From the IMG/VR virus record IMGVR_UViG_3300039155_000018, positions 1 to 64,000 of that record: DNA of 64,000 bases; one strand, given 5' to 3'. The notes beneath the pieces are model-generated. The model searched no databases, was not told where the DNA came from, and saw nothing but the letters and a program-made list of their open reading frames with translations. This DNA is from a virus. Taxonomy: Duplodnaviria; Heunggongvirae; Uroviricota; Caudoviricetes. Shown one piece after another: positions 1 to 64,000 of this stretch. The position numbers and the translations under genes were made by a program. The stretch's first letter is position 1, and every line of letters starts with the position of its first letter.

Positions 1-748
1 TTGCCGCTGCTTGGCTATTCGTCACGAAGACCATGTAGAGCTGCGATCCCGTGGAGGCAAGGAGTATACAGTTGCACATATTCAAGACGAACTTATGTGT
101 GTGATGAAAGTTGGTGAAGTGTGGGATGGTGAAATTTATAAACACGGCTTACCGCTAGAACACATCATGTCCGCAGCCAAGAAGCCTAATGAAAATACAC
201 CATCCTTGGAGTATGTTCTGTTCGATGTTGTTACAGAAGGTGTGTATGAAGACCGCCTAATAGAATTACAACGAATCCGCCGACATGTTCTCGACAGCGA
301 TAGTTGTGTTAAGGTATTGAAGTGGGCTATAGCAGAGAACGAAGAGCAGATGAAAGAGCTGCATGACCAGTATGTCTCTGATGGGTATGAAGGCATAATG
401 GTCAAGAACTTCAAGGGTTTGTACGAAAGTGGTAAGCGCAGTGCAGACTTACAAAAAATGAAATTATTCTTCGATGAAGAATTTGAGATTGTAGCGATCC
501 ACGGAGACCGTAACGGTAATGCTGTGTTTGAGGTGTTTGATCCTCTGGCCGATGCGACCTTTACTGTTTGCTATGGGAGCTTTGAAGAACGGAAGTACCA
601 ACTGGCACACCCTGAAGAGTTTATTGGGAAGTGGTTGACTGTGCAGTATCAAACCCGCTATGCTGACAGCCGTCTACTACAATTCCCTGTAGGTAAACTC
701 ATCCGGGAAGGTAAGGTAGTAGGTGGAGAATTCAAACCTGAAATCTGA
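1..748 (+). CDS. ATP-dependent DNA ligase, C-terminal part (5'-truncated by window edge)
   Basis: The reading frame is open from the window edge (the track 'M' at 11 is a TTG). It carries ligase motif IV-like EGIMVK and motif V-like GKRSADLQKMK, followed by an OB-fold-like C-terminus. Size and order resemble T7/T4-type ATP ligases. Confidence 0.65.
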   Translation, partial: CRCLAIRHEDHVELRSRGGKEYTVAHIQDELMCVMKVGEVWDGEIYKHGLPLEHIMSAAKKPNENTPSLEYVLFDVVTEGVYEDRLIELQRIRRHVLDSDSCVKVLKWAIAENEEQMKELHDQYVSDGYEGIMVKNFKGLYESGKRSADLQKMKLFFDEEFEIVAIHGDRNGNAVFEVFDPLADATFTVCYGSFEERKYQLAHPEEFIGKWLTVQYQTRYADSRLLQFPVGKLIREGKVVGGEFKPEI

Positions 749-757
749 GGAGAAATA

Positions 758-952
758 ATGCAACAAATTGAAACCAGTACTGAGCAGAATGTACCACCCA
801 TCGAGGGCATGTTACAAACTCCTAATGTGCGTCAACGGATGTTCCGTACACATGACGCGCTTTGTAATTATGTAAAGTCTTTCCGCATCTACGAGTACAA
901 TGTTCGTCTGAAACAAGATAACACTTTTGAAATGACATATCAGGAGGGTTGA
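758..952 (+). CDS. hypothetical protein
   Basis: A 64-aa ORF that starts 7 nt after the ligase stop, with GAGGAG upstream. Confidence 0.35.
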   Translation: MQQIETSTEQNVPPIEGMLQTPNVRQRMFRTHDALCNYVKSFRIYEYNVRLKQDNTFEMTYQEG

Positions 953-1179
953 TGGAACACACCCATGACAAGGTATCAATTCCTGCATCCTCCTACAAAT
1001 CACTGGTACAGGATGCCAAGCGCCTTCAATTTCTGATTGATGAACGGTGCGTAATCACCACAACACAGATTTGGGAGAAAGACCATTATCGCCTGGAATG
1101 GCCCTTTGATGGATATGTTCAACGGAGTTGGTATACTTCTGCCGAAGAAGCTATTGATGCACAAATGGAAGCCTCCTAG
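949..1179 (+). CDS. hypothetical protein
   Basis: A 76-aa ORF whose ATGA start overlaps the previous stop. Confidence 0.4.
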   Translation: MMEHTHDKVSIPASSYKSLVQDAKRLQFLIDERCVITTTQIWEKDHYRLEWPFDGYVQRSWYTSAEEAIDAQMEAS

Positions 1180-1275
1180 AACGCTCTACAAGACGTTTTA
1201 AGGGTGTGGGATATACGAGGGTGGCTCTTACATGAGAAAAGAGCTTATAACGCAATATAGGAGGTTTTAGAAACC

Positions 1276-1557
1276 ATGTTAAAGATTACGCTTGAAGGTG
1301 GTATTGAAGATATTGAAGGTCTTCTTGGGGATCAAGAAGATACTTATCCCGATATTGTTCTTATGGGCAAGCATTTCTCACTGATCTCTTGTGATATTCA
1401 TCGTTGGATTGGGGCAGGCGACATCAAGGTTGTATTTTTTGGTCTGCCAAACCTGAATCTTCAAGAAGAGGCAGTAGCAGAAGATGCTGTTCGTAAAGCA
1501 AAAGAAAGTCTTGAGGCTGCTGAAGCTACTCTGAAGAAGATTAAGGAGAAGAAGTGA
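1276..1557 (+). CDS. hypothetical protein
   Basis: A 93-aa ORF preceded by the translation-initiation region taggaggttttaga. The same string precedes the ORF at 2252. Confidence 0.5.
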   Translation: MLKITLEGGIEDIEGLLGDQEDTYPDIVLMGKHFSLISCDIHRWIGAGDIKVVFFGLPNLNLQEEAVAEDAVRKAKESLEAAEATLKKIKEKK

Positions 1558-2240
1558 GCCACGTAAAAGAGTATGATCTGAGGAATCACGCTGGTCGTAT
1601 TTTCTTCACTTCAGACATTCATGGGGACTTTGATCTACTGCACGAGAAAATGGCTGAGGTTTCATTTGATACACAGAATGACCTGCTCTTTGTGGGTGGG
1701 GATAATACAGATCGTGGTCCAAACTCTGCTTGGGTTCTAGATTATATTAATGAATCATGGTTTATCTCTGTAGCAGGCAACCACGAAGAAATGTTCCTGT
1801 CTGCTTACGAGTCGGGACTACAACTAGAAGGATATCCTTCTAGGATGTTGAGAGTAAATGGAGGCGAGTGGGTATTCCAAGAAACCAATGGACATCTTCT
1901 GGATGCTGTATATGAGAGTTTCTTGTGTCTCCCGCTAGCCATCGAGCTGATCCTTCCGAACAAACGTGTAGGGATTATTCATGCAGAAGTACCCTATGGG
2001 GATTGGGAGCTATTCAAAAGTTGTACTGGTGTAGAGCTTGAGATGAACGCGCAAGCTATTGTACAATGGGCTAGAACCAAGTATGATAGGAAGATTCAAA
2101 CAGCAGTGAAGAACATCGACGAAGTATATGTTGGGCACACACCGACAGATTCTCTCACTGTAGAAACTCTTGGTAATGTACATTACTGTGACTTGGGTTG
2201 TTTCTTTAGTGGTAATCTAGCATTTGTGGAAATAAAATAG
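1554..2240 (+). CDS. Ser/Thr protein phosphatase, PPP family (lambda phosphatase/ApaH-like metallophosphoesterase)
   Basis: It carries the motifs DIHGD, GDNTDRGPNS and GNHEEMF. These are the GDxHG / GDxxDRG / GNHE signature of PPP phosphatases. Its start overlaps the upstream ORF stop. Confidence 0.75.
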   Translation: MSHVKEYDLRNHAGRIFFTSDIHGDFDLLHEKMAEVSFDTQNDLLFVGGDNTDRGPNSAWVLDYINESWFISVAGNHEEMFLSAYESGLQLEGYPSRMLRVNGGEWVFQETNGHLLDAVYESFLCLPLAIELILPNKRVGIIHAEVPYGDWELFKSCTGVELEMNAQAIVQWARTKYDRKIQTAVKNIDEVYVGHTPTDSLTVETLGNVHYCDLGCFFSGNLAFVEIK

Positions 2241-2251
2241 GAGGTTTTAGA

Positions 2252-2554
2252 GTGACTATTAAAAAGTTCAAAGCTGTTGTGGCGGTAGAAAAAGAAATTG
2301 AGATTGAAATCAATACCGATGTAATCAATGAAAATTTCTTGAAAGAGTTCTCTGAAGGTATGTGGGAAGTCGATAATATTTCAGATATCGTAGAGCACAT
2401 TGCCTACTCCGTAGCAGTCGCAGATGGGTGTTTTATTGAAGGTGTGGGTAAGTATCCCAGTTATACAAAACGGGATGAAAATCTCTCTACTGTCGGAGTA
2501 CATGTTAAGTACAACGATTTTAACGACGGTATTGATGTTGTGGTGATTTATTAA
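2252..2554 (+). CDS. hypothetical protein
   Basis: A 100-aa ORF with a GTG start preceded by taggaggttttaga. Confidence 0.45.
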   Translation: MTIKKFKAVVAVEKEIEIEINTDVINENFLKEFSEGMWEVDNISDIVEHIAYSVAVADGCFIEGVGKYPSYTKRDENLSTVGVHVKYNDFNDGIDVVVIY

Positions 2555-2769
2555 TGAGCATTCTAATTTCAGTTTTTTGCATCTATCTTGCGATTGGTCT
2601 TGGTGTTGGTATTACATACCACACGCTGATGAACCATGTTGCTGAAACGTTTGAAGAAGACATTCCAGAGTTTAATATCAATCACGTCAAGTTTATTATT
2701 CACGTAATGGTTGCTTGGCCTTGGTTCATTCGAGACATTTCGGGAGATGAAGATGAGGAAGAGTGTTGA
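2554..2769 (+). CDS. small membrane protein
   Basis: A 71-aa ORF with an N-terminal hydrophobic helix (ILISVFCIYLAIGLGVGI) and an acidic tail. Confidence 0.4.
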   Translation: MSILISVFCIYLAIGLGVGITYHTLMNHVAETFEEDIPEFNINHVKFIIHVMVAWPWFIRDISGDEDEEEC

Positions 2770-2971
2770 GATTGATGTTGATCTCTTAGAGGATATCTTG
2801 AGTATTGCACGTCATGGAGCGTATGGGTCAGAATGGGATTGCATCCGACAGGCGGACACCTTACTTGAGGAGTTTGAAGAAAAGTCTCATCCAAGTAACC
2901 TTGACAACTTGTTTAACGGTCCCGGATATTTCTCTGGTAAGCCTGTTGACACAGAAGAAAATCTGGAGTAA
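2747..2971 (+). CDS. hypothetical protein
   Basis: An ORF in the 2711 frame. The likely start is the internal ATG preceded by GGAGATGAAG. Confidence 0.35.
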   Translation: MKMRKSVEIDVDLLEDILSIARHGAYGSEWDCIRQADTLLEEFEEKSHPSNLDNLFNGPGYFSGKPVDTEENLE

Positions 2972-3000
2972 TCTTTGAGCCACTAGAGCATTCAGTTCTG

Positions 3001-3669
3001 GTGGCTTTTGTTTATGGAGGAGAAAATGGAATGAACATGAATATCTTGATGATTGGGATGGGTTTTACCCTCACTGGATTGTCTTATCTACTTGCCACCG
3101 CGTTTGGGGTTCCTGTGGATTTGAATTGGTTGGAAATTATTGCTGTGGCAACTAGCTACTCTTGCACCATTCTGTTCATGCTACAGAAACGTGCTGCCTA
3201 TTTTTATGGCATTGTAAGCACTTTCTTCCTGTGCCTACTGTTCTTCACTCAAGGAATGATGGCACTATCTTTGTTTAATGGCATTTTGGTACTGTCTCTG
3301 GTTTACGGTTGGTTCCGGTGGGGGCCTGATGGTAAACCTCTCGCTGTGTCTTGGGTTAAAACTGAATGGAAAGCGTATGCCGGATACGTGCTCTTCTTTC
3401 TTGCTGTATGTGGACTATTCCGAATGATTGTAGGAGAGGGGTCAACACTCGATCTAACTTTAGCAGCAGGTAGTGCTACTGCTCAGCTAATGCTGGACAA
3501 CAAGCGTATTGAAAATTGGCTTGTATGGATTGTCATTAACGTGTTCTCGATTGGGTTTTTCTTGCAAGAAGGTTTGATTCTTCTGGCAATCCAGTTTATG
3601 ATGTTCCTTGTTAATGCAGTGGTGGCTCTCTACCGCTGGCACAAAGATTTGAAAAAGGAGGTTGTATGA
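3001..3669 (+). CDS. pnuC: polytopic membrane protein, PnuC-like nicotinamide riboside transporter candidate
   Basis: It is about 220 aa with several predicted TM helices and is W/N-rich near the C-terminus (NWLVWIVINVF). It is translationally coupled to the downstream NadR-like gene, the classic pnuC-nadR arrangement. Confidence 0.5.
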   Translation: MAFVYGGENGMNMNILMIGMGFTLTGLSYLLATAFGVPVDLNWLEIIAVATSYSCTILFMLQKRAAYFYGIVSTFFLCLLFFTQGMMALSLFNGILVLSLVYGWFRWGPDGKPLAVSWVKTEWKAYAGYVLFFLAVCGLFRMIVGEGSTLDLTLAAGSATAQLMLDNKRIENWLVWIVINVFSIGFFLQEGLILLAIQFMMFLVNAVVALYRWHKDLKKEVV

Positions 3670-4706
3670 GTGTAGGTATTGTTTTGGGAACCTTCCTACC
3701 TTTCCATAAAGGGCATGAGATGCTGATTAACTTCGCTAAGAACTACCCCGGCTGTGACAATTTGGTTGTCATCCTATCTTCTCGTTCGTTTGAGCCTATC
3801 ACTGGCCTTATGCGTTGGCTTGCTCTAAAATCCACATTTGAGGATGTATACATCTACCATCACGAAGACGACAATGCTCCTCAGAACCCTAAATCAGAAA
3901 ATGATGTGGAATTTTGGGACTACTGGAAGAAGGTAATTCGTCGTTCTATGTGGAGCTTTGAAGAGACTGATCCATGCTTTGTGTTTTCTTCGGAGTCTTA
4001 TGGTAGCAAGGTAGCTTCTTTGTTTGAAAACTGTCGTCATATTATGTTTGATTTCAATCGAGAGCATCAACAAGTCTCCGGCACTGTAATTCGAAACAAT
4101 CCGTTGGTGTTCCATGACAGCTTGAATATTCACATGGCGCGTTATTTGAAGAAACAGTTTGTTTTCTTTGGTGCAGAGAGTGTAGGTAAGACTACGTTCA
4201 CAAACGATGTGGCTGAATACTTCAATGCTAACATAACTGTGGAATATGCTCGGCCTTATTTGATGAGTCTTGAAGATAAAACTGTCACTGAAGAGAAGAT
4301 GGTTGATATCTTCAATGGACAGCATGCTCTTGAGGATATGGATCGTAACACTCTGTCTGGGAAGATTCTCAGTTTTATGGATACAGATATCCTCTCCACT
4401 TTCGGTTATGCTGAAATGATGGGGATGGATAGTTCTAATTTTGAGAATTTCAAGCTAAACACCGCAGATCGTGTTTATTTCGTACTCGGACAAGAGGAAG
4501 TATCTTTCGAAGAAGACATACTTCGTTACGGTGGAGATAGACGAGAGAGTAGTGATGAGTTCTGGCTTGATCTTCTGAAACGATACGGTGTGAAGGAAGA
4601 GAATATCCATTACGTGACAGGAGAATTCTTCCAGCGTCAACACTATGTGAAGAGTGTGGTACTAGAACATCTAGACAAACAATTTTATTTTGAGAGGGAA
4701 GTATGA
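3666..4706 (+). CDS. nadR: NadR-like bifunctional NMN adenylyltransferase / ribosylnicotinamide kinase
   Basis: The N-terminus has GTFLPFHKGH, the (H/T)xGH nucleotidyltransferase motif. A central FFGAESVGKTT Walker A fits the RNK domain. The 346-aa size fits NadR without the HTH domain. Confidence 0.65.
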   Translation: MSVGIVLGTFLPFHKGHEMLINFAKNYPGCDNLVVILSSRSFEPITGLMRWLALKSTFEDVYIYHHEDDNAPQNPKSENDVEFWDYWKKVIRRSMWSFEETDPCFVFSSESYGSKVASLFENCRHIMFDFNREHQQVSGTVIRNNPLVFHDSLNIHMARYLKKQFVFFGAESVGKTTFTNDVAEYFNANITVEYARPYLMSLEDKTVTEEKMVDIFNGQHALEDMDRNTLSGKILSFMDTDILSTFGYAEMMGMDSSNFENFKLNTADRVYFVLGQEEVSFEEDILRYGGDRRESSDEFWLDLLKRYGVKEENIHYVTGEFFQRQHYVKSVVLEHLDKQFYFEREV

Positions 4707-4939
4707 AAAGTGGTGAAGAATTGTTTGAGATGGATGAGGAGGAGATGGTTCAGGCGCTCAATAGTGCGATGCAGAAAGCTCTAAAAACTTACTTTGAGCA
4801 AAATGGTCCAATTGTAATTCCCGAAGAAGGGGCGACACTAGGCGAACTCTCAACCATCTTGAACCCTCTAGACAAGGTGTTACAAGATGTTCTAGAGCAA
4901 TCCCCAATCGTTAAATACATTAGCTCTAGTGTCCACTGA
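4703..4939 (+). CDS. hypothetical protein
   Basis: A 78-aa ORF. Its stop codon lies inside the first copy of the 13-bp tandem repeat. Confidence 0.4.
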   Translation: MKSGEELFEMDEEEMVQALNSAMQKALKTYFEQNGPIVIPEEGATLGELSTILNPLDKVLQDVLEQSPIVKYISSSVH

Positions 4940-5004
4940 TAGTGTCCACTGATAGTGTCCACTGATAGTGTCCACTGATAGTGTCCACTGATAGTGTACA
5001 CAGC
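4927..5004. repeat. five perfect tandem copies of the 13-mer TAGTGTCCACTGA plus one degenerate copy (TAGTGTACACAGC)
   Basis: Read directly in the sequence at 4927-4991, with a degenerate copy at 4992-5004. The 13-nt period is not a multiple of 3 and the repeat is intergenic. Confidence 0.9.
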
Positions 5005-5038
5005 TTAGCTGTAGAAAAGATGAAAAGAGGAGGAAATA

Positions 5039-5340
5039 TGAAAAAGTGGTTATTGAATAAACTAGGGCTTGTAGAGAAACGGCAACTAGACGAGTGGAAA
5101 GCCTATGCCTCTACAATCGAGAAGTGGATTTATGAAGGACGAGATATTACCTGTAGCGGACAATCTAGGGAACTAGCTAGAATGGTTACAGTCGATCTAA
5201 GCCTCTCGCAAGAGACAAGGGTCATCCTATTCAATGCAGGGCATGTAATCAACGCTGAGAACAGTTCGGTGCTAATTCATCCAGACGCTAAGGTTGTATA
5301 TTTTGACGATGACAACGGAATGAACACGGTGTGGCGATAA
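5039..5340 (+). CDS. hypothetical protein
   Basis: The ORF is in the track frame starting at 4981. The likely start is ATG 5039, preceded by AGAGGAGGAAAT. Confidence 0.45.
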
Positions 5341-5594
5341 GCATGGAAAGATTCCAAAGCACTTGGGGAGAATTGTACAACCCTTGGAAACATTGTAACA
5401 CCATCAAAGAGCGCTTAGGTTTCTTGGAAGAGTTAGAGCGTAAATTACATAGTGGAGATTATGAAATCGTGGAGGTGTGGACCCCTGTTGGTTATCATGA
5501 ACCTTCTTGCCCACGTATTTGTGAGATCAATGAGCTTGGGAAGCATAGGTTTGTACCTAATCCGAATTGTAAGGAGAAATTTGGTGAGCATTAA
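5331..5594 (+). CDS. hypothetical protein
   Basis: An 87-aa ORF with conserved-looking Cys/His content. Confidence 0.4.
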   Translation: MAISMERFQSTWGELYNPWKHCNTIKERLGFLEELERKLHSGDYEIVEVWTPVGYHEPSCPRICEINELGKHRFVPNPNCKEKFGEH

Positions 5595-6303
5595 AGAAGA
5601 ACTGAAGTCAGAAAACCAAGTAAAGCACTGCCGTGTATGCAAAGATGAAATCAACTGGACCAACACTGCCTCTGAAGATGGTTGGAGGGAGGTAGGGATC
5701 ACCTGCACTTGTGAGAAGTGCTTTGACAATCTCACTTTTGACATGGAAGAAAATATCGAAGAACTCTCTTACAATGTTAAGAAGCTGGTCCGAGAGTCAC
5801 CGAGTGTAGTTCTTGCAGGAGGGGCGCTGCGGATGCTTGTTGATCCTTGTAACGAAGAAATCTGCGACTATGACCTATTTGTGACAGATCAATCTGTACT
5901 TGAAAAACTGCTAACTGACATTCACGCTCTTGGTTACGTAAAAGTATTTGAATGTCCAAAACGAGAGCTATTCACGTTTGTAACGGAAGATGAGCCTAAA
6001 ATTCAAGTGATTAATAAGCGTCCTTACAAAGATTGTGAGGATATCATCTCATCTTTTGACATTACCGCTTGCTGTGCAGCTTGGGACGGAGAAAATTTCT
6101 ACAAGCATGAGCGCTTCGTCTTTGATGTACTGAACAAGCGCGTCAACTTAAATGTCGTGGAGTATCCAAACGCGACGCTGAAGCGTATTGTAAAGTACGT
6201 GCTGAAAGGGTACACTCTTACGCCCCAAGCCAATGACTTCTTCATCTCATCTGTTAATCAGATGGAGCTGACAGAAGAAAATCGTGTAATGTATGTAGAT
6301 TAG
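5583..6303 (+). CDS. Pol-beta-superfamily nucleotidyltransferase (CCA-adding / poly(A) polymerase head-domain-like)
   Basis: It carries LAGGALRMLVD followed by DYDLFV. This is the GGxxRD...DxD catalytic signature of class-II CCA/poly(A) polymerase head domains. The start was moved to GTG 5583, which has an AAGGAG RBS, because the upstream part of the track ORF overlaps the previous gene. Confidence 0.45.
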
Positions 6304-6315
6304 GAGGTGATTTGA

Positions 6316-6504
6316 ATGTCGCATTGGACCGCTTCAGATTTGAAACCGAAAGAGTATAAAATGTCAGAACACGTTAGTTTTGTGTATCAGAGTATCTTCT
6401 ATCACGATATGAAATGGCCTGGTGATGGTCCCGTGATCTTCTTCATGGGAGAACGCGTCCATTATGCAGAGTTCATGCAAGCTGTTAAAGGAGAATTGAA
6501 ATAA
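6316..6504 (+). CDS. hypothetical protein
   Basis: A 62-aa ORF with GGAGGTGA upstream. Confidence 0.4.
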   Translation: MSHWTASDLKPKEYKMSEHVSFVYQSIFYHDMKWPGDGPVIFFMGERVHYAEFMQAVKGELK

Positions 6505-6707
6505 TGTTTAAATTCAATATGCTTGTTGTAGAAAAAGATTCTCAGGGGTATTACCATACCCGGTGGGACTGTGCTTTACCTGTATCCGTCTATGCGGCAA
6601 CACTTGACGAAGCTGCGGAGAAAGTTAAAAATGCACTTGGTAAACCACTAAGTGACAAATACGATAAGTGGATTGTAAAGTTACAGAGCGTGGAGGAAGT
6701 GTTGTGA
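6504..6707 (+). CDS. hypothetical protein
   Basis: A 67-aa ORF with an ATGA start/stop overlap. Confidence 0.4.
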   Translation: MFKFNMLVVEKDSQGYYHTRWDCALPVSVYAATLDEAAEKVKNALGKPLSDKYDKWIVKLQSVEEVL

Positions 6708-7087
6708 AATCTAAAGCTTACGCAGTAATTGGCCACAGTTGGGACGACGACACTTACGATGCTGGCTACGAGTGGGTAGCGGGGGTGTTTGAATCAAAGA
6801 AGGATGCTGAAGCTTTTAAGGTGGAAGCAGAAAAGAATATTCCCCGTTACGATGAGTATGTTAAAAAGCTAACTAACAAAATCCTGGATTCCGTCTACAA
6901 TCACGTTTGTAGGAACTATGTGTTGGAATACGATTCTGACGCTTTCTGGGACGAGGTTCAAAGGATTCAAGACGCCCTACTACTTAAAGTGTACGAGAAG
7001 TATCCTAACCTGACTGGAGATGAATACGAAACAAACGTAAGGTTTGAGGTAAAGGAAGTGGATTATTACAAAGGAGTCCATCAGTGA
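6705..7087 (+). CDS. hypothetical protein
   Basis: The likely GTG start follows GGAGGAAGTG. The 127-aa product is acidic. Confidence 0.4.
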
Positions 7088-7098
7088 ACACTGAGCAC

Positions 7099-7242
7099 AT
7101 GACAACAGAAGAAATCATCAAGTACCTTGAGAATGGTACTATTGAGAGCCTGGATGCTAAGATTGTGCTAGCTCTTTTGGAAGAAGTGGCTGAGAAGGAG
7201 TATAATCGAGGTGTAAGTGACGGTTTGAGTGATTACTATTAA
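7099..7242 (+). CDS. small hypothetical protein (47 aa, below the ORF-track cut-off)
   Basis: ATG at 7099 and stop at 7240-7242. The product is MTTEEIIKYLENGTIESLDAKIVLALLEEVAEKEYNRGVSDGLSDYY. It fills an otherwise empty gap. Confidence 0.3.
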   Translation: MTTEEIIKYLENGTIESLDAKIVLALLEEVAEKEYNRGVSDGLSDYY

Positions 7243-7323
7243 TATGACTAGCTATATTGAAGACTTTGTAGGGGATGAGAATCCTGGAGATATTGAAGTT
7301 GCTATCATGCAGAGATTGTAGAG

Positions 7324-7554
7324 ATGCTAAATAAAATTCTTGAAGAAGGAGAGAGAGAGATGAGTTATAAAGGCTCAAACGGAAATTTCGATGCAGCTCT
7401 TATTCAATTAATTAGTAAATTAAATGACGCGAGTAACTACTTTTCAGGAGAAAATCCTGAGGTTAGTAAATTTGCATACAGTCTGCTCCGAGACTGGGAC
7501 CGCACCCGTGGAACGGATTGGTACACTAGCACGAAGAAGGAGGGTGAACAATGA
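7324..7554 (+). CDS. hypothetical protein
   Basis: A 76-aa ORF with an AAGGAG RBS. Confidence 0.4.
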   Translation: MLNKILEEGEREMSYKGSNGNFDAALIQLISKLNDASNYFSGENPEVSKFAYSLLRDWDRTRGTDWYTSTKKEGEQ

Positions 7555-8114
7555 AATTAGCTGAATTTCTTTTAAGTTGTCCAGATGGATTTAATGGGCA
7601 CAAACAAACCGATCTCGGTAAGATTTCAATGACGGACGCTGTGATTCTCCTAGGAGAGCTAGAAGACGCCTGTGTGGACATGGACATTTTCTCCTTAGAA
7701 CTTTACAGGGATGGTAGCTTTTCCATCATACAGAAAGGTTATTGGGACAGGGGAGAGCATCCAATCGGACACACTGATAGGCTTATCTGTTCGGGAATGA
7801 TTGATTTGAAAAGGGAGGAACCTGTAGTCAGGACTTGTGTGGAAGGACCGTCGGTTCAAGTGGAGGCAGATACGATGCCTCATGCTATACCACTCCATAC
7901 AGCAGACCATGATGGGACACTATCTGAGGCGCTGGCCACCATCCTACCGGCAGACCCGCTTACCGAACGTAAGCTGTTCGAGGCTCGCATGCGCCGTGTC
8001 GCACCGGGCGTAAATCTGGAGATGATCGGCGACAGGTACAACGATTTGGACACCCAATGGAAGTTTGAGCTGTGGCTGGACCGCGCTGCCTTGGCCGACA
8101 AAGGAGTAAAATGA
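7551..8114 (+). CDS. hypothetical protein
   Basis: A 187-aa ORF with an ATGA overlap to the upstream gene. Confidence 0.45.
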   Translation: MKLAEFLLSCPDGFNGHKQTDLGKISMTDAVILLGELEDACVDMDIFSLELYRDGSFSIIQKGYWDRGEHPIGHTDRLICSGMIDLKREEPVVRTCVEGPSVQVEADTMPHAIPLHTADHDGTLSEALATILPADPLTERKLFEARMRRVAPGVNLEMIGDRYNDLDTQWKFELWLDRAALADKGVK

Positions 8115-8374
8115 TGAACGAAATCCAAAAGCAATATTTAGAAATCAAGAGGAAGTTCTCTGAAGAGATGAAACCTGTACAGGAAAAGTATGCTGATTCC
8201 TTGAAAGTCCTACAAGATTCTTGTCCGCATACGAACAAAACTGTAGAATTTGACTACGATTATTCTTATGGGTCTAAGGTAGAGGTGGATTGCCCTGATT
8301 GTCGTTGGGGTTTTACGTGTTACTCAGAAGATGAACCAGCGAAGTATCAGGAATTGATGGAGGGTATGAAATGA
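8111..8374 (+). CDS. small zinc-ribbon protein
   Basis: It has a CPHTN...CPDC pair. The start was taken at ATGATG 8111 after GGAG. Confidence 0.4.
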   Translation: MMNEIQKQYLEIKRKFSEEMKPVQEKYADSLKVLQDSCPHTNKTVEFDYDYSYGSKVEVDCPDCRWGFTCYSEDEPAKYQELMEGMK

Positions 8375-8754
8375 CACCAGAACAAGCAGTTAAGTACATC
8401 GTCCTAGAAACACAGTACCGTTGGGATGATAAGGAAATCCCTGATAATCTTACGGGTGAAGAAGTGGACGAGCTGTACGATAAGGAATCTAGCCTGTGGG
8501 ACGCCAAGAGTGAAACACGAGAAGGAGAGGTAGAGACAAACATTGCTTCGGAATATTCTCGCAACTACGAAAGCAAGTCAGTAGCAGCTAAAGCCCCTAA
8601 CGGGCAATGGGTGGGATGGACCTACTGGTACGGTGGAGGTAAGCATGGATGCCCAGAAGAAATTGATTGGATAGAATATGCGTACTTCCTAGATTGTGTA
8701 GAAGAACAGAAGCTGGTTACTGTTCGGACATTTAGTAAGGTGGAGGAAGATTAA
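8371..8754 (+). CDS. hypothetical protein
   Basis: A 127-aa ORF with an ATGA overlap to the upstream gene. Confidence 0.45.
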   Translation: MTPEQAVKYIVLETQYRWDDKEIPDNLTGEEVDELYDKESSLWDAKSETREGEVETNIASEYSRNYESKSVAAKAPNGQWVGWTYWYGGGKHGCPEEIDWIEYAYFLDCVEEQKLVTVRTFSKVEED

Positions 8755-8756
8755 AA

Positions 8757-9284
8757 ATGGAAGAGAGTTATAAGAAAGTAGAGCTGTGGCTTCTAGATCA
8801 GCAAACTAAAATTGATATTGAAGAAGACTTGCAAGAAAAGAATGAACTGCGTAAAAGGTTCGACCACATACAGCGGAATTTGTCCCACTATATCCACAGA
8901 AAACTGAATGAAGGTGCTGAGCATTTCTTCTGCAAGGAGTGTGGAGAGATTGAGTTCACATCTTGGGCAAACGGGAAGACCCTAGTTGAGCACCAACTCT
9001 GCCATTATTGTAACTTCTGGCGAGAGAAAGAAGATCAGTATCTCTCCGAAGGGTTTTTGATTATTAATGGGTGTACATACTCTGACGCAGGTGCAACCAG
9101 AGGGAAGGACTCACATTACAATGGCTTCGCTGGCCATACTTTCAATATCCGTATGCTAGATGGTAGTAGGGAGTGGAGTACAAACAATCTCTGGTGTGGC
9201 GGGGACATCCCTAAGAAGTATCGTCTAACTACTATGAAGGATAATGCGGAGTTTGTAAAAACAAACAATAACCCTCTTAATTGA
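8757..9284 (+). CDS. zinc-finger protein
   Basis: It has FFCKECG...LCHYCNFW and is followed by a terminator. Confidence 0.45.
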   Translation: MEESYKKVELWLLDQQTKIDIEEDLQEKNELRKRFDHIQRNLSHYIHRKLNEGAEHFFCKECGEIEFTSWANGKTLVEHQLCHYCNFWREKEDQYLSEGFLIINGCTYSDAGATRGKDSHYNGFAGHTFNIRMLDGSREWSTNNLWCGGDIPKKYRLTTMKDNAEFVKTNNNPLN

Positions 9285-9297
9285 GGGTTTTCTTATT
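9269..9297 (+). terminator. rho-independent terminator
   Basis: The stem AACCCTC/GAGGGTT with loop TTAATT is followed by TTTCTTATT. Confidence 0.5.
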
Positions 9298-9361
9298 ATA
9301 GGAGAAAAGATTGAGTGACAAAGAGAATTGAAGTATTAGATGCAATCATGGGGAGTGTTAC

Positions 9362-9895
9362 ATGACAGAAGAGATGAAGTGCAAAAGTATTATTGAGAAG
9401 CATGAACGGGATATATCCAAATGGCAGCGCATGATTGAAAATGCCCGAGGTGCGATTGAATATCAGAAGAAAAAGATACTCAGACTGCAAGGATGTAATT
9501 ACTATGTTTATGTGGTATTTGTTGATGCTGAAGTGAAGTATGTTGGGAAAGGTAAGGGTGATAGATATAAACACCCCATCTCAGGCTCATCTTCTTGTGT
9601 GGAACTTAACAGGGACTTCTTCAACGGCAGGTGTATTGAGGTCAGATTTGCTGGGGAGAATTTGACTGAAGATAAAGCATTAAACATGGAACGCGATCTG
9701 CTGTATTCACTGGGATACAATGAAGTGGGTTTGTATAACAAAGATATACCTAGAACACTGAATAGGGACGGTATTTTCTGGGACTGCGGCGATGATGGGA
9801 TATACAAACTAACATCTCACGCTTGTTCGAATAGACCGTGTTGTGAAGTTGTAAAACCTATAGACAGGACACCAACGCCTGAATGCTATGACTGA
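9362..9895 (+). CDS. GIY-YIG homing endonuclease
   Basis: It carries YVYVVF followed 10 aa later by KYVGKGKGDRYKH, the GIY-(10-11)-YIG pattern with a conserved Arg/His. It is a free-standing gene behind a terminator. Confidence 0.6.
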   Translation: MTEEMKCKSIIEKHERDISKWQRMIENARGAIEYQKKKILRLQGCNYYVYVVFVDAEVKYVGKGKGDRYKHPISGSSSCVELNRDFFNGRCIEVRFAGENLTEDKALNMERDLLYSLGYNEVGLYNKDIPRTLNRDGIFWDCGDDGIYKLTSHACSNRPCCEVVKPIDRTPTPECYD

Positions 9896-10529
9896 ACAAT
9901 ACAAATATATCAAAGAATTCAGAGTGGACGACATTCCCAAATATGACAACCTGTTTATCAGAGATGGTGAACAGGTATTTGTCGTCAATAAACATACAGG
10001 AGAAATATCGTCAACTCTGTCCATTGCAGAATATGTCAAAACATGGAGAACAGAATGGGAGAATAACCCTACATTCAGGGCTTACTACCAAGACAAACTG
10101 ACATTTCCAACAGACCCAGACAAGGCAGAGACACTTGAAGAGCTAAGGCGATTATGTTCAGACAAGACAAGGCTCAGACGAGGGGATGAGAGATTTCTTC
10201 TAGACTTCATGCTGAGAGACTTACTGAGCACAACAGAGATGAAGCTATTCACCCACCTAACCAAGTGCGTAGAAGTGTGGAACTACGCTGTTGTGGACTA
10301 TTCCAATATCCCCTCAGTGCTAGACGTATCAGAACGCCAAGTACGCAATCTGTGGAGAGGCCTACAAGAGAAGGGGATGATAGCTATATTGAATACACAA
10401 TTCCATACTCCTCAAGGATGGAGGTACTTGGTGAAGGTACACCCTATGATCTTTTGGGAAGGAAGGTACTCTGCATGGGCTGCTAAGTGCAAAGCCGAGT
10501 ACGAATATGAAGACGCAATTACCCTCTGA
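9888..10529 (+). CDS. hypothetical protein
   Basis: A 213-aa ORF with an ATGA overlap to the endonuclease gene. Confidence 0.45.
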   Translation: MTEQYKYIKEFRVDDIPKYDNLFIRDGEQVFVVNKHTGEISSTLSIAEYVKTWRTEWENNPTFRAYYQDKLTFPTDPDKAETLEELRRLCSDKTRLRRGDERFLLDFMLRDLLSTTEMKLFTHLTKCVEVWNYAVVDYSNIPSVLDVSERQVRNLWRGLQEKGMIAILNTQFHTPQGWRYLVKVHPMIFWEGRYSAWAAKCKAEYEYEDAITL

Positions 10530-10704
10530 AATGCTCCAGCCATATTCGCGGAAATTCAATTTCCTCAAATTTCTCTCCAGCCTTAGTGCCGTAGGGGGCA
10601 AGTGATTACCATACAGTATATAAGAGTTATCTCAGAAGGAAATGATATAGAATAGGTAGTATAAAGCCTAATACTCCGTATTAGAGGTACATCCTAAGCA
10701 TTAT

Positions 10705-10741
10705 AAAGCCTCCTTGCTTATGTAGGGAGGCTTTCTTTTGT
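10705..10741 (+). terminator. rho-independent terminator closing the + strand block
   Basis: The stem AAAGCCTCC ... GGGAGGCTTT is followed by CTTTTG. Confidence 0.6.
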
Positions 10742-10746
10742 GTTTA

Positions 10747-11016
10747 AAATATCCTAGTGCGATGCACCAATAGGACATCCCTCCCCATCATTCTAAACCC
10801 CCTCTAAATATCCTCTCGTAGTATTCAGTGTCTTAGGAAATATCCTTATGGGAATATCTAGTGTCCTAGAAGGGTACGTTTCTGGGAACCAGATATCTAT
10901 CAGCTAACAGCTCTAACAGCTGCGACTATCCTTAAAATCTCGGATATCTATCTGAGGTGCTTAGCACTACCCACAAATGAGAACCACCCTCATCTGATGA
11001 TCTAGAAATATCTAAG
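10747..11016. repeat. array of about 8 (A)ATATC(C/T) motifs in an ORF-free region
   Basis: The motif occurs at approximately 10747, 10807, 10839, 10852, 10892, 10943 and 11007, with a related ACTATCC at 10924. Confidence 0.6.
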
Positions 11017-11663
11017 ACTTATTCCTATTCTCACCTTGTACGTATTCAGTACACTTCAAGGGTATTCCACCTTCAGTCATACCCTGAAGTCTCACATGTG
11101 ATAATTAAGGGTTATCTTATGTGAGAGGGTATATGACAGGGATAGTGACCTTTTGAGCGTTCCACTCGATTCAGTAGTACGTAATGGCACGAATGATCCT
11201 AGAGTGTGGTTTGAAGGGTAGTGATGGGATTAGGAGGGGTTATAGCTATCTGCATTGCAGATGAGAGGGGGGTGAGAGTGACACTAGAGTGGCATATTGG
11301 GATGCTAGAGCGCAGAATGCGCGAGCTTGGGACGGTTAGGCTTAACAACCAACTGTCGTTGTTGTACGCCTTCCCGATAGCCTAATGGGAGAAATAGACA
11401 TCCCTAAAGGCACGCCTTTAAACATACCCGCCTAAGCGTAGAACGCTTGCAGGAAGGCTTAGAGACGTTTAGAGGGTGTGGCTGTAGGGAGCTATAGACT
11501 AAGCGTTATACGCTTGAATGAGGGGCTTGTAGGAGGATAGTTAGAGTGCTACGAAAGGAGGGTAAAGAGAGGCTATAAGAGGAAGGGTGGATAGATGTTT
11601 GATTAGTTAAACACAAAGTAAATAATTATGGACAGAGGGACAGGGAGTATTTAGCAGACAAAG

Positions 11664-11692
11664 AAAAGCCCCCTAACAGGGGCTTTGTTTAG
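11664..11692. terminator. bidirectional rho-independent terminator
   Basis: The stem AAAGCCCC / GGGGCTTT has T-runs on both sides. It sits at the stop of the - strand gene 11689..12012. Confidence 0.6.
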
Positions 11693-12012
11693 ACTAGATC
11701 AGAAACTTTGAAGTTAAATACCTTATTCATCTTGTACACTCTCACGCTAAAGCTCCCGTTATTAAAAACCTTGGTTACTTCACCCTCTAGGGTCTCGGGG
11801 TAAGACTTGGTAAACCAATGCCAATCTTTAGGAAAACTATTGTTAACCACTACTTTATAACCCACTCCTACAGCCATGCTTTCTTCTTTAGCTTGATACT
11901 GGACAACCCACCCTCCTACAAGCCTGCTACTCCCGATACTCTTTTCGCCTTTCTGAGCATCGTAGAATGCCTTAGCTTCCTTGTAGTTGGTGAAGGTCTT
12001 GAGTGTGTTCAT
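11689..12012 (-). CDS. hypothetical protein
   Basis: A 107-aa ORF and the last gene of the - strand block. Confidence 0.45.
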   Translation of the reverse strand: MNTLKTFTNYKEAKAFYDAQKGEKSIGSSRLVGGWVVQYQAKEESMAVGVGYKVVVNNSFPKDWHWFTKSYPETLEGEVTKVFNNGSFSVRVYKMNKVFNFKVSDLV

Positions 12013-12164
12013 GGTGTCTTTCCTTTAGGTTGTTTGCTTCGTTGGAGCTATATTCTCAAAAGCTGACCCCACTCGTCAACACATTTTTGAAAGATTTTCA
12101 GAGAGACGCCAGAAAGCCCCAGAAAGGGGCTTTGTTATTAGGTTTGATTGTTAACAGTGTCAAG

Positions 12165-12362
12165 CTATTTGTTTAAGGAATGTTGAGAAATAATCTTAGA
12201 TACGTCAGAGGCATACCAATAGCCTTTAGTCGGTTGGTACATAGACTCTAGCTTGTCACTAGCTACCTTAAGCATTTCTTCCGTGTTGTGCCCTGCATTC
12301 CAGAACATAATTAGGGCCGTGCGCTTGTTGATTCCCATCTCTTGAACATTCATCTTCACCAC
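12165..12362 (-). CDS. hypothetical protein
   Basis: A 65-aa ORF. Confidence 0.35.
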   Translation of the reverse strand: MVKMNVQEMGINKRTALIMFWNAGHNTEEMLKVASDKLESMYQPTKGYWYASDVSKIISQHSLNK

Positions 12363-12601
12363 CCCTCACATTACAAGCTGAATAAAAGACATTACAGAGC
12401 TAATGAACAGCATACCAGCAAGATTTAGGAAGCCAGTCAGTAGGCGGGTTTCTTGGACCATTGCAATTTGGCGGGAGGACATTGGCTTGGTTCCGTTGTT
12501 TGTTTCGATAGGAGAGATTCTAGAGACTTCACCCTGAGCTGTCAAGCTATTTTTGTAAGATTTTTACAGATGAAAGAAAGCCCGCTTTATGCGGGCTTGT
12601 C

Positions 12602-12820
12602 TCACTCCTTAAACGGATTATAAAGAAACTTCAAAGCCTTACCATTGCGAGTGATAGAACCGTCGCTAGCAGTGTAGTACGTACCGGAGTTGAAAGCCAG
12701 AGAATCAAGGCGCTTATATTCCGATTTGCTGATGCGCTGCAAACCTTCCTTTGTTCCTTTATAATAAGTGGTTTTACCATTGTCCCGATTAAACACACGC
12801 ACCACTTCAACGGAATACAT
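12602..12820 (-). CDS. hypothetical protein
   Basis: A 72-aa ORF followed by the hairpin AAAGCCCGC/GCGGGCTT at 12578-12600 and a T-rich tract on the - strand. Confidence 0.4.
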   Translation of the reverse strand: MYSVEVVRVFNRDNGKTTYYKGTKEGLQRISKSEYKRLDSLAFNSGTYYTASDGSITRNGKALKFLYNPFKE

Positions 12821-12896
12821 AGTCCAGCCCTTTGGTTGTTTAGTGTTTCCAGCGAAGCGGACCGCATTTGATCCGCTTGACTTGAGACACTGTAGG

Positions 12897-13268
12897 TTAT
12901 TCGTCGTGCTCTTCCTCGCTTTCCAGCTCTTCTAGTTCATCCTCAAGGTCGGCCAGTTCGCTTACCAGTTCGTCCAGACGTTCGGTCATATCGTTATACT
13001 CTTCAAAATCTTCATTGTCACGGCTGCTAGCCCAATCAGAGAAACCCACACGGAAAGCTACAGGGTCAACCATTTCTAGTGCATAGCTGGCCCTGTAAGA
13101 CATTCCGCAAATTTCAACCTCGCCATAAACATCATCTATCATGTCAACATAGTCGGATTCGTCACAGTGGTCACAAGGGTCGAAGTTGTCAATCTCGATT
13201 TTCAGGGCGGTAATTTCGGATTCGATGGATTCGATACGGGCTTTGATAGTGTCAACGATGTTGGTCAT
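12897..13268 (-). CDS. highly acidic coiled-coil protein
   Basis: The start was taken at the internal ATG after AAGGAAGAAAG. The C-terminal third is almost all D/E (DLEDELEELESEEEHDE). Confidence 0.4.
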   Translation of the reverse strand: MTNIVDTIKARIESIESEITALKIEIDNFDPCDHCDESDYVDMIDDVYGEVEICGMSYRASYALEMVDPVAFRVGFSDWASSRDNEDFEEYNDMTERLDELVSELADLEDELEELESEEEHDE

Positions 13269-13349
13269 TTTCTTTCTTCCTTTAGGCTGGGAGACCGTTT
13301 GCCTCCCTTGTGGCTGCCATTCTACAGCGTTCCGCCAGCGTGTCAACCC

Positions 13350-13985
13350 CTAAACTGAGAAAATTTTCAGAGCTAGAACGATGACCAACAGCCACCCGCC
13401 GACAGTCTTTACAATCTCCCACCAATCGACGTTGGATAACCTTCCAGAAGGCGCCAGAAGCCCTTCCCGCTCTAGCTGTCGGATGGCCTGTAGGCTAGGC
13501 TGAATACCTAGCGAAAGCGCCAGCATGGGGAATTTATCAGCGTTAGCTTTGACGTATCCCAGATGTTCTTCCTTTTCGACTTCATCCCTCTCATCTGGGG
13601 AGAGGCTAGCCATAAAGGAGGCATGACGCTTCGACTCTAATTGATAGTGCAGATGAGCATAATCGTCAGCACTAACGTCTAAGGAATGTTTGTGCAATAG
13701 CTCGCACAATTCATCCAATTCATCAATGTCGATACGCTTTTGTTTTGAAGCTTTCCAGAGTCTGGCTAGTGCGGCTTTTGTTTCGTCAATCTGACCGAAC
13801 AAAGCGACGTTTGCAGCGCCGTTGGGTGTGTACAGGTCCGTCTCACTATAAATTTCTCCTGTGGATTTGTCATAAGACAGACCTACAGACCCACCGCCGT
13901 CCCGTCTACGAATCCCAGCGCCGCCATGGTATTGATCGGAGGCAGCACCCACCCAAGTCGGTACAATATAAAGACGTTCGCCCAT
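13350..13985 (-). CDS. tail-anchored membrane protein
   Basis: A 211-aa ORF with a single C-terminal TM helix (WLLVIVLALKIF) and a Gly-rich N-terminus. Confidence 0.4.
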   Translation of the reverse strand: MGERLYIVPTWVGAASDQYHGGAGIRRRDGGGSVGLSYDKSTGEIYSETDLYTPNGAANVALFGQIDETKAALARLWKASKQKRIDIDELDELCELLHKHSLDVSADDYAHLHYQLESKRHASFMASLSPDERDEVEKEEHLGYVKANADKFPMLALSLGIQPSLQAIRQLEREGLLAPSGRLSNVDWWEIVKTVGGWLLVIVLALKIFSV

Positions 13986-14222
13986 ATCCCAGCCTTATAT
14001 TTCAGACAAAAGAAAGCCCGACACAAAGCCGGGCCTTACATTTTACAGCTTAGCTTATTCAGCCGTTTGCCACACGTTACGCTTACTTTGCCGCATCTTG
14101 CGAAACTCAGTGTGCCGCTTTTTCTCTTGGCGGCGCTCTTGTTCATAGCTCCAATCACTGGAAAATTGTTTGGCGTTGGCTTGTTTCATTTTGTCTACTC
14201 CATAATTCAGACAGTTTTGGTT

Positions 14223-14630
14223 TTATTTTTGCAGCACATAAATCAGGCAATCGTCACCCAAATAAAGGTCAAAGCCTTTATAGATTGCTACGAGCATCCC
14301 GTGTCGGTCACACATGCTGGACAGCTTTTCAGCGGCAGGGGAGTCGGTAAAGTCGAAGAATCCTACCCCATGCCCATTGGTGGAAAGCCAGAAAGTATGC
14401 CCTGCCTGCTCGAAATCTCTATTCGTGTCATCCACAAACTGATAAAACAGTCGTTCTTGTTCGTCAAAGGCTTTAGCGGCGTACGCTTCTAACTTTTCTC
14501 GCTCATCCGCTGCAAACTCGAATCCGTCGTCTAGGTTCACATCATCGCCTGTTTCGGGATGAGTGTCAACGGACGACCACAATGCGGTGGAAATGTAACC
14601 TTGGATGAATGCTTGTTTATCGTTGTTCAT
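14223..14630 (-). CDS. hypothetical protein
   Basis: A 135-aa ORF followed at about 14015-14040 by a GCCCGGC/GCCGGGC hairpin and a T-tract. Confidence 0.45.
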   Translation of the reverse strand: MNNDKQAFIQGYISTALWSSVDTHPETGDDVNLDDGFEFAADEREKLEAYAAKAFDEQERLFYQFVDDTNRDFEQAGHTFWLSTNGHGVGFFDFTDSPAAEKLSSMCDRHGMLVAIYKGFDLYLGDDCLIYVLQK

Positions 14631-14760
14631 AAATGCCGCCTATTAAACCAATTTAAACGGATTAGGCTTTTCCAGCCTTTCGTGTGACCTATTCTACAGC
14701 CTGTTTTGCTTCCGTCTAATGAAGGTTTTCTATAGCTCTTCACTTAGGCGATAGACTGTC

Positions 14761-14979
14761 TTAATAGCTGGCGCACAAATCTACAGGTGTAAACTTTTTA
14801 CAGCTAGTGGTAGCTGTCGTCACCTCATAGCGGGACGGGCACTTAACAAGCATCTGCCTATGAGGCATAGGGCAGGCAGCGGGAGAAACTGACCACTGAT
14901 AGGAATACTGTGCTTCCGGTGTTGCATTTGCAATCGAAAAGCCTACAGACAAAGCCAGAAACGCGAGCATCTTTTTCAT
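14761..14979 (-). CDS. small secreted Cys-rich protein
   Basis: Taking the start at MKKMLAFLALSVGFSIANA gives a signal peptide. The mature part of about 50 aa has 6 Cys. Confidence 0.35.
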   Translation of the reverse strand: MKKMLAFLALSVGFSIANATPEAQYSYQWSVSPAACPMPHRQMLVKCPSRYEVTTATTSCKKFTPVDLCASY

Positions 14980-15494
14980 ACAGCCACCACCTGCCACTCG
15001 CCATTAATGCGGGAAAGTTTACACTTGATGCCTTCACGCACGGCTTTGACATAGTGCATTTGAAAAGCCAGACGATGATCGGTAGTCGAGAAAATCAGCA
15101 TTGGCGGAGCCTCGATTTTTGTTCCTTGTTGGCGCTCATTCTACCGCCTGTGTTTTCTTTGTCAACACCAGAGAAAAGAAAATTTTCTTTTGCTTCCCTG
15201 TTCTTTCGACCATAAGAAGGACCGCGCGCGAATAACACAACGCCCGGGAGGCTGTCAACCAGAAATTGCAAATTCTTTCATTGGCAAGCGTCGGGCTATA
15301 CAGGAACAGCGGACAAAAGAAAGCCAGCCAACAAGCATGAAGCTCGGAGGCTGGCCGCCTGGCGGCGCTAAAATTTCTTCGGAAAATAAATCGCACCCGG
15401 TTCTTTTAAAAATGTCCCGAGTCCTAGATAGTTTCGATCAAGTCCTCGCAAATCCGTCGAGTCCCCGGTTCTTTTCTATCAATTCCTAGACTTT

Positions 15495-15537
15495 GAACGA
15501 GTCCTTGGGATTTTGAAAACCAATCAAGGACTCGTTC
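15495..15537. promoter_or_regulatory. perfect 13-bp inverted repeat GAACGAGTCCTTG ... CAAGGACTCGTTC (17-bp spacer) in an ORF-free region
   Basis: Read directly in the sequence. The half-site GAGTCCT recurs 3 more times upstream (15417-15475). Confidence 0.5.
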
Positions 15538-15630
15538 AGTGGGGCGAAAGCGCCAGCGTAAATATTCTACTCCGCACCATACTGTCTTATCCCTTCCACC
15601 CGCCAACAAAGGCATCAACTCCTAAACGTC

Positions 15631-15987
15631 TCAGGTCCAGTAGATTTGCTTAATGTTCTTCTTTGACTTAATCAACGAGTAGCAAACCAAGCATGGACTA
15701 GACGGCATTGGTCTACCATTAGCTCCAACTCTAGCCACATACAAAGAATGTCCTCGATTCCTCTTGTCTTTTAGGACAGCGTGGAATTCTGCATGTCTGT
15801 ACTCTTTCCCGTCAACTCCTAACTTTTGGCTCAGGTTCTTCATAGTCGGATGAGTACAAGAATACGAGTTAAACCCCTCAGATACAATCTTCCCACGCTT
15901 ATCCACCACAATGGCGTAGTGTCGTTGTTGATGTCTAACGTATGGGATTTCTTTGGCTTTCTGCAAGCAATAATCAAGATGTTTCAC
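15631..15987 (-). CDS. CDA-fold zinc deaminase (dCMP/cytidine/TadA-like)
   Basis: It carries HAEFHAV and PCLVCY, the H(A/C)E ... PCxxC zinc-binding signature of the cytidine/deoxycytidylate deaminase superfamily. At 118 aa it is much shorter than T4 dCMP deaminase. Confidence 0.55.
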   Translation of the reverse strand: MKHLDYCLQKAKEIPYVRHQQRHYAIVVDKRGKIVSEGFNSYSCTHPTMKNLSQKLGVDGKEYRHAEFHAVLKDKRNRGHSLYVARVGANGRPMPSSPCLVCYSLIKSKKNIKQIYWT

Positions 15988-16212
15988 TTAATACTTTCCA
16001 CTCAACTCAAGTTGGAACATTCTCTTATCCGCCAAGGCGGTCATTAGCTGCCTTACACGGAGTTCTTCTGAGAAGGGCACACCCTTCCCTATAAGATACC
16101 CTTGCAGCGCCCCTTGATACCACGTTAAGGAATGTTGTGTTGGTGCCCTTATAATGGAGTCAAGGCAATAGTGGATGTTTTTGTAATGGGGGTCTTTGTT
16201 CCAGCCTAACAC
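15988..16212 (-). CDS. hypothetical protein
   Basis: A 74-aa ORF. Confidence 0.35.
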   Translation of the reverse strand: MLGWNKDPHYKNIHYCLDSIIRAPTQHSLTWYQGALQGYLIGKGVPFSEELRVRQLMTALADKRMFQLELSGKY

Positions 16213-16490
16213 TCGTCATAAACCTTTAGTTCGAGTTCGGAGACAGGGATTACTTCCAAGACCAAAACCTTTAAAACGTGGCGGATGTCCTCTAAGTCTA
16301 GCGCATCTTGATTGAGGATTTCCATAAGTTCTTTGTGTTTTCTGATTACATTGAGGCGGTTGTAAACCATTCCTTTTTCTTTCCAATTCTGAAACTTTTC
16401 TGACATACCAAGCCCTCCACTGTTTGTTTTGATGGACATAAGATAGGACAAAGCCCCGAAGCATGTCAAGAAGAATTTTCGTCTCTTCAC
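16206..16490 (-). CDS. hypothetical protein
   Basis: A 94-aa ORF. The real start may be the internal MSEKF. Confidence 0.35.
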   Translation of the reverse strand: MKRRKFFLTCFGALSYLMSIKTNSGGLGMSEKFQNWKEKGMVYNRLNVIRKHKELMEILNQDALDLEDIRHVLKVLVLEVIPVSELELKVYDEC

Positions 16491-16507
16491 ACATTCAGGG
16501 CTTTGTT

Positions 16508-16804
16508 TTAACGTTCTAGGAAGATGAGTCCTTCCTTGATTTTCTGTTTCATCTCAGAATCTCGTTCTTCCCCGCTCTTGGGAGAAAGTTGTCGATTCTG
16601 AATCTCCTCTTTACTCTGTTCAAAGCTTGGTAGACGACTGCGCTCGATTTGGTTCCGAGGTCCATACCCCGGTTGTACCCACAGAGAGTAGGCAACACCC
16701 ATCACAGTTACAATTACCACAGGTTTCCAATTCTTTTTCTTCCAAGACACCCAAGCTGCTAGAAGAATCAGAACGGGAACCATGATATTCAAAAGGAGTG
16801 CCAT
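16508..16804 (-). CDS. small integral membrane protein (NfeD-like partner candidate)
   Basis: It has two N-terminal TM helices (IMVPVLILLAAWV and PVVIVTVMGVAYSLWV) and lies immediately downstream of the SPFH-like gene. Confidence 0.4.
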   Translation of the reverse strand: MALLLNIMVPVLILLAAWVSWKKKNWKPVVIVTVMGVAYSLWVQPGYGPRNQIERSRLPSFEQSKEEIQNRQLSPKSGEERDSEMKQKIKEGLIFLER

Positions 16805-16816
16805 AGTCCCAACCTC

Positions 16817-17707
16817 TTACTTGTTCATGTGGAAGACAGGAAGAGGCTTACCTTCACCACCCATGATCGTGGTAGGCAGACGACCATCCCACTTCTCAGC
16901 TTCGATCTTACGAATCTCTAGTTCGCGCAGCTTCAGGACACGCGGGTCAACAGATTCTGCAAGGGTACGTTGTGCCATTGCTTCAGTTTCAGCACGTTCC
17001 TTCTCAATGGCACGTTGCAGACGAGCCTCTTGTAGCTCGCGTTCCAGCTTCACCTTAGAGATTTGCAGTTGAGCCTCTTCCTGTTGGATGGCTTCACGAC
17101 GCTCTGCTGCTGCTTCTTGTGCATTAGTAATGATTTTCGGATAGCGGATATCAGTCACACCCACGAATCGAACAGAGAATGGGGTACGCTCTTCAATCAC
17201 CTTGCTAATGTTGTTTCGCAGATCAGCATTAATCTTTTCATTGCTAGAAGCAATCTCCCCGATACTAAACTTGCTCAGGTATTCGCGCACCTGCGCTTGA
17301 ACAATCTGTGCAGCGTAAGTTTTGTAAACAGTGGCACTATCAATTACAGAGACATAATTGCTTTGTTGTTGCGGAGAAAGAGACGCAAACAGTTCCTCAG
17401 TCTTACGCGGGTTGATTGACAGCGTGGTACGAACCACAACATCCAGATTCAGCTTATCTTCAGGAATGAAGATAGTTAGGTTTTCAGTGTAAGTTTTGTC
17501 AGAAGCATCGAGCAGGACCAGCCGATCACAGTAGGCCACACAAGGTTCCAGTCGAAACTTGGAAGTGGGGATCAGGGTTTCCTGATAACCACTCTTGGTC
17601 ATGATCTTACCTACGTGAGCAGGCGGCACCTCTACAGCCTCGCCACAGCCTACCAGAATGCTTGCTGCAAGAGCCAGAGCACCAAATTTAACCATTTTCA
17701 TATTCAC
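16817..17707 (-). CDS. SPFH/band-7 (stomatin/prohibitin)-like lipoprotein
   Basis: The signal peptide has a lipobox (LVGC). The C-terminal region is an Ala/Glu/Arg/Gln-rich coiled coil of the kind found in band-7 proteins. Confidence 0.4.
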   Translation of the reverse strand: MNMKMVKFGALALAASILVGCGEAVEVPPAHVGKIMTKSGYQETLIPTSKFRLEPCVAYCDRLVLLDASDKTYTENLTIFIPEDKLNLDVVVRTTLSINPRKTEELFASLSPQQQSNYVSVIDSATVYKTYAAQIVQAQVREYLSKFSIGEIASSNEKINADLRNNISKVIEERTPFSVRFVGVTDIRYPKIITNAQEAAAERREAIQQEEAQLQISKVKLERELQEARLQRAIEKERAETEAMAQRTLAESVDPRVLKLRELEIRKIEAEKWDGRLPTTIMGGEGKPLPVFHMNK

Positions 17708-17744
17708 TTCTCCTCTTTAGTTAATAATTTGTTTGTTAAGTTTA

Positions 17745-17972
17745 TTACTCAAACCAACCAAGCTCAATCGCCTTGTTCAGAGCATTGATTAGGTTTTGGG
17801 CATCCTCTTCTGAACAGATTCGGAGATCACTCTCCGTTCCGATATCAATCACCGAAACACCCCCATCGGCGCTGTGCAAAATACCACTCGCTGTACGGTA
17901 ATAATCATTATCGTCTGCAAAACGAAGAACACTGATTTCTCCTGCTTGATTGGTGCGAATATCAAATTCCAT
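17745..17972 (-). CDS. hypothetical protein
   Basis: A 75-aa ORF. Confidence 0.4.
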   Translation of the reverse strand: MEFDIRTNQAGEISVLRFADDNDYYRTASGILHSADGGVSVIDIGTESDLRICSEEDAQNLINALNKAIELGWFE

Positions 17973-18007
17973 GTTGTTTCTCCTATCTTATTAATGTTGC
18001 TATAAGT

Positions 18008-18388
18008 TTACACGCTTTCAGGGCGTTGTACAAGCGACTCTTTCCAATCGCAATCTCCGGGGATGAAAGATTTGAAGCTGCAAGCCTCTACCCAATGATG
18101 ACCCTCTTCCCACCTATGATAGCCAGCAGTCGGCTCTTTTTTGTACAAGAAAGCCTCACCATCCGCATCGGTGGCCATCAAGTTATAATCGGGATGTACA
18201 TGGTCCCAATTGATAGAAGGCTTGGTAGGCTCCTTGATGCGGTACTCTATTGCATCCCAATTCCATGAAGCGAGCCGCCCTTCAAGTACCCTCCAGATGT
18301 GCTCGCCCTTCCGCCGAAATTCAACACTCTTCCCCTCCGCAAAAGCTTGCATCACCTCGATAGCTTTCAGGGTTTGTTCTTCGTTCAT
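18008..18388 (-). CDS. hypothetical Trp-rich protein
   Basis: A 126-aa ORF. Confidence 0.45.
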   Translation of the reverse strand: MNEEQTLKAIEVMQAFAEGKSVEFRRKGEHIWRVLEGRLASWNWDAIEYRIKEPTKPSINWDHVHPDYNLMATDADGEAFLYKKEPTAGYHRWEEGHHWVEACSFKSFIPGDCDWKESLVQRPESV

Positions 18389-18400
18389 CTCAGTTCCTCC

Positions 18401-18499
18401 TTAAATGTTGTTGTGAAGCATTGTAGCAGCTTGTTGAGCTACAAGCAATAGTCCTATGAACAAGATAAAACAGATGATCTTTTGAGCTTTAAGAGACAT
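18401..18499 (-). CDS. 32-aa hydrophobic peptide (below the ORF-track cut-off)
   Basis: The product is MSLKAQKIICFILFIGLLLVAQQAATMLHNNI, with GAGGA 8 nt upstream. Confidence 0.25.
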   Translation of the reverse strand: MSLKAQKIICFILFIGLLLVAQQAATMLHNNI

Positions 18500-18561
18500 T
18501 GCCGAGTCCTCTGTGTTTGTATGGGGAGATGATATCAAGTCCTCTACCTCTGGTCAACAAC

Positions 18562-18789
18562 TCATTTCACCTGCACACACGTATAGATGACGTTGGCTCG
18601 CTGGTGTCCTCGTGACAAACCAAGTATGCGCTTACCAGCAACTTCACACTCTTGTTGAGATGAGAAGCCTTGAATGGTTTGCGAGGATACTGCCGCAGCC
18701 TCTCCTGAGACATTAGGATCATTACTCACATAGATTGCTAGAATCAGTGCCCACATATTTATTCTCCTCTTAACTCCAGAGTGAATCAC
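18562..18789 (-). CDS. small secreted protein
   Basis: A 75-aa ORF with a signal-like N-terminus. Confidence 0.35.
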   Translation of the reverse strand: MIHSGVKRRINMWALILAIYVSNDPNVSGEAAAVSSQTIQGFSSQQECEVAGKRILGLSRGHQRANVIYTCVQVK

Positions 18790-19465
18790 GAATTTTAATG
18801 AGACGGATCAGCATATCTTCCTCTTCGGCTTTGAACTGCTGCTCCATTTGAGTATGTTTCTCGTTGAGTTCTTCCCACTCGCTGTCATGTGTACTACTGA
18901 ACAGGTTCTCACCCCTCTCTCGCTTACGATCATAGTAGGCCATCAGACCACTGTCAACGAAAGTGTCTCGATCTTTATTAGCCTTCCACCAATCGTAGAT
19001 CGCCTTCTGTTCCAGAGCAGCCTCATGTTGCCAGAGACAGTCTTCCTTCAGATCATCACTGAGTTCCCAAGCGAATGTATCGAGTCCCTTCTCATCCTCA
19101 ATGAAGCGCTCCAGAGAAGTGAACAGACACACAGGGATGCGGTGGCTAAGGTCGCACCACTCCCCAACAGGCAGGTTACCACCGAGTACGTGGGAATTAG
19201 ACTTCCAGTTCTTATAGAACACGCCTACAGAGTAGAACAGGTTGGGGATAAAGTACACAGCATCCTGCATTTTGTCAAGGGCGGTGTCAGTGAGCCAATA
19301 GGTGAAAGGTGCCCTCTGTTTGCAATCCTTCTCATACTCGTCCCAACCTTCAAAGCTAAGAGCTTGAGGGTTATGGAGTCCCGCTTTGGTGCGGAGCCAC
19401 TTGGAGAAACGAGAGTTGGACCAGTAATTCCACGCAGCCTGTTTACGGTAATATTTCAGTGCCAT
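18770..19465 (-). CDS. hypothetical protein
   Basis: A 231-aa ORF. Confidence 0.45.
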   Translation of the reverse strand: MALKYYRKQAAWNYWSNSRFSKWLRTKAGLHNPQALSFEGWDEYEKDCKQRAPFTYWLTDTALDKMQDAVYFIPNLFYSVGVFYKNWKSNSHVLGGNLPVGEWCDLSHRIPVCLFTSLERFIEDEKGLDTFAWELSDDLKEDCLWQHEAALEQKAIYDWWKANKDRDTFVDSGLMAYYDRKRERGENLFSSTHDSEWEELNEKHTQMEQQFKAEEEDMLIRLIKIRDSLWS

Positions 19466-19534
19466 TTATAAGTTCCTCCTATTAAAATAAAAGCCCACAC
19501 CTCCGAAGAAGTATGGGCGTAGTGTCTCAAGATT

Positions 19535-19777
19535 TTATTTAGCTGTCAAGCAGTTTTTGCAAAGACAAGTAGAATCTTCTACAGGCTCTGGGAGCGGGAG
19601 GAAAGTAGCTGTTGAAGTTACCTCTCCCATGCACCAGCAAGCACTACCACTTTTCCCGTCAAGCATTGCGCAGTATGTACCTTTGTTGCATTCAGGGCAG
19701 GAGTGGGTTGTAGTGCGTTGCTGAATCTCCTTCAATAGCTGCATTCGAGCGTCACCAGTTGAGTTCACATGCACCAC
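19535..19777 (-). CDS. Cys-rich zinc-ribbon protein
   Basis: It carries CPECN...CWC...CLCKNC. It lies directly upstream of the RNR N-terminal ORF. Confidence 0.4.
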   Translation of the reverse strand: MVHVNSTGDARMQLLKEIQQRTTTHSCPECNKGTYCAMLDGKSGSACWCMGEVTSTATFLPLPEPVEDSTCLCKNCLTAK

Positions 19778-20993
19778 CTGAACAAGCTTGAGCGCCCATA
19801 CTATCGACTTCTACAAACTTCTTCTCTTGTAGCTCTACAGAAAAATCTACATTCTGCACAGTCCGTTCGATTGTCTTCCACTTGTGAAGGTTGAAGCAAT
19901 CCTTTAGGCAGTTTGTCATTTCAAGAACATCATTGTTAAAGTAATTGTTAGCGAACTTTTTAGCGCGTCGCACCCAATCACGTTTCAACAGGTCTTCCTT
20001 TGCTTCAGGATCAAGCTTCAAGCCCCAGCCGTTGACTGTATCACAAGCCACCCACAGATTGTTGTTAAAGGCGTGCAGGCCATCTACAATCAAACCAGAC
20101 GCAAACATGCTAGCTTCGCCGTATTTATCCATAATCTGTTGTGCCGTGAACACTTCAGTGAACGGGGCTTGTGGGTATGCCTTATCACCCATCGCACTTA
20201 GCAAAGAGATACCAGCAAACCACTTACGGTTGTCGTAGATGTATTGCTCCACCTCGTTCCAGTCATCAACTGTAATGGTATTGGATACATTGTGCCGAAG
20301 ATTCGGATCAACACACAGCTCCACGTTAGTGCCATGCTCCACCCAATACTGCTGAGCCAGCTTCACATACTCTAGTTGTTTAACCCCCATCAAATCCTTC
20401 TTATAGATGCTACCTTCCTTACTGACAATCGGGAAGCTAACAACTTTGTCGGTTCCGGTATTAGACCACACACTGTTTTCCACCATCTTAGGGTTCTTTT
20501 CTATCATAAGGTGGAGCACGTCGTCTTGGTCATTCATCTGCACGTTACGGAAGTACATCGGAGAATGTTCCCCATGAATACCAGATGCAGTTCCAAGCAG
20601 GGTTGATGCGTTGCCCGACGGCTTTACACAAGTTGTACGAGCTGCCTGATTAATACCAATCATCTTTGCAACAACCTTGTTCCACTCTTTAACTACTTCG
20701 GCGCCGTCAACCATATTCTGCTTATCGAACAACACTTCAGGGTTATTCATCCAGCCGGTAATGCTTACGCCAATTAGTGCTTCCCGTTCAATAATCTCCT
20801 TAGATGCAGCAGAAAGATATTTAAAGTCAGTGTATCCTGCTTGTAGAGTACCAATAATCGAAGCAGCTTTGCAATTCGCAAGAAACTCTTCTCGGCTGTT
20901 GCAAGCAGAGCCACTAATTTCGCACAGGTTACATGCTTGGAAACCACTTCGCCCATCTGCCGTTTTCGGCAGTTTGCCAATCTCTACACCCAT
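19752..20993 (-). CDS. ribonucleotide reductase catalytic subunit, C-terminal ORF (NrdA/NrdJ-like part b)
   Basis: It has ACNLCEI, the NxCxE active-site motif, and the C-terminal redox pair CSGGAC, which resembles the CxSGAC tail of NrdA. It has its own AGGAG RBS and ATG. Confidence 0.75.
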   Translation of the reverse strand: MGVEIGKLPKTADGRSGFQACNLCEISGSACNSREEFLANCKAASIIGTLQAGYTDFKYLSAASKEIIEREALIGVSITGWMNNPEVLFDKQNMVDGAEVVKEWNKVVAKMIGINQAARTTCVKPSGNASTLLGTASGIHGEHSPMYFRNVQMNDQDDVLHLMIEKNPKMVENSVWSNTGTDKVVSFPIVSKEGSIYKKDLMGVKQLEYVKLAQQYWVEHGTNVELCVDPNLRHNVSNTITVDDWNEVEQYIYDNRKWFAGISLLSAMGDKAYPQAPFTEVFTAQQIMDKYGEASMFASGLIVDGLHAFNNNLWVACDTVNGWGLKLDPEAKEDLLKRDWVRRAKKFANNYFNNDVLEMTNCLKDCFNLHKWKTIERTVQNVDFSVELQEKKFVEVDSMGAQACSGGACELNW

Positions 20994-21084
20994 CTTGTTA
21001 CTCCTAATCTCTTAGGGGCTTAATCATTTCTGTTAAGCTCACATATTTTCACATGTGTGCGGACTATATCACCACCCTAGTCTC

Positions 21085-21765
21085 TTAGGGGCTAACCGTA
21101 CGGAAACTCTCATGGATTTTATATTGGAAGCTAGGTAACACATGCGGAGCAACCATTTCCATAAACTTGTAAAAATCCTTCATTCGAAGGCGCAGATAGT
21201 AATACTGATTCTGCCTATTAATGTTGAACTCAAGGTCAAGCTTTTCTTTCAAAGCTTTCTTCAGGATAAACAAATCCCCATAAGAAAGTCGTTTCATATT
21301 CAAGGTAACATTGTAGCTCCCGTTAACCAACCCCCTTTTAGGGTCAGGTTTAGTTGTCACAAAAGAGCCGTCGCACATGTAGAGGATTGCCAACGCCTCT
21401 GCGTCCAGCATCTTCAAAGCGTGCGGGTCAATCCCTTTATACTTTTCCGTATAAATTCGCCCATGAAGCGTAGTCAAAAGCGGGTGACGCTTACTCTCCA
21501 GCCGCAATTGAGGCTTACGGTCACACCCGTCAACATTGTAATCCTTCCTTTCAGAAACCCTACACCCAGTGATTTGCTCAAGAACATTTTTGCAGAAGAG
21601 AATATAATCCTCGTTATCTCTTTTCATGTTCATGGCAAAGAAGGCATTAGTCCCCTCTGTACGGTTCGGTGGAAAGTACAACCCACCGTCACCCATAACA
21701 ATGTAGCTGAGCAGTTTTACAAGTTCTTTCTTATTCACAGTTTCCATAGTCTCTACACTTCCCAT
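21085..21765 (-). CDS. LAGLIDADG-family homing endonuclease inserted in the RNR gene
   Basis: A single LLSYIVMGDGGLYF LAGLIDADG-type motif lies near the N-terminus. The 226-aa gene sits between the two RNR ORFs on the same strand. Confidence 0.55.
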   Translation of the reverse strand: MGSVETMETVNKKELVKLLSYIVMGDGGLYFPPNRTEGTNAFFAMNMKRDNEDYILFCKNVLEQITGCRVSERKDYNVDGCDRKPQLRLESKRHPLLTTLHGRIYTEKYKGIDPHALKMLDAEALAILYMCDGSFVTTKPDPKRGLVNGSYNVTLNMKRLSYGDLFILKKALKEKLDLEFNINRQNQYYYLRLRMKDFYKFMEMVAPHVLPSFQYKIHESFRTVSP

Positions 21766-21868
21766 ATCGGGTTAGCACGGGATTGTCTTCGCCTTTGAGC
21801 GGTCAGAGTTTCCCCGTTTTTAGGTTAGTTATTCAAAGCAGATCACTCTGCTAGGCCGCTAGTAGTTC

Positions 21869-22870
21869 TTAGTGAACAGTCAACGGATTGTAGGTAAATT
21901 CAAGATTCTCAGTAAAGATAAAAGCAGGCTCCCCGTAGTCACGTACAGACTTCATAATGTTTGCCCACTCTTCACGAGTAATTTCGTCGCGCAATAGCAT
22001 TACACTATTGTTACTTCGGCCTCTGGAGGGGTTGGTGATAAACCAATCTCCAGTTTTAGCCTTCAGCATCTCGTCGTCATCTTTAGAGAAGAGACAAATT
22101 GTTGCGCTCCTGCGAACACCGCCCGAAAGAACAGCGTCTGCCATAAACATTACAAAGTCATAAGCTGTAATCGGCTTCATTGCTACGGACTCTTTACTCT
22201 CTGCAATCTGCGCATCCAACAACTGCTCACACTTCTGTAAAGCAATCCGCAGACCGTCTGGACCCGGAGCTTTAAATCCTCCGCTAATCTCTGCACCTTT
22301 GGGGCGAATCTTGCTGAAGTCGAAGTGAACCTTACAACCCTTGTACTCTGGGAATGTACCACCATCCTCAAAGTAGCTACTGAGCAGCACACCAAAAGAA
22401 TCAGCCCAGCCTTCAATACTGTCTGGGATGGTGTAGACCTTGCTCTTTTTATCGAAACGTTTCTGAATTTTAGGAAGCTTTGCTACGTGGTGCTTTTGCA
22501 CGCTGAAGCCGACTCCACATCCACACAACAGCAAATACATCGACTCCTGAAACGCTGCTGCTCGGTCAATGTGAGTTGACACGCAGTTGTAGAGCCGGGC
22601 GTTGTGCTTGAAGAGTTGTTCACCGCCAAACTGCAAAGCTCGTTGAGCGCCTAGAACACTTTTCTTCTTATAAGCATTTTCTGCAAACTGAATAAGTTCT
22701 CCTAGTTCTGTAGTCATTACATCTTTATATTTGATGCGGTGCATATTCATTACACGTTCTACAGATTCTTCCCAAGTCTCGTAACGACCCTCGCCATCCA
22801 GCCACCGGGAGTAACCCATGTAGAATTTGGATTGGGCCATCATTTCTTTACCAACACCGCTGTTAATCAA
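21869..22870 (-). CDS. ribonucleotide reductase catalytic subunit, N-terminal ORF (part a)
   Basis: It carries LSGGVRRSATICLF, resembling the GGVRGGAATLFYP region of class I/II RNR alpha, and an upstream LLCGCGVGFSV candidate for the first active-site Cys. It ends at an in-frame stop about 100 nt before the endonuclease gene. Confidence 0.65.
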   Translation of the reverse strand: MINSGVGKEMMAQSKFYMGYSRWLDGEGRYETWEESVERVMNMHRIKYKDVMTTELGELIQFAENAYKKKSVLGAQRALQFGGEQLFKHNARLYNCVSTHIDRAAAFQESMYLLLCGCGVGFSVQKHHVAKLPKIQKRFDKKSKVYTIPDSIEGWADSFGVLLSSYFEDGGTFPEYKGCKVHFDFSKIRPKGAEISGGFKAPGPDGLRIALQKCEQLLDAQIAESKESVAMKPITAYDFVMFMADAVLSGGVRRSATICLFSKDDDEMLKAKTGDWFITNPSRGRSNNSVMLLRDEITREEWANIMKSVRDYGEPAFIFTENLEFTYNPLTVH

Positions 22871-22891
22871 TTAAAACTCCTTACGTCAATT

Positions 22892-23287
22892 TTACTTAGA
22901 GTAATTTTCAGAATCATACTTATCAAATGCCTTATCAGCACCTGACTGACGCCCCATAACCTTAAGGTCTGACCTTAGACCAGCATCACAGCTCTCTACA
23001 ATAGCGTTCCAGCTAGCGACACCACACCGTAGCCACTCCTTATCCCCACGCTCTGTAGCGAAAATACATGGACCATTAAATCGTAGAGGATTATCACTAT
23101 CCGGGTAAACTCGATGCTCACAACTGATAACTTCGTAAGGAAGCTCAATATCTACACCAGCTTGCCAAAGAATATTTTTAAACTCTTGCTGGTTGTCTTC
23201 TTCTACAGCTTTCTTAAATGGTTCGTATCGCATCAGGACATGAAAACTACGTTGAATTGGCACCATCTTAATTACTCCAACCTTCAT
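22892..23287 (-). CDS. hypothetical protein
   Basis: A 131-aa ORF. Confidence 0.4.
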   Translation of the reverse strand: MKVGVIKMVPIQRSFHVLMRYEPFKKAVEEDNQQEFKNILWQAGVDIELPYEVISCEHRVYPDSDNPLRFNGPCIFATERGDKEWLRCGVASWNAIVESCDAGLRSDLKVMGRQSGADKAFDKYDSENYSK

Positions 23288-23513
23288 ATTCTTTTAGAGC
23301 ACAGTTACCAACAAGGCTCTTCACTAGCTCATCATTCTCAAAGAACAGTGCAGTAGGGAGTCCACGTACACGATAGTTTCGGCAATACTCCATATTCTCA
23401 TCTAGTTCAGCATCCACTTCTCGGTACTTAATGCCGTTGTCATCTAGCTTACGCTTTAGTGGACCACAGTTACTGCAATTCTTAGATGAAACAATTACCA
23501 ATTCTTTACTCAT
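23268..23513 (-). CDS. nrdH: glutaredoxin/NrdH-like redoxin
   Basis: An 81-aa protein with the CSNC (CxxC) motif near the N-terminus. It sits in the RNR neighbourhood. Confidence 0.6.
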   Translation of the reverse strand: MSKELVIVSSKNCSNCGPLKRKLDDNGIKYREVDAELDENMEYCRNYRVRGLPTALFFENDELVKSLVGNCALKEYEGWSN

Positions 23514-23525
23514 ATCTTCTTCTCC

Positions 23526-23807
23526 TTACTTCTTAAAATAAAAATCTACAAGGGTGTTGAATGCCTTCCACACCTCTTTCTCTTGCTCTGTGGCTTCTCG
23601 TAGAACATAAGAGTGCTCTGTGTAATCAGGGAATACATCAGCACACCACACACTTCCTTGAAGCTCTACAAAATCTCCATCGTGGGGAAAGAGAGATTCT
23701 AGCCACTCCATCTTCATCTTCACAATCTGATATTTATTAGGTTCTGCCATTAGTATTCTCCGATTACTTAGGAATGTATTCACTAAGATCGACCGAAGGA
23801 TGTCCAA
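23526..23807 (-). CDS. hypothetical protein
   Basis: A 93-aa ORF. Confidence 0.4.
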   Translation of the reverse strand: MDILRSILVNTFLSNRRILMAEPNKYQIVKMKMEWLESLFPHDGDFVELQGSVWCADVFPDYTEHSYVLREATEQEKEVWKAFNTLVDFYFKK

Positions 23808-24249
23808 TCCGCTTCATGATCTTACCGGCAGAGTTTACCACAACGTAGAAAGGAACTCCATGATGGTAGTTGGTATTGATGAAATATTCCTTATCGTCTC
23901 GTTCTTCCAATGCTTCCTTCACTTCTACAGCTTCTGCATGACTGCTGTAAATCTTGAGGAAATTGTTGTCGTTCACTGCTTGCATAGCACCTTCAAAATC
24001 GAAGCCTGCAACTTCAAGGCGATGAATCCCCTCCATCAGAACAACGAACACATCACAGAATTCTTTAAGCAGGTGGTTATAATCTCCCTCATGTGATGCT
24101 TCTTCCACTTCAAGACCTTCTTCTTTAATGAGAGCAGCCTGAGAGATGATGCTCCGATCAAAGTCTAGGGTGTAGGCAGGGTGTAGGACGTTCCCTGCTT
24201 TACGATTGAACTCAATTACTTGCTTTGCTTGTTGAATCAGGTGTTTCAT
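23764..24249 (-). CDS. MazG-like nucleotide pyrophosphohydrolase candidate
   Basis: It is all-helical and acidic. An EEGLEVEEASHEGD ... KEFCD pattern resembles the EExxE...ExxD metal site of MazG/HisE. Confidence 0.3.
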   Translation of the reverse strand: MKHLIQQAKQVIEFNRKAGNVLHPAYTLDFDRSIISQAALIKEEGLEVEEASHEGDYNHLLKEFCDVFVVLMEGIHRLEVAGFDFEGAMQAVNDNNFLKIYSSHAEAVEVKEALEERDDKEYFINTNYHHGVPFYVVVNSAGKIMKRIGHPSVDLSEYIPK

Positions 24250-24257
24250 GTTTCTCC

Positions 24258-25181
24258 TTAGTCTAGATGCTTTACAAATTCTTCACGTACAGTTTTGGTT
24301 ACTTCATTCTGTAATGATTTACTCCACAGCTTGTAGTTTTCTTCTACAACCTTCTTTACATCTGTACTTGTCTCTTTCTGGAAATCCTCAAGAATATCTT
24401 GAATTGTTAGACCAAGAACCTTCGGGAAATCTTTATTGGTGATTTGACCAATCTTACTAATCACATTACTTACTCGTTGGGGAGAATTATACTCCAGAAT
24501 ATTATCAAGTAAAGCTTGTTCTACTTCACTCAGACCAACGGCAGGTTTATGTTCTTTCTTGTTCTTCTTTTCCGTAAATGCTTCCGTTTTGTTCTTGAAG
24601 TATACGCGACTACCATTCTTAAACCAAGCAGGAATTACTGGTTCAATCACCACACCTTCTGCGAAGTTTTCACCTTCAAAACCCTTTTGGGTCAGGAGCG
24701 ATTGGAATTTGTTCTCTGCATCCATACATCCCTTGAAGAAACCTATGTAGAGAATGGGAGTGAAAGGAATGCCTATTTCGTAGGCAAGCCGAGCAGAATC
24801 AACTTTATTTAGGATAACACCATCAACTACGAATTCAAAAGCTGCGAAGTCTTTCTCGCCGTATACAACCTCTTTCTGAATACCTTGCCCATGCAGCTCA
24901 CCGTAAATCACAATCATGAAACAAGGGTTATTATTGTACCAATCCTTAATCTTCTGCTCATACTTGTTAATCACAGATTGACAATTGTAGAAAGTCCCCT
25001 CTACGAATTGACTACGAGATGCAACCTTAAAATCTTTCCCATCGTACCAAAAGCTGAAGTTTGCACCATGAATCTTCTCGGTGACGATCCACAACTGCTC
25101 ATCTAGACCTTCCAGCAACACCTTATCAATCAGGTTTTGACGGTAAGTGTTTTCAAGGCTTGTGAATTTCTTAAATTCCAT
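24258..25181 (-). CDS. rnl2: RNA ligase 2 (T4 Rnl2-like)
   Basis: It carries FKKFTSLEN, VTEKIHGANFSF (nucleotidyltransferase motif I KxHG), GELHGQGIQK and YGEKDF. These are near-colinear with T4 Rnl2. The start was taken at the second ATG (MEFKKF). Confidence 0.8.
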   Translation of the reverse strand: MEFKKFTSLENTYRQNLIDKVLLEGLDEQLWIVTEKIHGANFSFWYDGKDFKVASRSQFVEGTFYNCQSVINKYEQKIKDWYNNNPCFMIVIYGELHGQGIQKEVVYGEKDFAAFEFVVDGVILNKVDSARLAYEIGIPFTPILYIGFFKGCMDAENKFQSLLTQKGFEGENFAEGVVIEPVIPAWFKNGSRVYFKNKTEAFTEKKNKKEHKPAVGLSEVEQALLDNILEYNSPQRVSNVISKIGQITNKDFPKVLGLTIQDILEDFQKETSTDVKKVVEENYKLWSKSLQNEVTKTVREEFVKHLD

Positions 25182-25638
25182 CTTTGTTCCTCCTATACAA
25201 TACAATTTCAAATTCTTTATTGCTCACAATCTTAACCCCGTTCTCAGGAACAATCCATGGGTAATCTTCGATTGGGAAGAACACATCTGCTTTCCGCTCG
25301 GGAAGATTGAAGAAGTGTGTGACGTAGATCAAATCCACATGCTCCGCAAGTAGTTTATACGTCTTAGCCCCGCCAATCACCACCTTATCATCCATCCATC
25401 CCCAGCAGACACCTGCTTGGGAGTATGTTTCAAGAGTATCAATATCTTCTCGGTGCAAGACAATCAGTTCGCGGTTGGTCATCTTAGGCAGTGTCTGTGC
25501 TGTACGATACCCAACGATTAACTCCTTCTCTTGGGTAAATCCAGAGAAGAACCAAAGGTCCCGCATGTCCTTGTACAGCAACTCGTCCCCACAACCAATT
25601 CCCCAATCAGGACTCACTGCTACGATTGCTGTTAACAT
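25171..25638 (-). CDS. frd: dihydrofolate reductase
   Basis: It has AIVAVSPDWGIG and VIGGAKTY. The 155-aa size and its position next to thymidylate synthase fit, as in T4 frd-td. Confidence 0.7.
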   Translation of the reverse strand: MLTAIVAVSPDWGIGCGDELLYKDMRDLWFFSGFTQEKELIVGYRTAQTLPKMTNRELIVLHREDIDTLETYSQAGVCWGWMDDKVVIGGAKTYKLLAEHVDLIYVTHFFNLPERKADVFFPIEDYPWIVPENGVKIVSNKEFEIVLYRRNKDGI

Positions 25639-25795
25639 TCAACTCCTCCCGAAGATTTACAAGTTGTGAAATGATATTCTCCAGCTCGGTGACTGGGAAG
25701 GTTATGTAAGCAGTGCCAAAATCCTTCCCATCCTTGATGCACACGTCCTTGAAGGTATTGACAAATACTTCAATCAAAGAACCCCCTGTATTTTA

Positions 25796-26704
25796 TCAAA
25801 TAGCCATACTAGGCTTAGGTGTTCTAAACGGAGTCTTATTGATCTCCAAATCTGTGACAAGGATATCCTCCCACTGAAGTGAAAGCAAGTCCCCCAGAGA
25901 AGAAATTTCCTTGTTAATCAGCACCTTACCATGCTCACCAAATTCGCGTTGTACAGTTTCTTGAGCATATTCTAGCTGGTTATTATACAAGTGAACGTGG
26001 GAGAGGTCTGCACTGAGCGTGCCCATTTCAAACCCGAACATCTTACACAACGCAAGCTGGAACAAACGGTATTGTTGCACAGCAAACGGGAAACCAAAGA
26101 GAACATCCAAAGAACGATTAATCAGCTTCACGTGAAGAACATCTTTCCCCTCTTTATTCGGGAGGACGACATATTCACTTGCCCACCAGCATGGAGTTAG
26201 AGGCATCAAGTCTTCCTCTGATGGGTTCCACAGGCTCACCACCATTCGACGAGAATAGCGGTCAGAACCCAAGGTATCAATCAGTTTTAGAAGTTGATCC
26301 ACGCCTTGGCGAGCGTAGGTGTAGTAGCCACCAAAATCTCGCCACTGTTCACTGTATGCTCTACCAAGATCACCCTCCGGTAGATGGCAAAGGTCCCGGC
26401 TATCCAGAAACTCACGGCTCGTATTACCAGCCCAGAAGTAAATCCCCTTATCTTCCAGAGTCTTAGTATCAGTCTCTCCTTTCAGGAACATCCACATTTC
26501 TTCGAAGCTGAAGCGTGGAGGACAAGAACGAAGAGATGAGAGGGCAAAATCGGTTTCTCCGTCTCCCAGCTTATCATACACCACTTTAGCATCGAAGATA
26601 GCTCGACAACCAATACCTGTACGGTCTGGGATTTCAACTCCATTCTCTAGAACATCCTTGAGAAGCTGGACATAGCCAGATTCCCCATAGTAAACCTTAC
26701 TCAC
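25796..26704 (-). CDS. td: thymidylate synthase
   Basis: It carries DRTGIG, FEEMWMFLKGETDTKTLE and LTPCW, and the C-terminus KPSMAI resembles ThyA KAPVAI. The start was set at GTG 26704 with GGGAGGG upstream, because the N-terminal extension in the track looks like junk. Confidence 0.8.
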   Translation of the reverse strand: MSKVYYGESGYVQLLKDVLENGVEIPDRTGIGCRAIFDAKVVYDKLGDGETDFALSSLRSCPPRFSFEEMWMFLKGETDTKTLEDKGIYFWAGNTSREFLDSRDLCHLPEGDLGRAYSEQWRDFGGYYTYARQGVDQLLKLIDTLGSDRYSRRMVVSLWNPSEEDLMPLTPCWWASEYVVLPNKEGKDVLHVKLINRSLDVLFGFPFAVQQYRLFQLALCKMFGFEMGTLSADLSHVHLYNNQLEYAQETVQREFGEHGKVLINKEISSLGDLLSLQWEDILVTDLEINKTPFRTPKPSMAI

Positions 26705-27008
26705 CGGAGATACCCTCCCGTTCAAAGAACTCGTCAAGAGAGATAAAATCCACCACAGAACTAACAGTAGGATCAACTAGCACCTCGATTGAGTGGTATC
26801 CGTCACCATCATCCGACAGGTGAACTTCCCAGCCAGCAGTACCTATCATCCACCGATCCTTCTTAATCACTTTCTTAATGACTCGGTAGATATCAGCTTC
26901 ACATTCAGCAACAGAGCCGTAAGGTTTATACTTGTTATTCGCAAGAATGAACTTAGCTGCTGCTCGTACACTACCTGTCTGAATCGAAACCTTGGAAAGA
27001 TCAATCAC
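26697..27008 (-). CDS. hypothetical protein
   Basis: A 103-aa ORF. Confidence 0.4.
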   Translation of the reverse strand: MIDLSKVSIQTGSVRAAAKFILANNKYKPYGSVAECEADIYRVIKKVIKKDRWMIGTAGWEVHLSDDGDGYHSIEVLVDPTVSSVVDFISLDEFFEREGISGE

Positions 27009-27301
27009 TTCAATACCCCCTTCAACTCCTTATTCTTCAGTAGACTGACCATTTGCTGAACAGCTTCTTCGGTTCCATGTACTCCCACAACTTGCAAATC
27101 AAAATACAAATTACCTTGCTCATCACGATCACTCGGGAGTACAATTGCGTTTCGTTCACCACTAGCTATTTGTTTAAGTAGAGACAGATAGTGGTCAGCA
27201 ACCTTCTTCTCATCCTCCGATGCGTCTACTGAGAGATATTTGCTCGGAATAAACAGTTTGTATACCAGATTTCCACTATTCACTTCAATAACGTCACTCA
27301 T
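27005..27301 (-). CDS. hypothetical protein
   Basis: A 98-aa ORF. Confidence 0.4.
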   Translation of the reverse strand: MSDVIEVNSGNLVYKLFIPSKYLSVDASEDEKKVADHYLSLLKQIASGERNAIVLPSDRDEQGNLYFDLQVVGVHGTEEAVQQMVSLLKNKELKGVLK

Positions 27302-27335
27302 CCCATTCCTCCAAAATAGCGTTTAGATAATATAC

Positions 27336-27875
27336 TCAGTCTCCGATCTCCACATTATAAATCCGTGCAAGAGCCTTCGCTTGATGGTACAAAGCTTTGA
27401 CCTCGCGCTCAGTAGAGTTCTTTTCACCAAAACGAGCAATGGTTTTAAGAGAGTGCCACAGTGCTCCACTATCATCCCTGCTGCCTGTCTTCCACACCTT
27501 AGCCACAAAGTAAGCATCCATCTTAATCTTACCTGCTATGATGTCTTTTTCCGTCAATGTGTAATAGCTGTCATAATGTGAGTCTGAGTAATGGTTTGGG
27601 GAATTAACAACGTCGTTGTGTACCGTAGTCCGAGCGTCTTCTTCTTCATGGTAGGGGTGTACAGTTACTTTCCCAGATTCTAGCTCATTGTGCCCAACCG
27701 TCCCTGTGTCATCATAAGCTCGGCCTGAGATTTGATTATTATCTAATCCGTAATCGTCACCCGGCAGGTACAGGCGCGCAACCACTACTACAGCCTCACA
27801 GTGAATCCCCTCCCAGTCAATGCCGTAAATCTTTACCATCTGTCCCACTTCAATTGTCTTGTAAAACTCTTCCAT
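27336..27875 (-). CDS. hypothetical protein
   Basis: A 179-aa His-rich ORF. Confidence 0.45.
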   Translation of the reverse strand: MEEFYKTIEVGQMVKIYGIDWEGIHCEAVVVVARLYLPGDDYGLDNNQISGRAYDDTGTVGHNELESGKVTVHPYHEEEDARTTVHNDVVNSPNHYSDSHYDSYYTLTEKDIIAGKIKMDAYFVAKVWKTGSRDDSGALWHSLKTIARFGEKNSTEREVKALYHQAKALARIYNVEIGD

Positions 27876-27932
27876 ATTTCCTCCTGTTTATTTATGTGTT
27901 GGTGAGAAGATTAGCACGTTCCGTGTGCTGTG

Positions 27933-28157
27933 TCAACCTTTTGTATCTTCTAGGTATGCTTCTGAAGCCACCTTCAGATTACGAATCCAAGTAGGGTCGC
28001 TGGAGTCAGCCGCTGAGTTCGTTACAACCCTCCCTGTTTGCAGATAGTCCTCTGCCCACTGGACATGCTGCCCAAAAGGCATTGGCGGGAATATCCCTTC
28101 GGCATAACATTCCATAAACTCTCTAGTGGGAATAACAGGATTAAAATACTTTTCCAT
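27933..28157 (-). CDS. hypothetical protein
   Basis: A 74-aa ORF. Confidence 0.35.
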   Translation of the reverse strand: MEKYFNPVIPTREFMECYAEGIFPPMPFGQHVQWAEDYLQTGRVVTNSAADSSDPTWIRNLKVASEAYLEDTKG

Positions 28158-28920
28158 ACTTCTCCATCAAAAACTCTAGGGAAACAAACATAGGGCAACC
28201 AAACCCATCTTTCACATCGTGGAGCATAGTGACACCCCTGAAATGATTATTACCTTGAAACCCTTTGTAGTCCTCATCAAAAGGATAACAAGCCCCATTG
28301 ATAATACCAATCTGCATTTTACCGTCAATACTTGGGCGAATAGCCACGTCAAGAGTTTGTTTATGCCCGCATACAAAGCTCCGACCTACAGTTTTGAGTT
28401 GATTCATTGCAGTACCACCATAAGGTTTACCTGTGAATGGGTTAGCCAGATAGTGTACAAAGAAAATACCCTCGATTTCAACAGGTTGCAGGAATGGAAT
28501 GACTTCCCAACCTTGATTTTCAAGACCGAGAGTTTCCATTCCTACAAAGCCTTGGAGTTCTGGCATATTACTTGCCAGCCGGTCGAAGCGCTCCTCGTGG
28601 TTTCCCGTACAAAATACTAGGCGAGGATTATACACTTTCTTCTTCGACTGGCGCTGACGTTCTTGCAACTCGCGCAGGGGCGCCAACAGAAGGTCAAGAC
28701 CCTTATTACCAGCAGCAATGTCTGCCTTCAGGCGACGACCTTCAAAGGAAGCTTTACCTTTGTCATAAATACTCAGTGACGGGAAGTCAAAATTGTCTCC
28801 TATATGCACGACAACGTTCGGGCGTTTGTTAACAATGTAGTTCCCTATAGCTGACATGTAGGACAAATCTTCACCGGGCTTACATTGTGTATCTGCCACA
28901 ACTAGAATCTTTTTACTCAA
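28141..28920 (-). CDS. calcineurin-like metallophosphoesterase
   Basis: It has VVADTQ, HIGDNFD and GNHEERF. The start was set at TTG 28920 after AAGGAG. Confidence 0.55.
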   Translation of the reverse strand: MSKKILVVADTQCKPGEDLSYMSAIGNYIVNKRPNVVVHIGDNFDFPSLSIYDKGKASFEGRRLKADIAAGNKGLDLLLAPLRELQERQRQSKKKVYNPRLVFCTGNHEERFDRLASNMPELQGFVGMETLGLENQGWEVIPFLQPVEIEGIFFVHYLANPFTGKPYGGTAMNQLKTVGRSFVCGHKQTLDVAIRPSIDGKMQIGIINGACYPFDEDYKGFQGNNHFRGVTMLHDVKDGFGCPMFVSLEFLMEKYGKVF

Positions 28921-29125
28921 AACCACTCTCCTTAAATATAGGCATCTCAGATGCCGATTTGATTCCATAGAACACAAAGATAGCAGAACAACTCTACACT
29001 CTTACTTGCTCCGTACCAAAAGAAGAAATTATCTTCAAAATTAATCATTACTCATCCCTTAACTCATATAAGATTTACAGATGGGTGGGATATCCAGCTC
29101 GGTTGTGCTGAACTGATGGGTGGTT

Positions 29126-29674
29126 TCAGTCATTTTCTCTCCTCAATATCTCTAGAGCTTTCTCTCTACGTTGTGTAGCTTTACACGTAACCCCATGATC
29201 GTCAAGGAATTTCTTTAGGGTCTTGTCTTTTTCCATTTGGATTATTTCCTTGGTAAGCTTAGCGTCTTCAATAGAGATTCCTTGAGCCTCCGCATAGCTC
29301 TTATTTTTGTGGCAAGGCTTGCAGAGCAGGGCGTAGTCTTCCAAAGAGCACTCCCATAGCAAGGCTTGAATGAACGTCCCTATCTCTTCTGGGGTTCTGA
29401 GGCTGTTGTGGCCTGCAATATGGTCCACTTCCAAATCTTTCTGACTAAACCACGATTTACATTCTTCACACTGCCCCATCTTGACTTCAGGAAATCTCTT
29501 TTGCGAACGAGGGTTGGGGTTGTCTTTAAGCTGAAGTCGCGACTTCAGGAATTCCAGCTTAGGACCATACCTATTCCAAAGTCCCTTTCGTACACCCCCC
29601 CGTACATAACTAAGCCAAGCTGATTCAGTCTTCCACAAATGAGGCCACTGTTCCCAAGGAGTTTTCACTCCCAT
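29126..29674 (-). CDS. HNH endonuclease
   Basis: It carries CEECKSW ... DHIAGHN ... CKPCH, the canonical CxxC-DH-HN-CxxCH HNH core. Confidence 0.7.
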   Translation of the reverse strand: MGVKTPWEQWPHLWKTESAWLSYVRGGVRKGLWNRYGPKLEFLKSRLQLKDNPNPRSQKRFPEVKMGQCEECKSWFSQKDLEVDHIAGHNSLRTPEEIGTFIQALLWECSLEDYALLCKPCHKNKSYAEAQGISIEDAKLTKEIIQMEKDKTLKKFLDDHGVTCKATQRREKALEILRREND

Positions 29675-30003
29675 GCCGGATCAAACTCTTCAGTCTTTGT
29701 CTTAGTGATGTAGTGAGCAGGAATTACTTGCTCAGGGACAAGCTCTTGATATTCTTCAACCTTGCAGTAATCAACACTATCCCAGTCAGTACCCCAACTG
29801 TCATCCCACGTACCATTCATAGTGACACAGACATTTAGGAAATCAGAAGCATCAATACCATCTTCCTTAAGTTCATCAATATCAGCTTGTGTAAAGGTAT
29901 GTGTTGTCCAACAATAGAACGATGAGTATTTACGATGCTCTTTCTCAAACTGGCCTACATCTGCCACGTAGTCTTTCAGTTGCGGTTCAGTAATCTTTTC
30001 CAT
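29665..30003 (-). CDS. small acidic protein
   Basis: A 112-aa protein that is D/E/W-rich. Confidence 0.4.
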   Translation of the reverse strand: MEKITEPQLKDYVADVGQFEKEHRKYSSFYCWTTHTFTQADIDELKEDGIDASDFLNVCVTMNGTWDDSWGTDWDSVDYCKVEEYQELVPEQVIPAHYITKTKTEEFDPAWE

Positions 30004-30227
30004 TATTTCTTCTCCTTAATCCAATTAATCAAAGTCTCCGGTGTAGGACACTGAAGTGTGACATCCCCAAAGTCTTCACCTTTACGCACAAGTTCATCAT
30101 ATTGCCATTGGATATAAAGTTGTAGAAACTTCTCCGTCAGCTCCGGACGGAAGCCTAGAGTTTCTTTCAGAGTTTTAATCAGGATTTGGTAATCTAGCTC
30201 TGCAATTTGAATCTTAGCTTTAGGCAT
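30003..30227 (-). CDS. hypothetical protein
   Basis: A 74-aa ORF. Confidence 0.4.
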   Translation of the reverse strand: MPKAKIQIAELDYQILIKTLKETLGFRPELTEKFLQLYIQWQYDELVRKGEDFGDVTLQCPTPETLINWIKEKK

Positions 30228-30230
30228 AAT

Positions 30231-30530
30231 TCACTCCTCTCCTTCAAACACTTTCTTCAAGCGTTCGTACTCCTGACGATCCTTCTCCATCTTCTTACGT
30301 TCCTTTTTCACTCGATGATTGTATTCTTCGTCTGTTTCTTCTCTTTCCTTGAAGGTAATAATCGTCTCGCAAATATTGTTATAACCAGAGTCAAACTCAA
30401 CCTCAGCGTCAGGCCCATATTCCCCAATAAGACGGGTCACACAGTCATAAACATCCCCGAGTGTGGATTCACCTGTAATGGAATCAATGTCAGTGATTTT
30501 CACTTGTTCTTTGATTTTCTTTTTAGTCAT
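30231..30530 (-). CDS. small acidic protein
   Basis: A 99-aa ORF. Confidence 0.4.
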   Translation of the reverse strand: MTKKKIKEQVKITDIDSITGESTLGDVYDCVTRLIGEYGPDAEVEFDSGYNNICETIITFKEREETDEEYNHRVKKERKKMEKDRQEYERLKKVFEGEE

Positions 30531-30675
30531 AATCTACTCCTAGATTTTCAAGTATGTTTCGTACATTCAGTTCTGTTTGATTGGGTTGCGTGACCAAGCA
30601 GACCTTAGACAGCCTCTCAGGTATGTATAGAATGCAACAGAGTTCTTCCAAGGCGTGTCTGGTCCCCAAGGTGTC

Positions 30676-31695
30676 TTATTCATAGGTAATCTTCAACTTA
30701 TCAAATACATTGGGTAGATGTACTTCGTCCCCTTCCCAGCGTAGCATGTGACACAGAGTAAAGCACTCTTGCATAACATACTTCCAGTCAATGAGAATTT
30801 CATCTCCTCGCCAACCAGTTACAACTTTTGGTTCAGGGTAGAGATTCTTAAATACTCCAATGGCAGCCTCAAATAGCTCCTTGTCATTCTTACATTCTGC
30901 AAGCGCTTTGTAGGCAGACATATCCCCCCAAGCAGTATCGGATTTGCAGTTTGCATAGTAGTTATCAGAATCATCTCCGCTGCAACATTGCCACAGCTTA
31001 AACATCCTCCCGTATCCGCGAACTTTAGGACTCTTTCCACTTGTATCAATGAAGAGTTTACCGAAGCAGTCAGTCTTCACAATACCTTCTTCTGGTTTTT
31101 GGAAGTTAAACATATCAGCCCCAGCCCCATATCCATCCTTATCTATGATAAGCTGGAAATGGCCTTTCTTTCGGTAAGCATTCATGTTCACAACATCGTC
31201 AACTTCAAGCCCTGTGATTACTTCTGCACCAAACTTGCGTGTTAGATATTCACTAACTTCGTCCAATAAGAGAGGTTTCATCATTGCTGTACGATTGCCC
31301 TTATACTCAAGCAAGGTACTCTTACCTACCCGGAAACTTTCACCTTTACCAATGTAATACACTGACTTATCCGCACCGGAAGCTTTTACAGCAGACTCCA
31401 CAGATAGTTTACATGTGTGTAGAATGTTGACCAGAGGTTCCTTTACCTCTTGCTTATCTTGAATTTCAAAATCATCTGGTAGGAAAGGTTCTTGTCCTTT
31501 CTCAAGGCGTTGTTTGTTTACTTCTGCAAGCCAACCACCAGCTTTCTTTTTGTGATGCCCCCAGAACTCTGTACGAGTTTTGAAGGTCTTCTCTCGACCA
31601 CTCTGTTTGTGTATGACCAGAATAGTACGTTCTTCGCCTACAGATGCACAACTGTACTTATGGGCGTCTAAATCGGTATGTGCTACTGAAGTCAT
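30676..31695 (-). CDS. FEN-family 5'-3' exonuclease (T7 gp6-like)
   Basis: LEYKGNRT matches T7 gp6 YKANRK, LEVDDVVNM matches EGDDVMG, IIDKDGY matches ISCDKDF, and SGDDSDNYY matches KGDITDGYSG. These are colinear with T7 exonuclease metal-site motifs. Confidence 0.55.
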   Translation of the reverse strand: MTSVAHTDLDAHKYSCASVGEERTILVIHKQSGREKTFKTRTEFWGHHKKKAGGWLAEVNKQRLEKGQEPFLPDDFEIQDKQEVKEPLVNILHTCKLSVESAVKASGADKSVYYIGKGESFRVGKSTLLEYKGNRTAMMKPLLLDEVSEYLTRKFGAEVITGLEVDDVVNMNAYRKKGHFQLIIDKDGYGAGADMFNFQKPEEGIVKTDCFGKLFIDTSGKSPKVRGYGRMFKLWQCCSGDDSDNYYANCKSDTAWGDMSAYKALAECKNDKELFEAAIGVFKNLYPEPKVVTGWRGDEILIDWKYVMQECFTLCHMLRWEGDEVHLPNVFDKLKITYE

Positions 31696-31877
31696 TGTCC
31701 CTCCTTAGTAGGCACAAGTTCATACTCCACAACATGATACCTCTCCACTCGCCCGTTCAACTTCTCACAGGCGTTCTCAGCATTATGCTTACGCGTGTAT
31801 ACACGCGTCCCTGTTGACCAATTGGCACGAACTTGTCCAGTTTCCTCATCTTCCACGACCCATACAAGTTTCCTCAT
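31692..31877 (-). CDS. hypothetical protein
   Basis: A 61-aa ORF. Confidence 0.35.
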   Translation of the reverse strand: MRKLVWVVEDEETGQVRANWSTGTRVYTRKHNAENACEKLNGRVERYHVVEYELVPTKEGQ

Positions 31878-31943
31878 TCTCCCTCCTTAAAGAAAGAGGA
31901 GCTTTTGCTCCTCTATTTAAATCGTTCCAAGAACATTATTCCG

Positions 31944-32192
31944 TTAAGAATACTTCTCTTGAATCTCTGCGATTTCGTTCAGCTCGTCAGCCTTTTCACG
32001 AAGATTATCCATCTTCACTTTGCTCTTCGCCGCTTTCATAATCTTCTTCACTTCGTCCTTGTGGAGACCAGAAGTGTTCATGTCCTTATCATAGCTAAAC
32101 TCGGACTTCACTTCCTTCAGGTCTTCCATCAACATGTTGATTTCAGATTCAAGGTTGTAGGTGCGTTGAAACAGTTCTTGTTGCTTACTCAT
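31944..32192 (-). CDS. coiled-coil protein
   Basis: An 82-aa ORF. Confidence 0.4.
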   Translation of the reverse strand: MSKQQELFQRTYNLESEINMLMEDLKEVKSEFSYDKDMNTSGLHKDEVKKIMKAAKSKVKMDNLREKADELNEIAEIQEKYS

Positions 32193-32401
32193 TAAATTTC
32201 TCCTTCTTCAAATTCTTCTGGGTGTTCTTCTTCGTAATTGTAGTCTTCAGTAGAAACAGATACTCCAACTTTCTCTAGAATATTCTCCAGATCATCCGGG
32301 AAGTTAAAATCCCAGAAATTTCCACCGTCTACTACTTTGTCATCTACGATGATCTCATACATCTCATAATCACCGTCTGTGCGAATTACCACTTTAGGCA
32401 T
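32192..32401 (-). CDS. very acidic small protein (DNA-mimic candidate)
   Basis: A 69-aa protein with more than 30% D/E. Confidence 0.4.
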   Translation of the reverse strand: MPKVVIRTDGDYEMYEIIVDDKVVDGGNFWDFNFPDDLENILEKVGVSVSTEDYNYEEEHPEEFEEGEI

Positions 32402-32502
32402 TATTCACTCCTTTAAAGAAGGAGGACCGAAGCCCTCCTAAAGTCTACGTCAGATCATGTGTAGAAAGAACTTACCTTCTTGCAGACCAACCGGGGCAAA
32501 GA

Positions 32503-32910
32503 CTAAATAGCATTCTTAACCTCTCCATTTCCTATGTGCCAGTTTACATGACAGGCTTGACACATCCAGCGTACATCTAGCGGTTTCAGATAGTCGTCGT
32601 GGTGCGCCACAAGACCACCAACTGTTCCACAATACTCGCAATGTGTGCCTCGTTCTAGTTTCCCATCCCTAACAGCATTATTTACTCTACAATGAGCCCT
32701 GTATTTATTAGGGAATTTTGCACGATAATTTTGTAAGTCGTCTAAGGTTCTTCTGGAACCTCTGACTCTATCGTACTCTCTATAGTATGCCAACTTCTCT
32801 TTCCTATTCTGCCTGACTCTTGCCTTAACACACTCTTTACATGAAGCTCTATCAGACTTGTAGAAAAGAGAAGGGTCTTTTTCAAGACCACATCTCCTAC
32901 ACTTAAACAT
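32503..32910 (-). CDS. HNH endonuclease with N-terminal zinc ribbon
   Basis: It has CRRCG ... CKEC and then HCEYCG ... VAHHDDY ... CQACH. Confidence 0.55.
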   Translation of the reverse strand: MFKCRRCGLEKDPSLFYKSDRASCKECVKARVRQNRKEKLAYYREYDRVRGSRRTLDDLQNYRAKFPNKYRAHCRVNNAVRDGKLERGTHCEYCGTVGGLVAHHDDYLKPLDVRWMCQACHVNWHIGNGEVKNAI

Positions 32911-32915
32911 GATGA

Positions 32916-33920
32916 CTAGAAGGGGAGCGTGTCATCATCTAGGGGGTCAAAAGAAGGTTGCTCATTCTTTACAGGAGGGCTCTGCTGAGGTAGCTTATCT
33001 TCCTGTTGCTCTGCATTTGCTTGAGCATTCACAGGACCATTAGCCAGAGAATCCAGAGCCTTCTGAATATCACTGCCCTGGTAATTCTGAGCCAGCTTCA
33101 TGGTGTTAATCACACTCTGACGCAGGTTTTTCAGAATCTTTGGGTCTTGGACACCCTTGAAGTTCACACCGTAAATATACTTCTTATCTAGTTCAGGAAT
33201 CATCGGCACCATTACGTCGGGAACTTGACCAGAGAGCTTAATCTTTTCGTTCAGGTATTGCTTACCGTTAGATTCCGTCAGACTAATTTGAATCTCAAAC
33301 AGTGCGGCCTTACCCAGCAGATTGCCAATCATTGCTGGCTTGAATCGTCCTTGGTCATTGAGAACATCAGTTGCCACTGCAAGCTTATGTAGCTGGGTGT
33401 TGTTCTTGAATGCCCAACCACCATCCTCGTGGCGCACTTCCTTCACGTTATACGGCTTACCGACAACCTTACCAACATCCTTAATGTAAAACTCACCATT
33501 TAGGATCATTCGCAGAGGATGTTCTTCAGCATTCTCATCACCGAAGAATTGACCTTTATTAATCATGATGGTCGGAAAGTCCACAGTAAGAGCAACTTGC
33601 TGACACGGCTTTACCTTCCAGCGTTTGTAGCGAGTTGGTACACCCTTGTCATCCGGCACAGTTTCAAAATACTGCTCAGCATTCTTTTCCAGTTCAGCGG
33701 CCTCGTCTTCAGCAGTGCCAGTAAAGACCATTTTAGCGTCCTCCTGTACTTGCAGACCAAGATCAATTACCCCGCTAATAATGCCAATCACGGACTTGGC
33801 ACGCTTCTGAGTTCCAACAGTATCTACCAGATACTTATTCAGGGCATCCCAATCTACTTGCTTACCTGAGCCAGAATTGCTGGAGGTTTGAGTTTGTTCT
33901 ACGTTAAATTGAAAAGACAT
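32916..33920 (-). CDS. single-stranded DNA-binding protein candidate
   Basis: The acidic C-terminal tail DPLDDDTLPF resembles the SSB DDDIPF tail. It lies in the replisome module next to the polymerase. Confidence 0.4.
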   Translation of the reverse strand: MSFQFNVEQTQTSSNSGSGKQVDWDALNKYLVDTVGTQKRAKSVIGIISGVIDLGLQVQEDAKMVFTGTAEDEAAELEKNAEQYFETVPDDKGVPTRYKRWKVKPCQQVALTVDFPTIMINKGQFFGDENAEEHPLRMILNGEFYIKDVGKVVGKPYNVKEVRHEDGGWAFKNNTQLHKLAVATDVLNDQGRFKPAMIGNLLGKAALFEIQISLTESNGKQYLNEKIKLSGQVPDVMVPMIPELDKKYIYGVNFKGVQDPKILKNLRQSVINTMKLAQNYQGSDIQKALDSLANGPVNAQANAEQQEDKLPQQSPPVKNEQPSFDPLDDDTLPF

Positions 33921-34031
33921 TTAATTACCTCGTTTTGCAGATTAAAGTTTTGTTATACAACAGATTTGAGTTTTTGCAGAGTTTACACCGTCACAGGCAT
34001 AATAATTTCCTCCATTTCTCTCCTCTTTATT

Positions 34032-34232
34032 TCAAGAAGCCTTCTTCAGCTTCTTATACAGAGCACGCTGGGAATCTTCCTTCAGCGTAGCAGTGTATAC
34101 TTTCATTGGCAGGGACACACCAAAGCCGACTTGGACATTCTTCGTGTATTCAGTAGTGTCATAAGTTACTTCGCTATTCGCAATAGCGCCCCGAGCAATG
34201 TTACGCAGTTTCTTAGCTTTACGTTGATTCAT
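34032..34232 (-). CDS. small basic protein
   Basis: A 66-aa K/R-rich ORF. Confidence 0.35.
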   Translation of the reverse strand: MNQRKAKKLRNIARGAIANSEVTYDTTEYTKNVQVGFGVSLPMKVYTATLKEDSQRALYKKLKKAS

Positions 34233-34301
34233 GTTTCCTCCTTTGTTTAGATAAGAGATTGGAATATACAGTAAAATTACGCTCTTGTCAATAGAAGATT
34301 C

Positions 34302-34769
34302 CTAGCTCTTTTCTGGTTTCTCTACAAGAGATTCGTACCAAAGGACAGTACCTTCTTGGAGGATGTATTCACCACCAATCACCACCTTATCATCAACGTC
34401 ATGATAGAAATAGCCTTCTCCTTCGTCGCAATCAAGCTTGGGGCGACCAGTATACACCCACTTTTCACCATCCTCGTCTACCGCAAACCACTTGTACTCA
34501 GGTCCAAACTCATCTTCAACTTTGCCCCAATCAATGATCCATGGACGAGACTTTACCTCACAAGAGACAATCTCGCCATAGCCCAAAGACTTCTTAATCA
34601 CTGCTTCAGTCACATCAAAAGCAATCTCCTGATCTTTGTGGTACTTCTCAAAAGTGCTCTCTTGCAGGAATCGTTCAAACTCAATCATCTCTTGAATAGT
34701 GTCAAAGTGATAGGAGACGTGTTGTTCTGTGTCCCCCCCAGAGATGGAAGAGATATGTTTACTTGGCAT
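34302..34769 (-). CDS. hypothetical protein
   Basis: The start was set at ATG 34769 (MPSKH), which overlaps the stop of the small upstream ORF. Confidence 0.4.
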   Translation of the reverse strand: MPSKHISSISGGDTEQHVSYHFDTIQEMIEFERFLQESTFEKYHKDQEIAFDVTEAVIKKSLGYGEIVSCEVKSRPWIIDWGKVEDEFGPEYKWFAVDEDGEKWVYTGRPKLDCDEGEGYFYHDVDDKVVIGGEYILQEGTVLWYESLVEKPEKS

Positions 34770-34911
34770 CAGCATTCTCCTCAAGACTATCAATCTGGAA
34801 ATAAACATCTTCTAGTTCGCCACTAATGATACGAATATCATCTTCCATTTCTGATAACTCTGTCTCTAGAAGTTTAGCTCGTTCTTTCAGGGTTTGCAAT
34901 TCTTCACTCAT
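34759..34911 (-). CDS. 50-aa acidic coiled-coil peptide (below the track cut-off)
   Basis: The product is MSEELQTLKERAKLLETELSEMEDDIRIISGELEDVYFQIDSLEENADAK. Its TAA stop overlaps the ATG of the next gene. Confidence 0.3.
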   Translation of the reverse strand: MSEELQTLKERAKLLETELSEMEDDIRIISGELEDVYFQIDSLEENADAK

Positions 34912-34992
34912 CTCTTTTCTCCTCCGTTAACTTCTAATGTGTGTCTATTGTTTCATGGTGTTGAAGGGATGTCAAGGGATTCCCTAAATTGT

Positions 34993-37107
34993 TCAGTGAG
35001 TCTCTTTCCAATTCTTCCCAACCTTAGCCTCCCCTGCCAATGGTACAGAGAGTTTCAAATACTGTCCAGCTTTTTCAATAGATTTCTCAATCAGCCGTCC
35101 AACTTCCTCAGCAATTGGAGACTCGCACTCAAATTCCACCTCATCGTGTACATATCCAATACGCCGAACAATGTAGCCTTTGTAAAGGTAGTATGGCCGG
35201 CGCTTCTCATCCCAGTGGATCTCCCCTAGCCAAGCATCTAGGAAGCAGCAGGCATAGTCCATCGCAATCCCCCCGCAACTTTGGAAAATCGTATTTAACA
35301 AGGCACTCTTCTTGCGAGTCCAGAGAATACGCCCGTCAATTGCAGGGAGGTATTTACCCTCTCCACGAGTTTCCCAATACTTTTCCAGCTTGTCCTTCAA
35401 TGCCTTTGTTCCGGGGTTAGCATCCCAAAACTTCTCCATTAGGGACTGTCCCATCTTCTCAGGAAGGCCAAGAGTTGACGCAACCTTCGGGCCAGCAGCC
35501 CCGTATAGGATAGCGTAAAATCCGTTTTTACTGCGGTCACGGTATGGCTTAAATACACGATCCTCTTTGTCAAAATCAGGGCTAGAGATATCAAAACTCT
35601 TCAACTCACTCAAGTGTCCAAAGAAGGCCATTGCGTTCTTAGAGTGTGGATCGCCTTTCAATAGTTCCTCAGCAGTTGCCCCATTATCATACTTGAACGT
35701 GTACGATCCTTGAACTCTCCCCTCCAGCGCCGCAGCATCCCCTGCTGCAATATCAAACCCATCTTCACAGCAAAACAGTTCTCGGAACTCTTTACCAAGC
35801 AATACTTTCTCACTGGCTTTAGGCACGTTCACAACGTTTTTGTGTTTCTGCCTGTGCGTAGCAGCAATGCCTGTACGACCTGCGCCAAGGCGACCATCGT
35901 ACTCCAGCCGATCATTCGACAACCAGCCCTCCAGTACAGAGAGTCGATTACGAAGACTCAACCACTTCACAACAAGCTTTACAATATCGCCTTCCATTTT
36001 CAAGAGATTCTGGCAAATCTTGCCGGCTTCCTGAATCTTAGGGCTTGTTGGAATCAGCTTGCGAGTTGTTGGATCTCGCATTGGTTTCCCATCTGGGCCT
36101 CGCTGATAATTCCAGAGGGTGGGCGACCAACCATTCTCCAAGAACCAATCCTTCATCTGATCTTGGTTCGCCATCTCCATCGGCATCTCAACATCAAGCA
36201 TACTTCCTGCAACAACTGGATAACTCTTGCCGTAGAAACTCCAAAGTCCCGTTTGCTCGTCAAGGACACCACTGTGCTTTGCCACGAAGTTTTCCCAAGA
36301 AGCTGAGAAATCCCCTGACTTCTTGAAGGGCTTGGCTGGCATGGTGTAGTTCTTCTCCTCGGACTTCTTCAACTTTCGAGGTGGGAGCTTCGGCTCTACT
36401 TCTGCACGAATCTCCTCCATCATCCCCTCAATGCGTACCTTGAGAGCCTTGGCCTTCGGAATGTCAAACTTCCACCCGGCATATTCTTGGCACGACATCA
36501 AGAAGAAACTCTTCTGCCCACACTTAAAGTGGTCAGGCATACTTTTGTCATTCCACTTGTAGAACTTAAGATGCTCTTCTAGCAATGCAAAGAACACACG
36601 CTTGTTAACATCAACGTCCCGTTCGCAATAGACGCCCATTTGTGGATGCCACTGCATAAACTCCGCGCCTTTCGGAGAGTCTTTAGAGATCAAACCAAGC
36701 TCAATAGCTTCTGAGCGCCAATCAATCTTTGCAAGACCCAGACGCTCACCCCAAGCCTCAATGCCATGACCAACCCTATCAGGCATGAGGAACATGCTCC
36801 AGTAGTATGTGTCCACATATCGGCATGGCTTGCCTAGGATGGTGTCAGGCCCGACAGTGAAGCCAATATCTAAGAGAGCGCGCATTACAAACGCATCGAA
36901 GCCTAGTCCGTTGTGGAATGCAACAACTGGATTCTCATAGCGATTCACCCAAGCATTGAATTTCTCAAATGCCTTGTCATCCTCAAAAGGATTTACAGAC
37001 ATCTTCTCTCCAGTATCCAAATCTTCAAAGTGGATACACCAGATTTTGGTAGCTTCAAAGTAAAACCCATCACTCTCGATATCCAGTACGAAGCCATTGA
37101 TTTTCAA
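34993..37107 (-). CDS. family A DNA polymerase with 3'-5' exonuclease (T7 gp5-like)
   Basis: It has LDIESDG (Exo I), VAFHNGLGFDAFV and GHGIEAWGERLG, which resemble T7 gp5 VFHNGHKYDVPAL and SHALEAWGYRLG, and a C-terminal YVHDEVEFEC motif C. It is 704 aa, the same length as T7 gp5. Confidence 0.85.
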   Translation of the reverse strand: MKINGFVLDIESDGFYFEATKIWCIHFEDLDTGEKMSVNPFEDDKAFEKFNAWVNRYENPVVAFHNGLGFDAFVMRALLDIGFTVGPDTILGKPCRYVDTYYWSMFLMPDRVGHGIEAWGERLGLAKIDWRSEAIELGLISKDSPKGAEFMQWHPQMGVYCERDVDVNKRVFFALLEEHLKFYKWNDKSMPDHFKCGQKSFFLMSCQEYAGWKFDIPKAKALKVRIEGMMEEIRAEVEPKLPPRKLKKSEEKNYTMPAKPFKKSGDFSASWENFVAKHSGVLDEQTGLWSFYGKSYPVVAGSMLDVEMPMEMANQDQMKDWFLENGWSPTLWNYQRGPDGKPMRDPTTRKLIPTSPKIQEAGKICQNLLKMEGDIVKLVVKWLSLRNRLSVLEGWLSNDRLEYDGRLGAGRTGIAATHRQKHKNVVNVPKASEKVLLGKEFRELFCCEDGFDIAAGDAAALEGRVQGSYTFKYDNGATAEELLKGDPHSKNAMAFFGHLSELKSFDISSPDFDKEDRVFKPYRDRSKNGFYAILYGAAGPKVASTLGLPEKMGQSLMEKFWDANPGTKALKDKLEKYWETRGEGKYLPAIDGRILWTRKKSALLNTIFQSCGGIAMDYACCFLDAWLGEIHWDEKRRPYYLYKGYIVRRIGYVHDEVEFECESPIAEEVGRLIEKSIEKAGQYLKLSVPLAGEAKVGKNWKETH

Positions 37108-37167
37108 AATTACCTCCCATTTCTGAATATTAGATTGTTACACAGAAGGAGGGAGGCGTCAATCTCC

Positions 37168-37746
37168 CTAGTTCCACACAACTTCATAAGCCTTAAGACT
37201 ATCGTAGGCTTGCTGAGAAACACTGTCCTTCCACTTATCAGCAAGCTTCGAAATGTGCTCTTCCTTTGCAACTTTGTACGCTTCAGCAGCGAATTGGACA
37301 CTATCGGTTGATAGTAAATGCTTACTCACTCTTCGACCATCCGTGTTCATTGAAAGCTGGGCGATATACTTACCGCTTTCAGCCTTAATGCTAACACTCG
37401 GAGGGAGTCCGTTCCTACCTCTGTTGTTTTGAAGGGCACAGTTTACTTCGTTCGGTAGAAAACAGCAGAACTCGGGACAGTAAATCCTATTGCCGGGTTT
37501 TATTAAATCCTTGTCAAGTTGGAATCCCTCAACATAGTTTTCCAAGAACCAACCAGCATAGTTTGAGAGGATTTGCCACTCGCTACATACCTCCACATCC
37601 TCATAGGTTGGCTTACTGGCGTGGTAAACCTCGCTATATGATCGGCGGTGAATACTGTGCCAAGTCGGGTATGCCGGGTGTTTACTATCGAGGTCGTTTA
37701 TGCCAACTCCAAATACCTTGTGGTTCTTCCACTTAACTAGTCCCAT
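37168..37746 (-). CDS. AP2-domain homing endonuclease-like protein
   Basis: The C-terminal half has SGKYIAQLSMN.GRRVSKHLLSTDSVQFAAEAYKVAKEEH, an AP2 DNA-binding fold. The N-terminal half is a nuclease-like region. It is inserted between the polymerase and the primase-helicase. Confidence 0.5.
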   Translation of the reverse strand: MGLVKWKNHKVFGVGINDLDSKHPAYPTWHSIHRRSYSEVYHASKPTYEDVEVCSEWQILSNYAGWFLENYVEGFQLDKDLIKPGNRIYCPEFCCFLPNEVNCALQNNRGRNGLPPSVSIKAESGKYIAQLSMNTDGRRVSKHLLSTDSVQFAAEAYKVAKEEHISKLADKWKDSVSQQAYDSLKAYEVVWN

Positions 37747-37757
37747 TATTTCTCCAT

Positions 37758-39551
37758 TTAAAAATCAACTTCTTGAGGATTGTCCTTCAGCCAATCGTCA
37801 AAATCATACAATGTGTGCGTCTCGTTACTGTAGAAGAACTGTCCAGCTACCGGAGAAGTACGACCAGTCCAGCGGCACTTAGTCATCTTCATGGTTGTTA
37901 CGTTGCGAAGAGTCTCGTTCTCGTGTTCCTTGTTCCGAGTAAATAGCAAGTTACAAGCACTACTCTTAAAGATTGACGAAGAACCCATAAAATCCTCCTC
38001 ATGCAAGTCTGCCCCAGTCGAGTTTGCCTTGGCACCGCTGCTACTTTTGCGTACATGACTAATAAGAATGAAAGAGACTTGGTGACTTTTCACCATACCC
38101 TTCAACCACTTCATGAACACGGACTGTTCTTCATTACTCAAACCATCCAGAACGTCAGTCAGCGGATCAAGGATAATTACTCGGCAATCACAAGCAACAA
38201 TAAGTTGCATAATCTGCTCCTTGAGACTATCCAAACCGCCGTCACGTTCGTCGATCAAGTGGAATCGGTGCGTTCCATCTGAGTTCTTAAATAGCTCGAT
38301 AGACTTCTTATCAACTTCTTCAGAATTAAGGAAGTTAACCTTGTATTCCGCGTCATCAATCAAGTCAATCTTCTTGCTAATATGCCGAGAAAGAAGCTTC
38401 GTACCGTATTGGGCACAGTCACTCTCCAAACTCACAATACCAATCTTGTGTGGGCTATTGAAAGCCCAGTAATACACCATCTCTTCAGATATCGTGGATT
38501 TGCCCGCACCTGACATTGACCCCATGACAAGGATAGTACCAAGTGGAATCCCCCCGGCCATAAGTCCCTGAAGCTTGTGCATGAATGGTGGAAGAGGGAT
38601 CTTAGGCACAACAGCAGCCTGCTTGATCTTCTCCATCAAATCACCACTACCTACGATACCGTCTGGTGTGTAAGAAGATGCACGGAAGAACGCATTAATA
38701 AACTCTTTGTTCTTCCCAGCTTGCAGCATTTCATTCACATCTTTCATCGGCAAAGTCATAACAAAAACCTTACCCTTTGGAAGAACTTTTGCGAGCTTAT
38801 CCAAGGCATCCTTACCCGGAGCATCTTGGTCTGGGATCACAATGATCCGCTCAAACCGACTAAACCACTCGTAGTGATTCTGGACTTGTTTGAAACCAGC
38901 CAGCTCGCCAACAGTGGAACTAACAACTGGGATTGGCTCGTACTCACTACCACGACTTTCATTGTAATCTTTCAGCATCTGAAAAGCGCTGAGCTGGTCA
39001 ATCTCACCAGCAGCAATAACGCAATACTTTCCAGAAGACTTTGCAAAGCGAAAGTAGCCGAACATATCGGCAGACCGGGTGCAGTCACCAATTGCTGTAA
39101 ATTGCTTCGGCATACCCCTCCGCTTATAACCTACTAGCGTGCCGTCCTTGGTAATTGGATAATACTGTGCTTCTAGCTCCCCGTTAGTTGTGCTGTACTC
39201 TTGGCGTACACCGAAGAATGCACAAGTCTCCCGCTTAAGGCCACGATAGCCTTTCGGGTCTACAGATGTAATTTCTTTCAGCTTATTGTGAATATCTTCA
39301 TTGAACTCCGCGCCCACTAGATCAAACTCCTCTTCTTCAACTTCGCCATTAATTTCCAACCACTCTTGACTTGGAATTGTGTAATTACAAGAAAAGCAGT
39401 AGCCTCCCTTGTGCCGCCCATCTGAATCAAGGCCGTAGCGCATGAAGTTATCAGAAGACGCATCCCTCCCAAGCTTCACCTTACATCTCGGGCAGCCACA
39501 CTTCCCCTCCACTGAAAGGTCAATGTCGATCCCATATCGTGTAACGATCAC
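37758..39551 (-). CDS. bifunctional primase-helicase (T7 gp4-like)
   Basis: It has an N-terminal zinc ribbon (CGCPRC ... CFSCNY) and a TOPRIM region (IVIPDQDAPG). The DnaB-type helicase region has Walker A GSMSGAGKST. Confidence 0.8.
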   Translation of the reverse strand: MIVTRYGIDIDLSVEGKCGCPRCKVKLGRDASSDNFMRYGLDSDGRHKGGYCFSCNYTIPSQEWLEINGEVEEEEFDLVGAEFNEDIHNKLKEITSVDPKGYRGLKRETCAFFGVRQEYSTTNGELEAQYYPITKDGTLVGYKRRGMPKQFTAIGDCTRSADMFGYFRFAKSSGKYCVIAAGEIDQLSAFQMLKDYNESRGSEYEPIPVVSSTVGELAGFKQVQNHYEWFSRFERIIVIPDQDAPGKDALDKLAKVLPKGKVFVMTLPMKDVNEMLQAGKNKEFINAFFRASSYTPDGIVGSGDLMEKIKQAAVVPKIPLPPFMHKLQGLMAGGIPLGTILVMGSMSGAGKSTISEEMVYYWAFNSPHKIGIVSLESDCAQYGTKLLSRHISKKIDLIDDAEYKVNFLNSEEVDKKSIELFKNSDGTHRFHLIDERDGGLDSLKEQIMQLIVACDCRVIILDPLTDVLDGLSNEEQSVFMKWLKGMVKSHQVSFILISHVRKSSSGAKANSTGADLHEEDFMGSSSIFKSSACNLLFTRNKEHENETLRNVTTMKMTKCRWTGRTSPVAGQFFYSNETHTLYDFDDWLKDNPQEVDF

Positions 39552-39554
39552 TAC

Positions 39555-39818
39555 CTACTCCTTAATAACAAACCCAATAGAGTTTAGATGCCCTACAATT
39601 GTCTCAGCAAGGGCGTAGCTCTGGCAGTCCTCCACATGATCGTGCCCATCTTCAGGCACCCAGCCTTTTGCAATCTCACGTTCAGACGCAAATGGACTTG
39701 CGAAGTGGTCTGGTTGCCAGATCTTAAACATCACCTCCCCATCATATTCCACACCAGTTCCATAATACTTGCCTGTCAATGGTGCGACTGTCCACGCTTT
39801 CTTACTCAATTTACCCAC
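39555..39818 (-). CDS. small conserved protein, paralogue of 41067..41312
   Basis: The two share TGKYYGT, KIW.P.HFA.PFASEREIA.GW.P.DGH.HVED.QSY and LNSI. Confidence 0.45.
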   Translation of the reverse strand: MGKLSKKAWTVAPLTGKYYGTGVEYDGEVMFKIWQPDHFASPFASEREIAKGWVPEDGHDHVEDCQSYALAETIVGHLNSIGFVIKE

Positions 39819-39867
39819 TCCTTATTCAAAAGCTAGCTTTTGTTATTCCCGCTCATCCAAGAAATCC

Positions 39868-40434
39868 TCAGCTTTCCAGTTTAGCTAATTCCTTAATAAG
39901 CTCCTGCTTTCGACGTTCCTTAAGTTCTTCAGCCGCCTGAGACTTATACTTGTCAAAGATCTGATAGAAATTATCATAAACAAGCTTAGCATTTTCAGAT
40001 GTGAAGTACAAAGCGTGATTATTGGTATCAGAGTAGGCCGGCGAATAAGACTTCAACTCCTCAAAGAACTTATTAAAAGTATCTTTTGGATAGTACTCCC
40101 CAAAGATGTAAGCCCCTGTGGGGAACCCGATCTTGAACAACCACTCGTTCTCTGGTTGACGACCATCGTCTGACCAAGAAATAGTGCGGTTATGTTCTTC
40201 ACCGAACAGGCCGATAATCATAAAGTCATCGTAACGACTACTCCCAACTTGCATCCACTCACTGTTGGATTCCATGTACCGCAACGGGATTCCAAACTTA
40301 TCTGAGATCTTTAGATTAGCAATCACTCGTCGAAGTGAATCTGTATCTAGGTGGATGTTCTCGCCAATAGTGGCAGAATAGGTTTGGACTACTTCCAGAA
40401 TAGCCTCACACGCCTTAATTTTCTCTTGCATCAC
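39868..40434 (-). CDS. hypothetical protein
   Basis: A 188-aa ORF. Confidence 0.45.
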   Translation of the reverse strand: MMQEKIKACEAILEVVQTYSATIGENIHLDTDSLRRVIANLKISDKFGIPLRYMESNSEWMQVGSSRYDDFMIIGLFGEEHNRTISWSDDGRQPENEWLFKIGFPTGAYIFGEYYPKDTFNKFFEELKSYSPAYSDTNNHALYFTSENAKLVYDNFYQIFDKYKSQAAEELKERRKQELIKELAKLES

Positions 40435-40697
40435 TCTTCTCCCTTATCAATGATTTCCCAAATTTCTTGTTCAACCAACCCCTCAACATCCCCACTATAC
40501 TCTTTAAAACCAACGCTCTCCACCTTCTTTACAAATTCAATAGTATCCCCGCCATGAGCACAGGCCCCGTGGCAATACCAGCTATTTGTATCCTCATAGA
40601 CGTGGAGAGATGGAGTCTTTTCCCCATGCAAAGGGCAGCAAACTTTACTACCACTAAACGAGCCCGTATAGTGCTCAATTACATCTCTAATCACCAC
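40431..40697 (-). CDS. stand-alone CHC2 (DnaG-type) zinc-finger protein
   Basis: CPLHGEKTPSLHVYEDTNSWYCHGACAHGGDTIEFV matches the primase zinc-binding domain CPFHxEKTPS...CFGCGxxGD. Confidence 0.6.
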   Translation of the reverse strand: MVIRDVIEHYTGSFSGSKVCCPLHGEKTPSLHVYEDTNSWYCHGACAHGGDTIEFVKKVESVGFKEYSGDVEGLVEQEIWEIIDKGEE

Positions 40698-40709
40698 GCA
40701 TCCACTACT

Positions 40710-40937
40710 CTATTCCACAATCTCATAGTCCCTAGGACTGACATACCAGAAATCACTACCGTCCAGATAATCGAAACGACCCTCGTTATATTCACCTGTA
40801 CGGACGACAATCTCTCCGATAGAGAATTCATGTCTTGAATGATTGGCAATCACTCGAACACGAGTACCTACAGGAACATCACTCTCCATAGACCTCCTCC
40901 TCAATCTCAAACGCAAACTCTCCAGAGATAGCTTCAA
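40710..40937 (-). CDS. hypothetical protein
   Basis: A 75-aa ORF. Confidence 0.35.
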   Translation of the reverse strand: MKLSLESLRLRLRRRSMESDVPVGTRVRVIANHSRHEFSIGEIVVRTGEYNEGRFDYLDGSDFWYVSPRDYEIVE

Positions 40938-41066
40938 GCTCTTCCTCGTCTACACAATGTTCCCCAATGCAAGCAGACAGAAGCTTCCAGCCAATTTCGC
41001 TGACAGCTACTTCCATCTCATATCCAAATACATTAATGTTCTTGATAGTCATTATTAGTCTCCTTT

Positions 41067-41312
41067 CTAGAATTCCACTTTATAAGTGATCGAATTCAGG
41101 TAATCCACGATTAGCTTGGCAGTGTCGTAGCTCTGTTGATCTTCAACATGAACGTGTCCATCATCAGGAGTCCACCCCTCAGCAATTTCTCGCTCTGATG
41201 CGAAAGGTTCTGCAAAGTGGTTAGGACTCCAAATCTTAAAGACCGTAACACCGTTAAACTGCACTTTAGTACCGTAATACTTACCCTTCAACTCACCAAC
41301 AGTCCAAGTCAT
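41067..41312 (-). CDS. small conserved protein, paralogue of 39555..39818
   Basis: See the paralogue at 39555..39818. Confidence 0.45.
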   Translation of the reverse strand: MTWTVGELKGKYYGTKVQFNGVTVFKIWSPNHFAEPFASEREIAEGWTPDDGHVHVEDQQSYDTAKLIVDYLNSITYKVEF

Positions 41313-41752
41313 TTCACATCTCCTACAAGTCTATAACCAGCGTCGTATAGGTCTGCACAAATCTCCCACGAACCATAACCCTTGACGGCAGATTCCATCT
41401 CAGTGATTGCTTTCTTTCGTGCCTTCTCTACATCTTCTTTGTAGTATTGCTTCCCACCAATTTCAATCTTCTCTCGTATTTCTGGGAGGATCACTTCTTC
41501 CACCTTATAGTGTGCGAAGAGTTCATATCCCAGTGGTTGTCCGGTAGATAGTGATTTGTAACACATTTTACCCGACAAAATCCCGTCTTCGGATAACACA
41601 TTAGTAATGTAACCCACTACACCAAATACGGTGTATGGTCGGGTATGGAACCATCCAATTCCCTGTTCAAATAGCCAGTTCTGCACGCTAATACTCTCTT
41701 CAAAAGAGTTCACACGAATATACCACGGGTCTTTCTTCAGATCAAACGTCAT
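41309..41752 (-). CDS. hypothetical protein
   Basis: The start was moved to ATG 41752 (GGAGGAAGAGG upstream). The longer track ORF overlaps 41742..42023 out of frame. Confidence 0.4.
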   Translation of the reverse strand: MTFDLKKDPWYIRVNSFEESISVQNWLFEQGIGWFHTRPYTVFGVVGYITNVLSEDGILSGKMCYKSLSTGQPLGYELFAHYKVEEVILPEIREKIEIGGKQYYKEDVEKARKKAITEMESAVKGYGSWEICADLYDAGYRLVGDVK

Positions 41753-42023
41753 AAACCTCTTCCTCCACTGTAGATAAGTTTTCCAGAATCTTTTCTTCCA
41801 CGAGCACTTCGTAATTACTGAAAACGATAATAGCATCTTTCTCTGGAATGTCAACTCCCTCGTCAGATACAGCATAGCACTCAAAATCCACTTCAGCCGG
41901 ATAGCCTTGATAATCCCAATCAGAGGCTTCATCCCATCTGAATGTTCCGGGAATCTCTGGGCAATAATGGGAGATGTGGCACTTGAATGTGTACCCATCA
42001 AGATTGATGTACATCACTGTCAT
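41742..42023 (-). CDS. acidic hypothetical protein
   Basis: A 93-aa ORF. Confidence 0.4.
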   Translation of the reverse strand: MTVMYINLDGYTFKCHISHYCPEIPGTFRWDEASDWDYQGYPAEVDFECYAVSDEGVDIPEKDAIIVFSNYEVLVEEKILENLSTVEEEVYDV

Positions 42024-42523
42024 TTACGCATCCACTTCTTGTAATTTCCCCGAGGGTCAAACCCATCGTACTCTACAAATGTAACGTCTTCACCTCCCAT
42101 TTCTTCATCGATGATTGCGGAGATAATACTCCAGTCACCACCCGCGCGTGCAGCACCAATAGCAGGGATACCGAATCGCAACGACTTTTCACCGAAACGT
42201 TTCTTGATATCCTTGAAACAACTCCGTAGAGCATCATACTCACAAAGTGGTCCACCATTCAATCCTACACCATACCATCGGTACTGGGTGTAAGCATTGA
42301 CAACAACCCCGCCACTGTCAAGACCTGCACAAGAGATTGTTCCCAGCTTGCTGATATCCCAAGCCTTTGTTTCAAGGTCAGCAGCATAAGCTTCTGGGAA
42401 CTCGTCACGGATTGTCTTAGCAATACCGTCTCCCATGTTGTTACCGCAATTGCAACCATGGACAATCACGTCAAATTCACCTTCTTTAAACAACTTAATC
42501 AGGTCCCCTGTAATCTTCTTCAC
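42020..42523 (-). CDS. macro-domain protein (ADP-ribose binding / ADP-ribosyl hydrolase-like)
   Basis: DVIVHGCNCGNNMGDGIAKTI corresponds to the macro-domain VNAANxxLxxGGGVxxAI region. A second Gly-rich stretch GIPAIGAARAGGD follows. The protein is 167 aa. Confidence 0.55.
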   Translation of the reverse strand: MKKITGDLIKLFKEGEFDVIVHGCNCGNNMGDGIAKTIRDEFPEAYAADLETKAWDISKLGTISCAGLDSGGVVVNAYTQYRWYGVGLNGGPLCEYDALRSCFKDIKKRFGEKSLRFGIPAIGAARAGGDWSIISAIIDEEMGGEDVTFVEYDGFDPRGNYKKWMRK

Positions 42524-42777
42524 TCTGTAATCTCCTCAAAACTTCCGTTGGTACGAGTGTAATAGCCATCACCAAGGTCGATGGAACACTCTCCAAAGCT
42601 CAAGAAAGCCTTGGGGCGTACATTGTCCTTATTAAGCTCCAACACCTCTCCAGTGAGCTTACAACGAAACTTACGTCCAATCCATGCTTCTGGACGGAAT
42701 ACGTTGTCTCCTTGTCGTACAACCTCACTCGCTTCTGCATAGTCCATGTCAATCCTCCTCTTCTTGAATAAGTCCAT
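42520..42777 (-). CDS. hypothetical protein
   Basis: An 85-aa ORF. Confidence 0.4.
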   Translation of the reverse strand: MDLFKKRRIDMDYAEASEVVRQGDNVFRPEAWIGRKFRCKLTGEVLELNKDNVRPKAFLSFGECSIDLGDGYYTRTNGSFEEITE

Positions 42778-43345
42778 CTTCCATCATTCGCTTGATAGTG
42801 TCAAGACTCACGTTGTATTTCTCTGACAGCTTCTCTTCACGAGTCTTCTCAGGGATGTTTCGGAAATGAAAAATGTCCTTGATGAAGGCATGACAATATG
42901 TGTGGTTCAGCAGGTCGGTAATAAAAATCACTTCCTGATTCTTGCTCCAATAGGTAATGCGCACCTCATCATTTACACCAATACACATGATGTATTCCTT
43001 ACCTACTTCAAGATCGCCTACAGAGAGGATTTCTTTCGACTCTTTTTCCCCGTAGAATGGAATCAGGCACTCAGGAATTTCTACGCCTTCTTCTTTGACA
43101 GTGAAGTACCAGTATTCTTCTGAGTCACTCCATACCCAAGAGATATCCGCGAGCTGCTCGGTGACTTCCGTACTCCCATTCTCCTTGTAACGCACTCTAC
43201 CGAGGGGCACATATTGCGAGAGCCTAACAGTCCCGAGAAACGGACCCTCTTCCCAAGAATTTAAACTGTCAGCTTTGTTGACAGTTTCCCAAGTTTCCTT
43301 GGTCCACTCATATTCCTTACCCGGAATGTAATATTGCTTAGCCAT
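42749..43345 (-). CDS. hypothetical protein
   Basis: A 198-aa ORF. Confidence 0.45.
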   Translation of the reverse strand: MAKQYYIPGKEYEWTKETWETVNKADSLNSWEEGPFLGTVRLSQYVPLGRVRYKENGSTEVTEQLADISWVWSDSEEYWYFTVKEEGVEIPECLIPFYGEKESKEILSVGDLEVGKEYIMCIGVNDEVRITYWSKNQEVIFITDLLNHTYCHAFIKDIFHFRNIPEKTREEKLSEKYNVSLDTIKRMMEDGLIQEEED

Positions 43346-43989
43346 TACTGCTCCTCCTTTGGAGCGATTGGTTCTCCCCCTATAGCATTTAAAGCTTTTC
43401 TAAGGATGATCGAGTTTACTTGGTCCTCACTACTAGCGCAGCCAAATTTACCCTCAAACCGTTGTTTCATTTTCTGAGGGTGAGGATCACCCCATTCATA
43501 ACCTTCACTTAGAAACATACTTTTAGAGGCAAGAGTCTTCTTGAATGCATTGGTGAGTCGAATATTCATATTAACATCTGCCCAAATCTTGCAGATGGAG
43601 ACATCCATATACTCGATCACTTTAAATTGGCTACCTAGAGTTACAAGCTGGATAAACTGAACCTCCATGCCGGCAATTTTACATTGCCATACACGAATCA
43701 GGGAAGGCATTTTATGATAGAGATTACTCATCTCTCGCACACCACTCGAACTACTTCCATGAATTTCTGAGAGAGTTTTGATTTCCACATCTTTAAAGAC
43801 CTTCTGTAGTTGATTCCTGCAAGCACTCACTGTTGTGGCTGTAGAAACGTAGTAGAAGTCTAGGTCATTACACTCATTTCCAAAATACCAATCACGAGGG
43901 GCACCACCAGCCAGTACGCAATAAGGGTCAATAACCTTCAACTTCTCGTATACACCCTGAGCTGTAGCTTTTTGCTGTTCGATTGTCAT
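43345..43989 (-). CDS. Pol-beta-superfamily nucleotidyltransferase (CCA/poly(A) polymerase head-like), second copy
   Basis: It has VLAGGAPRDWYFG ... NDLDFYY, the GGxxRD / DxD signature. The start was set at ATG 43989 (GGAGGTAAGCGA upstream), which overlaps the stop of 43986..44195. Confidence 0.45.
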   Translation of the reverse strand: MTIEQQKATAQGVYEKLKVIDPYCVLAGGAPRDWYFGNECNDLDFYYVSTATTVSACRNQLQKVFKDVEIKTLSEIHGSSSSGVREMSNLYHKMPSLIRVWQCKIAGMEVQFIQLVTLGSQFKVIEYMDVSICKIWADVNMNIRLTNAFKKTLASKSMFLSEGYEWGDPHPQKMKQRFEGKFGCASSEDQVNSIILRKALNAIGGEPIAPKEEQ

Positions 43990-44195
43990 TCGCTTACCTC
44001 CTTCACTTGTAGAGAAATTACAACTTCGCATGTTTGATTGCGAGGAATCGTTGCTTCACATTTTTCTTTCAGGGTGTGCACACCACTGTAGCTAAAACCA
44101 AGAACCTTTTCATTAGCGTAAGTATGCACAATAAGGATAAAGAACGTAAAAATACCCCACCCTACGCACCTCAACAGCCATTCTTTCATTTTCAC
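43986..44195 (-). CDS. small membrane protein, first gene of the long - strand block
   Basis: A 69-aa ORF with one TM helix (GWGIFTFFILIV). Confidence 0.35.
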   Translation of the reverse strand: MKMKEWLLRCVGWGIFTFFILIVHTYANEKVLGFSYSGVHTLKEKCEATIPRNQTCEVVISLQVKEVSE

Positions 44196-44782
44196 CTCCT
44201 TTATTCGAGTGGACGCTCTTCTAGCGAATGAGCCTATCTTACCATCAATCTACTCTGCTGCGTCAACTGAAATTTTCTATAGCTTTACACCTCGCTGATA
44301 AATTTCTCCTATCCTCTTGACTTTCACGCTTTAAGTGTGTTAAGGTGGTTTTTGAAATTAACAAAAGGCGTTTCGGCAAGGTTTCCCTTGGCTTCAGCAG
44401 CTAAAAGCAAAACCAGACAAATCCCAAAGAAGGGCAATAGTGCCAGCACTGACTACCTCTGTCAACTGGCGACCTGCAAACGTCGAAAGACGGAGACCTA
44501 TAAGAACAGAAATGTTCTGCCTGCTTGATGAGAATATCCAAGACAGTCGTATCATCTTGTAGTGGTGAAGGTTAAGTCACCAAGGGAGTGCTACCTACGG
44601 ACAAGGTAGTTAAGGCATATGCTGTACGCCTTGAGAGATTGAATCTTATTCCTCTTCCACTTTACTGAGTGGTTGTAATTATCCTTAGACCGATATAAAG
44701 TCAGGTTGCTGCACGAGGCAGTGGCTGGGTAATTGCAGGGAGTGAGAGAGGGTTGGTTTATCTAAAATTTAATGGGGTTTAT

Positions 44783-45019
44783 ATGCGTAAGTGGTCTATC
44801 AATCCTTTGGTGCAAGAGCTTAGCTTCGATGAGAGAATTTCTGTTGTCAAGGAAGCTTTGGTAATGTATCATCAGGAGTATATTTTAGAGTCTTCCCGCC
44901 AAGAAGAATGGTTGTGGGGATTAGAAGAAGCTTTAGAAAAGCAACACTATAACAAAATTACAGACAATGCTGTTGATATGTGTTGGAAGATAATTCGAGG
45001 AGATTATAACGATAACTGA
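44783..45019 (+). CDS. hypothetical protein (+ strand island)
   Basis: The ORF is in the 44753 frame. The likely start is the internal ATG (MRKWS). Confidence 0.35.
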   Translation: MRKWSINPLVQELSFDERISVVKEALVMYHQEYILESSRQEEWLWGLEEALEKQHYNKITDNAVDMCWKIIRGDYNDN

Positions 45020-45156
45020 CAAAGCACGAGAACCTGCAATCATAAAAGTTGTAAAGATTGCAGACACAAAAGCAAATCTCAAGCAAAGTATTCTTGACAA
45101 CGACGAAAAGCGTATCGTAAAGTATGCAAAACAACTAATGCTTTTGGAGGAATAAA

Positions 45157-45396
45157 ATGCAAATCACACGTAATGAAAAACAATTTGAACCAATCACTAT
45201 CGCTCTTGAGAGTCAAATGGAGGTGGACGCTCTTGTGGATGTGTTGTGCCTCACCAATATCAACACTACGGGTTCGAACGAGGCTACACAGTTTATTTCA
45301 GTCCTGAGTGGTCTACTAAATGAATACGCTAGTAATAAACAAGGACTAGTTTATTACAATGAACCTGACGGTACTGTGGAAGTAGAAGCAAAGTAA
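45157..45396 (+). CDS. hypothetical protein (+ strand island)
   Basis: A 79-aa ORF with GGAGGAATAAA upstream. Confidence 0.4.
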   Translation: MQITRNEKQFEPITIALESQMEVDALVDVLCLTNINTTGSNEATQFISVLSGLLNEYASNKQGLVYYNEPDGTVEVEAK

Positions 45397-45410
45397 ATTA
45401 AAGACAAAGA

Positions 45411-45452
45411 AAAGCCCCTGACACCTCGAAAGAAGTGCAGGGGCTTTATTGT
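45411..45452. terminator. bidirectional terminator
   Basis: The 10-bp stem AAAGCCCCTG / CAGGGGCTTT is followed by TATTGTT on the + strand and by T-runs on the - strand. Confidence 0.5.
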
Positions 45453-45824
45453 TCAATTCTTATTATTTTCAATCTTTAATTCGGGACTAAAAGTATTAGT
45501 GACATTGACAGACGCTCTGCTTGTTATTGTGTTTGTTATAGCTCTGTCATACTTATTCACAACAACATCTAAACGCCTATTTATAGTGTTGTAGTAAGTA
45601 TCTTGTCTAGCCTCTGCCTTGGCCACTCTATCTTCTATATATTCAAGATTTTGCCTTAGTTGTTTTTGTGTTTGTTCTACATGCAAATCTATACGGTCTT
45701 GAATATATACAGTATCCCTAGAGCTTCCAGCTCCTTTGAGGAGAATAGTATTTAGTGTTACGCCAGTTACGATGATGACTGCTATCAGAATATGTCTGAT
45801 TGTTTTTGATGTAGATTCATCCAC
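45453..45824 (-). CDS. membrane-anchored coiled-coil protein
   Basis: It has an N-terminal TM helix (ILIAVIIVTGV) followed by coiled coil. Confidence 0.4.
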   Translation of the reverse strand: MDESTSKTIRHILIAVIIVTGVTLNTILLKGAGSSRDTVYIQDRIDLHVEQTQKQLRQNLEYIEDRVAKAEARQDTYYNTINRRLDVVVNKYDRAITNTITSRASVNVTNTFSPELKIENNKN

Positions 45825-45834
45825 TACTTCCTCC

Positions 45835-46170
45835 TTATTTTTTAGGAGATAGGATGTGTGCCTCTAGTCTGGAGAGTGAAGCTTGTTGACTCTCAATTTT
45901 GTTCAGGAGATTAGTGGAGTGCAGTTGTTGTACAGTGTTAAGTGTGTTAATCATAGCATCCATTCTGGAGTTGATACTATTAACTGCCTCTGTAAGCTCC
46001 TGCTTTCCAATCTTTTCTTTATCCAGAGCAATTGAATGTCTTTCTAGGTTTGATATCCTTACTTCTTGTTGCTTAAAAGTCCAGACACTCATTGCGATCA
46101 GCATCGACAGTAAGAGAGCGATGATGGACTTAGATACACTCCAAGCCTCTGCTTTAATTTCCAATGCCAT
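45835..46170 (-). CDS. membrane-anchored coiled-coil protein
   Basis: It has an N-terminal TM helix (IIALLLSMLIAMSVW) followed by coiled coil. Confidence 0.4.
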   Translation of the reverse strand: MALEIKAEAWSVSKSIIALLLSMLIAMSVWTFKQQEVRISNLERHSIALDKEKIGKQELTEAVNSINSRMDAMINTLNTVQQLHSTNLLNKIESQQASLSRLEAHILSPKK

Positions 46171-46438
46171 ATATCTTCCTCACTTCATTAGTCCACTCTC
46201 GTTGTTTTTCAATCAGAAGGTAGTAGTCGCCAACACAAGCTGTGTTTTGTAAATATCCCTTAGTCAAACTACCCAAAGAAACCCCCGCCCCAATTACAGT
46301 GCAGGGATGTTCCATCAATGTATCAGGGAGAAGGACAGGGATTTCCTTGGTTACTTCTTTTACAACTATCTGTGAGCAACTTGATAATGTTGTCAGGGAG
46401 AATACTATCAGCATCTTGAACAACGGGCTTCTGTTCAT
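46154..46438 (-). CDS. o-spanin (Rz1-like outer-membrane lipoprotein)
   Basis: The signal peptide has a lipobox (LSSC). The protein is short. Its gene begins inside the 3' end of the i-spanin gene in another frame. Confidence 0.55.
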   Translation of the reverse strand: MNRSPLFKMLIVFSLTTLSSCSQIVVKEVTKEIPVLLPDTLMEHPCTVIGAGVSLGSLTKGYLQNTACVGDYYLLIEKQREWTNEVRKIYGIGN

Positions 46439-46730
46439 TTAGGATTTCCTCTGCTTGTTTCAATTCATCTTGAAGGGAGGTTTTCCTACTCTCAAGCTCT
46501 TGTTTAATGTCTAATAGAGACTTCTCTGTCTGCTTACATACAAGGTCTGCTGCTTCTTTAGATTGCCTGCACTCGGAGAGTTTTTGTCTCTCGTCATCTA
46601 GACGTTTCTCTAGGGAAGTCACAACTAAATTAAGGCGATCTACTTCACCCGATAGCTGTACAGTTTTCACAATAAAGAATGAAAACAGAGTGAGAATTAC
46701 AAGGAAGATAGATACTTTGAGTTTTGACAT
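46323..46730 (-). CDS. i-spanin (Rz-like)
   Basis: It has an N-terminal TM helix, a long coiled coil, and a C-terminus with a Cys pair and prolines. Confidence 0.55.
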   Translation of the reverse strand: MSKLKVSIFLVILTLFSFFIVKTVQLSGEVDRLNLVVTSLEKRLDDERQKLSECRQSKEAADLVCKQTEKSLLDIKQELESRKTSLQDELKQAEEILNEQKPVVQDADSILPDNIIKLLTDSCKRSNQGNPCPSP

Positions 46731-46963
46731 TTTAGGGCTTCTTCTCTTTCAATGTCTTGCTCCGTCTGGTCGATAAACCTCCCGACTAGACCAGAGATAG
46801 CTACAATCGTCACCAAAGCCCCTAGGAGGGGCATACTGATGTGGGAGGAAAGGATTCCTACTACAGTGCCTAGTGTTAGTGAAATGGCAATCAGAAGATT
46901 ACCTAGTAGGCCCATGAAGGAGTAACTTTTGATAATTCTTTTCCAATCTTTATGCCATTTCAT
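46697..46963 (-). CDS. holin candidate
   Basis: An 88-aa ORF with two TM helices and a charged C-terminus. Confidence 0.5.
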   Translation of the reverse strand: MKWHKDWKRIIKSYSFMGLLGNLLIAISLTLGTVVGILSSHISMPLLGALVTIVAISGLVGRFIDQTEQDIEREEALKCQNSKYLSSL

Positions 46964-47409
46964 TTAATTTCCAACCATGCAAAATTTAGTTGATAAATAT
47001 CTTGGGGTGTGATTTTATGTAGGGAGTCATCTTCAAACCAAGAACTCCCACACTGTAGAGCGCAATGTGCTAGAAACTCAGAACAAAACCACCTGTGCTT
47101 CTTTTCAGATTTAATTCTGAACGCAATTCCAATGGCCCCCAAGTAATCATATTTCTTACCTAGTTGACTCTTGGCATAGCTAACAAAGACCTTAGAATCT
47201 TTCACAGGGTATGTCTTAATTTCCCAAGTAGAACTACTTGCTTTCAACACAGATAAAGAAGAAACTCTGACGCCGCCTGCCATAACGGACTCGACAACAT
47301 TATCTCCATCAATTACAGCGCAATGAGACCAATCCGACCAAGTGAAAAGGCGAATTATCAAGGAGCCTATCTTATTCGACCTAGTGAAGATAATATCAAC
47401 TGAGTCCAT
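46960..47409 (-). CDS. permuted papain-fold (PPPDE/YiiX-like) cysteine peptidase, endolysin/endopeptidase candidate
   Basis: WSHCAV (His) precedes FCSEF (Cys), the permuted papain-fold order. It lies at the head of the holin-spanin cassette. Confidence 0.35.
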   Translation of the reverse strand: MDSVDIIFTRSNKIGSLIIRLFTWSDWSHCAVIDGDNVVESVMAGGVRVSSLSVLKASSSTWEIKTYPVKDSKVFVSYAKSQLGKKYDYLGAIGIAFRIKSEKKHRWFCSEFLAHCALQCGSSWFEDDSLHKITPQDIYQLNFAWLEIK

Positions 47410-47413
47410 GTAA

Positions 47414-47980
47414 TCACCTGTTATTCCCTACACCAACCACAATGTTTAGGATAGAATCTCTGACATTTTGAGTGAATTGTACAGCAGGTTCCCTGTCACC
47501 GGCAGCAACAGATGCCCTGATTTGCTCTTTCGCTAAGAGTCTGGTCTCTCTAATAGCATAAAGAGCAGATGAATAGGCAGTGGCTTCAGCTAGGATATCA
47601 TCGGCAGCCTCCTGCGGACCTCTGTCACCAACAGCCCATGCAGAAACAGCCCTGGGAACATCTCCTAGGGGGTAACCCGCATCTTTAAACTTCTGGGCCT
47701 CTTCGGCAGCCCACTGGTACTCTACAACTCTGAGAGGATCACCAGCAACGGCGAGCCTGGCTGTATCTGCTGTAACATCTACAACACCACACAGGTATAT
47801 CGTTAAATCCTCATCCGATAGTCCCTTTTCAAGACTCCAAACGTCTCCCACGTTTACAGGGTTTGCAGACTCTGTAAAAGTATCGTAGTGTTCCATGAAA
47901 ATCATTTGACTATTTTCAAAATCTTCTTTTGTTGCAAAAATAGCTACTACAATATTATTTTTAAGACAAACGCATGTCAT
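47414..47980 (-). CDS. hypothetical protein (fibre-associated)
   Basis: A 188-aa ORF. Confidence 0.4.
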   Translation of the reverse strand: MTCVCLKNNIVVAIFATKEDFENSQMIFMEHYDTFTESANPVNVGDVWSLEKGLSDEDLTIYLCGVVDVTADTARLAVAGDPLRVVEYQWAAEEAQKFKDAGYPLGDVPRAVSAWAVGDRGPQEAADDILAEATAYSSALYAIRETRLLAKEQIRASVAAGDREPAVQFTQNVRDSILNIVVGVGNNR

Positions 47981-47992
47981 TTTTGAGGTTCC

Positions 47993-48952
47993 TTATAAAG
48001 AGGCTTCAGCCCCAGAGAGAGTACTTCGTCCTGTACCAACAGTAGTTTCTACCCCTACTAGGGCACCTGCTGCATCAATCCTAGTAGCACGATTACTCGT
48101 TGCCCCAGAATAGAAGAGGCCAATTGATCCCATACCTGCACCCGCTGGGAGGAGTCCTGCACTGCCAACCAGAGTTTCACTACCGATTAGAGCACCATCC
48201 GCGTCAATTCTGGTAGCAATATTATTACTAGGTGACCCGCCGTAGAAGATACCGATACCCCCTGTTGAGATCGTCGCACCTCCCAAACTATACCGCACTG
48301 TCCCAACCGATGTCTCACTACCAAACAATGTTCCATCTTCGCTTATGCGAGTTACCGTATTAACGTTTGTACTTGATTTAGTACCTGCGTAGAACATGGC
48401 ATTACCTCCCACAGAGGCTCCTGCGTGCCGCCATCTACGTCCTGCCGGTCCCACAGTCACCTGACTCCCTACGAGAGTGCCCGTGGCGTCTATTCTCGTA
48501 AGTAATGGCGTTGTTATATCTCCCCCATAAAACAGCCCAAGCGAAGTTGTGGAGGCTCCTGCAACATAATTTCTTCCGGTCCCAGCAGCAGTTTCCATCC
48601 CAACTAGAGTACCGACTGCCGAGATTCGTGTGACTGTTGTAGAAACACCACCAGAAGTACCACTCCCAGAGTAGAACATGGCATTACCTCCCACAGAGGC
48701 TCCGCCATGCAGTCTTTTCGGACTTCCTACATTACTTTCACTCCCAACTAAGGCACCGTCTACATCTATTCTAGTTAGCAAGTTTGTTGCAGGGACAGCT
48801 CCACCGAAGAACATTCCCACATAAATCGGAGTAGGACTTCCGTCTGGCCATACCTGAACAGTGTTGAAATATATTTCCGAAACGTTAATCCCGTTGAAGT
48901 ATATTTCTGTCAGTGGTATTGTATTAAACTGAAAAGCCATAACTTTCCCCAA
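47993..48952 (-). CDS. receptor-binding/tail-fibre protein with six ~47-aa Gly-rich repeats (Kelch/beta-propeller-like)
   Basis: The repeat unit is TRID.DGALVGSET.VG...R...GGA.......FY.GG, six times. The DNA shows near-identical internal duplications, for example CATGGCATTACCTCCCACAGAGGCTCC at about 48401 and 48670. Confidence 0.5.
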   Translation of the reverse strand: MGKVMAFQFNTIPLTEIYFNGINVSEIYFNTVQVWPDGSPTPIYVGMFFGGAVPATNLLTRIDVDGALVGSESNVGSPKRLHGGASVGGNAMFYSGSGTSGGVSTTVTRISAVGTLVGMETAAGTGRNYVAGASTTSLGLFYGGDITTPLLTRIDATGTLVGSQVTVGPAGRRWRHAGASVGGNAMFYAGTKSSTNVNTVTRISEDGTLFGSETSVGTVRYSLGGATISTGGIGIFYGGSPSNNIATRIDADGALIGSETLVGSAGLLPAGAGMGSIGLFYSGATSNRATRIDAAGALVGVETTVGTGRSTLSGAEASL

Positions 48953-49496
48953 TCTTCAAACCGTCTGCCAGAGACAGCATCTCCGGTTGATTATAAGAGA
49001 GTGTTTGAATTATCTCTGGTTTTAAAATATTCTCATCAACTAGACGACTAAGAACGTTCCTGTCTTTTACGACTGACTCCATTGTCAATGGAGAGATATG
49101 CCCAATTGAGTAGACCTCACTCTTGACTTTCAATACAAGTCTTTCTTGTGCTTCTCTAGCAAAATTGAGTTCGTACATTTCTCTATCAGATTTTCCAGGA
49201 ACCCTCTCTTTCTCTGCCTCTTCGATAAGTCTGGTCTCAAATAATTCAAGGAATCTGATCTCGTCTCGACAGTCTTGGATAAGGTCTTCCCTGTTTGACT
49301 GAACAATCTCCTCTTCTTCTCTCTCCCAGATATCCAAAGAGTCTTTCGTTGCCTCCCACTTACGCTTGTGAAGTTCCGCAATAGCAAGTGCCTGTCTACG
49401 ATCTGTCAGGAAATTTCTGATAACCCGAAGACGTTCCCATACTGTCAGACCATCCACTTTGATTAGATAGTCATAGTTCCTGTTCACTTGAGACAT
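48924..49496 (-). CDS. hypothetical protein (fibre chaperone candidate)
   Basis: A 190-aa ORF. Confidence 0.35.
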   Translation of the reverse strand: MSQVNRNYDYLIKVDGLTVWERLRVIRNFLTDRRQALAIAELHKRKWEATKDSLDIWEREEEEIVQSNREDLIQDCRDEIRFLELFETRLIEEAEKERVPGKSDREMYELNFAREAQERLVLKVKSEVYSIGHISPLTMESVVKDRNVLSRLVDENILKPEIIQTLSYNQPEMLSLADGLKIGESYGFSV

Positions 49497-50242
49497 CAGG
49501 CATCACTCCCATCGTTCGTAATATACAACGTTGTTCCATCCAGTCTTACTTTGATGCCACCAACAACAGTAGAGGACGCATTAGGGATAGAACCTCCACC
49601 ACCTCCAGTATTTTCAATAGTAATAGTGTCAGTACCTTGGGTTACAGAAATTCCAGCGCCTGCTACAATACTCCGTAGCTTTAAGTCAACTCCAGATTTC
49701 TCTTTAAATACCCCAGAACCAGCCCCTACGTTAGAGGCTGTGTTTACTTCACCTGTAGCAATTACTACATCGCCGGAACCAAGTAGAGAGTTACCATTGA
49801 CCGTCTTGATATTATTACCAGAAACAAGTGTATCTTGCTTTGCATCCAGCGCGGCCTGTAGACCAATAATATTGGCAATTTGGTGGGTGTGTACGTAAGG
49901 AGAAAACGCCAGTACCCAATAAGTACCCGCAATGTCTATGGTGGGGTCTTGAACTACTGTAGTAGGTCCTGTATTTTGTACAGACTTATAGAGATTCCCA
50001 TTACTGCCCTGTACATAGGATTTATTCGCAATGTAATCAGTTGTAGCATCCCACTCAGCAATCCCTCGCTCGTTGACGTGGGCATTGAAGGCATCCTGTC
50101 TATTCTGTACCCAGTTTTCTACTTGAGCTTTGGGCACCTCTGCTACCCAACCTGTCTCCATTTTAGCATCTGTCGGAGTTTCTACGTCCCCAAGAGCTGC
50201 CCAAATCTTTGAAGATATGTTAGCGGGTTTATTTGTAGTCAT
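49496..50242 (-). CDS. tail fibre protein (paralogue B)
   Basis: Its N-terminal about 80 aa (QVENWVQNRQDAFNAHVNERGIAEWDATTDY) is shared with 50820..51845. The rest is Gly/Ser/Thr-rich with beta-like repeats. Confidence 0.55.
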   Translation of the reverse strand: MTTNKPANISSKIWAALGDVETPTDAKMETGWVAEVPKAQVENWVQNRQDAFNAHVNERGIAEWDATTDYIANKSYVQGSNGNLYKSVQNTGPTTVVQDPTIDIAGTYWVLAFSPYVHTHQIANIIGLQAALDAKQDTLVSGNNIKTVNGNSLLGSGDVVIATGEVNTASNVGAGSGVFKEKSGVDLKLRSIVAGAGISVTQGTDTITIENTGGGGGSIPNASSTVVGGIKVRLDGTTLYITNDGSDA

Positions 50243-50805
50243 TACTCACCTCTCTTGATTTCATTACTGAGAGAGTTCCAAAACTTCTCAAATTCTTTAT
50301 ATTCTCTAGACTCTGCATCCACTTCACCGAGACAATAAGGGATTGTATTTTCTCTGCGAGTAACCAAACCTCTAAGCTTATTCCCACCGGCATAAACCCA
50401 TCGAGTGAGTTGCTGGCAAGCTGCCTCGTACTTCCCTTCACGGATCAAAGAAACCAGTGTACTAGAACGAACATTACCGACACCAACATTGAAAGTAAAA
50501 TCAGTAAGCGCTGCTCTCTGCCAGTTACTTGAGTAGGGAATCTTTAAAGAATCCAACTCTTTCTCGTGCTTTACCCAATCTATCACAAATATATCTACGC
50601 ACTCATCTTCTGTGTAAGAGGCTTTAGCCTGACTTTCGAAACTAGCATGCCCAATACAATAGGTTTGGATTCCTACAGGATCGAAGTAAGTCTCTAAAGA
50701 AACCCCTTCGCTTGGGACAGTGAGATTAACTGCAACATAAGCCCCACTCATAGAGAGACCTGCTGCAAAGAAAGCCGCTATGATTTTTTGCTTTAAACTT
50801 TTCAA
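50242..50805 (-). CDS. SAR-type GH24 lysozyme (T4 e / P21 R-like)
   Basis: It has a weakly hydrophobic Gly/Ala-rich SAR N-terminus (IIAAFFAAGLSMSGAYVAV). It has the catalytic E-8aa-D-5aa-T pattern (SEGVSLETYFDPVGIQTYCIGH) and the C-terminal WVYAGG...RRENT. Confidence 0.65.
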   Translation of the reverse strand: MKSLKQKIIAAFFAAGLSMSGAYVAVNLTVPSEGVSLETYFDPVGIQTYCIGHASFESQAKASYTEDECVDIFVIDWVKHEKELDSLKIPYSSNWQRAALTDFTFNVGVGNVRSSTLVSLIREGKYEAACQQLTRWVYAGGNKLRGLVTRRENTIPYCLGEVDAESREYKEFEKFWNSLSNEIKRGE

Positions 50806-50819
50806 GGTCTCTCCTTATA

Positions 50820-51845
50820 TTAGAATTTAATAATCCCCAGCATGGCGATATTCTTCATGCGAGTCTCTGTTCCGCCTGTTGAGGCGTTATTCATCGTAAT
50901 TGTGTGACTGTGTTGACCCGCTTGTGCTGCTGAACTAGTAATAGTATGTGTGTGTTGTCCTGAAGACTGAACAGTTGCGGTGTGACTATGCAACCCGCTC
51001 GAAGATGATGCCATAGAATGCGTGGTCCATGTTGGGTCGTTTGACGGACCGGATGTAGTCCTAGTATTTCCCGCAAAGATTTCTCCGTTCCCAGAAATTC
51101 TCCTTATATATGTCTCCGTGTGGGTGTGGTCACCTGCATCTGCAATGCTGGCTGTGTGAGTATGTTGACCACTCCCTGCTGAGGTGCTCGTAATAGTATG
51201 TAAATGTTGACCCGCTTGTGCTGCTGACGCAGTGTTGTTATGGGTGTGACTGGTAAACAAATCGCCCTGATAAGACCCTTGAACTCGTGAAGGGTCTAGG
51301 TTCCTACCTCGGTCAACACCGCGAACAACGACACCTCTCATATCCGGTAGGTTGAATGTTGTACTCCCGTTCCCGTTACCGTATGTAGTGCCAATGACTG
51401 CGAACAGGGCTGCGTAAGTTGTACGACTAACAGCACTACCATCTGCAATCAACCACCCTCTTGGGGCAGAGGTGCCAGCAAACATCTGAGTAGAACCCGT
51501 AGGGACCATTGCCTCATATGGAGAGAATGCAATGTCCCAATACACTGGATTATTTACCGGCTGGTTTGTATTTGTAACTAGACAACGATAAACAATCCCA
51601 GAAATGGGATCAACAACATAGCTCTTACTAGCTTGATATTCAGTCTCACCATCCCAGTAAGGGATACCGTGTTGGTTAACATGAGCATTGAAATTATCTT
51701 GCTTGTTGTCTAGCCAGTTCTGTACTTGGTAAGGGGGCTTTTCAACTTCCCAACCAAGGTCGATCTTGCTTACATCTGGAGCGGATTTTAGTCCACCCTC
51801 TGCCCATCTGTTATTAATTCCAGAAGGCTTAGAAATATCAGGCAT
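50820..51845 (-). CDS. tail fibre protein (paralogue A) with His-box (HxH) repeats
   Basis: It shares its N-terminal domain with 49496..50242. The C-terminal part has repeated HTHxxT / QHxHTIT motifs resembling the HxH metal-binding boxes of T4 gp12/gp37. Confidence 0.55.
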   Translation of the reverse strand: MPDISKPSGINNRWAEGGLKSAPDVSKIDLGWEVEKPPYQVQNWLDNKQDNFNAHVNQHGIPYWDGETEYQASKSYVVDPISGIVYRCLVTNTNQPVNNPVYWDIAFSPYEAMVPTGSTQMFAGTSAPRGWLIADGSAVSRTTYAALFAVIGTTYGNGNGSTTFNLPDMRGVVVRGVDRGRNLDPSRVQGSYQGDLFTSHTHNNTASAAQAGQHLHTITSTSAGSGQHTHTASIADAGDHTHTETYIRRISGNGEIFAGNTRTTSGPSNDPTWTTHSMASSSSGLHSHTATVQSSGQHTHTITSSAAQAGQHSHTITMNNASTGGTETRMKNIAMLGIIKF

Positions 51846-51861
51846 TTATATTCTCTCTTAA

Positions 51862-52653
51862 TTAAACGGGGTTGATCTGGTTGTTGTCTTTATCAAAGAA
51901 CAGAAGTTGAATACCAAGCGGCTTCAGCATGAAAGGGGTTAGATTCCCGTCTTTGTCTGGAATCTGAGCGTGAAGCATCCAGATTTCGAGGAGTGTTAGA
52001 GGACGAGTGAACCTGACCGAGACTGTAGGGCGTCCGGTGGCCGTAAGGTCTGTTATGCCGTCCCAGTAGATACCACCAGGGGTGTTTCCATCCGTATATC
52101 CAGAGACATCTGTAGCCCCCTCATAACCGAACCATTGTACATCCTGGGTTTCAACGTAAGTCCCACTACTCCCTAAACTTCCGTCCCCAAACACATAGTC
52201 CAAGAAGGTTAGGAAGTCGTCCGTTGTGCCTCTAGAACTGTTCTTAATGATCCTAGCTCTAATCATTCTCCGGTAAGAGTCATCGTCAAGTGTAACGTTC
52301 CCCCCCAAGGGGGCACCCTGTGAGTACCAGAAGCCACCAACAGAGGCATCGTTTAAGTCACCGAAGGTGTCGGCAGTAATGTCCTCAAGGAAGCCGAAGA
52401 ACGTGTACAAAGCCGCTTGAGCCTGGACTCTTGGTTGCCCTACCAAGTCTCCGATGATATCTAGTTGTTTCCCTTGAGCTGTGTCCAAGGAGCGATACTG
52501 GAGAAGGTTATTAATCTCTTGGAATAGGGCACTGTGTTGTAGAAACATTATTTGAAGATGCTTTTGGAATACAGGCTTATCTTTATAATGCTCTGTAATC
52601 CAAGAAAGAGCTTCTTGGTAGTAATCTTTTGAAGGTAATGCTGGATTAATCAC
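51862..52653 (-). CDS. baseplate wedge protein (P2 gpI / Mu gp48-like candidate)
   Basis: It sits between the fibre and the J-like gene. The size is 263 aa. Confidence 0.4.
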   Translation of the reverse strand: MINPALPSKDYYQEALSWITEHYKDKPVFQKHLQIMFLQHSALFQEINNLLQYRSLDTAQGKQLDIIGDLVGQPRVQAQAALYTFFGFLEDITADTFGDLNDASVGGFWYSQGAPLGGNVTLDDDSYRRMIRARIIKNSSRGTTDDFLTFLDYVFGDGSLGSSGTYVETQDVQWFGYEGATDVSGYTDGNTPGGIYWDGITDLTATGRPTVSVRFTRPLTLLEIWMLHAQIPDKDGNLTPFMLKPLGIQLLFFDKDNNQINPV

Positions 52654-52662
52654 ACTACCTCC

Positions 52663-54117
52663 TTACGTTGTAGTGATAGTGATGTTGTCTGCGCTAAAAG
52701 AAGCGATCTCGTCGTATGCAATCGCAATATTTGACGTACCAATAGGGGAAGCTGTTGTCCCAATAGTCATAGAGCTGACATAGTGTCCTCTGACTTGGTT
52801 GATTGGAGTGAACAGGCGCGTATAAATAACATCGTCCCCAATCTGATATGTCCCTACTGTAAAGTCAATAACCGCTTGCTTGATCTGGTCAATACCGTCT
52901 CCGGGGAATACGTCAGGGTCAAGTACAATAGTAAGATCAATATAGATAGGCACTTCAGTAGGTCTTGAGAATTTTACGGTACGGTTGCTCCCACGAACAT
53001 CCTTTGCAATGGCACTTGTATTCCCTTGAGGAGCAATACCTAGAGGTTTATTTCTCCAAACTTCTTGAGCAATTTCAGCATCATTTCCACCGGACACCAC
53101 AGCAACATAAGAATAAGGGGGAACGCCGTTTACTGTGACACCACTATCATTCTCTTCAATATTGACGCTGTAAACGCCCTCAAGATTACGCAATGCAGAA
53201 TAGAGGGAGTCCCACAGGTTGCTTGCTCGTGTACTTCTTGAAGTTAACAGGCGATCTCTGAGTTCTTCGTCTGTTTCAGGATTTCTGCCCGGAATGGCAG
53301 GATTTGGGTTAGTTACAGAACGCCAACCAAGAATGGGAGTAGAGATAGATACAATTGTATTAGAATCTTGTTGCAGCGGACCAACTTCTGTTGCTGTGGC
53401 AGTCACAACCATCTTCATTTGAGATAGTTGAATATTACTCGTGATCGTAAATACTGCCGGGGATGTTGGTTGCAACCTATCAATCGAGAGTGTGTTACCA
53501 ACAAGAGATGCTGAAAGCTGTGTATTATGAACAGAGTCAATTACGAATTTAATTCCCTCAGCAACTTCACGCTGGGTCTGGTTGCCGGGAGAAGTGAATG
53601 TAATTGTAGACGTGCTTGTTCCAACACGATACGTAATGATGTAATCTTGAGGGGTAGCTGCTGGTGCTGGGATAACAATGATAGATGCAGCATAGTTTGT
53701 AATGTTTGCACTTACATTGTTATTAATTTGCCATTCAGTTCCAGTGTCTGTAGCTCTAACAATAGAACCTTGAGGGACTGTTGTAGCCGCATCCATCAGG
53801 AGAACTAACTGCACAGAAGAAGCAGTGGCTGGTTGAGCCTCTAGGCCCACTAGCTGGGCTAAATTCTTTAGTGGAATACCTTCGGCTGAGTTAGGATCAA
53901 AAGCGCTGTAAACGCCTTGTAGGGCCTCCCAGAGATCAGCTAGGGAAGGACTGACAAGGTTTACAAGTCTTCCGATGTTACTGCTGTCACTTGTATCTAC
54001 AACGTCATTTGGGTTAGTCAACAAATCCTGGAATACTGGGACGGATTGTTCCTTCAACCCGCTGATAATTTGTGGCAGGCGTTTGAGTTCAAAACCTGCC
54101 GGTGTTAGTCCTGCCAT
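52663..54117 (-). CDS. baseplate J-like protein
   Basis: A 484-aa protein immediately downstream of the gp25/W-like gene, as in P2/Mu-type tails. Confidence 0.45.
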   Translation of the reverse strand: MAGLTPAGFELKRLPQIISGLKEQSVPVFQDLLTNPNDVVDTSDSSNIGRLVNLVSPSLADLWEALQGVYSAFDPNSAEGIPLKNLAQLVGLEAQPATASSVQLVLLMDAATTVPQGSIVRATDTGTEWQINNNVSANITNYAASIIVIPAPAATPQDYIITYRVGTSTSTITFTSPGNQTQREVAEGIKFVIDSVHNTQLSASLVGNTLSIDRLQPTSPAVFTITSNIQLSQMKMVVTATATEVGPLQQDSNTIVSISTPILGWRSVTNPNPAIPGRNPETDEELRDRLLTSRSTRASNLWDSLYSALRNLEGVYSVNIEENDSGVTVNGVPPYSYVAVVSGGNDAEIAQEVWRNKPLGIAPQGNTSAIAKDVRGSNRTVKFSRPTEVPIYIDLTIVLDPDVFPGDGIDQIKQAVIDFTVGTYQIGDDVIYTRLFTPINQVRGHYVSSMTIGTTASPIGTSNIAIAYDEIASFSADNITITTT

Positions 54118-54129
54118 GCTTTCCCCTGA

Positions 54130-54507
54130 TTAGAAAATATTACTAATAGTGACAAGTTCTGAAACAGCTTGCCTTTGAGTGTCCCTAATTTTAAAGCGAC
54201 ACTGATATGATCTTGTGAGTCCATCTAGAGAAGATTCCCAATACGAGATTTCTGAAACACCATCTTCATCTAAAATTGCTTCTTGAATAATTCCGTCAAT
54301 GAACTCTTTAGTGATTAACTTCTTGCCGAGGATTTGTCCTAGATAGTCAACACCGTAAGTTTCATTGAACAGCCACTCACCAGTAAAGGTGCGTAGTTTA
54401 ATGTAAACTCGTTGAATAACTACGTCAGGAAAATCTGATTTAACCTGAGAGGGTCCGTTATTCCAAACAAGGTCCCCTGTCTGCTTAACATCCATAAATA
54501 AGTCCAC
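54130..54507 (-). CDS. baseplate wedge protein gp25/gpW-like
   Basis: The 125-aa size and position fit. It resembles the GPW/gp25 lysozyme-like family. Confidence 0.5.
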   Translation of the reverse strand: MDLFMDVKQTGDLVWNNGPSQVKSDFPDVVIQRVYIKLRTFTGEWLFNETYGVDYLGQILGKKLITKEFIDGIIQEAILDEDGVSEISYWESSLDGLTRSYQCRFKIRDTQRQAVSELVTISNIF

Positions 54508-54516
54508 GATTGCTCC

Positions 54517-55275
54517 TTATACTGCCGGCTGGGTAAATGCTGTACCGGGGGTAGTAGTCCAAGAGTAGCTATGAACGTGAGAAGCCATTTCAACACCATT
54601 GACTTTAACGGACGGCGCTGCAACATAACCGGATGCTGTGAGATTACCCGTTAAATTAATGTTCCCATTCCAATTTGTTTCCGGCACATTAACTTCCATA
54701 GTCTCGCTATTAATGGTCACTTCTCCAGCATTAACTGTTACGGACTGGTTTGTATTCACTGTAACGCCACCAGAGACATGTAATCTAATCTCTGTTTCTT
54801 CCGGAGTGCCCATGTTGTGATATAGCACCACATCATTGACATCATGAGTCCACGAACGCTTGGCCTGATCTTGTAAAGACATCTGCATTGGGACAACGCC
54901 TACTGTTGCGTAGCAGTCGTTTAGGTTGAAGCGCCTATCGTCTGTCGGGGTAGATGTTCTACCGTTACCACGCTTCCATACGTCCAAGCTGCGCATCGAG
55001 AAGTGCAACCAACAAGGGTCTCCAACTCTGACAGGAACTACAACTCCACCAATCATGCTTGCAAACTGCTGTAGAGGGACGTTCAATACAGTAGCGTGCT
55101 CCATAACCCTACCCTGCTCATCCACAATATTTAGGGAAGGTAGTACGTCCAAGTATTGTTGTTTCCCATCATCCCTGACTGTTACAATAACTCCCGGCAT
55201 CGACGTGTAAACATCTTTAAGACCCTGTTCTGTCGCAGCTTTTAAGACTTTAGACAATGTTACCTGTTGAGACAT
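54517..55275 (-). CDS. baseplate spike/hub protein (gpV/Mu gp45-like candidate)
   Basis: The C-terminus is beta-rich with repeated VTVN/VNV segments, and HVHSY lies near the tip. Confidence 0.4.
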   Translation of the reverse strand: MSQQVTLSKVLKAATEQGLKDVYTSMPGVIVTVRDDGKQQYLDVLPSLNIVDEQGRVMEHATVLNVPLQQFASMIGGVVVPVRVGDPCWLHFSMRSLDVWKRGNGRTSTPTDDRRFNLNDCYATVGVVPMQMSLQDQAKRSWTHDVNDVVLYHNMGTPEETEIRLHVSGGVTVNTNQSVTVNAGEVTINSETMEVNVPETNWNGNINLTGNLTASGYVAAPSVKVNGVEMASHVHSYSWTTTPGTAFTQPAV

Positions 55276-56194
55276 TAACAGCTCCTGTTTTATCTGGTCT
55301 TAGAAGGAGTGCCCACCTATGGTTTCCATCTTGTCTGTACCTAGAACAATTAACATCGCAAAGCCAAGTGCTAGGAGAGTGGGATGTTCCGCTGAATCTC
55401 ACAGTATCTACTTTGTAATAATCAGTGAACCCCTCGTACTCAAGACGAATAATCCCACCAGCTTGAATTCTTGGATTAAGCAAACACTGGAATGTGATGC
55501 CAGCACTATTTGAATTCTGTTCTGTGGAATCTTCTGATCTGTAGGGTCTCCCAACTAAACCAGATAGCTGATTGATTCTATAAGCCTTCTCAACATTCAG
55601 TTCCCAGCTCATTCCAGCATCAGCAACAAACAGCGTGTCGTTATCAATGTTCCAATCGAGCTTATAAGCTTTAGCGAGCTGTTTGAGAAGGGAGTAAGGA
55701 TTCCCCATTAAACTATAACCGTCTGGCAAAGTCTTGGATAGGAAGTCACCTTGAGCAGTTACTTTCTTAATGGAAGGGACTTTAGAAACGATGTGATTGA
55801 TAACATCTCGCACAGTCTTACCAGCAGGAATAGTGTGGCTTATATGAATATCGGAGAGTTCTGTAAAGATCGGAGTTACGCGGATTTCTGTAATGACCTC
55901 CGCCTGTTCGGGACTGGTCTTTACAGAAACAGCTTCTCCAGAAAAGAGATAAGTTAGGTTCCCTTCTTGTTGATAACCAACTTTTAAGATCACCTGCACC
56001 TCACCTCTTTCTAGGAGGGTTTGTTTTTCTCTGGCTAAGTTCCAGATACGGATTGTGGCATGATTGGATTGGGATGTTGCGGAGCTGGAATCTTTCGTTA
56101 CTTCAAAAGACATATTCAGATCATTGATTTCCCAACCCCTTCCTGACAATCTATCACTCACTGTCAAGGAGTAAATAATCCCAACTTGCATCAT
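55250..56194 (-). CDS. tail/baseplate hub protein (P2 gpD / Mu gpP-like candidate)
   Basis: The 314-aa size and position fit. Confidence 0.35.
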   Translation of the reverse strand: MMQVGIIYSLTVSDRLSGRGWEINDLNMSFEVTKDSSSATSQSNHATIRIWNLAREKQTLLERGEVQVILKVGYQQEGNLTYLFSGEAVSVKTSPEQAEVITEIRVTPIFTELSDIHISHTIPAGKTVRDVINHIVSKVPSIKKVTAQGDFLSKTLPDGYSLMGNPYSLLKQLAKAYKLDWNIDNDTLFVADAGMSWELNVEKAYRINQLSGLVGRPYRSEDSTEQNSNSAGITFQCLLNPRIQAGGIIRLEYEGFTDYYKVDTVRFSGTSHSPSTWLCDVNCSRYRQDGNHRWALLLRPDKTGAVNVSTGNIV

Positions 56195-56526
56195 TCCTCC
56201 GTTTCATATACATAGAAAAAATTAAACCATGTTGACAGGTTTTGAGGCTCTGTCTTATACTTCTCAATACTGTTACCAATAGGTACTAGAAGGAAGTAGC
56301 CCGTCAGGCCCTCTAGAAGATACCCTTCAGCAATCTCATGCTCTGGGGTAATCTTGATGCCTTGTAGGAGATAATTTTCAGCACCAGTTTGGCGAATGTC
56401 TAGATACCAAGATTGCATTCTAACGTTATAATTGAATGTCAGATCAAAGGATGTGCCTTGAAGGTCTGTTGAGTAAAGGTAAGAGGGGTCAGAGTAGAGT
56501 GGCAGCGGCACAGCTTCAAAAATCAT
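56191..56526 (-). CDS. tail protein
   Basis: A 111-aa ORF overlapping both neighbouring genes. Confidence 0.35.
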   Translation of the reverse strand: MIFEAVPLPLYSDPSYLYSTDLQGTSFDLTFNYNVRMQSWYLDIRQTGAENYLLQGIKITPEHEIAEGYLLEGLTGYFLLVPIGNSIEKYKTEPQNLSTWFNFFYVYETEE

Positions 56527-57347
56527 AAAGGTAGTACCCCTACTGTCTGTTGTGCTAGATTAGCTAATAGCCCTTTCTTCTCGTCCTCTTCAGGCTCTAG
56601 TAATTGCTTCAACGGAGACCTGTCCGATACACCTTTATCTTGGGTTTCCTTTGCCATTATTGCAGTTTCCATACTAATAGACTGCGATACATACGCCGGA
56701 ACTGTCGTTTGTTGGAGATTAACAAACCTAACTTGCTCAAAAGTCATATCGACAATAAGAGCATCACCATGATCCGGCTCGTACCTACCTGTAAATTCTG
56801 TCAATACAAGGTTCTTTACATCCTTCCTCAAGCCTGTATTTGAAAGCTCAAATAGGGTACAAAGAACTACAGAGTTGTTGTAGGATTGATTGCGTCTGTT
56901 ATATGTCAGACGAGTAAACAAATCCCTAACTTTATCCAGAATGTCGGAAGTTCTATCGTCTGGCTCCTGACCACCTTGTAAAGTTGGAGTTGTTGAAGAT
57001 AGGAACTGAGTTGCAACATCAGGAAGATACTTCTTCAATCCTGATAGAAGAGCTTCAATTTGAGTGTTGGCATTTTCACTGAAGAACCTATTATTGTTCA
57101 TGGGAGTCTCACCTCCAGGGACAATAAGGTTGCTTGTACGGATACTAATGTCTGCTGGACTGATAATGCCACTTACTTGAATAACAGGATTTTCATTAAC
57201 AACGTGGTCAGTAATTGATACGCCAGCGTCTAGAGGGTACTTACTCGTCTGACTCCTGTAGTTTGTTTGGTAACGTGTTGTAGTGTTTAGGTAAAAAAGG
57301 GCAGAAGATTTCTGCCCAGATTGACCAATACGAATTGCTATGGACAA
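56523..57347 (-). CDS. tail protein (distal tail / DNA-circulation-like candidate)
   Basis: A 274-aa ORF just downstream of the tape measure gene. Confidence 0.35.
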   Translation of the reverse strand: MSIAIRIGQSGQKSSALFYLNTTTRYQTNYRSQTSKYPLDAGVSITDHVVNENPVIQVSGIISPADISIRTSNLIVPGGETPMNNNRFFSENANTQIEALLSGLKKYLPDVATQFLSSTTPTLQGGQEPDDRTSDILDKVRDLFTRLTYNRRNQSYNNSVVLCTLFELSNTGLRKDVKNLVLTEFTGRYEPDHGDALIVDMTFEQVRFVNLQQTTVPAYVSQSISMETAIMAKETQDKGVSDRSPLKQLLEPEEDEKKGLLANLAQQTVGVLPL

Positions 57348-57348
57348 A

Positions 57349-59913
57349 TTACCCTCCGCTACCGATAGTCATAAAGTCTGTATACTCTGCTTCTAGAATT
57401 CTCTTAACATCCCTTGAGAATTGTTCAGGGTTATTAGTCGTTACATTTATCTGAACTGCACCCGGTTGGAGAGTGTTCGTGCTATTGTTTTGAGCACTCC
57501 CAGTTGCTTTTGCAATATGACTGGACACGATATCTTGAACGCTCGGAGACCATTGTTCCGCAGGATGAGACGAGAAACTTAAATCTTTGTTACGCTCTTG
57601 GATTCGTTGTAAATGCGCCGCCCTGCCTCCAGTCAGGAGGTTGGTTGTCAACCCCGCCCCGTAGGCTGTAGCGCCACTAAGGAATAAAGGAAGAGACGCC
57701 GGGGAAGGAACAATTCCTGCAAGCATCAAACCCGCTCCAAATTCCTGTGCCCTATTGCCAGCGTAGCTTGGACCATCTCCAACAAGAGTTTTCTGGATTG
57801 CTACACCACCCGTTGCCATCACAAGCGGGACGGCAGCTTTGCCGAGTGTGCCTGCTACTTTCTTTGCTGCTACAGTAGTCGCTACTTTCTTTGCTGGTTT
57901 AATAGAGTCTGGGAGTATATCATAAGCTGCTTTTACCATTGACATCGTTTTATACACAGCGTAGAACGCCGTACCTAATGCAGTTGCCCACCCAAGCACG
58001 CCAGCAGTCTCGTCATATTTCCAACCCATCATCTGCTCTAACCACAACATCAAGTCTCTGGTGTATGAGTCTTTCCCCTGTACACCATAAGATATATCAG
58101 ATATTGCAAGCATCAACAGTGTAAACTTAGCAGCGAGGCGACCCACTTTGGTCCCCAACATACCCATGAGTGCAGCAAATGCCACTATATTCTTCTCTGA
58201 CCATCCGAATTGTTGATTAAGGTAGCCCACTATGGTGCCTAGTGTCCCAATCAATTCAATCGGTGCTCTAAGAACAACACTCAGTCGCTCAAACAGTCCT
58301 GCCATCCCTTTAACAAGAGGCTCAAGCTCTTTCATTGCCCAAGCAATTGTTTTCCAGAAGCGCGCAAAACCCTCCTCACCACCATTCTTGGAGAATGTAT
58401 CCAGCGAGGCAGTCTGAGCGTTTTCTGCGCGCGCTTGTTCTGCGATAGAGGATGTGCGAGCGGCATCAATGCCCGTGGAAGCTCTTCCCTTCATCAACTT
58501 ACCGACAATCGGGAGGAGTTTATCAGAGTAAACATCTCCCTTTTCCATTGCTTTAAACAGAGCAGCGGTGGCGTCACTACCCTTCAACTCTCCACCGTTA
58601 AGGATTTGCCATGCTTCTGCGAAGATTGGTACAGCCTCACCAAAACCTGTTGCTTCTGATAGCTGCAAGCGAAGTTCTTCGCTTGTAATCTTACCTTTGC
58701 TCTGCATTTGACTAATTGCGCGTAGACCTCTTTGCATACCGAGCTTATCAGCTCCGCGAGTTCTACCGAATTCAGAGAAACCTTCAAACACTCCGAGACT
58801 TTTCTCATAGCCCATAGTGTTCATACCAGAAGCCATGAACTGACTAAAGATAGGCATGGTTTCTAGGTAATTGTAGCCAACATAATTGGAGTGCTGTTTG
58901 AGCCAATTCTTAGCTTCATCGGCACGATTGCCAAAAATAGCCCCAGAGGAAATCTCTGTACTCATCAGCGTTTGGTTGGCTCTATTCAGAGAGGCCAGAC
59001 CATACATGCCACCAACGAACGGGAGAGAAGCTAGACCGTATCGGGCAAGAGCACCACCAGCACCACCCATTGCAAGGTAGTTTCCGCGTTTGATCCGTGC
59101 TTCACTTACCTTAGCTTTAGCGGCCTCCCTGCGTAGTTGAGATTCCTGTCTGCGTGCCCATTTCTCATTCTCAAGTAACCTTCTCTCTTTGATCCTATCT
59201 AGATTCAGTTTTGCGATATTCTCTCGCGTCTGAATCTGCTGGGTGCGCTGTGCAAGGTTAGCGGCTTGCAACTGAAGCTTCGCTGCTTGAAGTTGGGCAT
59301 TTGCGGCGGTGGCTTCGGTTTTATTCGCCTTCGCATAAGCTCCAGATTTAATCTGAGACTCAAGCTTAGATAATCCCGCGAGATTGTTTGTACTACCCTT
59401 GCTGGATACTCTACGAAGATTGGAGTTTAACCCAAAGACAGCTTCATACTGTTTCTGCCTGTCATTGCGGGACATTCCACCACGAGCACTGGAGATGCCT
59501 AATGTTCTGTTGATATAATCTGCTGTAGGAACAGACTGCATCAGAGACTTACGCTGCTGAGGAGCAGATTGTCTAGGGGTTGACCTATTTCCTGCGACTC
59601 TCTGTGCTACTACAACAGGACCAGTCTCAGCCAATCTCTTACGAGAGCGGGTGAGTCGGTTGTTCTCAGCAATCTCTTTATTTACAGCGATTGATCTAGC
59701 TTTGCTTCTATTGTTTTCGGCGCGAGTAAGGGCTTGTGTTTCTTTGGTGAGTTGCTTGAATCCAGAAACAACTCCGCCTTTAGTCGTCAATGGTTTACCA
59801 ACACCACCTAAACGCTTCTCAAGATCGGAAAAGAACTTATCCACACCCTTGAGAGATTTCTTATCTACATCAATCCCTATCTTTGCGTAAAATTCACTTA
59901 CAGGGGTTGTCAT
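57349..59913 (-). CDS. tail tape measure protein
   Basis: An 854-aa protein with a long helical/coiled N-terminal part and central hydrophobic segments. It is preceded by a frameshifting chaperone. Confidence 0.65.
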   Translation of the reverse strand: MTTPVSEFYAKIGIDVDKKSLKGVDKFFSDLEKRLGGVGKPLTTKGGVVSGFKQLTKETQALTRAENNRSKARSIAVNKEIAENNRLTRSRKRLAETGPVVVAQRVAGNRSTPRQSAPQQRKSLMQSVPTADYINRTLGISSARGGMSRNDRQKQYEAVFGLNSNLRRVSSKGSTNNLAGLSKLESQIKSGAYAKANKTEATAANAQLQAAKLQLQAANLAQRTQQIQTRENIAKLNLDRIKERRLLENEKWARRQESQLRREAAKAKVSEARIKRGNYLAMGGAGGALARYGLASLPFVGGMYGLASLNRANQTLMSTEISSGAIFGNRADEAKNWLKQHSNYVGYNYLETMPIFSQFMASGMNTMGYEKSLGVFEGFSEFGRTRGADKLGMQRGLRAISQMQSKGKITSEELRLQLSEATGFGEAVPIFAEAWQILNGGELKGSDATAALFKAMEKGDVYSDKLLPIVGKLMKGRASTGIDAARTSSIAEQARAENAQTASLDTFSKNGGEEGFARFWKTIAWAMKELEPLVKGMAGLFERLSVVLRAPIELIGTLGTIVGYLNQQFGWSEKNIVAFAALMGMLGTKVGRLAAKFTLLMLAISDISYGVQGKDSYTRDLMLWLEQMMGWKYDETAGVLGWATALGTAFYAVYKTMSMVKAAYDILPDSIKPAKKVATTVAAKKVAGTLGKAAVPLVMATGGVAIQKTLVGDGPSYAGNRAQEFGAGLMLAGIVPSPASLPLFLSGATAYGAGLTTNLLTGGRAAHLQRIQERNKDLSFSSHPAEQWSPSVQDIVSSHIAKATGSAQNNSTNTLQPGAVQINVTTNNPEQFSRDVKRILEAEYTDFMTIGSGG

Positions 59914-59920
59914 TCCATCT

Positions 59921-60526
59921 ACCTCTTAGTGGCTTTCTTCCGATCTTGTTCAGCCTTTTGTTCTGCTTTAGCCTCTGCTTCAGCAATCTCTTTGAACGCA
60001 TCTCTTACTTCAAGATATTCAATGTATTCTGTAGCAACTTTGAGAGGATATTTATATCTAAGATTGTAGAGAGTTTCTATTGGATTTTCTGTACTGAAGA
60101 TGATTCGGTATACTCTCCAATCTCCAGAAAAGTTTTCTTCAATAGCTTTTACTTTCTCTTTGGAAGCTCTTAGTTTGTATTCCTTCTCTTTAGGCTCGCT
60201 TCCACTGGAAATTATTCCTCGGTGGAAGCGTCTTCCCCGTTTGGGCCTTCTTCACCCTCAAAGTTGTAGGCACAAATCTCTTGGAAGAGCTGGTTCATCT
60301 CTTGTAGCTTGCCACGGAAGTGGTTGTTGAGCTTCTTCTCATCAAAAGATGTACTACCGATACCACTACCCTTAGAAATGACATCAAACATCAGTGTAGA
60401 AGTAGGAAGGCGTTCTTGTTGCCAGCATTCCAAAACACGAGTTTGAATATCCCAGCCTTCCATTGCAGGAAACAGTTTTAGGGTGTAGGTAGTTGCGCCA
60501 ACAGTAGTAGTTTTAACGTCACTCAT
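59921..60526 (-). CDS. tail assembly chaperone with -1 programmed frameshift extension (gpG/gpGT-like)
   Basis: The 104-aa ORF is 60212..60526. The slippery heptamer C_CCA_AAC lies on the coding strand at 60239-60245. The -1 frame is then open for about 95 codons and ends 8 nt before the tape-measure ATG. Confidence 0.55.
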
Positions 60527-60539
60527 ATAAAACCTCCAA

Positions 60540-61007
60540 TCATCCGAATAGGGTTAGGAATTGCTCCACAAGAGAATCACTAGATGTATCCTCGGAAGTC
60601 AAATCCCATTTTGATGTATCACACAAGAATGTCCAAGTCTTAGAGCCGGCGCTTCCGGTCCAACTTTCCTCAGCCATTCCTTCCAAATATGCTTCTGAAC
60701 TTTCAAAGACAACACCGTCTCCGGTCATATCTCTAAGGAACAGGTTAAACTTAACCCCTCCTTTCATTTGTCTATCCAGCTCAACAAGCATTGCTAGAAT
60801 CTTGTTTGTTTCGCTACCATAAGAGACAGTGATTCTTACTGTTGCACTCGTGTTAGCGTAGTTTGAAATCTTTGTAGGCTTCCCCCAAATACCCTGGATT
60901 TGCCTAGCTTGTTCCATGTTTCGACTTACTGTAATATCTTCCCAGCCTTCAAGGGTTGCACCGGCGTAATTGAAGACTACTTCTTTAGGTCTGTATGTTC
61001 TTTGCAT
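60540..61007 (-). CDS. tail tube-like protein, paralogue 3
   Basis: It shares a pattern with the two upstream paralogues: N-terminal ...Y.Y.PE.V, ...S..N.IL..L...D and a C-terminal S/T/W region. The size is 155 aa. Confidence 0.4.
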   Translation of the reverse strand: MQRTYRPKEVVFNYAGATLEGWEDITVSRNMEQARQIQGIWGKPTKISNYANTSATVRITVSYGSETNKILAMLVELDRQMKGGVKFNLFLRDMTGDGVVFESSEAYLEGMAEESWTGSAGSKTWTFLCDTSKWDLTSEDTSSDSLVEQFLTLFG

Positions 61008-61010
61008 TAT

Positions 61011-61505
61011 TTACACCAGAGCCGCTAGAGCGGTAACAATTGCTGCCACGTTAGAGGAAAGATATTCTTCAGCAGAGTTGCTACCAACATAGATAATTGC
61101 GTCTGTTGCTCTCAATCTCCAAACTCTGGAAGTCTGTCCTGTGCCGGAGAAAGAAAGAGAAGGTACTTCTTGTACCCAAGCACTTGCTGCATAGAAGCTT
61201 GAGTTTCCACTATTATCTTTGACAGTAAGAGGGAATCTGCCTCTACCGCTTGCTTGGTCAATGTTGTACAGAAGTGTAAGAATCTCGTTTGTACGACTAC
61301 CTTGTTGTAAGGTGATTTCGATGTCGTAAGTTAGATCGTTGCGCATTGTCCTGTATACTTGACCATCGGCAGTGGATTTTGCTTCTGTGACAGGAAGAAC
61401 TTTTGTAATGTTTACGAAGGTTTCTGCTTCAACACCTTCAACAGAGAAAATCCCTGCGATGTTGATACTTACATCTTCAGGGGCATAGCTGTAGAAATCT
61501 GACAT
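61011..61505 (-). CDS. tail tube-like protein, paralogue 2
   Basis: Its N-terminus MSDFYSYAPEDV resembles paralogue 1 MANAQFYSYAPEDT. Confidence 0.45.
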   Translation of the reverse strand: MSDFYSYAPEDVSINIAGIFSVEGVEAETFVNITKVLPVTEAKSTADGQVYRTMRNDLTYDIEITLQQGSRTNEILTLLYNIDQASGRGRFPLTVKDNSGNSSFYAASAWVQEVPSLSFSGTGQTSRVWRLRATDAIIYVGSNSAEEYLSSNVAAIVTALAALV

Positions 61506-61562
61506 TGCATCCCCTCAAAGCCTTAGAGATGAGGGAGAGTATTAGTCTCCCTCTTGTATTGC

Positions 61563-62090
61563 TTATTGTACGTAATACGGATCGACTGTGTAGCCAAGAT
61601 CAGCCAGAGTGGATTCAGTATCAGTATCAACAAAGCCTGCGCCACCGATGTGCTGTTGAAGATCGTTACACACAATGTTCCAAGTTACCGTGGAAGCCTC
61701 GGTGCTATAACTCTTGGCAGGGTAGTCTTCAATGTAAGCAAATGGAGCAGTGAAGAAAGTACGTTCACCACTCTTTAGAGTCACTTGGAAAACCCAGTCA
61801 AGGTTTCGAGAAGTGCGGTCGTTCTTGTGCAGAGCAGAAAGAATGTCATTTGAAGCACTACCATCTTGCAGAGTAACCGCAATAGATGCGTTACTGCGAC
61901 CAAGTACAGTACGTGCCATGCTACCGTAAGCACCGATGGACATGGTGATAGGGGCGCCCTCGGGCGTAACTTCAAAGAAAGTGCCATCTGCAACACCCTC
62001 CACGACGTGAGTACCACCGCCATTACCAGTCCACGTAATAACCATTACGGTATCTTCTGGTGCATAGCTATAAAATTGAGCATTAGCCAT
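61563..62090 (-). CDS. tail tube-like protein, paralogue 1
   Basis: It lies immediately downstream of the sheath gene. The size is 175 aa. Confidence 0.45.
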   Translation of the reverse strand: MANAQFYSYAPEDTVMVITWTGNGGGTHVVEGVADGTFFEVTPEGAPITMSIGAYGSMARTVLGRSNASIAVTLQDGSASNDILSALHKNDRTSRNLDWVFQVTLKSGERTFFTAPFAYIEDYPAKSYSTEASTVTWNIVCNDLQQHIGGAGFVDTDTESTLADLGYTVDPYYVQ

Positions 62091-62102
62091 TTATTTTATT
62101 CC

Positions 62103-63398
62103 TTAGTATTCCAGAGAACCGAAGATAGTGACCTTGTGAACAGCACCTGCAAGGATTGCCACAAAGCGGAAGTCCCCGAGAATACGGTTAGCCTTATCGT
62201 TAGTGGAAACAGTGAGGATGTTCGGGGAAGTCACCGTGTATGCCGGGGCAGGGGCGATAGCACCATTAGTCACTGCTTGGTTCAGTACAGAACGAATGGC
62301 AGCCTCAATCATGGCGACGCCAGCAGCAGTCATCGGAACCTTTTTATTACGAACCAGAAGACCAAACACCGCTTCTTGAATTCGAGCAGTTAACCAGCGT
62401 TGCGATAAAATAATATCCGTCCACTCACCACCAACTTGTTTACCCGGATCGGTGATATTCACGCCAGCAACAGTTCGGTAGAAGTTCACATGCTTGGCAT
62501 CCATTATAGAGATCTCTTGCTCTGTGTAGTTAACAGCAGGAACACCAATCAGTTGCTTGAATGCCCAAGTCGTAGAACCAACAACTTCATTCAGAAGCCA
62601 CATGTTGGCAACGTCGGGCCACTGTACAATGCTGTTGTCCTTAATATAAGAAAGGTGAGTACCCTCATAGCTGAGCACCATTAGACGAGAAGCAATGTCA
62701 GTGTCAAGTACGCCATTCAGGACATCGGTGCTTGCAGTGGCAGCGAAGAACATCTTTTTCAGACCTTCAATCGTTGCAGCAGCAGATTCGATATCTGCAT
62801 CAGCACGACTATCAATAGCAGCTCCAAACCATTGACTGTTTTCGTCGTTTACAGCCAGAATGGCATCCGCATAAGTTTCACCGCTCACTACCGGAGTTAG
62901 AGTGATATTTGCAGTGGCAGTCAGAACCCCGCCAGCCACAACAGGAGTTACATTGAAAGTGCCAGCACTTGCATCAATCACTTCAAAGATGATGCTGTCT
63001 TCAGCAGAAAGAGCTAGACCGTTGATTACGTCTGCAAGTGGCACTTGGTCATCGGCAGCTTCGTAGGTAGCAACGGGGATGCCGTCTAGAAGCACTTCAT
63101 AGGTTTCAGCAGTCCCTGTAGGAGCTACAGCAAGAGCAGACGAATAACCGGCTTCTTTACGACCAACAACGACAGTACCGCTCACCAGAGGTTGAGAGTA
63201 AAGCGTTTGAGCCATTTGGTAAATCTTGGATGCTGTGGGGAAATCCGCAGCAATTGCCTCTAGGCTACTATAAACACGAGAGCGCTCAGTAAAGGCAGCG
63301 TGCTCACCCAGCAGCAGAGGGATAGAAAAACTAGCTACCGAGATAGCTTGCGTGTTTCTAGTAATATTTACTGAAACATAACGATCAAGTTGAGCCAT
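62103..63398 (-). CDS. tail sheath protein candidate
   Basis: A 431-aa protein in the first position of the sheath-tube-chaperone-tape measure gene order. Confidence 0.5.
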   Translation of the reverse strand: MAQLDRYVSVNITRNTQAISVASFSIPLLLGEHAAFTERSRVYSSLEAIAADFPTASKIYQMAQTLYSQPLVSGTVVVGRKEAGYSSALAVAPTGTAETYEVLLDGIPVATYEAADDQVPLADVINGLALSAEDSIIFEVIDASAGTFNVTPVVAGGVLTATANITLTPVVSGETYADAILAVNDENSQWFGAAIDSRADADIESAAATIEGLKKMFFAATASTDVLNGVLDTDIASRLMVLSYEGTHLSYIKDNSIVQWPDVANMWLLNEVVGSTTWAFKQLIGVPAVNYTEQEISIMDAKHVNFYRTVAGVNITDPGKQVGGEWTDIILSQRWLTARIQEAVFGLLVRNKKVPMTAAGVAMIEAAIRSVLNQAVTNGAIAPAPAYTVTSPNILTVSTNDKANRILGDFRFVAILAGAVHKVTIFGSLEY

Positions 63399-63413
63399 TT
63401 AAATTCCTCGAAA

Positions 63414-63983
63414 TCAAGGGAGGGGAGGGATTGTTGTAATGTCGTTCTTCTCATCCTTAATACGGACATGTTCCACCCAGTTAACAAGTTGGGTAGTTTT
63501 ATGATTAAAGGAGAAGACAACATCTACGTTAAAACTGTCGATCCAAGTAACAGTGCGGAGCTGTGGAACTCTTCGGACAGGGGTCTTTCTTGTTGGGGAG
63601 ATTCCCTTTACTTGGAATATCTCTCTGACAAGCCTGTTTTTGTTGATGTTTTCAAAAAATACGTGAGACAACTCCCCTGACTGAGAGCCGATGAACTGAA
63701 ACCTTACAGTTAGTCCATATTGTTGCGTGTAAACTAATCCAGTCTGCGTAGCAATAGCTGTAGATTCAAATGCTCTGCCAACTGCAAGGGTGCTAAGGAC
63801 ATTAATTACACAGTAAGATTCACAAGGTTCCGCACCATTTGAGTGAGAGAAGATAATCCACTCATCCCCATCTGTGTTTTGGGTAGGGTATCCGAGAAGT
63901 GCAAATGCCTCCTGAGTCCCTTCTAAGAGGAAGTCTTCTAGGTCTGAATACAAACTCATTTCTTCCTCTCTGCAATTCTCCAA
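63414..63983 (-). CDS. hypothetical protein (tail completion/neck candidate)
   Basis: A 189-aa ORF with GAGAGGAAGAA upstream. Confidence 0.35.
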   Translation of the reverse strand: MENCREEEMSLYSDLEDFLLEGTQEAFALLGYPTQNTDGDEWIIFSHSNGAEPCESYCVINVLSTLAVGRAFESTAIATQTGLVYTQQYGLTVRFQFIGSQSGELSHVFFENINKNRLVREIFQVKGISPTRKTPVRRVPQLRTVTWIDSFNVDVVFSFNHKTTQLVNWVEHVRIKDEKNDITTIPPLP

Positions 63984-64000
63984 TCAACCTTACTGAGAAG

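Follow-up and report, generated by a model that had tools for sequence, protein, structure and literature searches.

A probable mobile group I intron in the catalytic-cysteine codon of a class II ribonucleotide reductase gene of a phage

Gene organization and the interrupted codon

The window analyzed here (64,000 nt of the Caudoviricetes record IMGVR_UViG_3300039155_000018) contains three minus-strand open reading frames (ORFs), for all of which the coordinates given by a first-pass annotation proved exact. The ORFs and the gene parts that we assign to them are as follows.

21869..22870, minus strand: ORF of 333 aa, N-terminal half of a ribonucleotide reductase (RNR)
21085..21765, minus strand: ORF of 226 aa, LAGLIDADG (I-SceI-like, two-motif) homing endonuclease, from Pfam and homologues
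19752..20993, minus strand: ORF of 413 aa, C-terminal half of the RNR
21883..22870, minus strand: exon 1 of a class II (RTPR-like) RNR gene, from the ORF and the junction compared with uninterrupted homologues
20990..21882, minus strand: probable group I intron of 893 nt, boundaries from the junction, with a weak Rfam RF00028 match, covariation and nhmmer
19752..20989, minus strand: exon 2, beginning with GT, which completes the Cys330 codon, and encoding VEIGK...CNL... and the C-terminal CSGGAC

Profile searches and structure matches confirmed that the flanking ORFs are two RNR halves. The N-terminal ORF matches RNR-II_ins_dom and RNR_Alpha, and the best solved-structure match of the joined protein is the ribonucleoside-triphosphate reductase (RTPR) of Lactobacillus leichmannii (1L1L; E=6.8e-27 with a single sequence, E=1.3e-75 with a profile). 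Both proteins have N-P-C-x-E, C-N-L, an N-terminal Cys, a C-terminal C-x4-C tail and GGVRRSA, and their lengths are 741 and 739 aa, respectively, whereas the loop between the two active-site cysteines is 9 residues longer in the phage protein, which falls under the NCBIfam RTPR equivalog cut-off (182 vs 340 bits). These RTPR-like matches favor, at the level of sequence, the earlier guess of a B12-dependent class II enzyme. It had also been stated that the window holds no nrdB-like gene, and we saw none among the neighbouring genes scanned; none would be needed, because the enzyme appears to be class II.

Exon 1 starts with TTG, 6 nt downstream of AAGGAG, and its last base, T 21883, is the first of the Cys330 codon; residues 1-329 of the spliced protein map to 22870..21884 (tblastn). 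With 21882..20990 excised, ..AATCCGT is followed directly by GTGTAGAG.., and the reading frame runs on through a 741-aa protein with TYNPCVEIGK at the junction; the uninterrupted gene of Rhizobium phage RHph_I1_18 reads HTYNPCVEIGK. NPC[VA]E is found at the junction in 120 of the 120 best database homologues (72-89% identity), of which 119 are about 725-772 aa long and one, with an in-frame insertion, has 1050 aa. Alignment with uninterrupted RNR homologues, which the first-pass annotation had proposed, thus placed the insertion exactly, inside the TGT codon of Cys330 (T/GT). The site is uninterrupted in a close intron-less relative, L247, whose protein is 89% identical.

Residues N328, P329, C330 and E332 are invariant among homologues down to 33% identity. 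The profile alignment with 1L1L (E=1.3e-75) sets Cys330 on the thiyl-radical Cys408 of RTPR (TNPCGE), CNL on C419 and the C-terminal CSGGAC on CEGGAC. The reading of NLCEI in the C-terminal ORF as an active-site motif was therefore mistaken: it is the second redox cysteine region (C349-N-L, equivalent to RTPR C419), and the true catalytic cysteine is C330 in NPC-V-E, whose codon is divided by the intervening sequence. Unspliced products would read ..YNPLTVH followed by a stop, and MGVEIGK.., with Cys330 in neither. Because neither ORF alone encodes the catalytic cysteine, this argues against two assembling polypeptides, and the split codon implies that RNA splicing is required for activity.

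RNA structure of the intervening sequence

The 5' splice site lies directly after U21883, and the final nucleotide of the intron is G20990 (omega G). We located the following elements, many of them on an alignment of 10 sequences (A3).

21881..21886, minus strand: P1 5' strand, CCGU/UG, the last 4 exon nt and first 2 intron nt, with U21883 in the splice-site U.G wobble
21869..21871, minus strand: P1-loop stop codon UAA, in frame, four codons into the intron, from the sequence
21856..21861, minus strand: internal guide sequence, P1 3' strand UAGCGG (A3)
21837..21852, minus strand: P2 hairpin AGCAGA-GUGA-UCUGCU with a GNRA loop, with compensatory changes in 8 of 8 aligned pairs; in the minimum-energy fold
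21823..21828, minus strand: P3 5' strand CUAACC, pairing with 21092..21097 across the ORF
21777..21817, minus strand: P4-P5-P4' domain, ACGGGG ... UCU/AGA, inner CGC/GCG stem ... UCCCGU (A3 and fold)
21761..21771, minus strand: P6 hairpin CCC-GAUAU-GGG, with the first in-frame ORF ATG (21765) in its loop
21747..21751, minus strand: P7 5' strand GACUA, within the conserved R element GUAGAGACUA; its final A also begins the second ATG (21747)
21739..21745, minus strand: P7.1-type stem, 5' strand GGAAACU, starting at the last base (G) of the 21747 ATG
21102..21108, minus strand: P7.1-type stem, 3' strand AGUUUCC, closing an ORF loop of roughly 630 nt
21092..21097, minus strand: P3 3' strand GGUUAG (A3)
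21075..21090, minus strand: P8 hairpin CCCUA-AGAGAC-UAGGG, holding the ORF stop codon and one direct-repeat copy
21062..21066, minus strand: P7 3' strand UAGUC, within the conserved S element GAUAUAGUCC (A3 and Rfam)
21040..21057, minus strand: P9 hairpin (A3 and fold)
21018..21038, minus strand: P9.1 hairpin with the conserved loop CAGAAAUGA (A3 and fold)
21003..21016, minus strand: P9.2 hairpin, holding the second direct-repeat copy; its 3' strand supplies AGGAG

Both conserved elements, R and S, are thus present, and the P1-P9 elements that the first-pass annotation had suggested looking for are supported, up to P9.2, by covariation on this hand-made alignment. In A3, 99.3% of 596 cells are paired and double changes occur in 61 of 76 pairs, although these pairing percentages lean towards the model, since A3 was fitted to the structure by hand, with N in place of gaps and without the interior of the ORF. 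The covariation score was 0.634 against 0.157 for shuffles, none of 500 shuffles reached 0.634, and slid controls gave 34-43% pairing. P3 covaries (CUAAUC/GAUUAG, CUACA/UGUAG, CUAAAC/GUUUAG, CCAAGC/GCUUGG), the U.G pair of P1 occurs in all 10 related introns, whose guide sequences vary along with the exon (CCGU/GCGG, GCAU/GUGC, GCGU/GCGC). P7 is invariant in all 10 introns, and covariation is therefore uninformative for this helix. The P7.1-type stem shows compensatory changes in 5 of its 7 pairs among six ORF-bearing introns, with every cell paired. The single-sequence fold (z = -3.6) shows P1, P2, P4, P8, P9, P9.1 and P9.2; the P7.1 stem as defined is absent from that minimum-energy fold, which has an overlapping AUGGA/UCCAU pairing instead. 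CUAC at 21865..21862, directly 5' of the guide sequence, is a P10 candidate that can pair with exon 2 GUAG, and sequence reading suggests others in relatives L237 (CAAC/GUUG) and L190 (a 10-bp match).

The nhmmer profiles of the intron family match one place in the window, namely this intron. The Rfam match to RF00028 covers the 3' core and is weak (17.9 bits against a gathering score of 50, E=0.088), and an Rfam search of the ORF-less intron of Pseudaeromonas phage KLEP7 gave zero matches. The direct repeats noticed earlier are real (18 nt, 17 of 18 identical), at the slightly shifted coordinates 21003-21020 and 21076-21093, but they are parts of the intron hairpins P9.2 and P8 and not insertion scars flanking the junction. 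The AGGAG and the ATG at 20993 that precede exon 2, as well as a TAA seven codons 5' of that ATG and the in-frame TAA after exon 1 (21871..21869), are all present as first described; that ATG and AGGAG are themselves parts of intron hairpins.

The middle ORF has the endonuclease homology that had been suspected, with a Pfam LAGLIDADG_2 (PF03161) match of E=6.9e-24 (85 bits, where the cut-off is 25) and two motifs, YIVMGDGG and ILYMCDGS, with the acidic residues kept. Its functional start is probably the ATG at 21747, which would give 220 aa and overlap P7; its 3' end covers the P7.1 3' strand and P3' and stops within P8. Homologues with 41-73% identity lie within related introns, and others occur in Pseudomonas phages.

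We recovered nine related introns, some with an endonuclease gene and some lacking it. Six occupy the identical codon, and each of their junctions restores N-[PA]-C-x-E. In L237, L157 and L227 the host gene is RTPR-like, in L190 and L230 it is a distant NrdJ (about 560 aa), and all five introns contain a homologous endonuclease gene; KLEP7 has an ORF-less intron of 230 nt. The ORF-less relatives have CCAA alone at the ORF position between P7 and P3'. The RTPR of Pseudaeromonas phage vB_PpeM_KLEP7 (GenBank OM654377.1, gp198 and gp197) is the closest RNR homologue from a cultured phage, with about 62% aa identity. Its intron has the same T/GT position and guide sequence and keeps P2, P4, P8, P9.1 and P9.2 in register, but it lacks the P7.1 stem (CCAA links P7 to P3'), and the record gives two separate reductase CDSs with no intron annotated. 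We also found the intron-plus-LAGLIDADG unit in Pseudomonas phages HHBS10_2 and FBPa8 (nrdB split in both) and in SPA01, where the endonuclease is 47-48% identical and the RNA architecture ..AACGACUAUG-ORF-..CGUACGGUUAGCCCC..GGUGAGAUAGUC is the same, whereas the unit lies in other genes, namely nrdB (class I small subunit) and a hypothetical gene, and the intron is unannotated.

The restored junction, the U.G pair, the terminal G, the covarying P1-P9.2 and the same-codon introns strongly support a group I intron with a homing endonuclease, one of two alternatives in the first-pass annotation. We therefore regard it as highly probable that one gene spans the region, encoding a class II, RTPR-like RNR (monomeric-type, adenosylcobalamin-dependent), and that a mobile group I intron interrupts it.

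Proposed splicing and homing, and other readings

Folding of the pre-mRNA would produce a group I ribozyme that comprises P1-P10, the P7.1-type stem, P9.1 and P9.2. An external guanosine is expected to attack after U21883, in its U.G wobble with the internal guide sequence, and exon 1 would next attack after the terminal G20990 to give the predicted ligated sequence ..TACAATCCGTGTGTAGAGATT.. The ligated mRNA would encode the 741-aa enzyme, with U/GU becoming the codon of Cys330, the thiyl-radical cysteine. The UAA four codons into the intron would probably halt ribosomes arriving from exon 1 and keep them off the ribozyme, by analogy with the protection of folding in T4 introns (reference B108 in PMC3984707). 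The endonuclease gene appears to sit in the loop of the P7.1-type stem; since its likely start overlaps P7/P7.1 and its 3' end overlaps P3'/P8, translation and ribozyme folding should compete. The enzyme may cut intron-less alleles of co-infecting relatives around ..AATCCxT^GTGTAGAGAT.., and repair of the cut allele would then copy the intron in (homing).

It is possible, if rather unlikely, that the group I intron is genuine but not autonomous, and that its folding depends on the LAGLIDADG protein acting as a maturase, or on a host chaperone. Maturases of the LAGLIDADG family have precedents, one of them bacterial, in Thermotoga (PMC3984707). About 630 nt are looped out beside P7 and P3, and the ORF lies unusually near the catalytic core, between P7 and P3', where ORF-less relatives have only CCAA. 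However, the covarying 7-bp stem that closes the ORF loop should keep P7 and P3' together without a protein. In addition, self-splicing in vitro is the general rule for the phage group I introns that have been studied.

We give very little credence to a decayed element, in which the intron or endonuclease is dead for splicing or cleavage, or the RNR gene is a pseudogene or being lost. Degeneration is common among intron-borne endonuclease genes, and the window-specific 18-nt repeat could mark a local rearrangement; however, neither exon is damaged, and from end to end the two share 57-89% identity with full-length homologues; all invariant residues are kept, every core helix is intact in this copy, and the endonuclease ORF extends to full length and retains the two motifs with their acidic residues. 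The L237 and L157 endonuclease ORFs (69-73% identity) are also intact, which fits purifying selection or recent mobility.

Least credible of all is the other first-pass alternative, that the insertion is unspliced and the two ORFs are translated separately into polypeptides that assemble, as reported for NrdA of Aeromonas phage Aeh1, split by mobE (a functional split RNR; PMC3045599 and PMC7344957): exon 1 is closed by its stop, AGGAG stands 8 nt 5' of the in-frame ATG at 20993, so that a C-terminal fragment could come from unspliced RNA, and L237 has the same ATG arrangement, but the invariant cysteine codon is divided between the pieces, the same insertion at the same site in L157, L227 and KLEP7 lacks both ATG and ribosome-binding site, and a non-splicing insertion would have no reason to keep a group I core that is complete, P1 and P10 included, and that covaries. 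The Aeh1 locus (nrdA-a / mobE / nrdA-b) likewise has an RNR large-subunit gene in two ORFs, separated by an endonuclease gene; there, no intron is present and two polypeptides assemble, whereas the window has a complete group I core and a split catalytic Cys codon.

Comparison with known phage introns

[quoted passage not shown] As in known phage RNR introns, the ribozyme lies at a highly conserved, functionally critical codon and is accompanied by a homing endonuclease ORF. An in-frame stop shortly past the 5' splice site, an ORF overlapping core elements, a P7.1-type stem (P7.1/P7.2 hairpins occur in related 'group C' introns), P9.1 and P9.2 are also features of known phage introns. The ORF, however, lies between P7 and P3', whereas T4 intron ORFs are located in P6a or P9.1.

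The host gene also differs, being class II and RTPR-like, whereas the RNR introns listed above are in class I or III genes. A 2013 survey of phage RNRs listed only two split nrdJ genes, neither described as intron-split (PMC3653736), and we found no earlier description in the literature of such an intron at this site and in this gene type. This kind of selfish element is well known; what appears new is the insertion site, the catalytic-cysteine codon, and the B12-type RNR gene.

The LAGLIDADG endonuclease is unlike the GIY-YIG, HNH, PD-(D/E)xK or EDxHD enzymes that phage introns most often carry (2014 review, PMC3984707). Compared with the I-SceI / Pfam LAGLIDADG_2 family, it covers profile positions 8-168 of 168 and has two motifs, each with a conserved Asp, in about 220 aa, although in pairwise comparison it resembles the solved I-SceI structure only marginally (E about 0.3). 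The phage enzyme has a phage host and a predicted target in a protein-coding gene, whereas I-SceI belongs to a fungal mitochondrion.

The interrupted ribonucleotide reductase gene

We found three minus-strand open reading frames (ORFs) at 21869..22870 (333 aa), 21085..21765 (226 aa) and 19752..20993 (413 aa), exactly where the first-pass annotation had placed them. That annotation had read the outer two as halves of a ribonucleotide reductase (RNR), and this reading holds. The N-terminal half matches both the insertion domain of class II enzymes and the RNR alpha domain. The joined protein matches 1L1L, the structure of Lactobacillus leichmannii ribonucleoside-triphosphate reductase (RTPR), which was its sole relative of solved structure in a single-sequence search. 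The RNR gene and its neighbours are as follows.

Features of the RNR region in the window
19535..19777, Cys-rich CWC-domain protein, downstream of the RNR gene
19752..20989, minus strand, RNR exon 2
20990..21882, minus strand, predicted group I intron
21883..22870, minus strand, RNR exon 1
23268..23513, minus strand, small thioredoxin/glutaredoxin-like protein
23764..24249, minus strand, MazG-like pyrophosphatase
24258..25211, minus strand, Rnl2-type RNA ligase
25171..25638, minus strand, DHFR
25796..26776, minus strand, thymidylate synthase with an N-terminal extension of ~30 aa

When ..TACAATCCGT (ending at 21883) is joined to GTGTAGAGATT.. (starting at 20989), an open frame of 2226 nt is obtained, which encodes 741 aa and reads ..EFTYNPCVEIGKLP.. 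at the junction. An uninterrupted homologue from Rhizobium phage RHph_I1_18 (57% identity) reads ..EHTYNPCVEIGKFP.. across the same gap. Given that the joined frame is open and matches this homologue, the 893 nt from 21882 to 20990 split a TGT codon as T/GT. Alignment to uninterrupted RNR homologues, a check proposed in the first-pass annotation, thus places the exact insertion site within the codon of Cys330. A search of a large protein collection returned thousands of RNR homologues, and we examined the best 120, which share 72-89% identity and are nearly all ~740 aa long. All 120 are uninterrupted and carry NPC[VA]E at the junction point; removal of the intron restores the same reading frame and the conserved YNPCVEIGK in the window gene. 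An intron-less close relative, locus L247, shows 89% protein identity and a similar gene neighbourhood, and its site is intact in the DNA (AATCCAT-GTGTAGAGATCGG). The intron-less site is TTACCTACAATCCGTGTGTAGAGATTGGCAAA in the spliced version of the window gene and ACCTTTAATCCATGTGTAGAGATCGGTAAA in the L247 allele.

We also compared the RNR protein alignment with 1L1L. A profile made from this alignment matched the structure at E=1.3e-75, with NPCvEI on TNPCGEI, CNL on the C419 region and CSGGACE on CEGGACP. The cysteine of TNPCGEI is, in the established RTPR numbering, the thiyl-radical Cys408. The profile alignment puts NPC on Cys408, so that the intron sits inside the radical-cysteine codon. 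Residues N328, P329, C330, E332, I333, Q347, C349, N350 and L351 are invariant in the protein alignment even when distant phage RTPR-like proteins (33-41% identity) are included, as are C96, C732 and C737; C96, N328, C330, E332, C349, C732 and C737 all have aligned counterparts in 1L1L. The catalytic set is complete in the spliced protein: the N-x-C-x-E thiyl-radical cysteine, the redox cysteine pair and the C-terminal C-x4-C tail. The loop between the two cysteines is 9 residues longer in the phage RTPR-like subfamily, as judged from the multiple alignment. A placement of FQAC, which lies downstream, on C408, from a single-sequence phmmer comparison with RTPR, was dropped because the multiple alignment and the profile search both put NPC there. 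The motif NLCEI, which had been taken as an active-site element, was misassigned and belongs to the region of the second redox cysteine.

RTPR was the best family for the joined protein, at 182.1 bits (E=1.4e-53) against a cut-off of 340 for the RTPR equivalog model NCBIfam TIGR02505. This score below the cut-off indicates that the RNR is a diverged phage-borne relative of RTPR and not an equivalog. As noted before, no nrdB-like gene was seen among the neighbouring genes scanned; this absence is compatible with the predicted class II (adenosylcobalamin-dependent) assignment, in which no radical-generating partner subunit is expected, and is no proof of it. Upstream of the RNR gene lies a minus-strand cluster of nucleotide-metabolism genes (23268..26776). 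The window contains no tRNA genes. Neither the region nor 25 kb of the window had a nucleotide match in a megablast search of 50,697 phage records, which indicates that the phage is without a close cultured relative.

Proteins labelled ‘recombinase’ in Vibrio phage VPs20 (L241, OP056089.1, 544..2439) and in Oceanospirillum phage PD0307 are ~40% identical to the RNR over 82% of its length and carry all of its invariant residues. Their label is likely a misannotation.

Structure and predicted splicing of the intervening sequence

The classical P, Q, R and S elements of group I introns could be recognized by eye. AAAAACGGGGAAAC and CAAUCCCGUGC form P4, GUAGAGACUA is R and provides the 5' strand of P7, and GAUAUAGUCC is S and provides its 3' strand. 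A second R-like motif, CUAAGAGACUAGGG (~21090), was rejected as P7: there would then be no space for P8, and it is GUAGAGACUA, further upstream, that lines up with R of all relatives. The Rfam model RF00028 did not reach its gathering score on the intron (17.9 bits against 50, E=0.088, 3' core only). Rfam gave no match at the gathering threshold over the whole window, and none at all on the ORF-less intron of Pseudaeromonas phage vB_PpeM_KLEP7 (hereafter KLEP7). Part of the shortfall stems from the 630-nt ORF within the core, and the failure with KLEP7 suggests that RF00028 covers this intron lineage poorly.

Since a plain MAFFT alignment misplaced the KLEP7 copy, we aligned ten introns by hand according to structure (346 columns; ORF interiors replaced by NNNN and gaps written as N). 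All core helices are present in the canonical order P3-P4-P5-P6-P7-P3'-P8-P7'. Standard pairs occupy 99.3% of the 596 cells, and both sides have changed in 61 of the 76 pairs. Compensatory changes occur in P1, P2, P3, P4, P5, P6, P7.1, P8, P9, P9.1 and P9.2, with 4-6 such pairs each in P3, P4, P5, P6 and P8 of this hand-made alignment. P7 (GACUA/UAGUC) is invariant, which agrees with the model and gives no covariation information. The covariation score was 0.634, against 0.157 +/- 0.016 for shuffled alignments, and none of 500 shuffles reached it; when the 3' partners were slid by 1-3 columns, pairing fell to 34-43%. Although the alignment was fitted to the model, these controls and the many distinct pair types make a chance origin of the pairing very unlikely.

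The ends of the intron also follow the group I pattern. In P1 of the window intron, CCGU and the UG that follows it across the splice site pair with UAGCGG, and the splice-site U.G (U21883 with G21859 in the window) is found in all ten related introns. The P1 guide tracks the exon (CCGU/GCGG, GCAU/GUGC, GCGU/GCGC, GGGU/GCCC). Candidate P10 pairings, read from the sequences, also covary: CUAC/GUAG in the window, CAAC/GUUG in L237 and a 10-bp match in L190. The last intron nucleotide in the window is G20990 (omega G). In all seven introns whose ends are fixed by exon homology, a U precedes the 5' splice site, the terminal nucleotide is G, and N-[PA]-C-x-E is restored. A single-sequence minimum-energy fold of the full 909 nt (z = -3.6) contained P1, P2, P4, P8, P9, P9.1 and P9.2, but not P3, P7, P6 or P7.1. 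P3 and P7 are missing from it because they form a pseudoknot. Taken together, the P1 U.G, the omega G, the restored frame, the covarying core helices and the related introns at the same codon strongly support the earlier proposal of a group I intron encoding a homing endonuclease. That the intervening sequence is a genuine group I intron is well supported by these sequence features, and splicing is predicted.

This splicing may depend on the LAGLIDADG protein or on host factors. A dead element or an RNR pseudogene is unlikely, given that the exons, the intron core and the endonuclease ORF are all intact. An intein was rejected, as the insertion contains stops in the RNR frame. The remaining alternative, put forward in the first-pass annotation, was that two unspliced RNR polypeptides assemble, as in Aeromonas phage Aeh1, where nrdA is split by mobE. 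In such a split enzyme, each fragment should bring its structural and catalytic elements intact, and assembly should suffice for activity. However, the insertion divides the Cys330 codon, Cys330 is missing from both stand-alone ORFs, and the second ORF has start signals that are not conserved, so this explanation fails.

The signals that had suggested a separate second gene are indeed present, but they belong to the intron. The AGGAG corresponds to the 3' strand of P9.2. The ATG at 20993 falls within AGUAACAAnAUGG, the conserved intron tail up to omega G, and is lacking at that position in L157, L227 and KLEP7. Reading on from ‘exon 1’, the first in-frame stop comes four codons into the intron, within the P1 loop, and a second one (GCC UAG) comes after P1. 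Similarly, the reported direct repeat is real (21003-21020 and 21076-21093, 17 of 18 positions identical) but is made of the P9.2 and P8 hairpins. Because the likeness of P8 and P9.2 is absent in the close relative L237, the repeat is peculiar to the window copy and is not an insertion scar. A small duplication or conversion inside the intron may have given rise to it.

We also observed that the 9-nt loop of P9.1 (21018..21038 in the window) is exactly CAGAAAUGA in four of the eight introns that bear P9.1, with a near match in three more, while the stem beneath it covaries freely. This suggests a putative conserved tertiary contact or protein-binding site.

The LAGLIDADG gene and its place in the intron

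The middle ORF had been described as LAGLIDADG-type, and a profile search agrees: PF03161 (LAGLIDADG_2) scored 85.1 bits against a cut-off of 25 (E=6.9e-24), spanning residues 23-201 and profile positions 8-168 of 168. Two motifs, each with its predicted catalytic acidic residue, as in a single-chain enzyme, can be read from the translation, LLSYIVMGDGG (18-28) and LAILYMCDGS (125-134). The intron and its endonuclease gene occur once in the window, and a search of the contig collection for the exact endonuclease sequence returned no record.

In the ORF-less relatives, CCAA links P7 (GACUA) to P3'. In the six ORF-bearing introns, UG directly follows GACUA (GACUAUG), and the 7 nt after it pair with a 7-nt stretch close to the ORF end. 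These pairings are GGAAACU/AGUUUCC in the window (21739-21745 with 21102-21108), GAAAACA/UGUUUUC in L237, GAAAAUU/AAUUUUC in L157, GAUUAAA/UUUAAUC in L230 and GACUAAA/UUUAGUC in L190. The 3' strand of this stem is followed by P3' and then by P8, within which the ORF stop codon lies. The ORF thus fills the loop of a P7.1-type stem whose two strands are the ORF's first and last codons. Introns of subgroup IA2, the phage type, are marked by P7.1 and P7.2 hairpins between P7 and P3' and by a core sequence of their own. At that place, the window intron has one covarying P7.1-type stem, in which the ORF is housed; its ORF-less relatives have none, and the related group C introns (L023 and others) have two hairpins.

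All six ORF-bearing introns have two in-frame ATGs, which in the window lie at 21765 (P6 loop) and 21747 (end of P7); upstream purines slightly favour the one at 21747 as the start, which would give a protein of 220 aa. As P6, P7 and P7.1 all take in part of the ORF start region, endonuclease translation and folding of the catalytic core would be expected to exclude each other. This expectation agrees with the account of ORFs overlapping intron core sequences in a 2014 review (PMC3984707). The protein is predicted to be a homing endonuclease that cuts the intron-less allele at a specific site, with indirect support from the sharing of one codon by ORF-intron units across diverged RNR genes and from the existence of the intron-less L247. 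It could also be a novel rare cutter that has a defined target.

Related introns and comparison with known systems

Relatives were found with two short motifs in a viral contig collection, and the matches were sorted by local BLAST.

Related introns and their host genes
L237, L157 and L227: intron with homologous endonuclease (54-73% identity), same codon of RTPR-like genes
L190 (1580..2378) and L230 (1308..2108): related intron with endonuclease 41-43% identical, same T/GT Cys codon of a distant NrdJ-type RNR
KLEP7 (L001, OM654377.1), 1146..1375: ORF-less 230-nt group I intron, same Cys codon
L206, L143 and L163: ORF-less related introns
L245 (Pseudomonas phage HHBS10_2, PQ287653.1), ~1917..2672: intron core and LAGLIDADG gene, splitting the class I small-subunit gene nrdB
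L246 (phage SPA01), ~1870..2720: intron core and LAGLIDADG gene, splitting a hypothetical gene

The RNR that hosts the L190 and L230 introns is ~560 aa long and reads ..RNA-C-TEFTS..CNLGSINL. Across diverged RNR genes, the lineage of introns seems to follow the codon of the active site. In KLEP7, gp198 and gp197, both annotated as ‘ribonucleoside triphosphate reductase’, are one gene, and the annotated start of gp197 is an ATG in the P9.1 loop. RNR fragments that are listed separately, as in KLEP7, would thus need to be annotated as one functional gene, and several phage and metagenome records call for this correction too. The LAGLIDADG genes of HHBS10_2 and FBPa8 (in nrdB) and of SPA01 are 47-48% identical to that of the window, and none of these elements is annotated as an intron.

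Phage RNR genes are classical hosts of group I introns, with examples in T4 nrdB and nrdD, Twort nrdE, SPbeta and the B. cereus group (PMC3653736, PMC2248736, PMC3984707). In contrast to these, the host gene in the window is of the class II, RTPR-like type, and the ORF sits between P7 and P3'. Phage introns most often carry GIY-YIG, HNH, PD-(D/E)xK or EDxHD enzymes (PMC3984707), whereas the enzyme in the window is of the LAGLIDADG type. A listing of 2013 includes two split nrdJ genes, neither of which is described as split by an intron (PMC3653736). Our literature searches, which had incomplete coverage and thus give weak evidence, found no earlier description of the lineage. It is well supported by the comparisons made here that the window element adds to a known kind, as a group I intron with a LAGLIDADG gene that interrupts a phage gene for class II RNR within the codon of the radical cysteine and is predicted to home. 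It would add class II RNR and LAGLIDADG to the phage intron and endonuclease pairings, among which, according to reviews, class I and III genes with GIY-YIG or HNH enzymes prevail. The element would be a selfish one placed on the single most constrained codon, that of the thiyl-radical cysteine, of an essential enzyme; this constraint would make the homing site durable. The introns with and without an ORF, at the same and at different sites, also offer a natural series on how an endonuclease gene is housed beside a ribozyme core.

A broader and rather doubtful reading is that these introns represent a widespread, undescribed phage lineage with an I-SceI-like LAGLIDADG gene in the loop of a P7.1-type stem beside the catalytic core, targeting the radical-cysteine codon of at least two deeply diverged class II RNR lineages and having a start-codon mobility switch. 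The two lineages would be the RTPR-like (741 aa) and NrdJ-like (~560 aa) RNRs, and the introns also occur in nrdB and other genes of Pseudomonas phages. If this speculation is true, then the position of the start codon in P7/P7.1 would make endonuclease translation and ribozyme folding mutually exclusive, and this exclusion would be a built-in switch between mobility and host-gene expression; the protein could moreover have a maturase role.

Several further insertions were observed. In L143 (~1464..1676), the related ORF-less intron follows ..GAPVGSG in an apparent P-loop protein gene. With a tentative 3' boundary, the spliced frame would stop six codons on, just ahead of a hairpin that resembles a strong terminator; no homologue fixes the ends of this intron. 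Seven IMG/VR contigs (L023, L036, L037, L042, L045, L062 and L082) carry an ORF-less sister group with nearly the same P1 guide and P2 (UAGCGGCCUAACAGAGAAAUCUGUUUUGAAUAAC) and with P7.1 and P7.2 hairpins between P7 and P3'. Their site follows ..GACCCGT in a different gene, with the junction ..DP-C-WKL... The RNR gene of the metagenomic relative L227 has a second interruption (2092..3264, ~1.17 kb) after about residue 290; it contains a 296-aa ORF (2361..3251) without a Pfam match and may be another intron with an unrecognised endonuclease. Finally, P0090, a homologue of 1050 aa that is 75% identical to the RNR, has an in-frame insertion of ~310 aa upstream of the NPC motif, which scored 21.3 bits for LAGLIDADG_3, just under the cut-off of 22.5. 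This insertion is most likely an intein, and the RNR family may thus be targeted by inteins as well as by introns.

Follow-up and report, generated by a model that had tools for sequence, protein, structure and literature searches.

An Rnl2-type RNA ligase within the nucleotide-metabolism operon of a new relative of phages Felix O1 and PAK_P1, and two distant Gad2-family nucleotidyltransferases of the same phage

Background

Heal-and-seal repair of tRNAs cut by anticodon nucleases is performed by T4 Pnkp together with Rnl1 and by bacterial Pnkp/Hen1, and bacterial Pnkp carries a lambda-phosphatase-like metallophosphoesterase domain. Rnl2, for its part, favours nicks in duplexes, and breaks in the anticodon loop are substrates of Rnl1. 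On a duplex, T4 Rnl2 can also link the 3'-OH of an RNA strand to the 5'-phosphate of a DNA strand.

Repair modules that combine an RlaP (PF10127) nucleotidyltransferase (NTase) with an RNA ligase have been described, as have RNA-repair toolkits of phages (Burroughs and Aravind; Iyer et al. 2021, PMC7824862; PMC12776372). In the tRNA anticodon stem P2 OLD produces 5'-phosphate and 3'-OH ends, and T4 Rnl2 by itself reseals a single nick of this kind, so that healing may not be needed (PMC12445682). Gad2, from SPbeta-like Bacillus phages, has been shown by experiment to counter Gabija (Yirmiya et al.; 10.1101/2023.05.01.538930); how it does so had not been established by February 2026 (PMC12904381). 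Finally, the phosphoesterase family of Bxb1 gp47 and A10ZJ24 gp48 has been demonstrated experimentally to have DNA nuclease activity and a role in replication (PMC12287305).

The RlaP concept, in which a Pol-beta NTase restores 3' nucleotides and an ATP-dependent RNA ligase then seals, countering host RNases, is the same as the one behind the original prediction for the phage DNA studied here, which also drew its analogy from the Pnkp systems. It proposed a counter-defence in which a phosphoesterase opens the 2',3'-cyclic phosphate, a host or undiscovered kinase takes part, an Rnl2-type ligase seals and two NTases rebuild the CCA end. Here we report how the five genes concerned are classified, where they lie and with what they are inherited.

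Results

A new phage with five scattered genes

The window, meaning the whole stretch of 64,000 nucleotides that was analysed, belongs to a phage with a genome of about 85-90 kb, roughly a quarter of which falls outside the window; the phage is a relative of the Felix O1 and PAK_P1 groups. Megablast of 20-30 kb found no match among 50,697 phage records, which makes the phage new in nucleotide sequence, and comparisons were therefore made on proteins. The five genes on which the original prediction was built are all present, none of them displaced by more than one base. At 1.5, 5.6, 24.3, 28.1 and 43.3 kb, they are scattered over separate transcription blocks or operons, with a spacing of 3 to 19 kb. 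From Rnl2 to either NTase the distance is 18-19 kb, and the phosphoesterases, both stand-alone genes, lie 22 kb (1554..2240) and 3 kb (28141..28920) from it.

The ligase and its operon

The gene at 24258..25181 (minus strand) encodes an Rnl2-type ATP-dependent RNA ligase of 307 aa, and here the original prediction was borne out. Its start, MEFKKF at 25181, is backed by the alignment with two homologues. Both Pfam domains exceed their gathering scores (RNA_ligase, PF09414, E 1.3e-16; T4_Rnl2_C, PF18043, E 2.1e-17), the second match spanning residues 217-295 and corresponding to the all-helical C-terminal domain specific to Rnl2. The protein matches phrog_548 'RNA ligase' over its full length (E 7.5e-74) and the T4 Rnl2 structure 2hvq with E 5.7e-40. 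Against the NCBIfam equivalog TIGR02307 it scores 173.5 bits, under the cutoff of 197.15, suggesting a divergent member for which exact functional equivalence is less certain, while family membership is unaffected.

The alignment with 2hvq was read at the positions that we take to be the essential residues of T4 Rnl2 (K35, H37, N40, R55, E99, F119, D120, E204, K225, K227, R266 and D292). K35, H37 and N40 correspond to K36, H38 and N41 within the motif EKIHGANFSF, K36 being the predicted AMP-accepting lysine, and R55 corresponds to R56; E99, E204, K225/K227, R266 and D292 are kept. The sole change is in motif IIIa, where F119 D120 becomes F E, a conservative replacement. Motifs I, Ia, III, IIIa, IV and V follow in order, with GE(L), F-E, AEG and KxK in register, and the segments RVsNViSKiG and qDILE are also conserved. 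As judged from sequence, then, this is a full-length Rnl2-family ligase whose active site is predicted to be intact.

The order of the genes around it, ThyA-DHFR-Rnl2-MazG-Grx-RNR, is that of a dNTP-synthesis operon. Upstream on the same minus strand lie thymidylate synthase (ThyA, 25796..26776; Thymidylat_synt E 9.1e-53) and dihydrofolate reductase (DHFR, 25171..25638; DHFR_1 E 8.3e-14), with a 56-aa ORF on that strand within the same interval, 25171..26776; the final 11 nt of the DHFR gene overlap the Rnl2 start. Downstream, 8 nt past the Rnl2 stop codon, begins the gene of a MazG-like NTP pyrophosphohydrolase (23764..24249, minus strand; Pfam PRA-PH E 8.4e-5; phrog_671 E 7.8e-16). In 13 IMG/VR relatives Rnl2 closes a block of the form MPE...MazG...RNR...Rnl2, where MPE is a metallophosphoesterase. 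Rnl2 thus travels with nucleotide metabolism rather than with RNA-repair genes.

The two phosphoesterases

The first phosphoesterase (1554..2240, plus strand, 228 aa) is an accessory gene of the lambda-phosphatase / NinI / PrpA type of PPP phosphatases, as had been predicted. It matches Metallophos (E 1e-13), phrog_246 'NinI-like Ser/Thr phosphatase' (E 1.9e-56) and, over residues 15-227, thus along its full length, lambda phosphatase 1g5b (E 2.9e-23); with NF008516 it reaches 113 bits, under the cutoff. Lambda phosphatase shows 2',3'-cyclic phosphodiesterase activity in vitro, and a healing role for this protein is for that reason chemically possible.

The second (28141..28920, minus strand, 259 aa) was likewise recognised correctly as a calcineurin-like phosphoesterase (Metallophos E 2e-5; phrog_221 E 2.9e-68), of the PAK_P1 / Bxb1 gp47 / A10ZJ24 gp48 type. 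Its start agrees with that of the homologue in phage vB_PsaM_M1, a 'phosphodiesterase' to which it is 68% identical; identity to the PAK_P1 protein is 65%, and to metallophosphoesterases of cluster A mycobacteriophages 26-31% over about 200 aa. Some of these cluster A homologues carry the annotation of a recombination directionality factor. Overall, homologues are found chiefly in phages of Mycobacterium, Pseudomonas and Acinetobacter, and in its own lineage the gene is a core gene located in a block of nucleotide metabolism and replication. The protein belongs to the DNA-acting, replication-tied Bxb1 gp47 type, an activity that it would presumably share; since the family cleaves DNA and is associated with replication (PMC12287305), its proposed part in end healing found no support.

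In the M1 annotation a 'nucleotide kinase' stands beside this phosphoesterase gene. The ORF at that place in the window (27336..27875) was considered and rejected, having neither a P-loop nor BLAST similarity to the M1 protein; its only match is a phrog 'ATPase' (E 2.9e-10). Neither the M1 protein nor this ORF looks like a polynucleotide kinase.

The two nucleotidyltransferases

Two divergent NTase paralogues with the GGxxRD...DxD signature had been predicted, and both were confirmed. NTase B (5584..6303, plus strand, 239 aa), which starts with GTG at 5584 rather than at 5583, consists of a four-Cys zinc ribbon at the N-terminus (C16, C19, C43, C46) and a Gad2-family class II-like NTase head and neck. 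NTase A (43345..43989, minus strand, 214 aa), also of the Gad2 family, is its distant paralogue (hhalign, 97.2%). The motifs read GGALR...DYD in NTase B and GGAPRD...DLD in NTase A, and both proteins combine this head-domain signature with a Pol-beta fold. NTase A is located near the beginning of a leftward block carrying replication genes. An ORF of 198 aa, overlapping the stop of NTase A by 1 nt, was examined as a possible partner and discarded, as no homologue of it was found in an 85%-identical relative or at other NTase loci.

Structurally, both proteins do adopt the class II CCA/poly(A)-polymerase fold, and they are neither antibiotic-resistance NTases nor CD-NTases such as CdnE, identities that would have spoken against the original prediction. 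Sequence profiles of the two NTases did not reach any solved class II enzyme, and Pfam PolyA_pol was matched by NTase A only (E 0.022). The matched PDB chains have about 345-520 aa as against 214 and 239 aa here; the confident AF2 models stop after the neck and the homologues measure 185-260 aa, the tRNA-binding body and tail domains being absent from both window NTases.

In class II enzymes the neck motif D (EDxxR) templates CTP/ATP. By hand alignment to E. coli Cca its place is taken by EYPNA in NTase B and by GDPHP in NTase A, the register being GEDPLRVLRVARF in E. coli Cca, VEYPNATLKRIVKY in NTase B and WGDPHPQKMKQRF in NTase A. Motif D was compared by eye because hhalign, run with the NTase profiles on E. 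coli Cca, gave only very weak local matches, although these fell in the same register; the loss of EDxxR from both proteins is accordingly read from the hand alignment and to be taken as apparent. In the NTase B family Y194, P195 and A197 are invariant or nearly so. Of the predicted CCA/poly(A)-polymerase likeness the fold has thus stood, while NTases A and B are probably not bona fide CCA-adding enzymes, considering the missing body and tail, the apparently replaced EDxxR and their relationship to Gad2.

Relationship to Gad2

The NTase B family matches Gad2 (SPbetaL7) with hhalign at 98.3% (E 2e-14, Gad2 residues 14-172) and by tblastn (E 4e-5); identity is only about 30%. NTase A is tied to Gad2 via NTase B, its direct match being 68.7% over 40 columns only. 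NTase A, NTase B and the N-terminal NTase domain of Gad2 can be aligned through the GGA...D.D and FD(I/F)T motifs and along the neck helices. The precomputed label PF26128 is carried by 82 of 82 NTase B homologues, by many NTase A homologues and by nearly all Gad2 homologues; membership was read from these labels, and the identity of the family is set indirectly, through the Gad2 homologues. A literature search found no mention of the accession PF26128 in papers. This PF26128 / Gad2 family is almost restricted to phages and prophages. By homology, both window NTases are to be counted as members of the family of the anti-Gabija protein Gad2.

Search for other repair genes

As the original prediction had already noted, no kinase was recognised: Pfam scans of plausible ORFs of at least 70 aa between 1 and 46 kb contained no polynucleotide kinase, the only P-loop kinase-like match being AAA_28 in a NadR-like protein (3666..4706). 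The Pfam scans gave no Pnk, 2H, RtcB, Tpt1 or RlaP domain, and they contained no HAD phosphatase, Rnl1 or Hen1. PF10127 (RlaP) did not match the two NTases even at a maximum E of 10, and the Pnkp model TIGR04075 gave a single match of 15 bits, to a generic metallophosphoesterase motif. ARAGORN found 0 tRNA genes and Rfam, at gathering thresholds, 0 families in the window, which means that tRNA arrays, Y RNA and group I introns are absent from it. The quarter or so of the genome that lies outside the window could contain tRNA genes, a kinase or Rnl1.

Co-inheritance across phages

The closest complete phage, vB_PsaM_M1, possesses Rnl2 (62%) and the 28141..28920 phosphoesterase (68%), with no NTase A, NTase B or lambda-type phosphatase. 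Rnl2 was found within 10 kb at none of 72 related NTase loci, and a tRNA gene nearby at only 8 of the 48 scanned. When contig names were compared among three scans, one related IMG/VR contig, 3300011480_000001, had both Rnl2 and an NTase A homologue, so the co-occurrence of the two is not zero; the IMG/VR scans being pattern-based and not exhaustive, absences in metagenomic contigs are weak evidence. Taken together, the five genes assort independently.

Discussion

From the identities and folds of these genes, their family links and order, and their phyletic patterns we infer activities and in vivo substrates as follows. It seems to us probable, if not strongly so, that Rnl2 works alone on nicks with 3'-OH and 5'-phosphate ends and that the other four genes are separate modules, not partners of Rnl2. 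By the chemistry of its family, lysine 36 would accept AMP from ATP, the AMP would be handed to the 5'-phosphate, and the neighbouring 3'-OH would then attack, sealing the nick in duplex RNA. Published in vitro data suggest that, where 3'-OH and 5'-phosphate are ready, Rnl2 may act without end-healing partners. Such ends are left by metal-dependent nucleases, published examples being the OLD and PARIS AriB Toprim nucleases that cut tRNA anticodon stems. As separate modules, the 1554..2240 protein would act as a protein phosphatase of the lambda NinI type, and the lineage-conserved Bxb1 gp47-type phosphoesterase would act on DNA, tied to replication. The two NTases are probably accessory proteins modifying some 3' end or small molecule, and possibly have a role in counter-defence.

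A second explanation would relate the ligase and the NTases by a shared target class, not as one pathway: Rnl2 would reseal the tRNA-stem nicks of OLD/PARIS, and the Gad2-family NTases would modify either a nucleotide or the 3' end of a nucleic acid and in this way disable Gabija-type (OLD-family) systems. It agrees with the validated anti-Gabija activity of Gad2 (10.1101/2023.05.01.538930), to whose NTase domain NTase B is homologous, with the position of NTase A near the start of a leftward gene block, and with the single OLD-type 5'-phosphate/3'-OH nick that T4 Rnl2 ligates without healing (PMC12445682). Nevertheless GajA was reported to cut DNA, not tRNA, and the wild-type OLD double cut is beyond repair by a ligase (PMC12445682). 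The C-terminal region of Gad2 is moreover missing from both window NTases, and Rnl2 and the NTase family have no positional or phyletic link, so that we consider this explanation unlikely.

The location of Rnl2 inside or at the end of an operon of nucleotide metabolism and RNR, in the window and in 13 relatives, can also be interpreted differently. Rnl2 could serve nucleic-acid metabolism, for example at RNA 3'-OH/DNA 5'-phosphate junctions, which T4 Rnl2 joins on a duplex, or at nicked RNA:DNA hybrids in replication, its placement among dNTP genes reflecting shared timing. The phage, however, already has an ATP-dependent DNA ligase (11..748), and Rnl2 seems to be accessory in the wider lineage, PAK_P1-type phages being missing among its close matches. 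Operon position in phages is, besides, often a matter of timing only. We hold this role to be quite unlikely.

Still lower we place the toolkit of the original prediction, very unlikely in our opinion even though each of its five gene families is represented, the NTases adopt the class II CCA/PAP fold, and large phages are documented to carry sets of RNA ligase, phosphoesterase and Pol-beta NTase, CCA-adding enzymes among them (PMC7824862). The scans revealed no kinase, the genes lie 3-19 kb apart in different operons and are not co-inherited, and no tRNA genes occur in the window or near most NTase homologues. The NTases belong to the Gad2 family and have no body or tail and, by hand alignment, no EDxxR; the second phosphoesterase is of a DNA-acting, replication-linked family (PMC12287305). 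Also against the toolkit is the choice of ligase, with its preference for duplex nicks where anticodon-loop breaks would go to Rnl1. The original prediction was hence partly supported: its parts were recognised correctly, their union into one heal, seal and rebuild-CCA toolkit was not.

The least probable proposal, to which we give hardly any credit, is that the short Gad2-family NTases are terminal nucleotidyltransferases on RNA/DNA 3' ends that disarm OLD/Toprim-family defences such as Gabija, PARIS or OLD, with Rnl2 resealing the 3'-OH/5'-phosphate nicks made by those nucleases. If this were true, the phage would possess a previously unrecognised set of genes against Toprim nucleases, and the mechanism by which Gad2 acts on Gabija would have its first clue in the class II CCA/PAP-like fold.

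Overall the finding is modest. The range of the Rnl2 family now extends to phages related to Felix O1 and PAK_P1, and this is another phage that keeps Rnl2 without healing enzymes, which fits recent evidence that the ends produced by Toprim tRNA nickases are directly ligatable. For annotation, GGxxRD...DxD in small phage proteins should not be taken as tRNA CCA repair, since it marks the large phage-specific PF26128 family, Gad2 included. The head-and-neck class II fold, with minimal versions of 200 aa and sometimes two paralogues per phage, offers a modest but usable lead on Gad2.

Comparison with known systems

Gad2 itself is a protein of 400 aa, about 230 of which form a C-terminal region, while both window NTases end where its NTase domain ends; NTase B, in contrast to Gad2, has a zinc ribbon at the N-terminus. 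With respect to class II tRNA nucleotidyltransferases and bacterial poly(A) polymerase (PF01743; 3h37, 3aql, 1miv, 4wby), the window NTases are about half the size. RlaP is defined by gene proximity to an RNA ligase, whereas the window NTases are not adjacent to Rnl2. The 28141..28920 phosphoesterase is distant from the mycobacteriophage members of its family, with D-T-Q in motif I as compared with D-x-H.

Compared with T4 Pnkp and Rnl1 or with Pnkp/Hen1, the ligase of this phage is Rnl2, not Rnl1, and the phosphoesterases are neither fused nor adjacent to a kinase or ligase. The closest described counterpart is T4 Rnl2 (gp24.1; PDB 2hvq, 1s68), which shares with the window Rnl2 the two-domain layout, the collinear motifs and the nucleophilic lysine; both are stand-alone genes with no adjacent healing enzyme. 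The Rnl2 described here differs from T4 in belonging to a Felix O1 / PAK_P1-related phage, in its place in a dNTP-synthesis operon and in the D-to-E change of motif IIIa, and it is only about 36-37% identical to the Rnl2 of T4-like phages, in which the homologues are mainly found.

Distribution of the five putative repair genes

The original prediction had joined an Rnl2-type RNA ligase, two CCA-like nucleotidyltransferases (NTases A and B) and two metallophosphoesterases in one RNA-repair toolkit. The parts were identified correctly, since Pfam, PHROG, PDB and homologue matches indicate that all five genes are real, but their union in one pathway finds no support in gene order, phyletic pattern, NTase neighbourhoods or the inventory of missing parts. 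Overall, we lean towards reading the five genes as independent modules.

At the nucleotide level the window matched none of 50,697 GenBank phage records. The closest sequenced relative at the protein level is Pseudomonas phage vB_PsaM_M1 (M1), a marine phage of 89 kb filed under Ounavirinae, in which tblastn found matches for 35 of the 119 called window ORFs, including DNA polymerase (68%), a 334-aa protein (71%) and tail and baseplate genes. Genes run rightward at 1-10.5 kb and almost all leftward at 11.7-44 kb, where nucleotide-metabolism and replication genes lie; structural genes follow from 46 kb. The five genes are located at 1.5, 5.6, 24.3, 28.1 and 43.3 kb. M1 possesses Rnl2 (62%) and the phosphoesterase of 28141..28920 (68%), while neither NTase nor the lambda-type phosphatase was found there. 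Among GenBank phages, Rnl2 homologues belong overwhelmingly to T4-like phages, those of the 28141..28920 phosphoesterase mainly to Mycobacterium, Pseudomonas and Acinetobacter phages, and those of NTase A to Phapecoctavirus-like coliphages and to Vibrio, Aeromonas and Klebsiella phages; Rnl2 and an NTase A homologue stand side by side in the gene content of one IMG/VR contig.

The neighbourhoods of the NTase family were inspected in 72 IMG/VR loci, 10 kb on each side. No Rnl2 homologue was present in any of them, while homologues of primase-helicase (44/72) and DNA polymerase (33/72) were frequent. A tRNA gene was close to the NTase in 8 of the 48 loci scanned, with a tRNA array in only one, and neither tRNA genes nor Rfam families were found in the 64-kb window. 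In a related 84-kb viral contig (L050), ARAGORN called a 99-nt 'tRNA-Pyl' (18115..18213) with the amber-suppressor type anticodon CTA next to tRNA-Arg(TCT); both a suppressor tRNA and a spurious call are conceivable.

Pfam scans of plausible ORFs of at least 70 aa between 1 and 46 kb, leaving out a few likely spurious antisense ORFs, revealed no polynucleotide kinase, HAD phosphatase, 2H phosphoesterase, RtcB, Tpt1, Hen1 or RlaP. The only kinase-like P-loop belongs to the AAA_28 kinase domain (E 2.2e-14) of a NadR-like protein, which also carries an HxGH adenylyltransferase motif and follows a PnuC-like nicotinamide riboside/mononucleotide transporter (PF04973, E 9.7e-30) at 3001..4706 (+). 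Together they form a phage pair for NAD+ salvage, which may serve against defences that deplete NAD+.

The Rnl2-type RNA ligase

The ligase (24258..25181, minus strand) contains the two Pfam domains composing T4 Rnl2, RNA_ligase (E 1.3e-16) and T4_Rnl2_C (E 2.1e-17), both above gathering scores, and it matches phrog_548 end to end (E 7.5e-74) and the sequence of the T4 Rnl2 crystal structure (E 5.7e-40). The residues that we take to be essential in T4 Rnl2, namely K35/H37/N40 (motif I), R55, E99, F119-D120, E204, K225 and K227, with R266 and D292 in the C-terminal domain, are all in register and conserved except for D120, replaced by E. We placed the start at the ATG at 25181 because two homologues open with the same MEF(K/H)KF. 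The score against the NCBIfam equivalog (173.5 bits) falls below the cutoff of 197, and the protein is therefore a divergent member of the family.

A dNTP-synthesis operon encloses Rnl2 tightly: its first 11 nt lie within the end of the DHFR gene, and 8 nt separate its stop from the start of a MazG-like gene. Further upstream is ThyA; on the downstream side come a glutaredoxin-like gene and a class II RNR in two parts. In 13 IMG/VR relatives Rnl2 closes the same block (phosphoesterase ... MazG ... RNR ... Rnl2), and convergent genes for tail and lysis come next. In several relatives the phosphoesterase is found within that block, about 7.5 kb upstream of Rnl2. Their proximity looks less like a specific pairing than like conserved synteny, within the lineage, of genes for replication and nucleotide metabolism.

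In this lineage just one protein was seen repeatedly next to Rnl2, a 231-aa product without a Pfam family (18770..19465, minus strand), which in the window is 5 kb from Rnl2, beyond the RNR genes; in at least three relatives (L086 7330..7569, L087 7369..7977 and L091 7274..7987) its homologues sit directly upstream of the ligase gene. The B12-type RNR (19752..22870, minus strand) consists of ORFs 21869..22870 and 19752..20993, with a LAGLIDADG endonuclease gene (21085..21765; PF03161, E 8.6e-23) in between; Rfam detected no group I intron, and relatives L087, L089 and L091 lack the endonuclease, their RNR parts being 4 nt apart. The nucleotide-metabolism block also includes an SPFH/Band 7 membrane protein whose N-terminus is lipoprotein-like (16817..17707, minus strand; PF01145, E 2.2e-10) and, at 19535..19777 (minus strand), a small CWC protein rich in Cys (PF14375, E 9.5e-8).

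The nucleotidyltransferases and Gad2

Homologue lengths fixed the starts of NTase A (43345..43989, minus strand; start at 43989, 214 aa) and NTase B (5584..6303, plus strand; GTG start at 5584, 239 aa), for which 170 and 82 homologues, respectively, were found at E <= 1e-3. The G-G-A-x-R...D-x-D signature is invariant across both families. The predicted CCA/poly(A)-polymerase-like fold is right, the PDB matches including the stand-alone protein 2la3, described as 'CCA-adding enzyme head domain'. Below 2la3 came antibiotic NTases, CD-NTases and MenT toxins, so homology to antibiotic-resistance NTases or CdnE-like cyclases instead, which would have refuted the original prediction, did not emerge.

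Both proteins end after the neck, at half the size of the matched enzymes, without body or tail domains. In a by-eye alignment to E. coli Cca, counterparts of neck motifs B/C are recognisable (SFDITACCAA; FDVLNKRVNL), while at the EDxxR position NTase A has GDPHP and NTase B has EYPNA, at sites that vary little or not at all within the NTase B family. In this register, to which hhalign gives weak support, both enzymes would be devoid of the nucleotide-templating EDxxR. Given this replacement and the absence of body and tail, we rejected a CCA-adding enzyme in the usual sense.

A different relationship emerged from tblastn of NTase B against GenBank phages, which matched the gene annotated as Gad2 in the Bacillus phages SPbetaL6 and SPbetaL7 (E 4e-5). 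The NTase B family profile aligned with Gad2 residues 14-172 (hhalign 98.3%, E 2e-14), and NTases A and B are distant paralogues (97.2%, E 4.5e-11); the precomputed PF26128 label is carried by 82/82 NTase B homologues, many NTase A homologues and nearly all Gad2 homologues. Gad2, the second anti-Gabija protein of Yirmiya et al., is a predicted nucleotidyltransferase of 400 aa whose deletion sensitised SPbetaL7 to Gabija (10.1101/2023.05.01.538930); its mechanism was listed as unknown in a February 2026 review (PMC12904381). Compared with Gad2, both NTases lack the C-terminal half, and NTase B has instead an N-terminal four-cysteine zinc ribbon. Judging from sequence, they are best described as putative minimal Gad2-family enzymes, and a counter-defence role by homology is plausible. 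Besides this phage, two Vibrio phages, vB_VpaM_R16F (OP793884) and vB_CoeS_P1 (PV206818), independently carry paralogues of both types, at separate positions; thus the pair recurs in an unrelated phage lineage of ~137-139 kb. That the Gad2 family has the head-neck fold of class II tRNA-nucleotidyltransferases and poly(A) polymerases, and exists in minimal 200-aa forms, is a modestly interesting by-product.

In one NTase B homologue (P0182, 302 aa) an HD_4 domain (RelA/SpoT-type HD hydrolase, E 1.5e-16) at the N-terminus precedes the PF26128 NTase, a fusion that recalls the HD domain of E. coli Cca and hints that the family handles phosphorylated nucleotides or 3' ends. The NTase A stop overlaps by 1 nt, at 43345, the start of a 198-aa ORF (42749..43345), suggesting translational coupling; no homologue of this ORF was found in the 85%-identical relative (L005/L014) or at any other NTase locus. 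A stand-alone Macro domain protein of Poa1p / SCO6735 type (42020..42523, minus strand) lies 0.8 kb downstream of NTase A and matches phrog_335 'phosphatase' (E 9.5e-53), PDB 2afc (E 5.7e-9) and macrodomain 5e3b (E 8e-6); homologues occur within 10 kb of NTase homologues in 3/72 loci. It could remove ADP-ribose marks or break down ADP-ribose-derived signals.

The phosphoesterases

The first phosphoesterase (1554..2240, plus strand) matches lambda phosphatase 1g5b (E 2.9e-23) and a NinI-like PHROG (E 1.9e-56). The second is calcineurin-like (28141..28920, minus strand; phrog_221, E 2.9e-68). Its homologues form three groups: those of M1 and PAK_P1-like, phiPsa374-like and AM24-like phages (62-68% identity), those of small phages of Acinetobacter, Pseudomonas and Vibrio (about 46-49%), and those of hundreds of cluster A mycobacteriophages (25-31%), some of which bear the annotation recombination directionality factor. 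The latter group is the Bxb1 gp47 family, whose A10ZJ24 member was described in 2025 as an early-expressed phosphodiesterase with DNA nuclease activity, required for phage DNA replication in M. tuberculosis (PMC12287305); a replication requirement was also reported for Bxb1 gp47 (Savinov et al., as cited in PMC12287305). By analogy, these nuclease and replication data point to DNA, not RNA ends, as the probable target of the family.

Two genes downstream, a 179-aa ORF (27336..27875, minus strand) without a P-loop contains an 'SPNHY...HYDSYY' segment and matches phrog_17613 'ATPase' (E 2.9e-10). At the same position M1 has an annotated 277-aa 'nucleotide kinase' (76276..77109) and then a 5'-nucleotidase; BLAST found no similarity between the two proteins. 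Our guess is that both are nucleotide kinases of the T7 gp1.7 kind; neither resembles a polynucleotide kinase.

Mode of action and comparison with known repair systems

Rnl2 is the only component whose chemistry can be predicted with confidence from its family: it would be adenylylated at K36, transfer the AMP to a 5'-phosphate and allow the 3'-OH to attack across a duplex nick, sealing it. The Toprim nuclease P2 OLD cuts the tRNA anticodon stem leaving 5'-phosphate and 3'-hydroxyl ends, and T4 Rnl1 or Rnl2 can close a single nick of this type with no prior healing of the ends; the cut that PARIS AriB makes in tRNA-Lys falls at one corresponding site (PMC12445682). Since such ends are directly ligatable, the absence of a kinase need not matter, and stand-alone nick sealing, with a substrate and biological trigger that we infer, is the most likely role of this Rnl2.

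Phage RNA-repair toolkits that combine Rnl1, Rnl2 or RtcB ligases with kinases, phosphoesterases, RlaP NTases and CCA-adding enzymes are already known (PMC7824862; PMC12776372), and the proposed toolkit, if true, would be a variant of this theme. The two phosphoesterases are of known types; what is new is a divergent Rnl2-family member in a new phage lineage, together with two short members of the Gad2 family.

Follow-up and report, generated by a model that had tools for sequence, protein, structure and literature searches.

The macrodomain gene and its surroundings

The window, i.e., the whole 64,000-nucleotide stretch of DNA that was analysed, encodes on its minus strand a 167-residue macrodomain protein (hereafter the macro protein). 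Its gene is placed beside the replication genes, with the following features at and around the locus:

42020-42523, minus strand: macrodomain gene, 167 aa; start codon GTG at 42523, stop codon TGA at 42020-42022
42532-42537, minus strand: Shine-Dalgarno sequence GAGGAG, 8 nt upstream of the GTG (direct sequence reading)
43345-44031, minus strand: nucleotidyltransferase (phrog_10174, weak match to PolyA_pol head); the macro gene is the third gene after it
40431-40697, minus strand: primase Zn-ribbon, a separate 88-aa ORF
37758-39551, minus strand: primase-helicase
34993-37107, minus strand: DNA polymerase A

The position and the 167-aa length of the ORF match exactly those given in an earlier note on this DNA, to which we add the minus strand, unstated there, and the motif quoted in that note, VIVHGCNCGNNMGDGIAKTI, occupies residues 19-38 of the macro protein. 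At its start and its stop, the gene shares 4-bp overlaps with co-directional neighbours (GTGA and ATGA). Homologues of its product number 2226 in a large protein collection (best E=5e-105), and dN/dS is 0.15 relative to an orthologue of 94% identity on a related 83-kb JGI phage contig. Given the Shine-Dalgarno sequence, the overlaps with both neighbours, the 2226 homologues and the dN/dS of 0.15, the macro ORF is a real gene and not a chance ORF.

Nearly all genes between about 11 and about 64 kb of the window are encoded by the minus strand. The tail module at 45-64 kb includes the genes for sheath, tape measure, baseplate and fibres; a gap of some 1 kb, in which two small ORFs lie on the opposite strand, separates it from the block containing the macro gene. 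Read in the direction of transcription, this block comprises the nucleotidyltransferase, ORFs of 198 and 85 aa, the macro gene, several small ORFs, the primase Zn-ribbon, the primase-helicase, an HNH endonuclease and DNA polymerase A. The HNH endonuclease gene (37168-37746, minus strand) sits between those for the primase-helicase and DNA polymerase A, and a 188-aa ORF without matches lies between the primase Zn-ribbon and the primase-helicase (39868-40697 region, minus strand). The earlier note had assigned the macro gene to an early/replication block; its placement with replication genes stands, with DNA polymerase A, the primase-helicase and the primase Zn-ribbon just downstream on the same strand, and early expression is something we only infer. 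In the related 83-kb contig, the macro gene is also found upstream of the helicase and polymerase, with different small ORFs around it. Scanning for promoters and terminators around the macro gene gave no excess over shuffled sequence (8 vs 9.2; 4 vs 2.6) and is uninformative on timing and on the limits of the operon. No tRNAs were found in the window.

A megablast search of positions 40000-46000 against the phage collection returned no match, indicating that the phage has no close cultured relative there. The nearest proteins allow a distant placement only (primase-helicase, 61% identity; tail sheath, 36-38% identity), with Pseudomonas syringae phages phiPsa315, Pyxpy and KIL and Pectobacterium phage Bobbio, all myoviruses of 90-100 kb, as distant kin. 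Matches to the tail fibre, at about 40% identity, are spread over phages of Pseudomonas, Ralstonia, Sinorhizobium and Serratia and indicate no single host; the GC content is 44%. The phage probably represents a new lineage at the genus level or higher.

Fold, class and active site

The macro-domain call of the earlier note is correct: a homologue profile, an AlphaFold2 (AF2) model and structure matches bear out both the fold and the loops that bind ADP-ribose. The Pfam check that the note proposed is borderline for the protein itself: the macro protein aligns with 111 of the 118 profile positions of PF01661 yet scores 15.8 bits (E=0.013), short of the 22-bit gathering score, whereas 45 of 54 close homologues (53-94% identity) match the family at E<=0.01, the best at 1e-10. 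When compared with solved structures, the homologue profile matches BT1257 (6e-16), SCO6735 (4e-12), Mycobacterium tuberculosis (Mtb) DarG (5e-9), human TARG1 (1e-8) and Poa1p (9e-6). The AF2 model (pLDDT 94, pTM 0.90) resembles macrodomain structures and has the three-layer alpha/beta/alpha macro fold, rather than the different fold on which the earlier note would have given up its assignment. Foldseek places human TARG1 at the top of the matches to this model (E=8e-10, TMt 0.81), and a structural search of BFVD yields phage Tk.4 and macro proteins as best matches. Two Gly-rich ADP-ribose-binding loops flank the pocket and align with the loops of DarG, TARG1 and SCO6735. By both structure and sequence, the macro protein is nearer to the ALC1-like class (TARG1/DarG/SCO6735/Poa1p) than to MacroD, PARG, viral-nsP3 or macroH2A, and the PF01661 matches of its homologues, the profile comparison with solved structures and the confident AF2 model together identify it as a macrodomain of that class. 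We reject the MacroD/YmdB type to which the JGI label points, as the protein falls in the ALC1-like class. Asp32 resembles what we take to be the loop-1 Asp of MacroD enzymes, a likeness to which no weight is given.

The pocket and the features discussed below map to the gene as follows:

42419-42460, minus strand: loop 1 of the ADP-ribose pocket, H22-A35, HGCNCGNNMGDGIA (HMMER and MAFFT alignments)
42428-42430, minus strand: Asp32 codon
42284-42286, minus strand: Gln80 codon, at the position of DarG K80, TARG1 K84 and SCO6735 Gln85
42131-42166, minus strand: loop 2, diphosphate-binding, P120-W131, PAIGAARAGGDW (homologue alignment)
42146-42151, minus strand: loop-2 change of a subclade (Arg126)
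42023-42070, minus strand: basic C-terminal tail, residues 152-167, DGFDPRGNYKKWMRK (alignment; clade-specific)

Active sites were compared in an alignment of the macro protein with T2 Tk.4, PhiKZ gp104, BT1257, SCO6735, Mtb DarG and TARG1. H22, N25 and Q80 of the macro protein correspond to His24, Asn27 and Gln85 of SCO6735, and the same residues are present in Tk.4; the macro protein thus has the key residues of the one biochemically studied Gln-type enzyme. The catalytic position is occupied by Gln in the macro protein, Tk.4, BT1257 and SCO6735, and by Lys in DarG, PhiKZ gp104 and TARG1. Asp125 of TARG1 aligns with Ala127, and the Lys84/Asp125 dyad of TARG1 is missing from the macro protein, which has Gln80 and Ala127 instead. 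Judged from the alignment, the active site is of the His/Asn/Gln type found in SCO6735, BT1257 and Tk.4 and not of the Lys type.

Across the 54 homologues, Q80 is invariant (54/54), as are H22, N25, G33 and A35 in loop 1 and P120, G123, G129 and W131 in loop 2. Loop 2 varies at position 125 (G in 38, A in 16) and at position 126 (L in 34, R in 19), and in the macro protein Ala125-Arg126 replaces the usual Gly-Leu. The loop after Gln80, YRWYGVGLNGGPL, is about as long as in BT1257 and SCO6735 and exceeds those of Tk.4, DarG and TARG1, the criterion for a Gln-type “mobile loop” being about 5 aa more than in DarG or TARG1; its sequence and basic residues (K89 in SCO6735) are not conserved in the macro protein.

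SCO6735 rescues DarT toxicity and outpaces DarG and TARG1 in clearing thymidine-linked ADP-ribose from DNA; TARG1 likewise cleaves T-ADPr DNA (PMC9411070). Its Q85A mutant is inactive, N27S nearly abolishes activity and G128E is impaired, and the proposed mechanism is backbone- and water-mediated and independent of lysine (PMC9411070). Both SCO6735 and TARG1 also remove Glu-linked ADP-ribose from PARP1 E988Q (PMC9411070), and these two as well as DarG hydrolyse uracil-linked ADP-ribose on ssRNA in vitro (PMC13036486). The macro protein resembles SCO6735 and BT1257 in having the His/Asn/Gln set instead of Lys or Lys/Asp and a long loop after Gln. However, it is only 24-26% identical to them, and its motif reads HGCNC where theirs is H[VI]CND. 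Gly128, kept in SCO6735, BT1257, DarG and TARG1, is replaced by Ala125, and the DNA-facing Lys34 of SCO6735 by Asp32. Unlike the macro protein, SCO6735 and BT1257 are cellular, have no known phage role and lack a C-terminal tail. TARG1, for its part, is eukaryotic with a role in protein de-MARylation, whereas the macro protein comes from a phage. Yeast Poa1p is more distant (16-18% identity) and acts on ADP-ribose-1''-phosphate, a small molecule of tRNA splicing; no tRNA-splicing pathway of this kind was found in the window.

Phage relatives, DarG and a tailed subclade

The macro protein belongs to PHROG 335, labelled “phosphatase” (E=9.5e-53), which is also matched by T2 Tk.4 (1.3e-65) and PhiKZ gp104 (8.2e-43). 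T4 Tk.4 is 34% identical to it over 160 aligned columns (E=4e-25), and tblastn detects related sequences in 2461 phage records, among them tk.4 of T-even, Aeromonas, Vibrio and Acinetobacter phages. In some 92-94-kb myoviruses (Pseudomonas Pakpunavirus-type phages and Pectobacterium phage Wc4-1), the match is confined to residues 1-83, at 44-47% identity and under the annotations “phosphatase” and “hypothetical protein”, which suggests that the macro gene in these phages is split, truncated or replaced in its C-terminal half.

Two members of PHROG 335 are connected with the DarTG2 defence. A T4 transposon screen identified tk.4 as the single T4 gene required on a DarTG2 host, a clean tk.4 knockout was sensitised to DarTG2, and the gene was named adfM, with enzymatic removal of ADP-ribose by Tk.4 inferred by its authors (bioRxiv 10.1101/2025.11.20.689424). 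PhiKZ gp104, independently named AdfM, was shown to strip ADP-ribose from T-ADPr oligonucleotides; it also neutralises DarT2 and is needed on hosts with DarTG2 (PMC13309987). T4 tk.4 and PhiKZ gp104 are the only members with anti-DarTG2 evidence, which is genetic for the former and both genetic and biochemical for the latter (bioRxiv 10.1101/2025.11.20.689424; PMC13309987). Although both proteins received the name AdfM in 2025-26 and fall in PHROG 335, the catalytic position is Gln (SCO6735-like) in Tk.4 and Lys (DarG-like) in PhiKZ gp104, implying two catalytic mechanisms under one name, a split that we did not find stated in the available parts of the two AdfM papers.

T4 Tk.4, like the macro protein, is a stand-alone phage macrodomain of about 155-167 aa from the same PHROG and an orphan without a toxin partner, and the two have the active-site signature HGCNC...TQ in common, Gln occupying the catalytic position. 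They differ in the longer post-Gln80 loop, the AR form of loop 2, the Asp32 residue and the basic tail of the macro protein, all absent from Tk.4. Moreover, the macro gene lies in the replication block of a myovirus of the ~83-kb class whereas T4 tk.4 lies in the tk-vs region, and of the two phages only T4 has a demonstrated anti-DarTG2 phenotype. The macro protein is a fairly divergent addition, from an uncultured phage of a metagenome assembly, to Tk.4/AdfM, a known and recently characterised phage counter-defence family with anti-DarTG2 members. “Phosphatase” is a misleading label for PHROG 335, and the value of the present member lies in annotation and in the choice of test cases, being otherwise modest.

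The sole defence-related matches of the macro protein are to models of DarG. The PADLOC model (6e-8) is matched at positions 12-144 of 329, and NCBIfam NF048014 (5e-7) at positions 5-154 of 338 only, with 29.3 bits against a cut-off of 250. DarG has about 330-340 aa and a C-terminal DarT-binding domain, whereas the macro protein has 167 aa and no such domain; furthermore, the catalytic Lys of DarG (K80, Taq) and of PhiKZ gp104 (K78) is replaced by Gln80, at 19-21% identity. None of the eight neighbouring ORFs has a Pfam match to a DarT or ART domain, or a PHROG match of that kind, and no other partner domain was found among the neighbours. An identification as DarG proper is therefore rejected, failing on the catalytic Lys, on the C-terminal domain and full-length score and on an adjacent darT. 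With no ART/DarT domain in the neighbours and no DarG C-terminal domain, the macro gene is an orphan, as likewise reported for Tk.4 and the NADAR factor AdfN.

The Arg126 variant marks a subclade. In the 54-sequence sample, the basic tail and Arg126 co-occur in all 19 subclade members, which are the closest relatives and count the macro protein among them, and in 0 of the 35 others; since the sequences share descent, this co-occurrence is a clade signature rather than independent evidence. Ala125 is present in 16/19 of these members, and an acidic residue at position 31 or 32 (Asp32 in the macro protein) also in 16/19. The tail follows the consensus G[DN][YFW][KR][KR]x[MI] in the subclade and is modelled by AF2 at a pLDDT of 76-85 with a short helix at residues 161-164; it is not found in Tk.4, BT1257, SCO6735 or the 147-151-aa cellular homologues. 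Tk.4, SCO6735, BT1257 and the cellular homologues also lack Arg126 and the acidic residue at 31/32. All subclade members checked are on phage or prophage contigs, and a Pseudomonas parafulva homologue sits in a prophage. The 147-151-aa cellular homologues of Cytophagales have conserved housekeeping surroundings without a toxin. Possibilities for the subclade features are a loop-to-loop salt bridge, a contact between tail and DNA, or a changed substrate.

Candidate role and competing readings

For this orphan PHROG 335 gene, whose product combines the macro fold of the ALC1-like class with a conserved His/Asn/Gln set, the most likely reading, held with moderate confidence, is that it encodes an orphan-antitoxin ADP-ribosylglycohydrolase, which would reverse the DarT2-catalysed ADP-ribosylation of thymidine in single-stranded phage DNA and thereby counter DarTG2. 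In this scheme, the host DarT2 toxin would use NAD+ during infection to place ADP-ribose on thymidine bases of single-stranded phage DNA, stalling replication, and the phage would produce the macro enzyme from a block that also encodes primase, helicase and DNA polymerase. The enzyme would hold ADP-ribose between loop 1 (H22-A35) and loop 2 (P120-W131), with Asn25 and Gln80 positioning the distal ribose for a lysine-independent, water-mediated reaction such as that proposed for SCO6735. Cleavage of the ribose-thymine bond would then release free ADP-ribose and leave the base intact. Catalytic activity, the thymidine-DNA substrate and the anti-DarTG2 role are here extrapolated from relatives at 24-35% identity. 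Two departures would weigh against this reading, namely Ala125 in place of Gly128, a residue at which G128E impairs SCO6735, and Asp32 in place of Lys34. The substrate is not readable from the sequence, given identities of 34% and 24-26% and a class that also acts on Glu-linked ADP-ribose on protein and on uracil-ADPr RNA.

The other known activities of the class define the main competitors. Phage T4 itself carries out ADP-ribosylation by Alt, ModA and ModB, and a mono-ADP-ribosyl hydrolase for Glu/Asp-linked protein modifications could undo the marks that ART toxins of the host place on phage or host proteins, or adjust those that a phage writes itself. The strong fold matches to TARG1 and SCO6735, two enzymes of the same class that clear Glu-linked ADP-ribose from PARP1 E988Q (PMC9411070), would fit such an activity. 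Nevertheless, it appears unlikely here: no ADP-ribosyltransferase lies beside the macro gene or among the window ORFs scanned, the Lys84/Asp125 dyad that serves ester substrates in TARG1 is absent (Gln80 and Ala127), and DarTG2 and DNA account for the sole phage phenotypes reported for PHROG 335 members. Action on RNA, for instance on uracil-N3-ADPr, could shield tRNAs or transcripts of the phage against a defence whose ART targets RNA, and is in keeping with the cleavage of U-ADPr ssRNA by SCO6735, DarG and TARG1 (PMC13036486) and with the Rnl2-type RNA ligase and nucleotidyltransferase of the window, which hint at RNA repair. We regard it as quite unlikely, as no bacterial anti-phage writer of U-ADPr on RNA was found in the literature searched, the adenine modification that CmdT makes has so far been regarded as irreversible (PMC13036486), and the Rnl2-type ligase lies 17 kb from the macro gene.

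A small-molecule enzyme, i.e., an ADP-ribose-1''-phosphate phosphatase like Poa1p or an O-acetyl-ADP-ribose deacetylase, is the reading behind the database labels “phosphatase” and “O-acetyl-ADP-ribose deacetylase”, yet these labels are homology transfers and not tests. Neither a Tpt1/KptA-type source of Appr1p nor a sirtuin as a source of OAADPr is present among the ORFs scanned, a phage need is not evident, and the DarTG2 phenotype of Tk.4 is experimental, making this reading very unlikely. It is more improbable still that the macro protein is a non-catalytic or signal-directed binder that sequesters or degrades an ADP-ribose-derived signal such as the Thoeris-type gcADPR or His-ADPR: the invariance of the SCO6735 catalytic residues His/Asn/Gln argues for an enzyme, the similarity to ThsA is far below that to the DarG/TARG1 class, and no precedent was found in the literature searched. 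The subclade features discussed above raise a further, rather improbable alternative, in which the subclade would have been retargeted from DarT2-modified thymidine to another ADP-ribosylated base, to RNA or to an ADP-ribose-derived signal, or the tail would serve as a DNA clamp or toxin binder. If the tail does bind DNA or the toxin, it would provide a second, non-enzymatic way of neutralising DarT.

The favoured role in countering DarTG2 can be set beside other genes of the window, some of which the earlier note had brought into its argument:

3001-3669, plus strand: PnuC-type nicotinamide riboside/NMN transporter (PF04973, 4.8e-31)
3666-4706, plus strand: NadR-like protein (AAA_28, 6.7e-15), overlapping the PnuC ORF by 4 bp
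1554-2240, plus strand: calcineurin-like phosphoesterase
28141-28977, minus strand: calcineurin-like phosphoesterase
24258-25211, minus strand: Rnl2-type RNA ligase, 17 kb from the macro gene

The earlier note had offered two roles for the macro protein in phage. The first, reversal of ADP-ribosylation-based immunity, has since been reported for two PHROG 335 members, T4 tk.4 and PhiKZ gp104. The second, clearance of free ADP-ribose produced by NADase defences, finds no support: none of the assayed relatives compared acts on free ADP-ribose, and the NARP3 paper credits ADP-ribose recycling to NARP1 and the rebuilding of NAD+ to the pnuC/nadR module (PMC13464706). The pnuC/nadR pair pointed out in that note is real, with Pfam matches to both genes. 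NARP3, published in 2026 for Enterobacteriaceae phages, is a two-gene pnuC/nadR system that rebuilds NAD+ against Sir2-HerA (PMC13464706). Its arrangement is the same as that of the window pair, which, however, belongs to a distantly related, uncultured myovirus. The suggested connection between this pair and the macro gene holds as a theme, as both would counter NAD+-consuming immunity, but not physically, the two being 38 kb apart on opposite strands. With a NARP3-type pnuC/nadR pair and the macro gene in the same phage, two counter-measures against NAD+-consuming immunity appear to be stacked in one genome.

The phosphoesterases mentioned in the earlier note are likewise present, two calcineurin-like ones being found. 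Together, these two phosphoesterases, the nucleotidyltransferase and the Rnl2-type ligase could form an RNA-repair toolkit. Elsewhere in the window, a LAGLIDADG homing endonuclease (21085-21765, minus strand; PF03161, E=7e-24) lies within 19752-22870. On one side of it is an ORF with the N-terminal and insertion domains of class II ribonucleotide reductase (21869-22870), and on the other a 413-aa ORF with no Pfam match (19752-20993, minus strand). The region 19752-22870 may represent a ribonucleotide reductase gene split by this mobile endonuclease.
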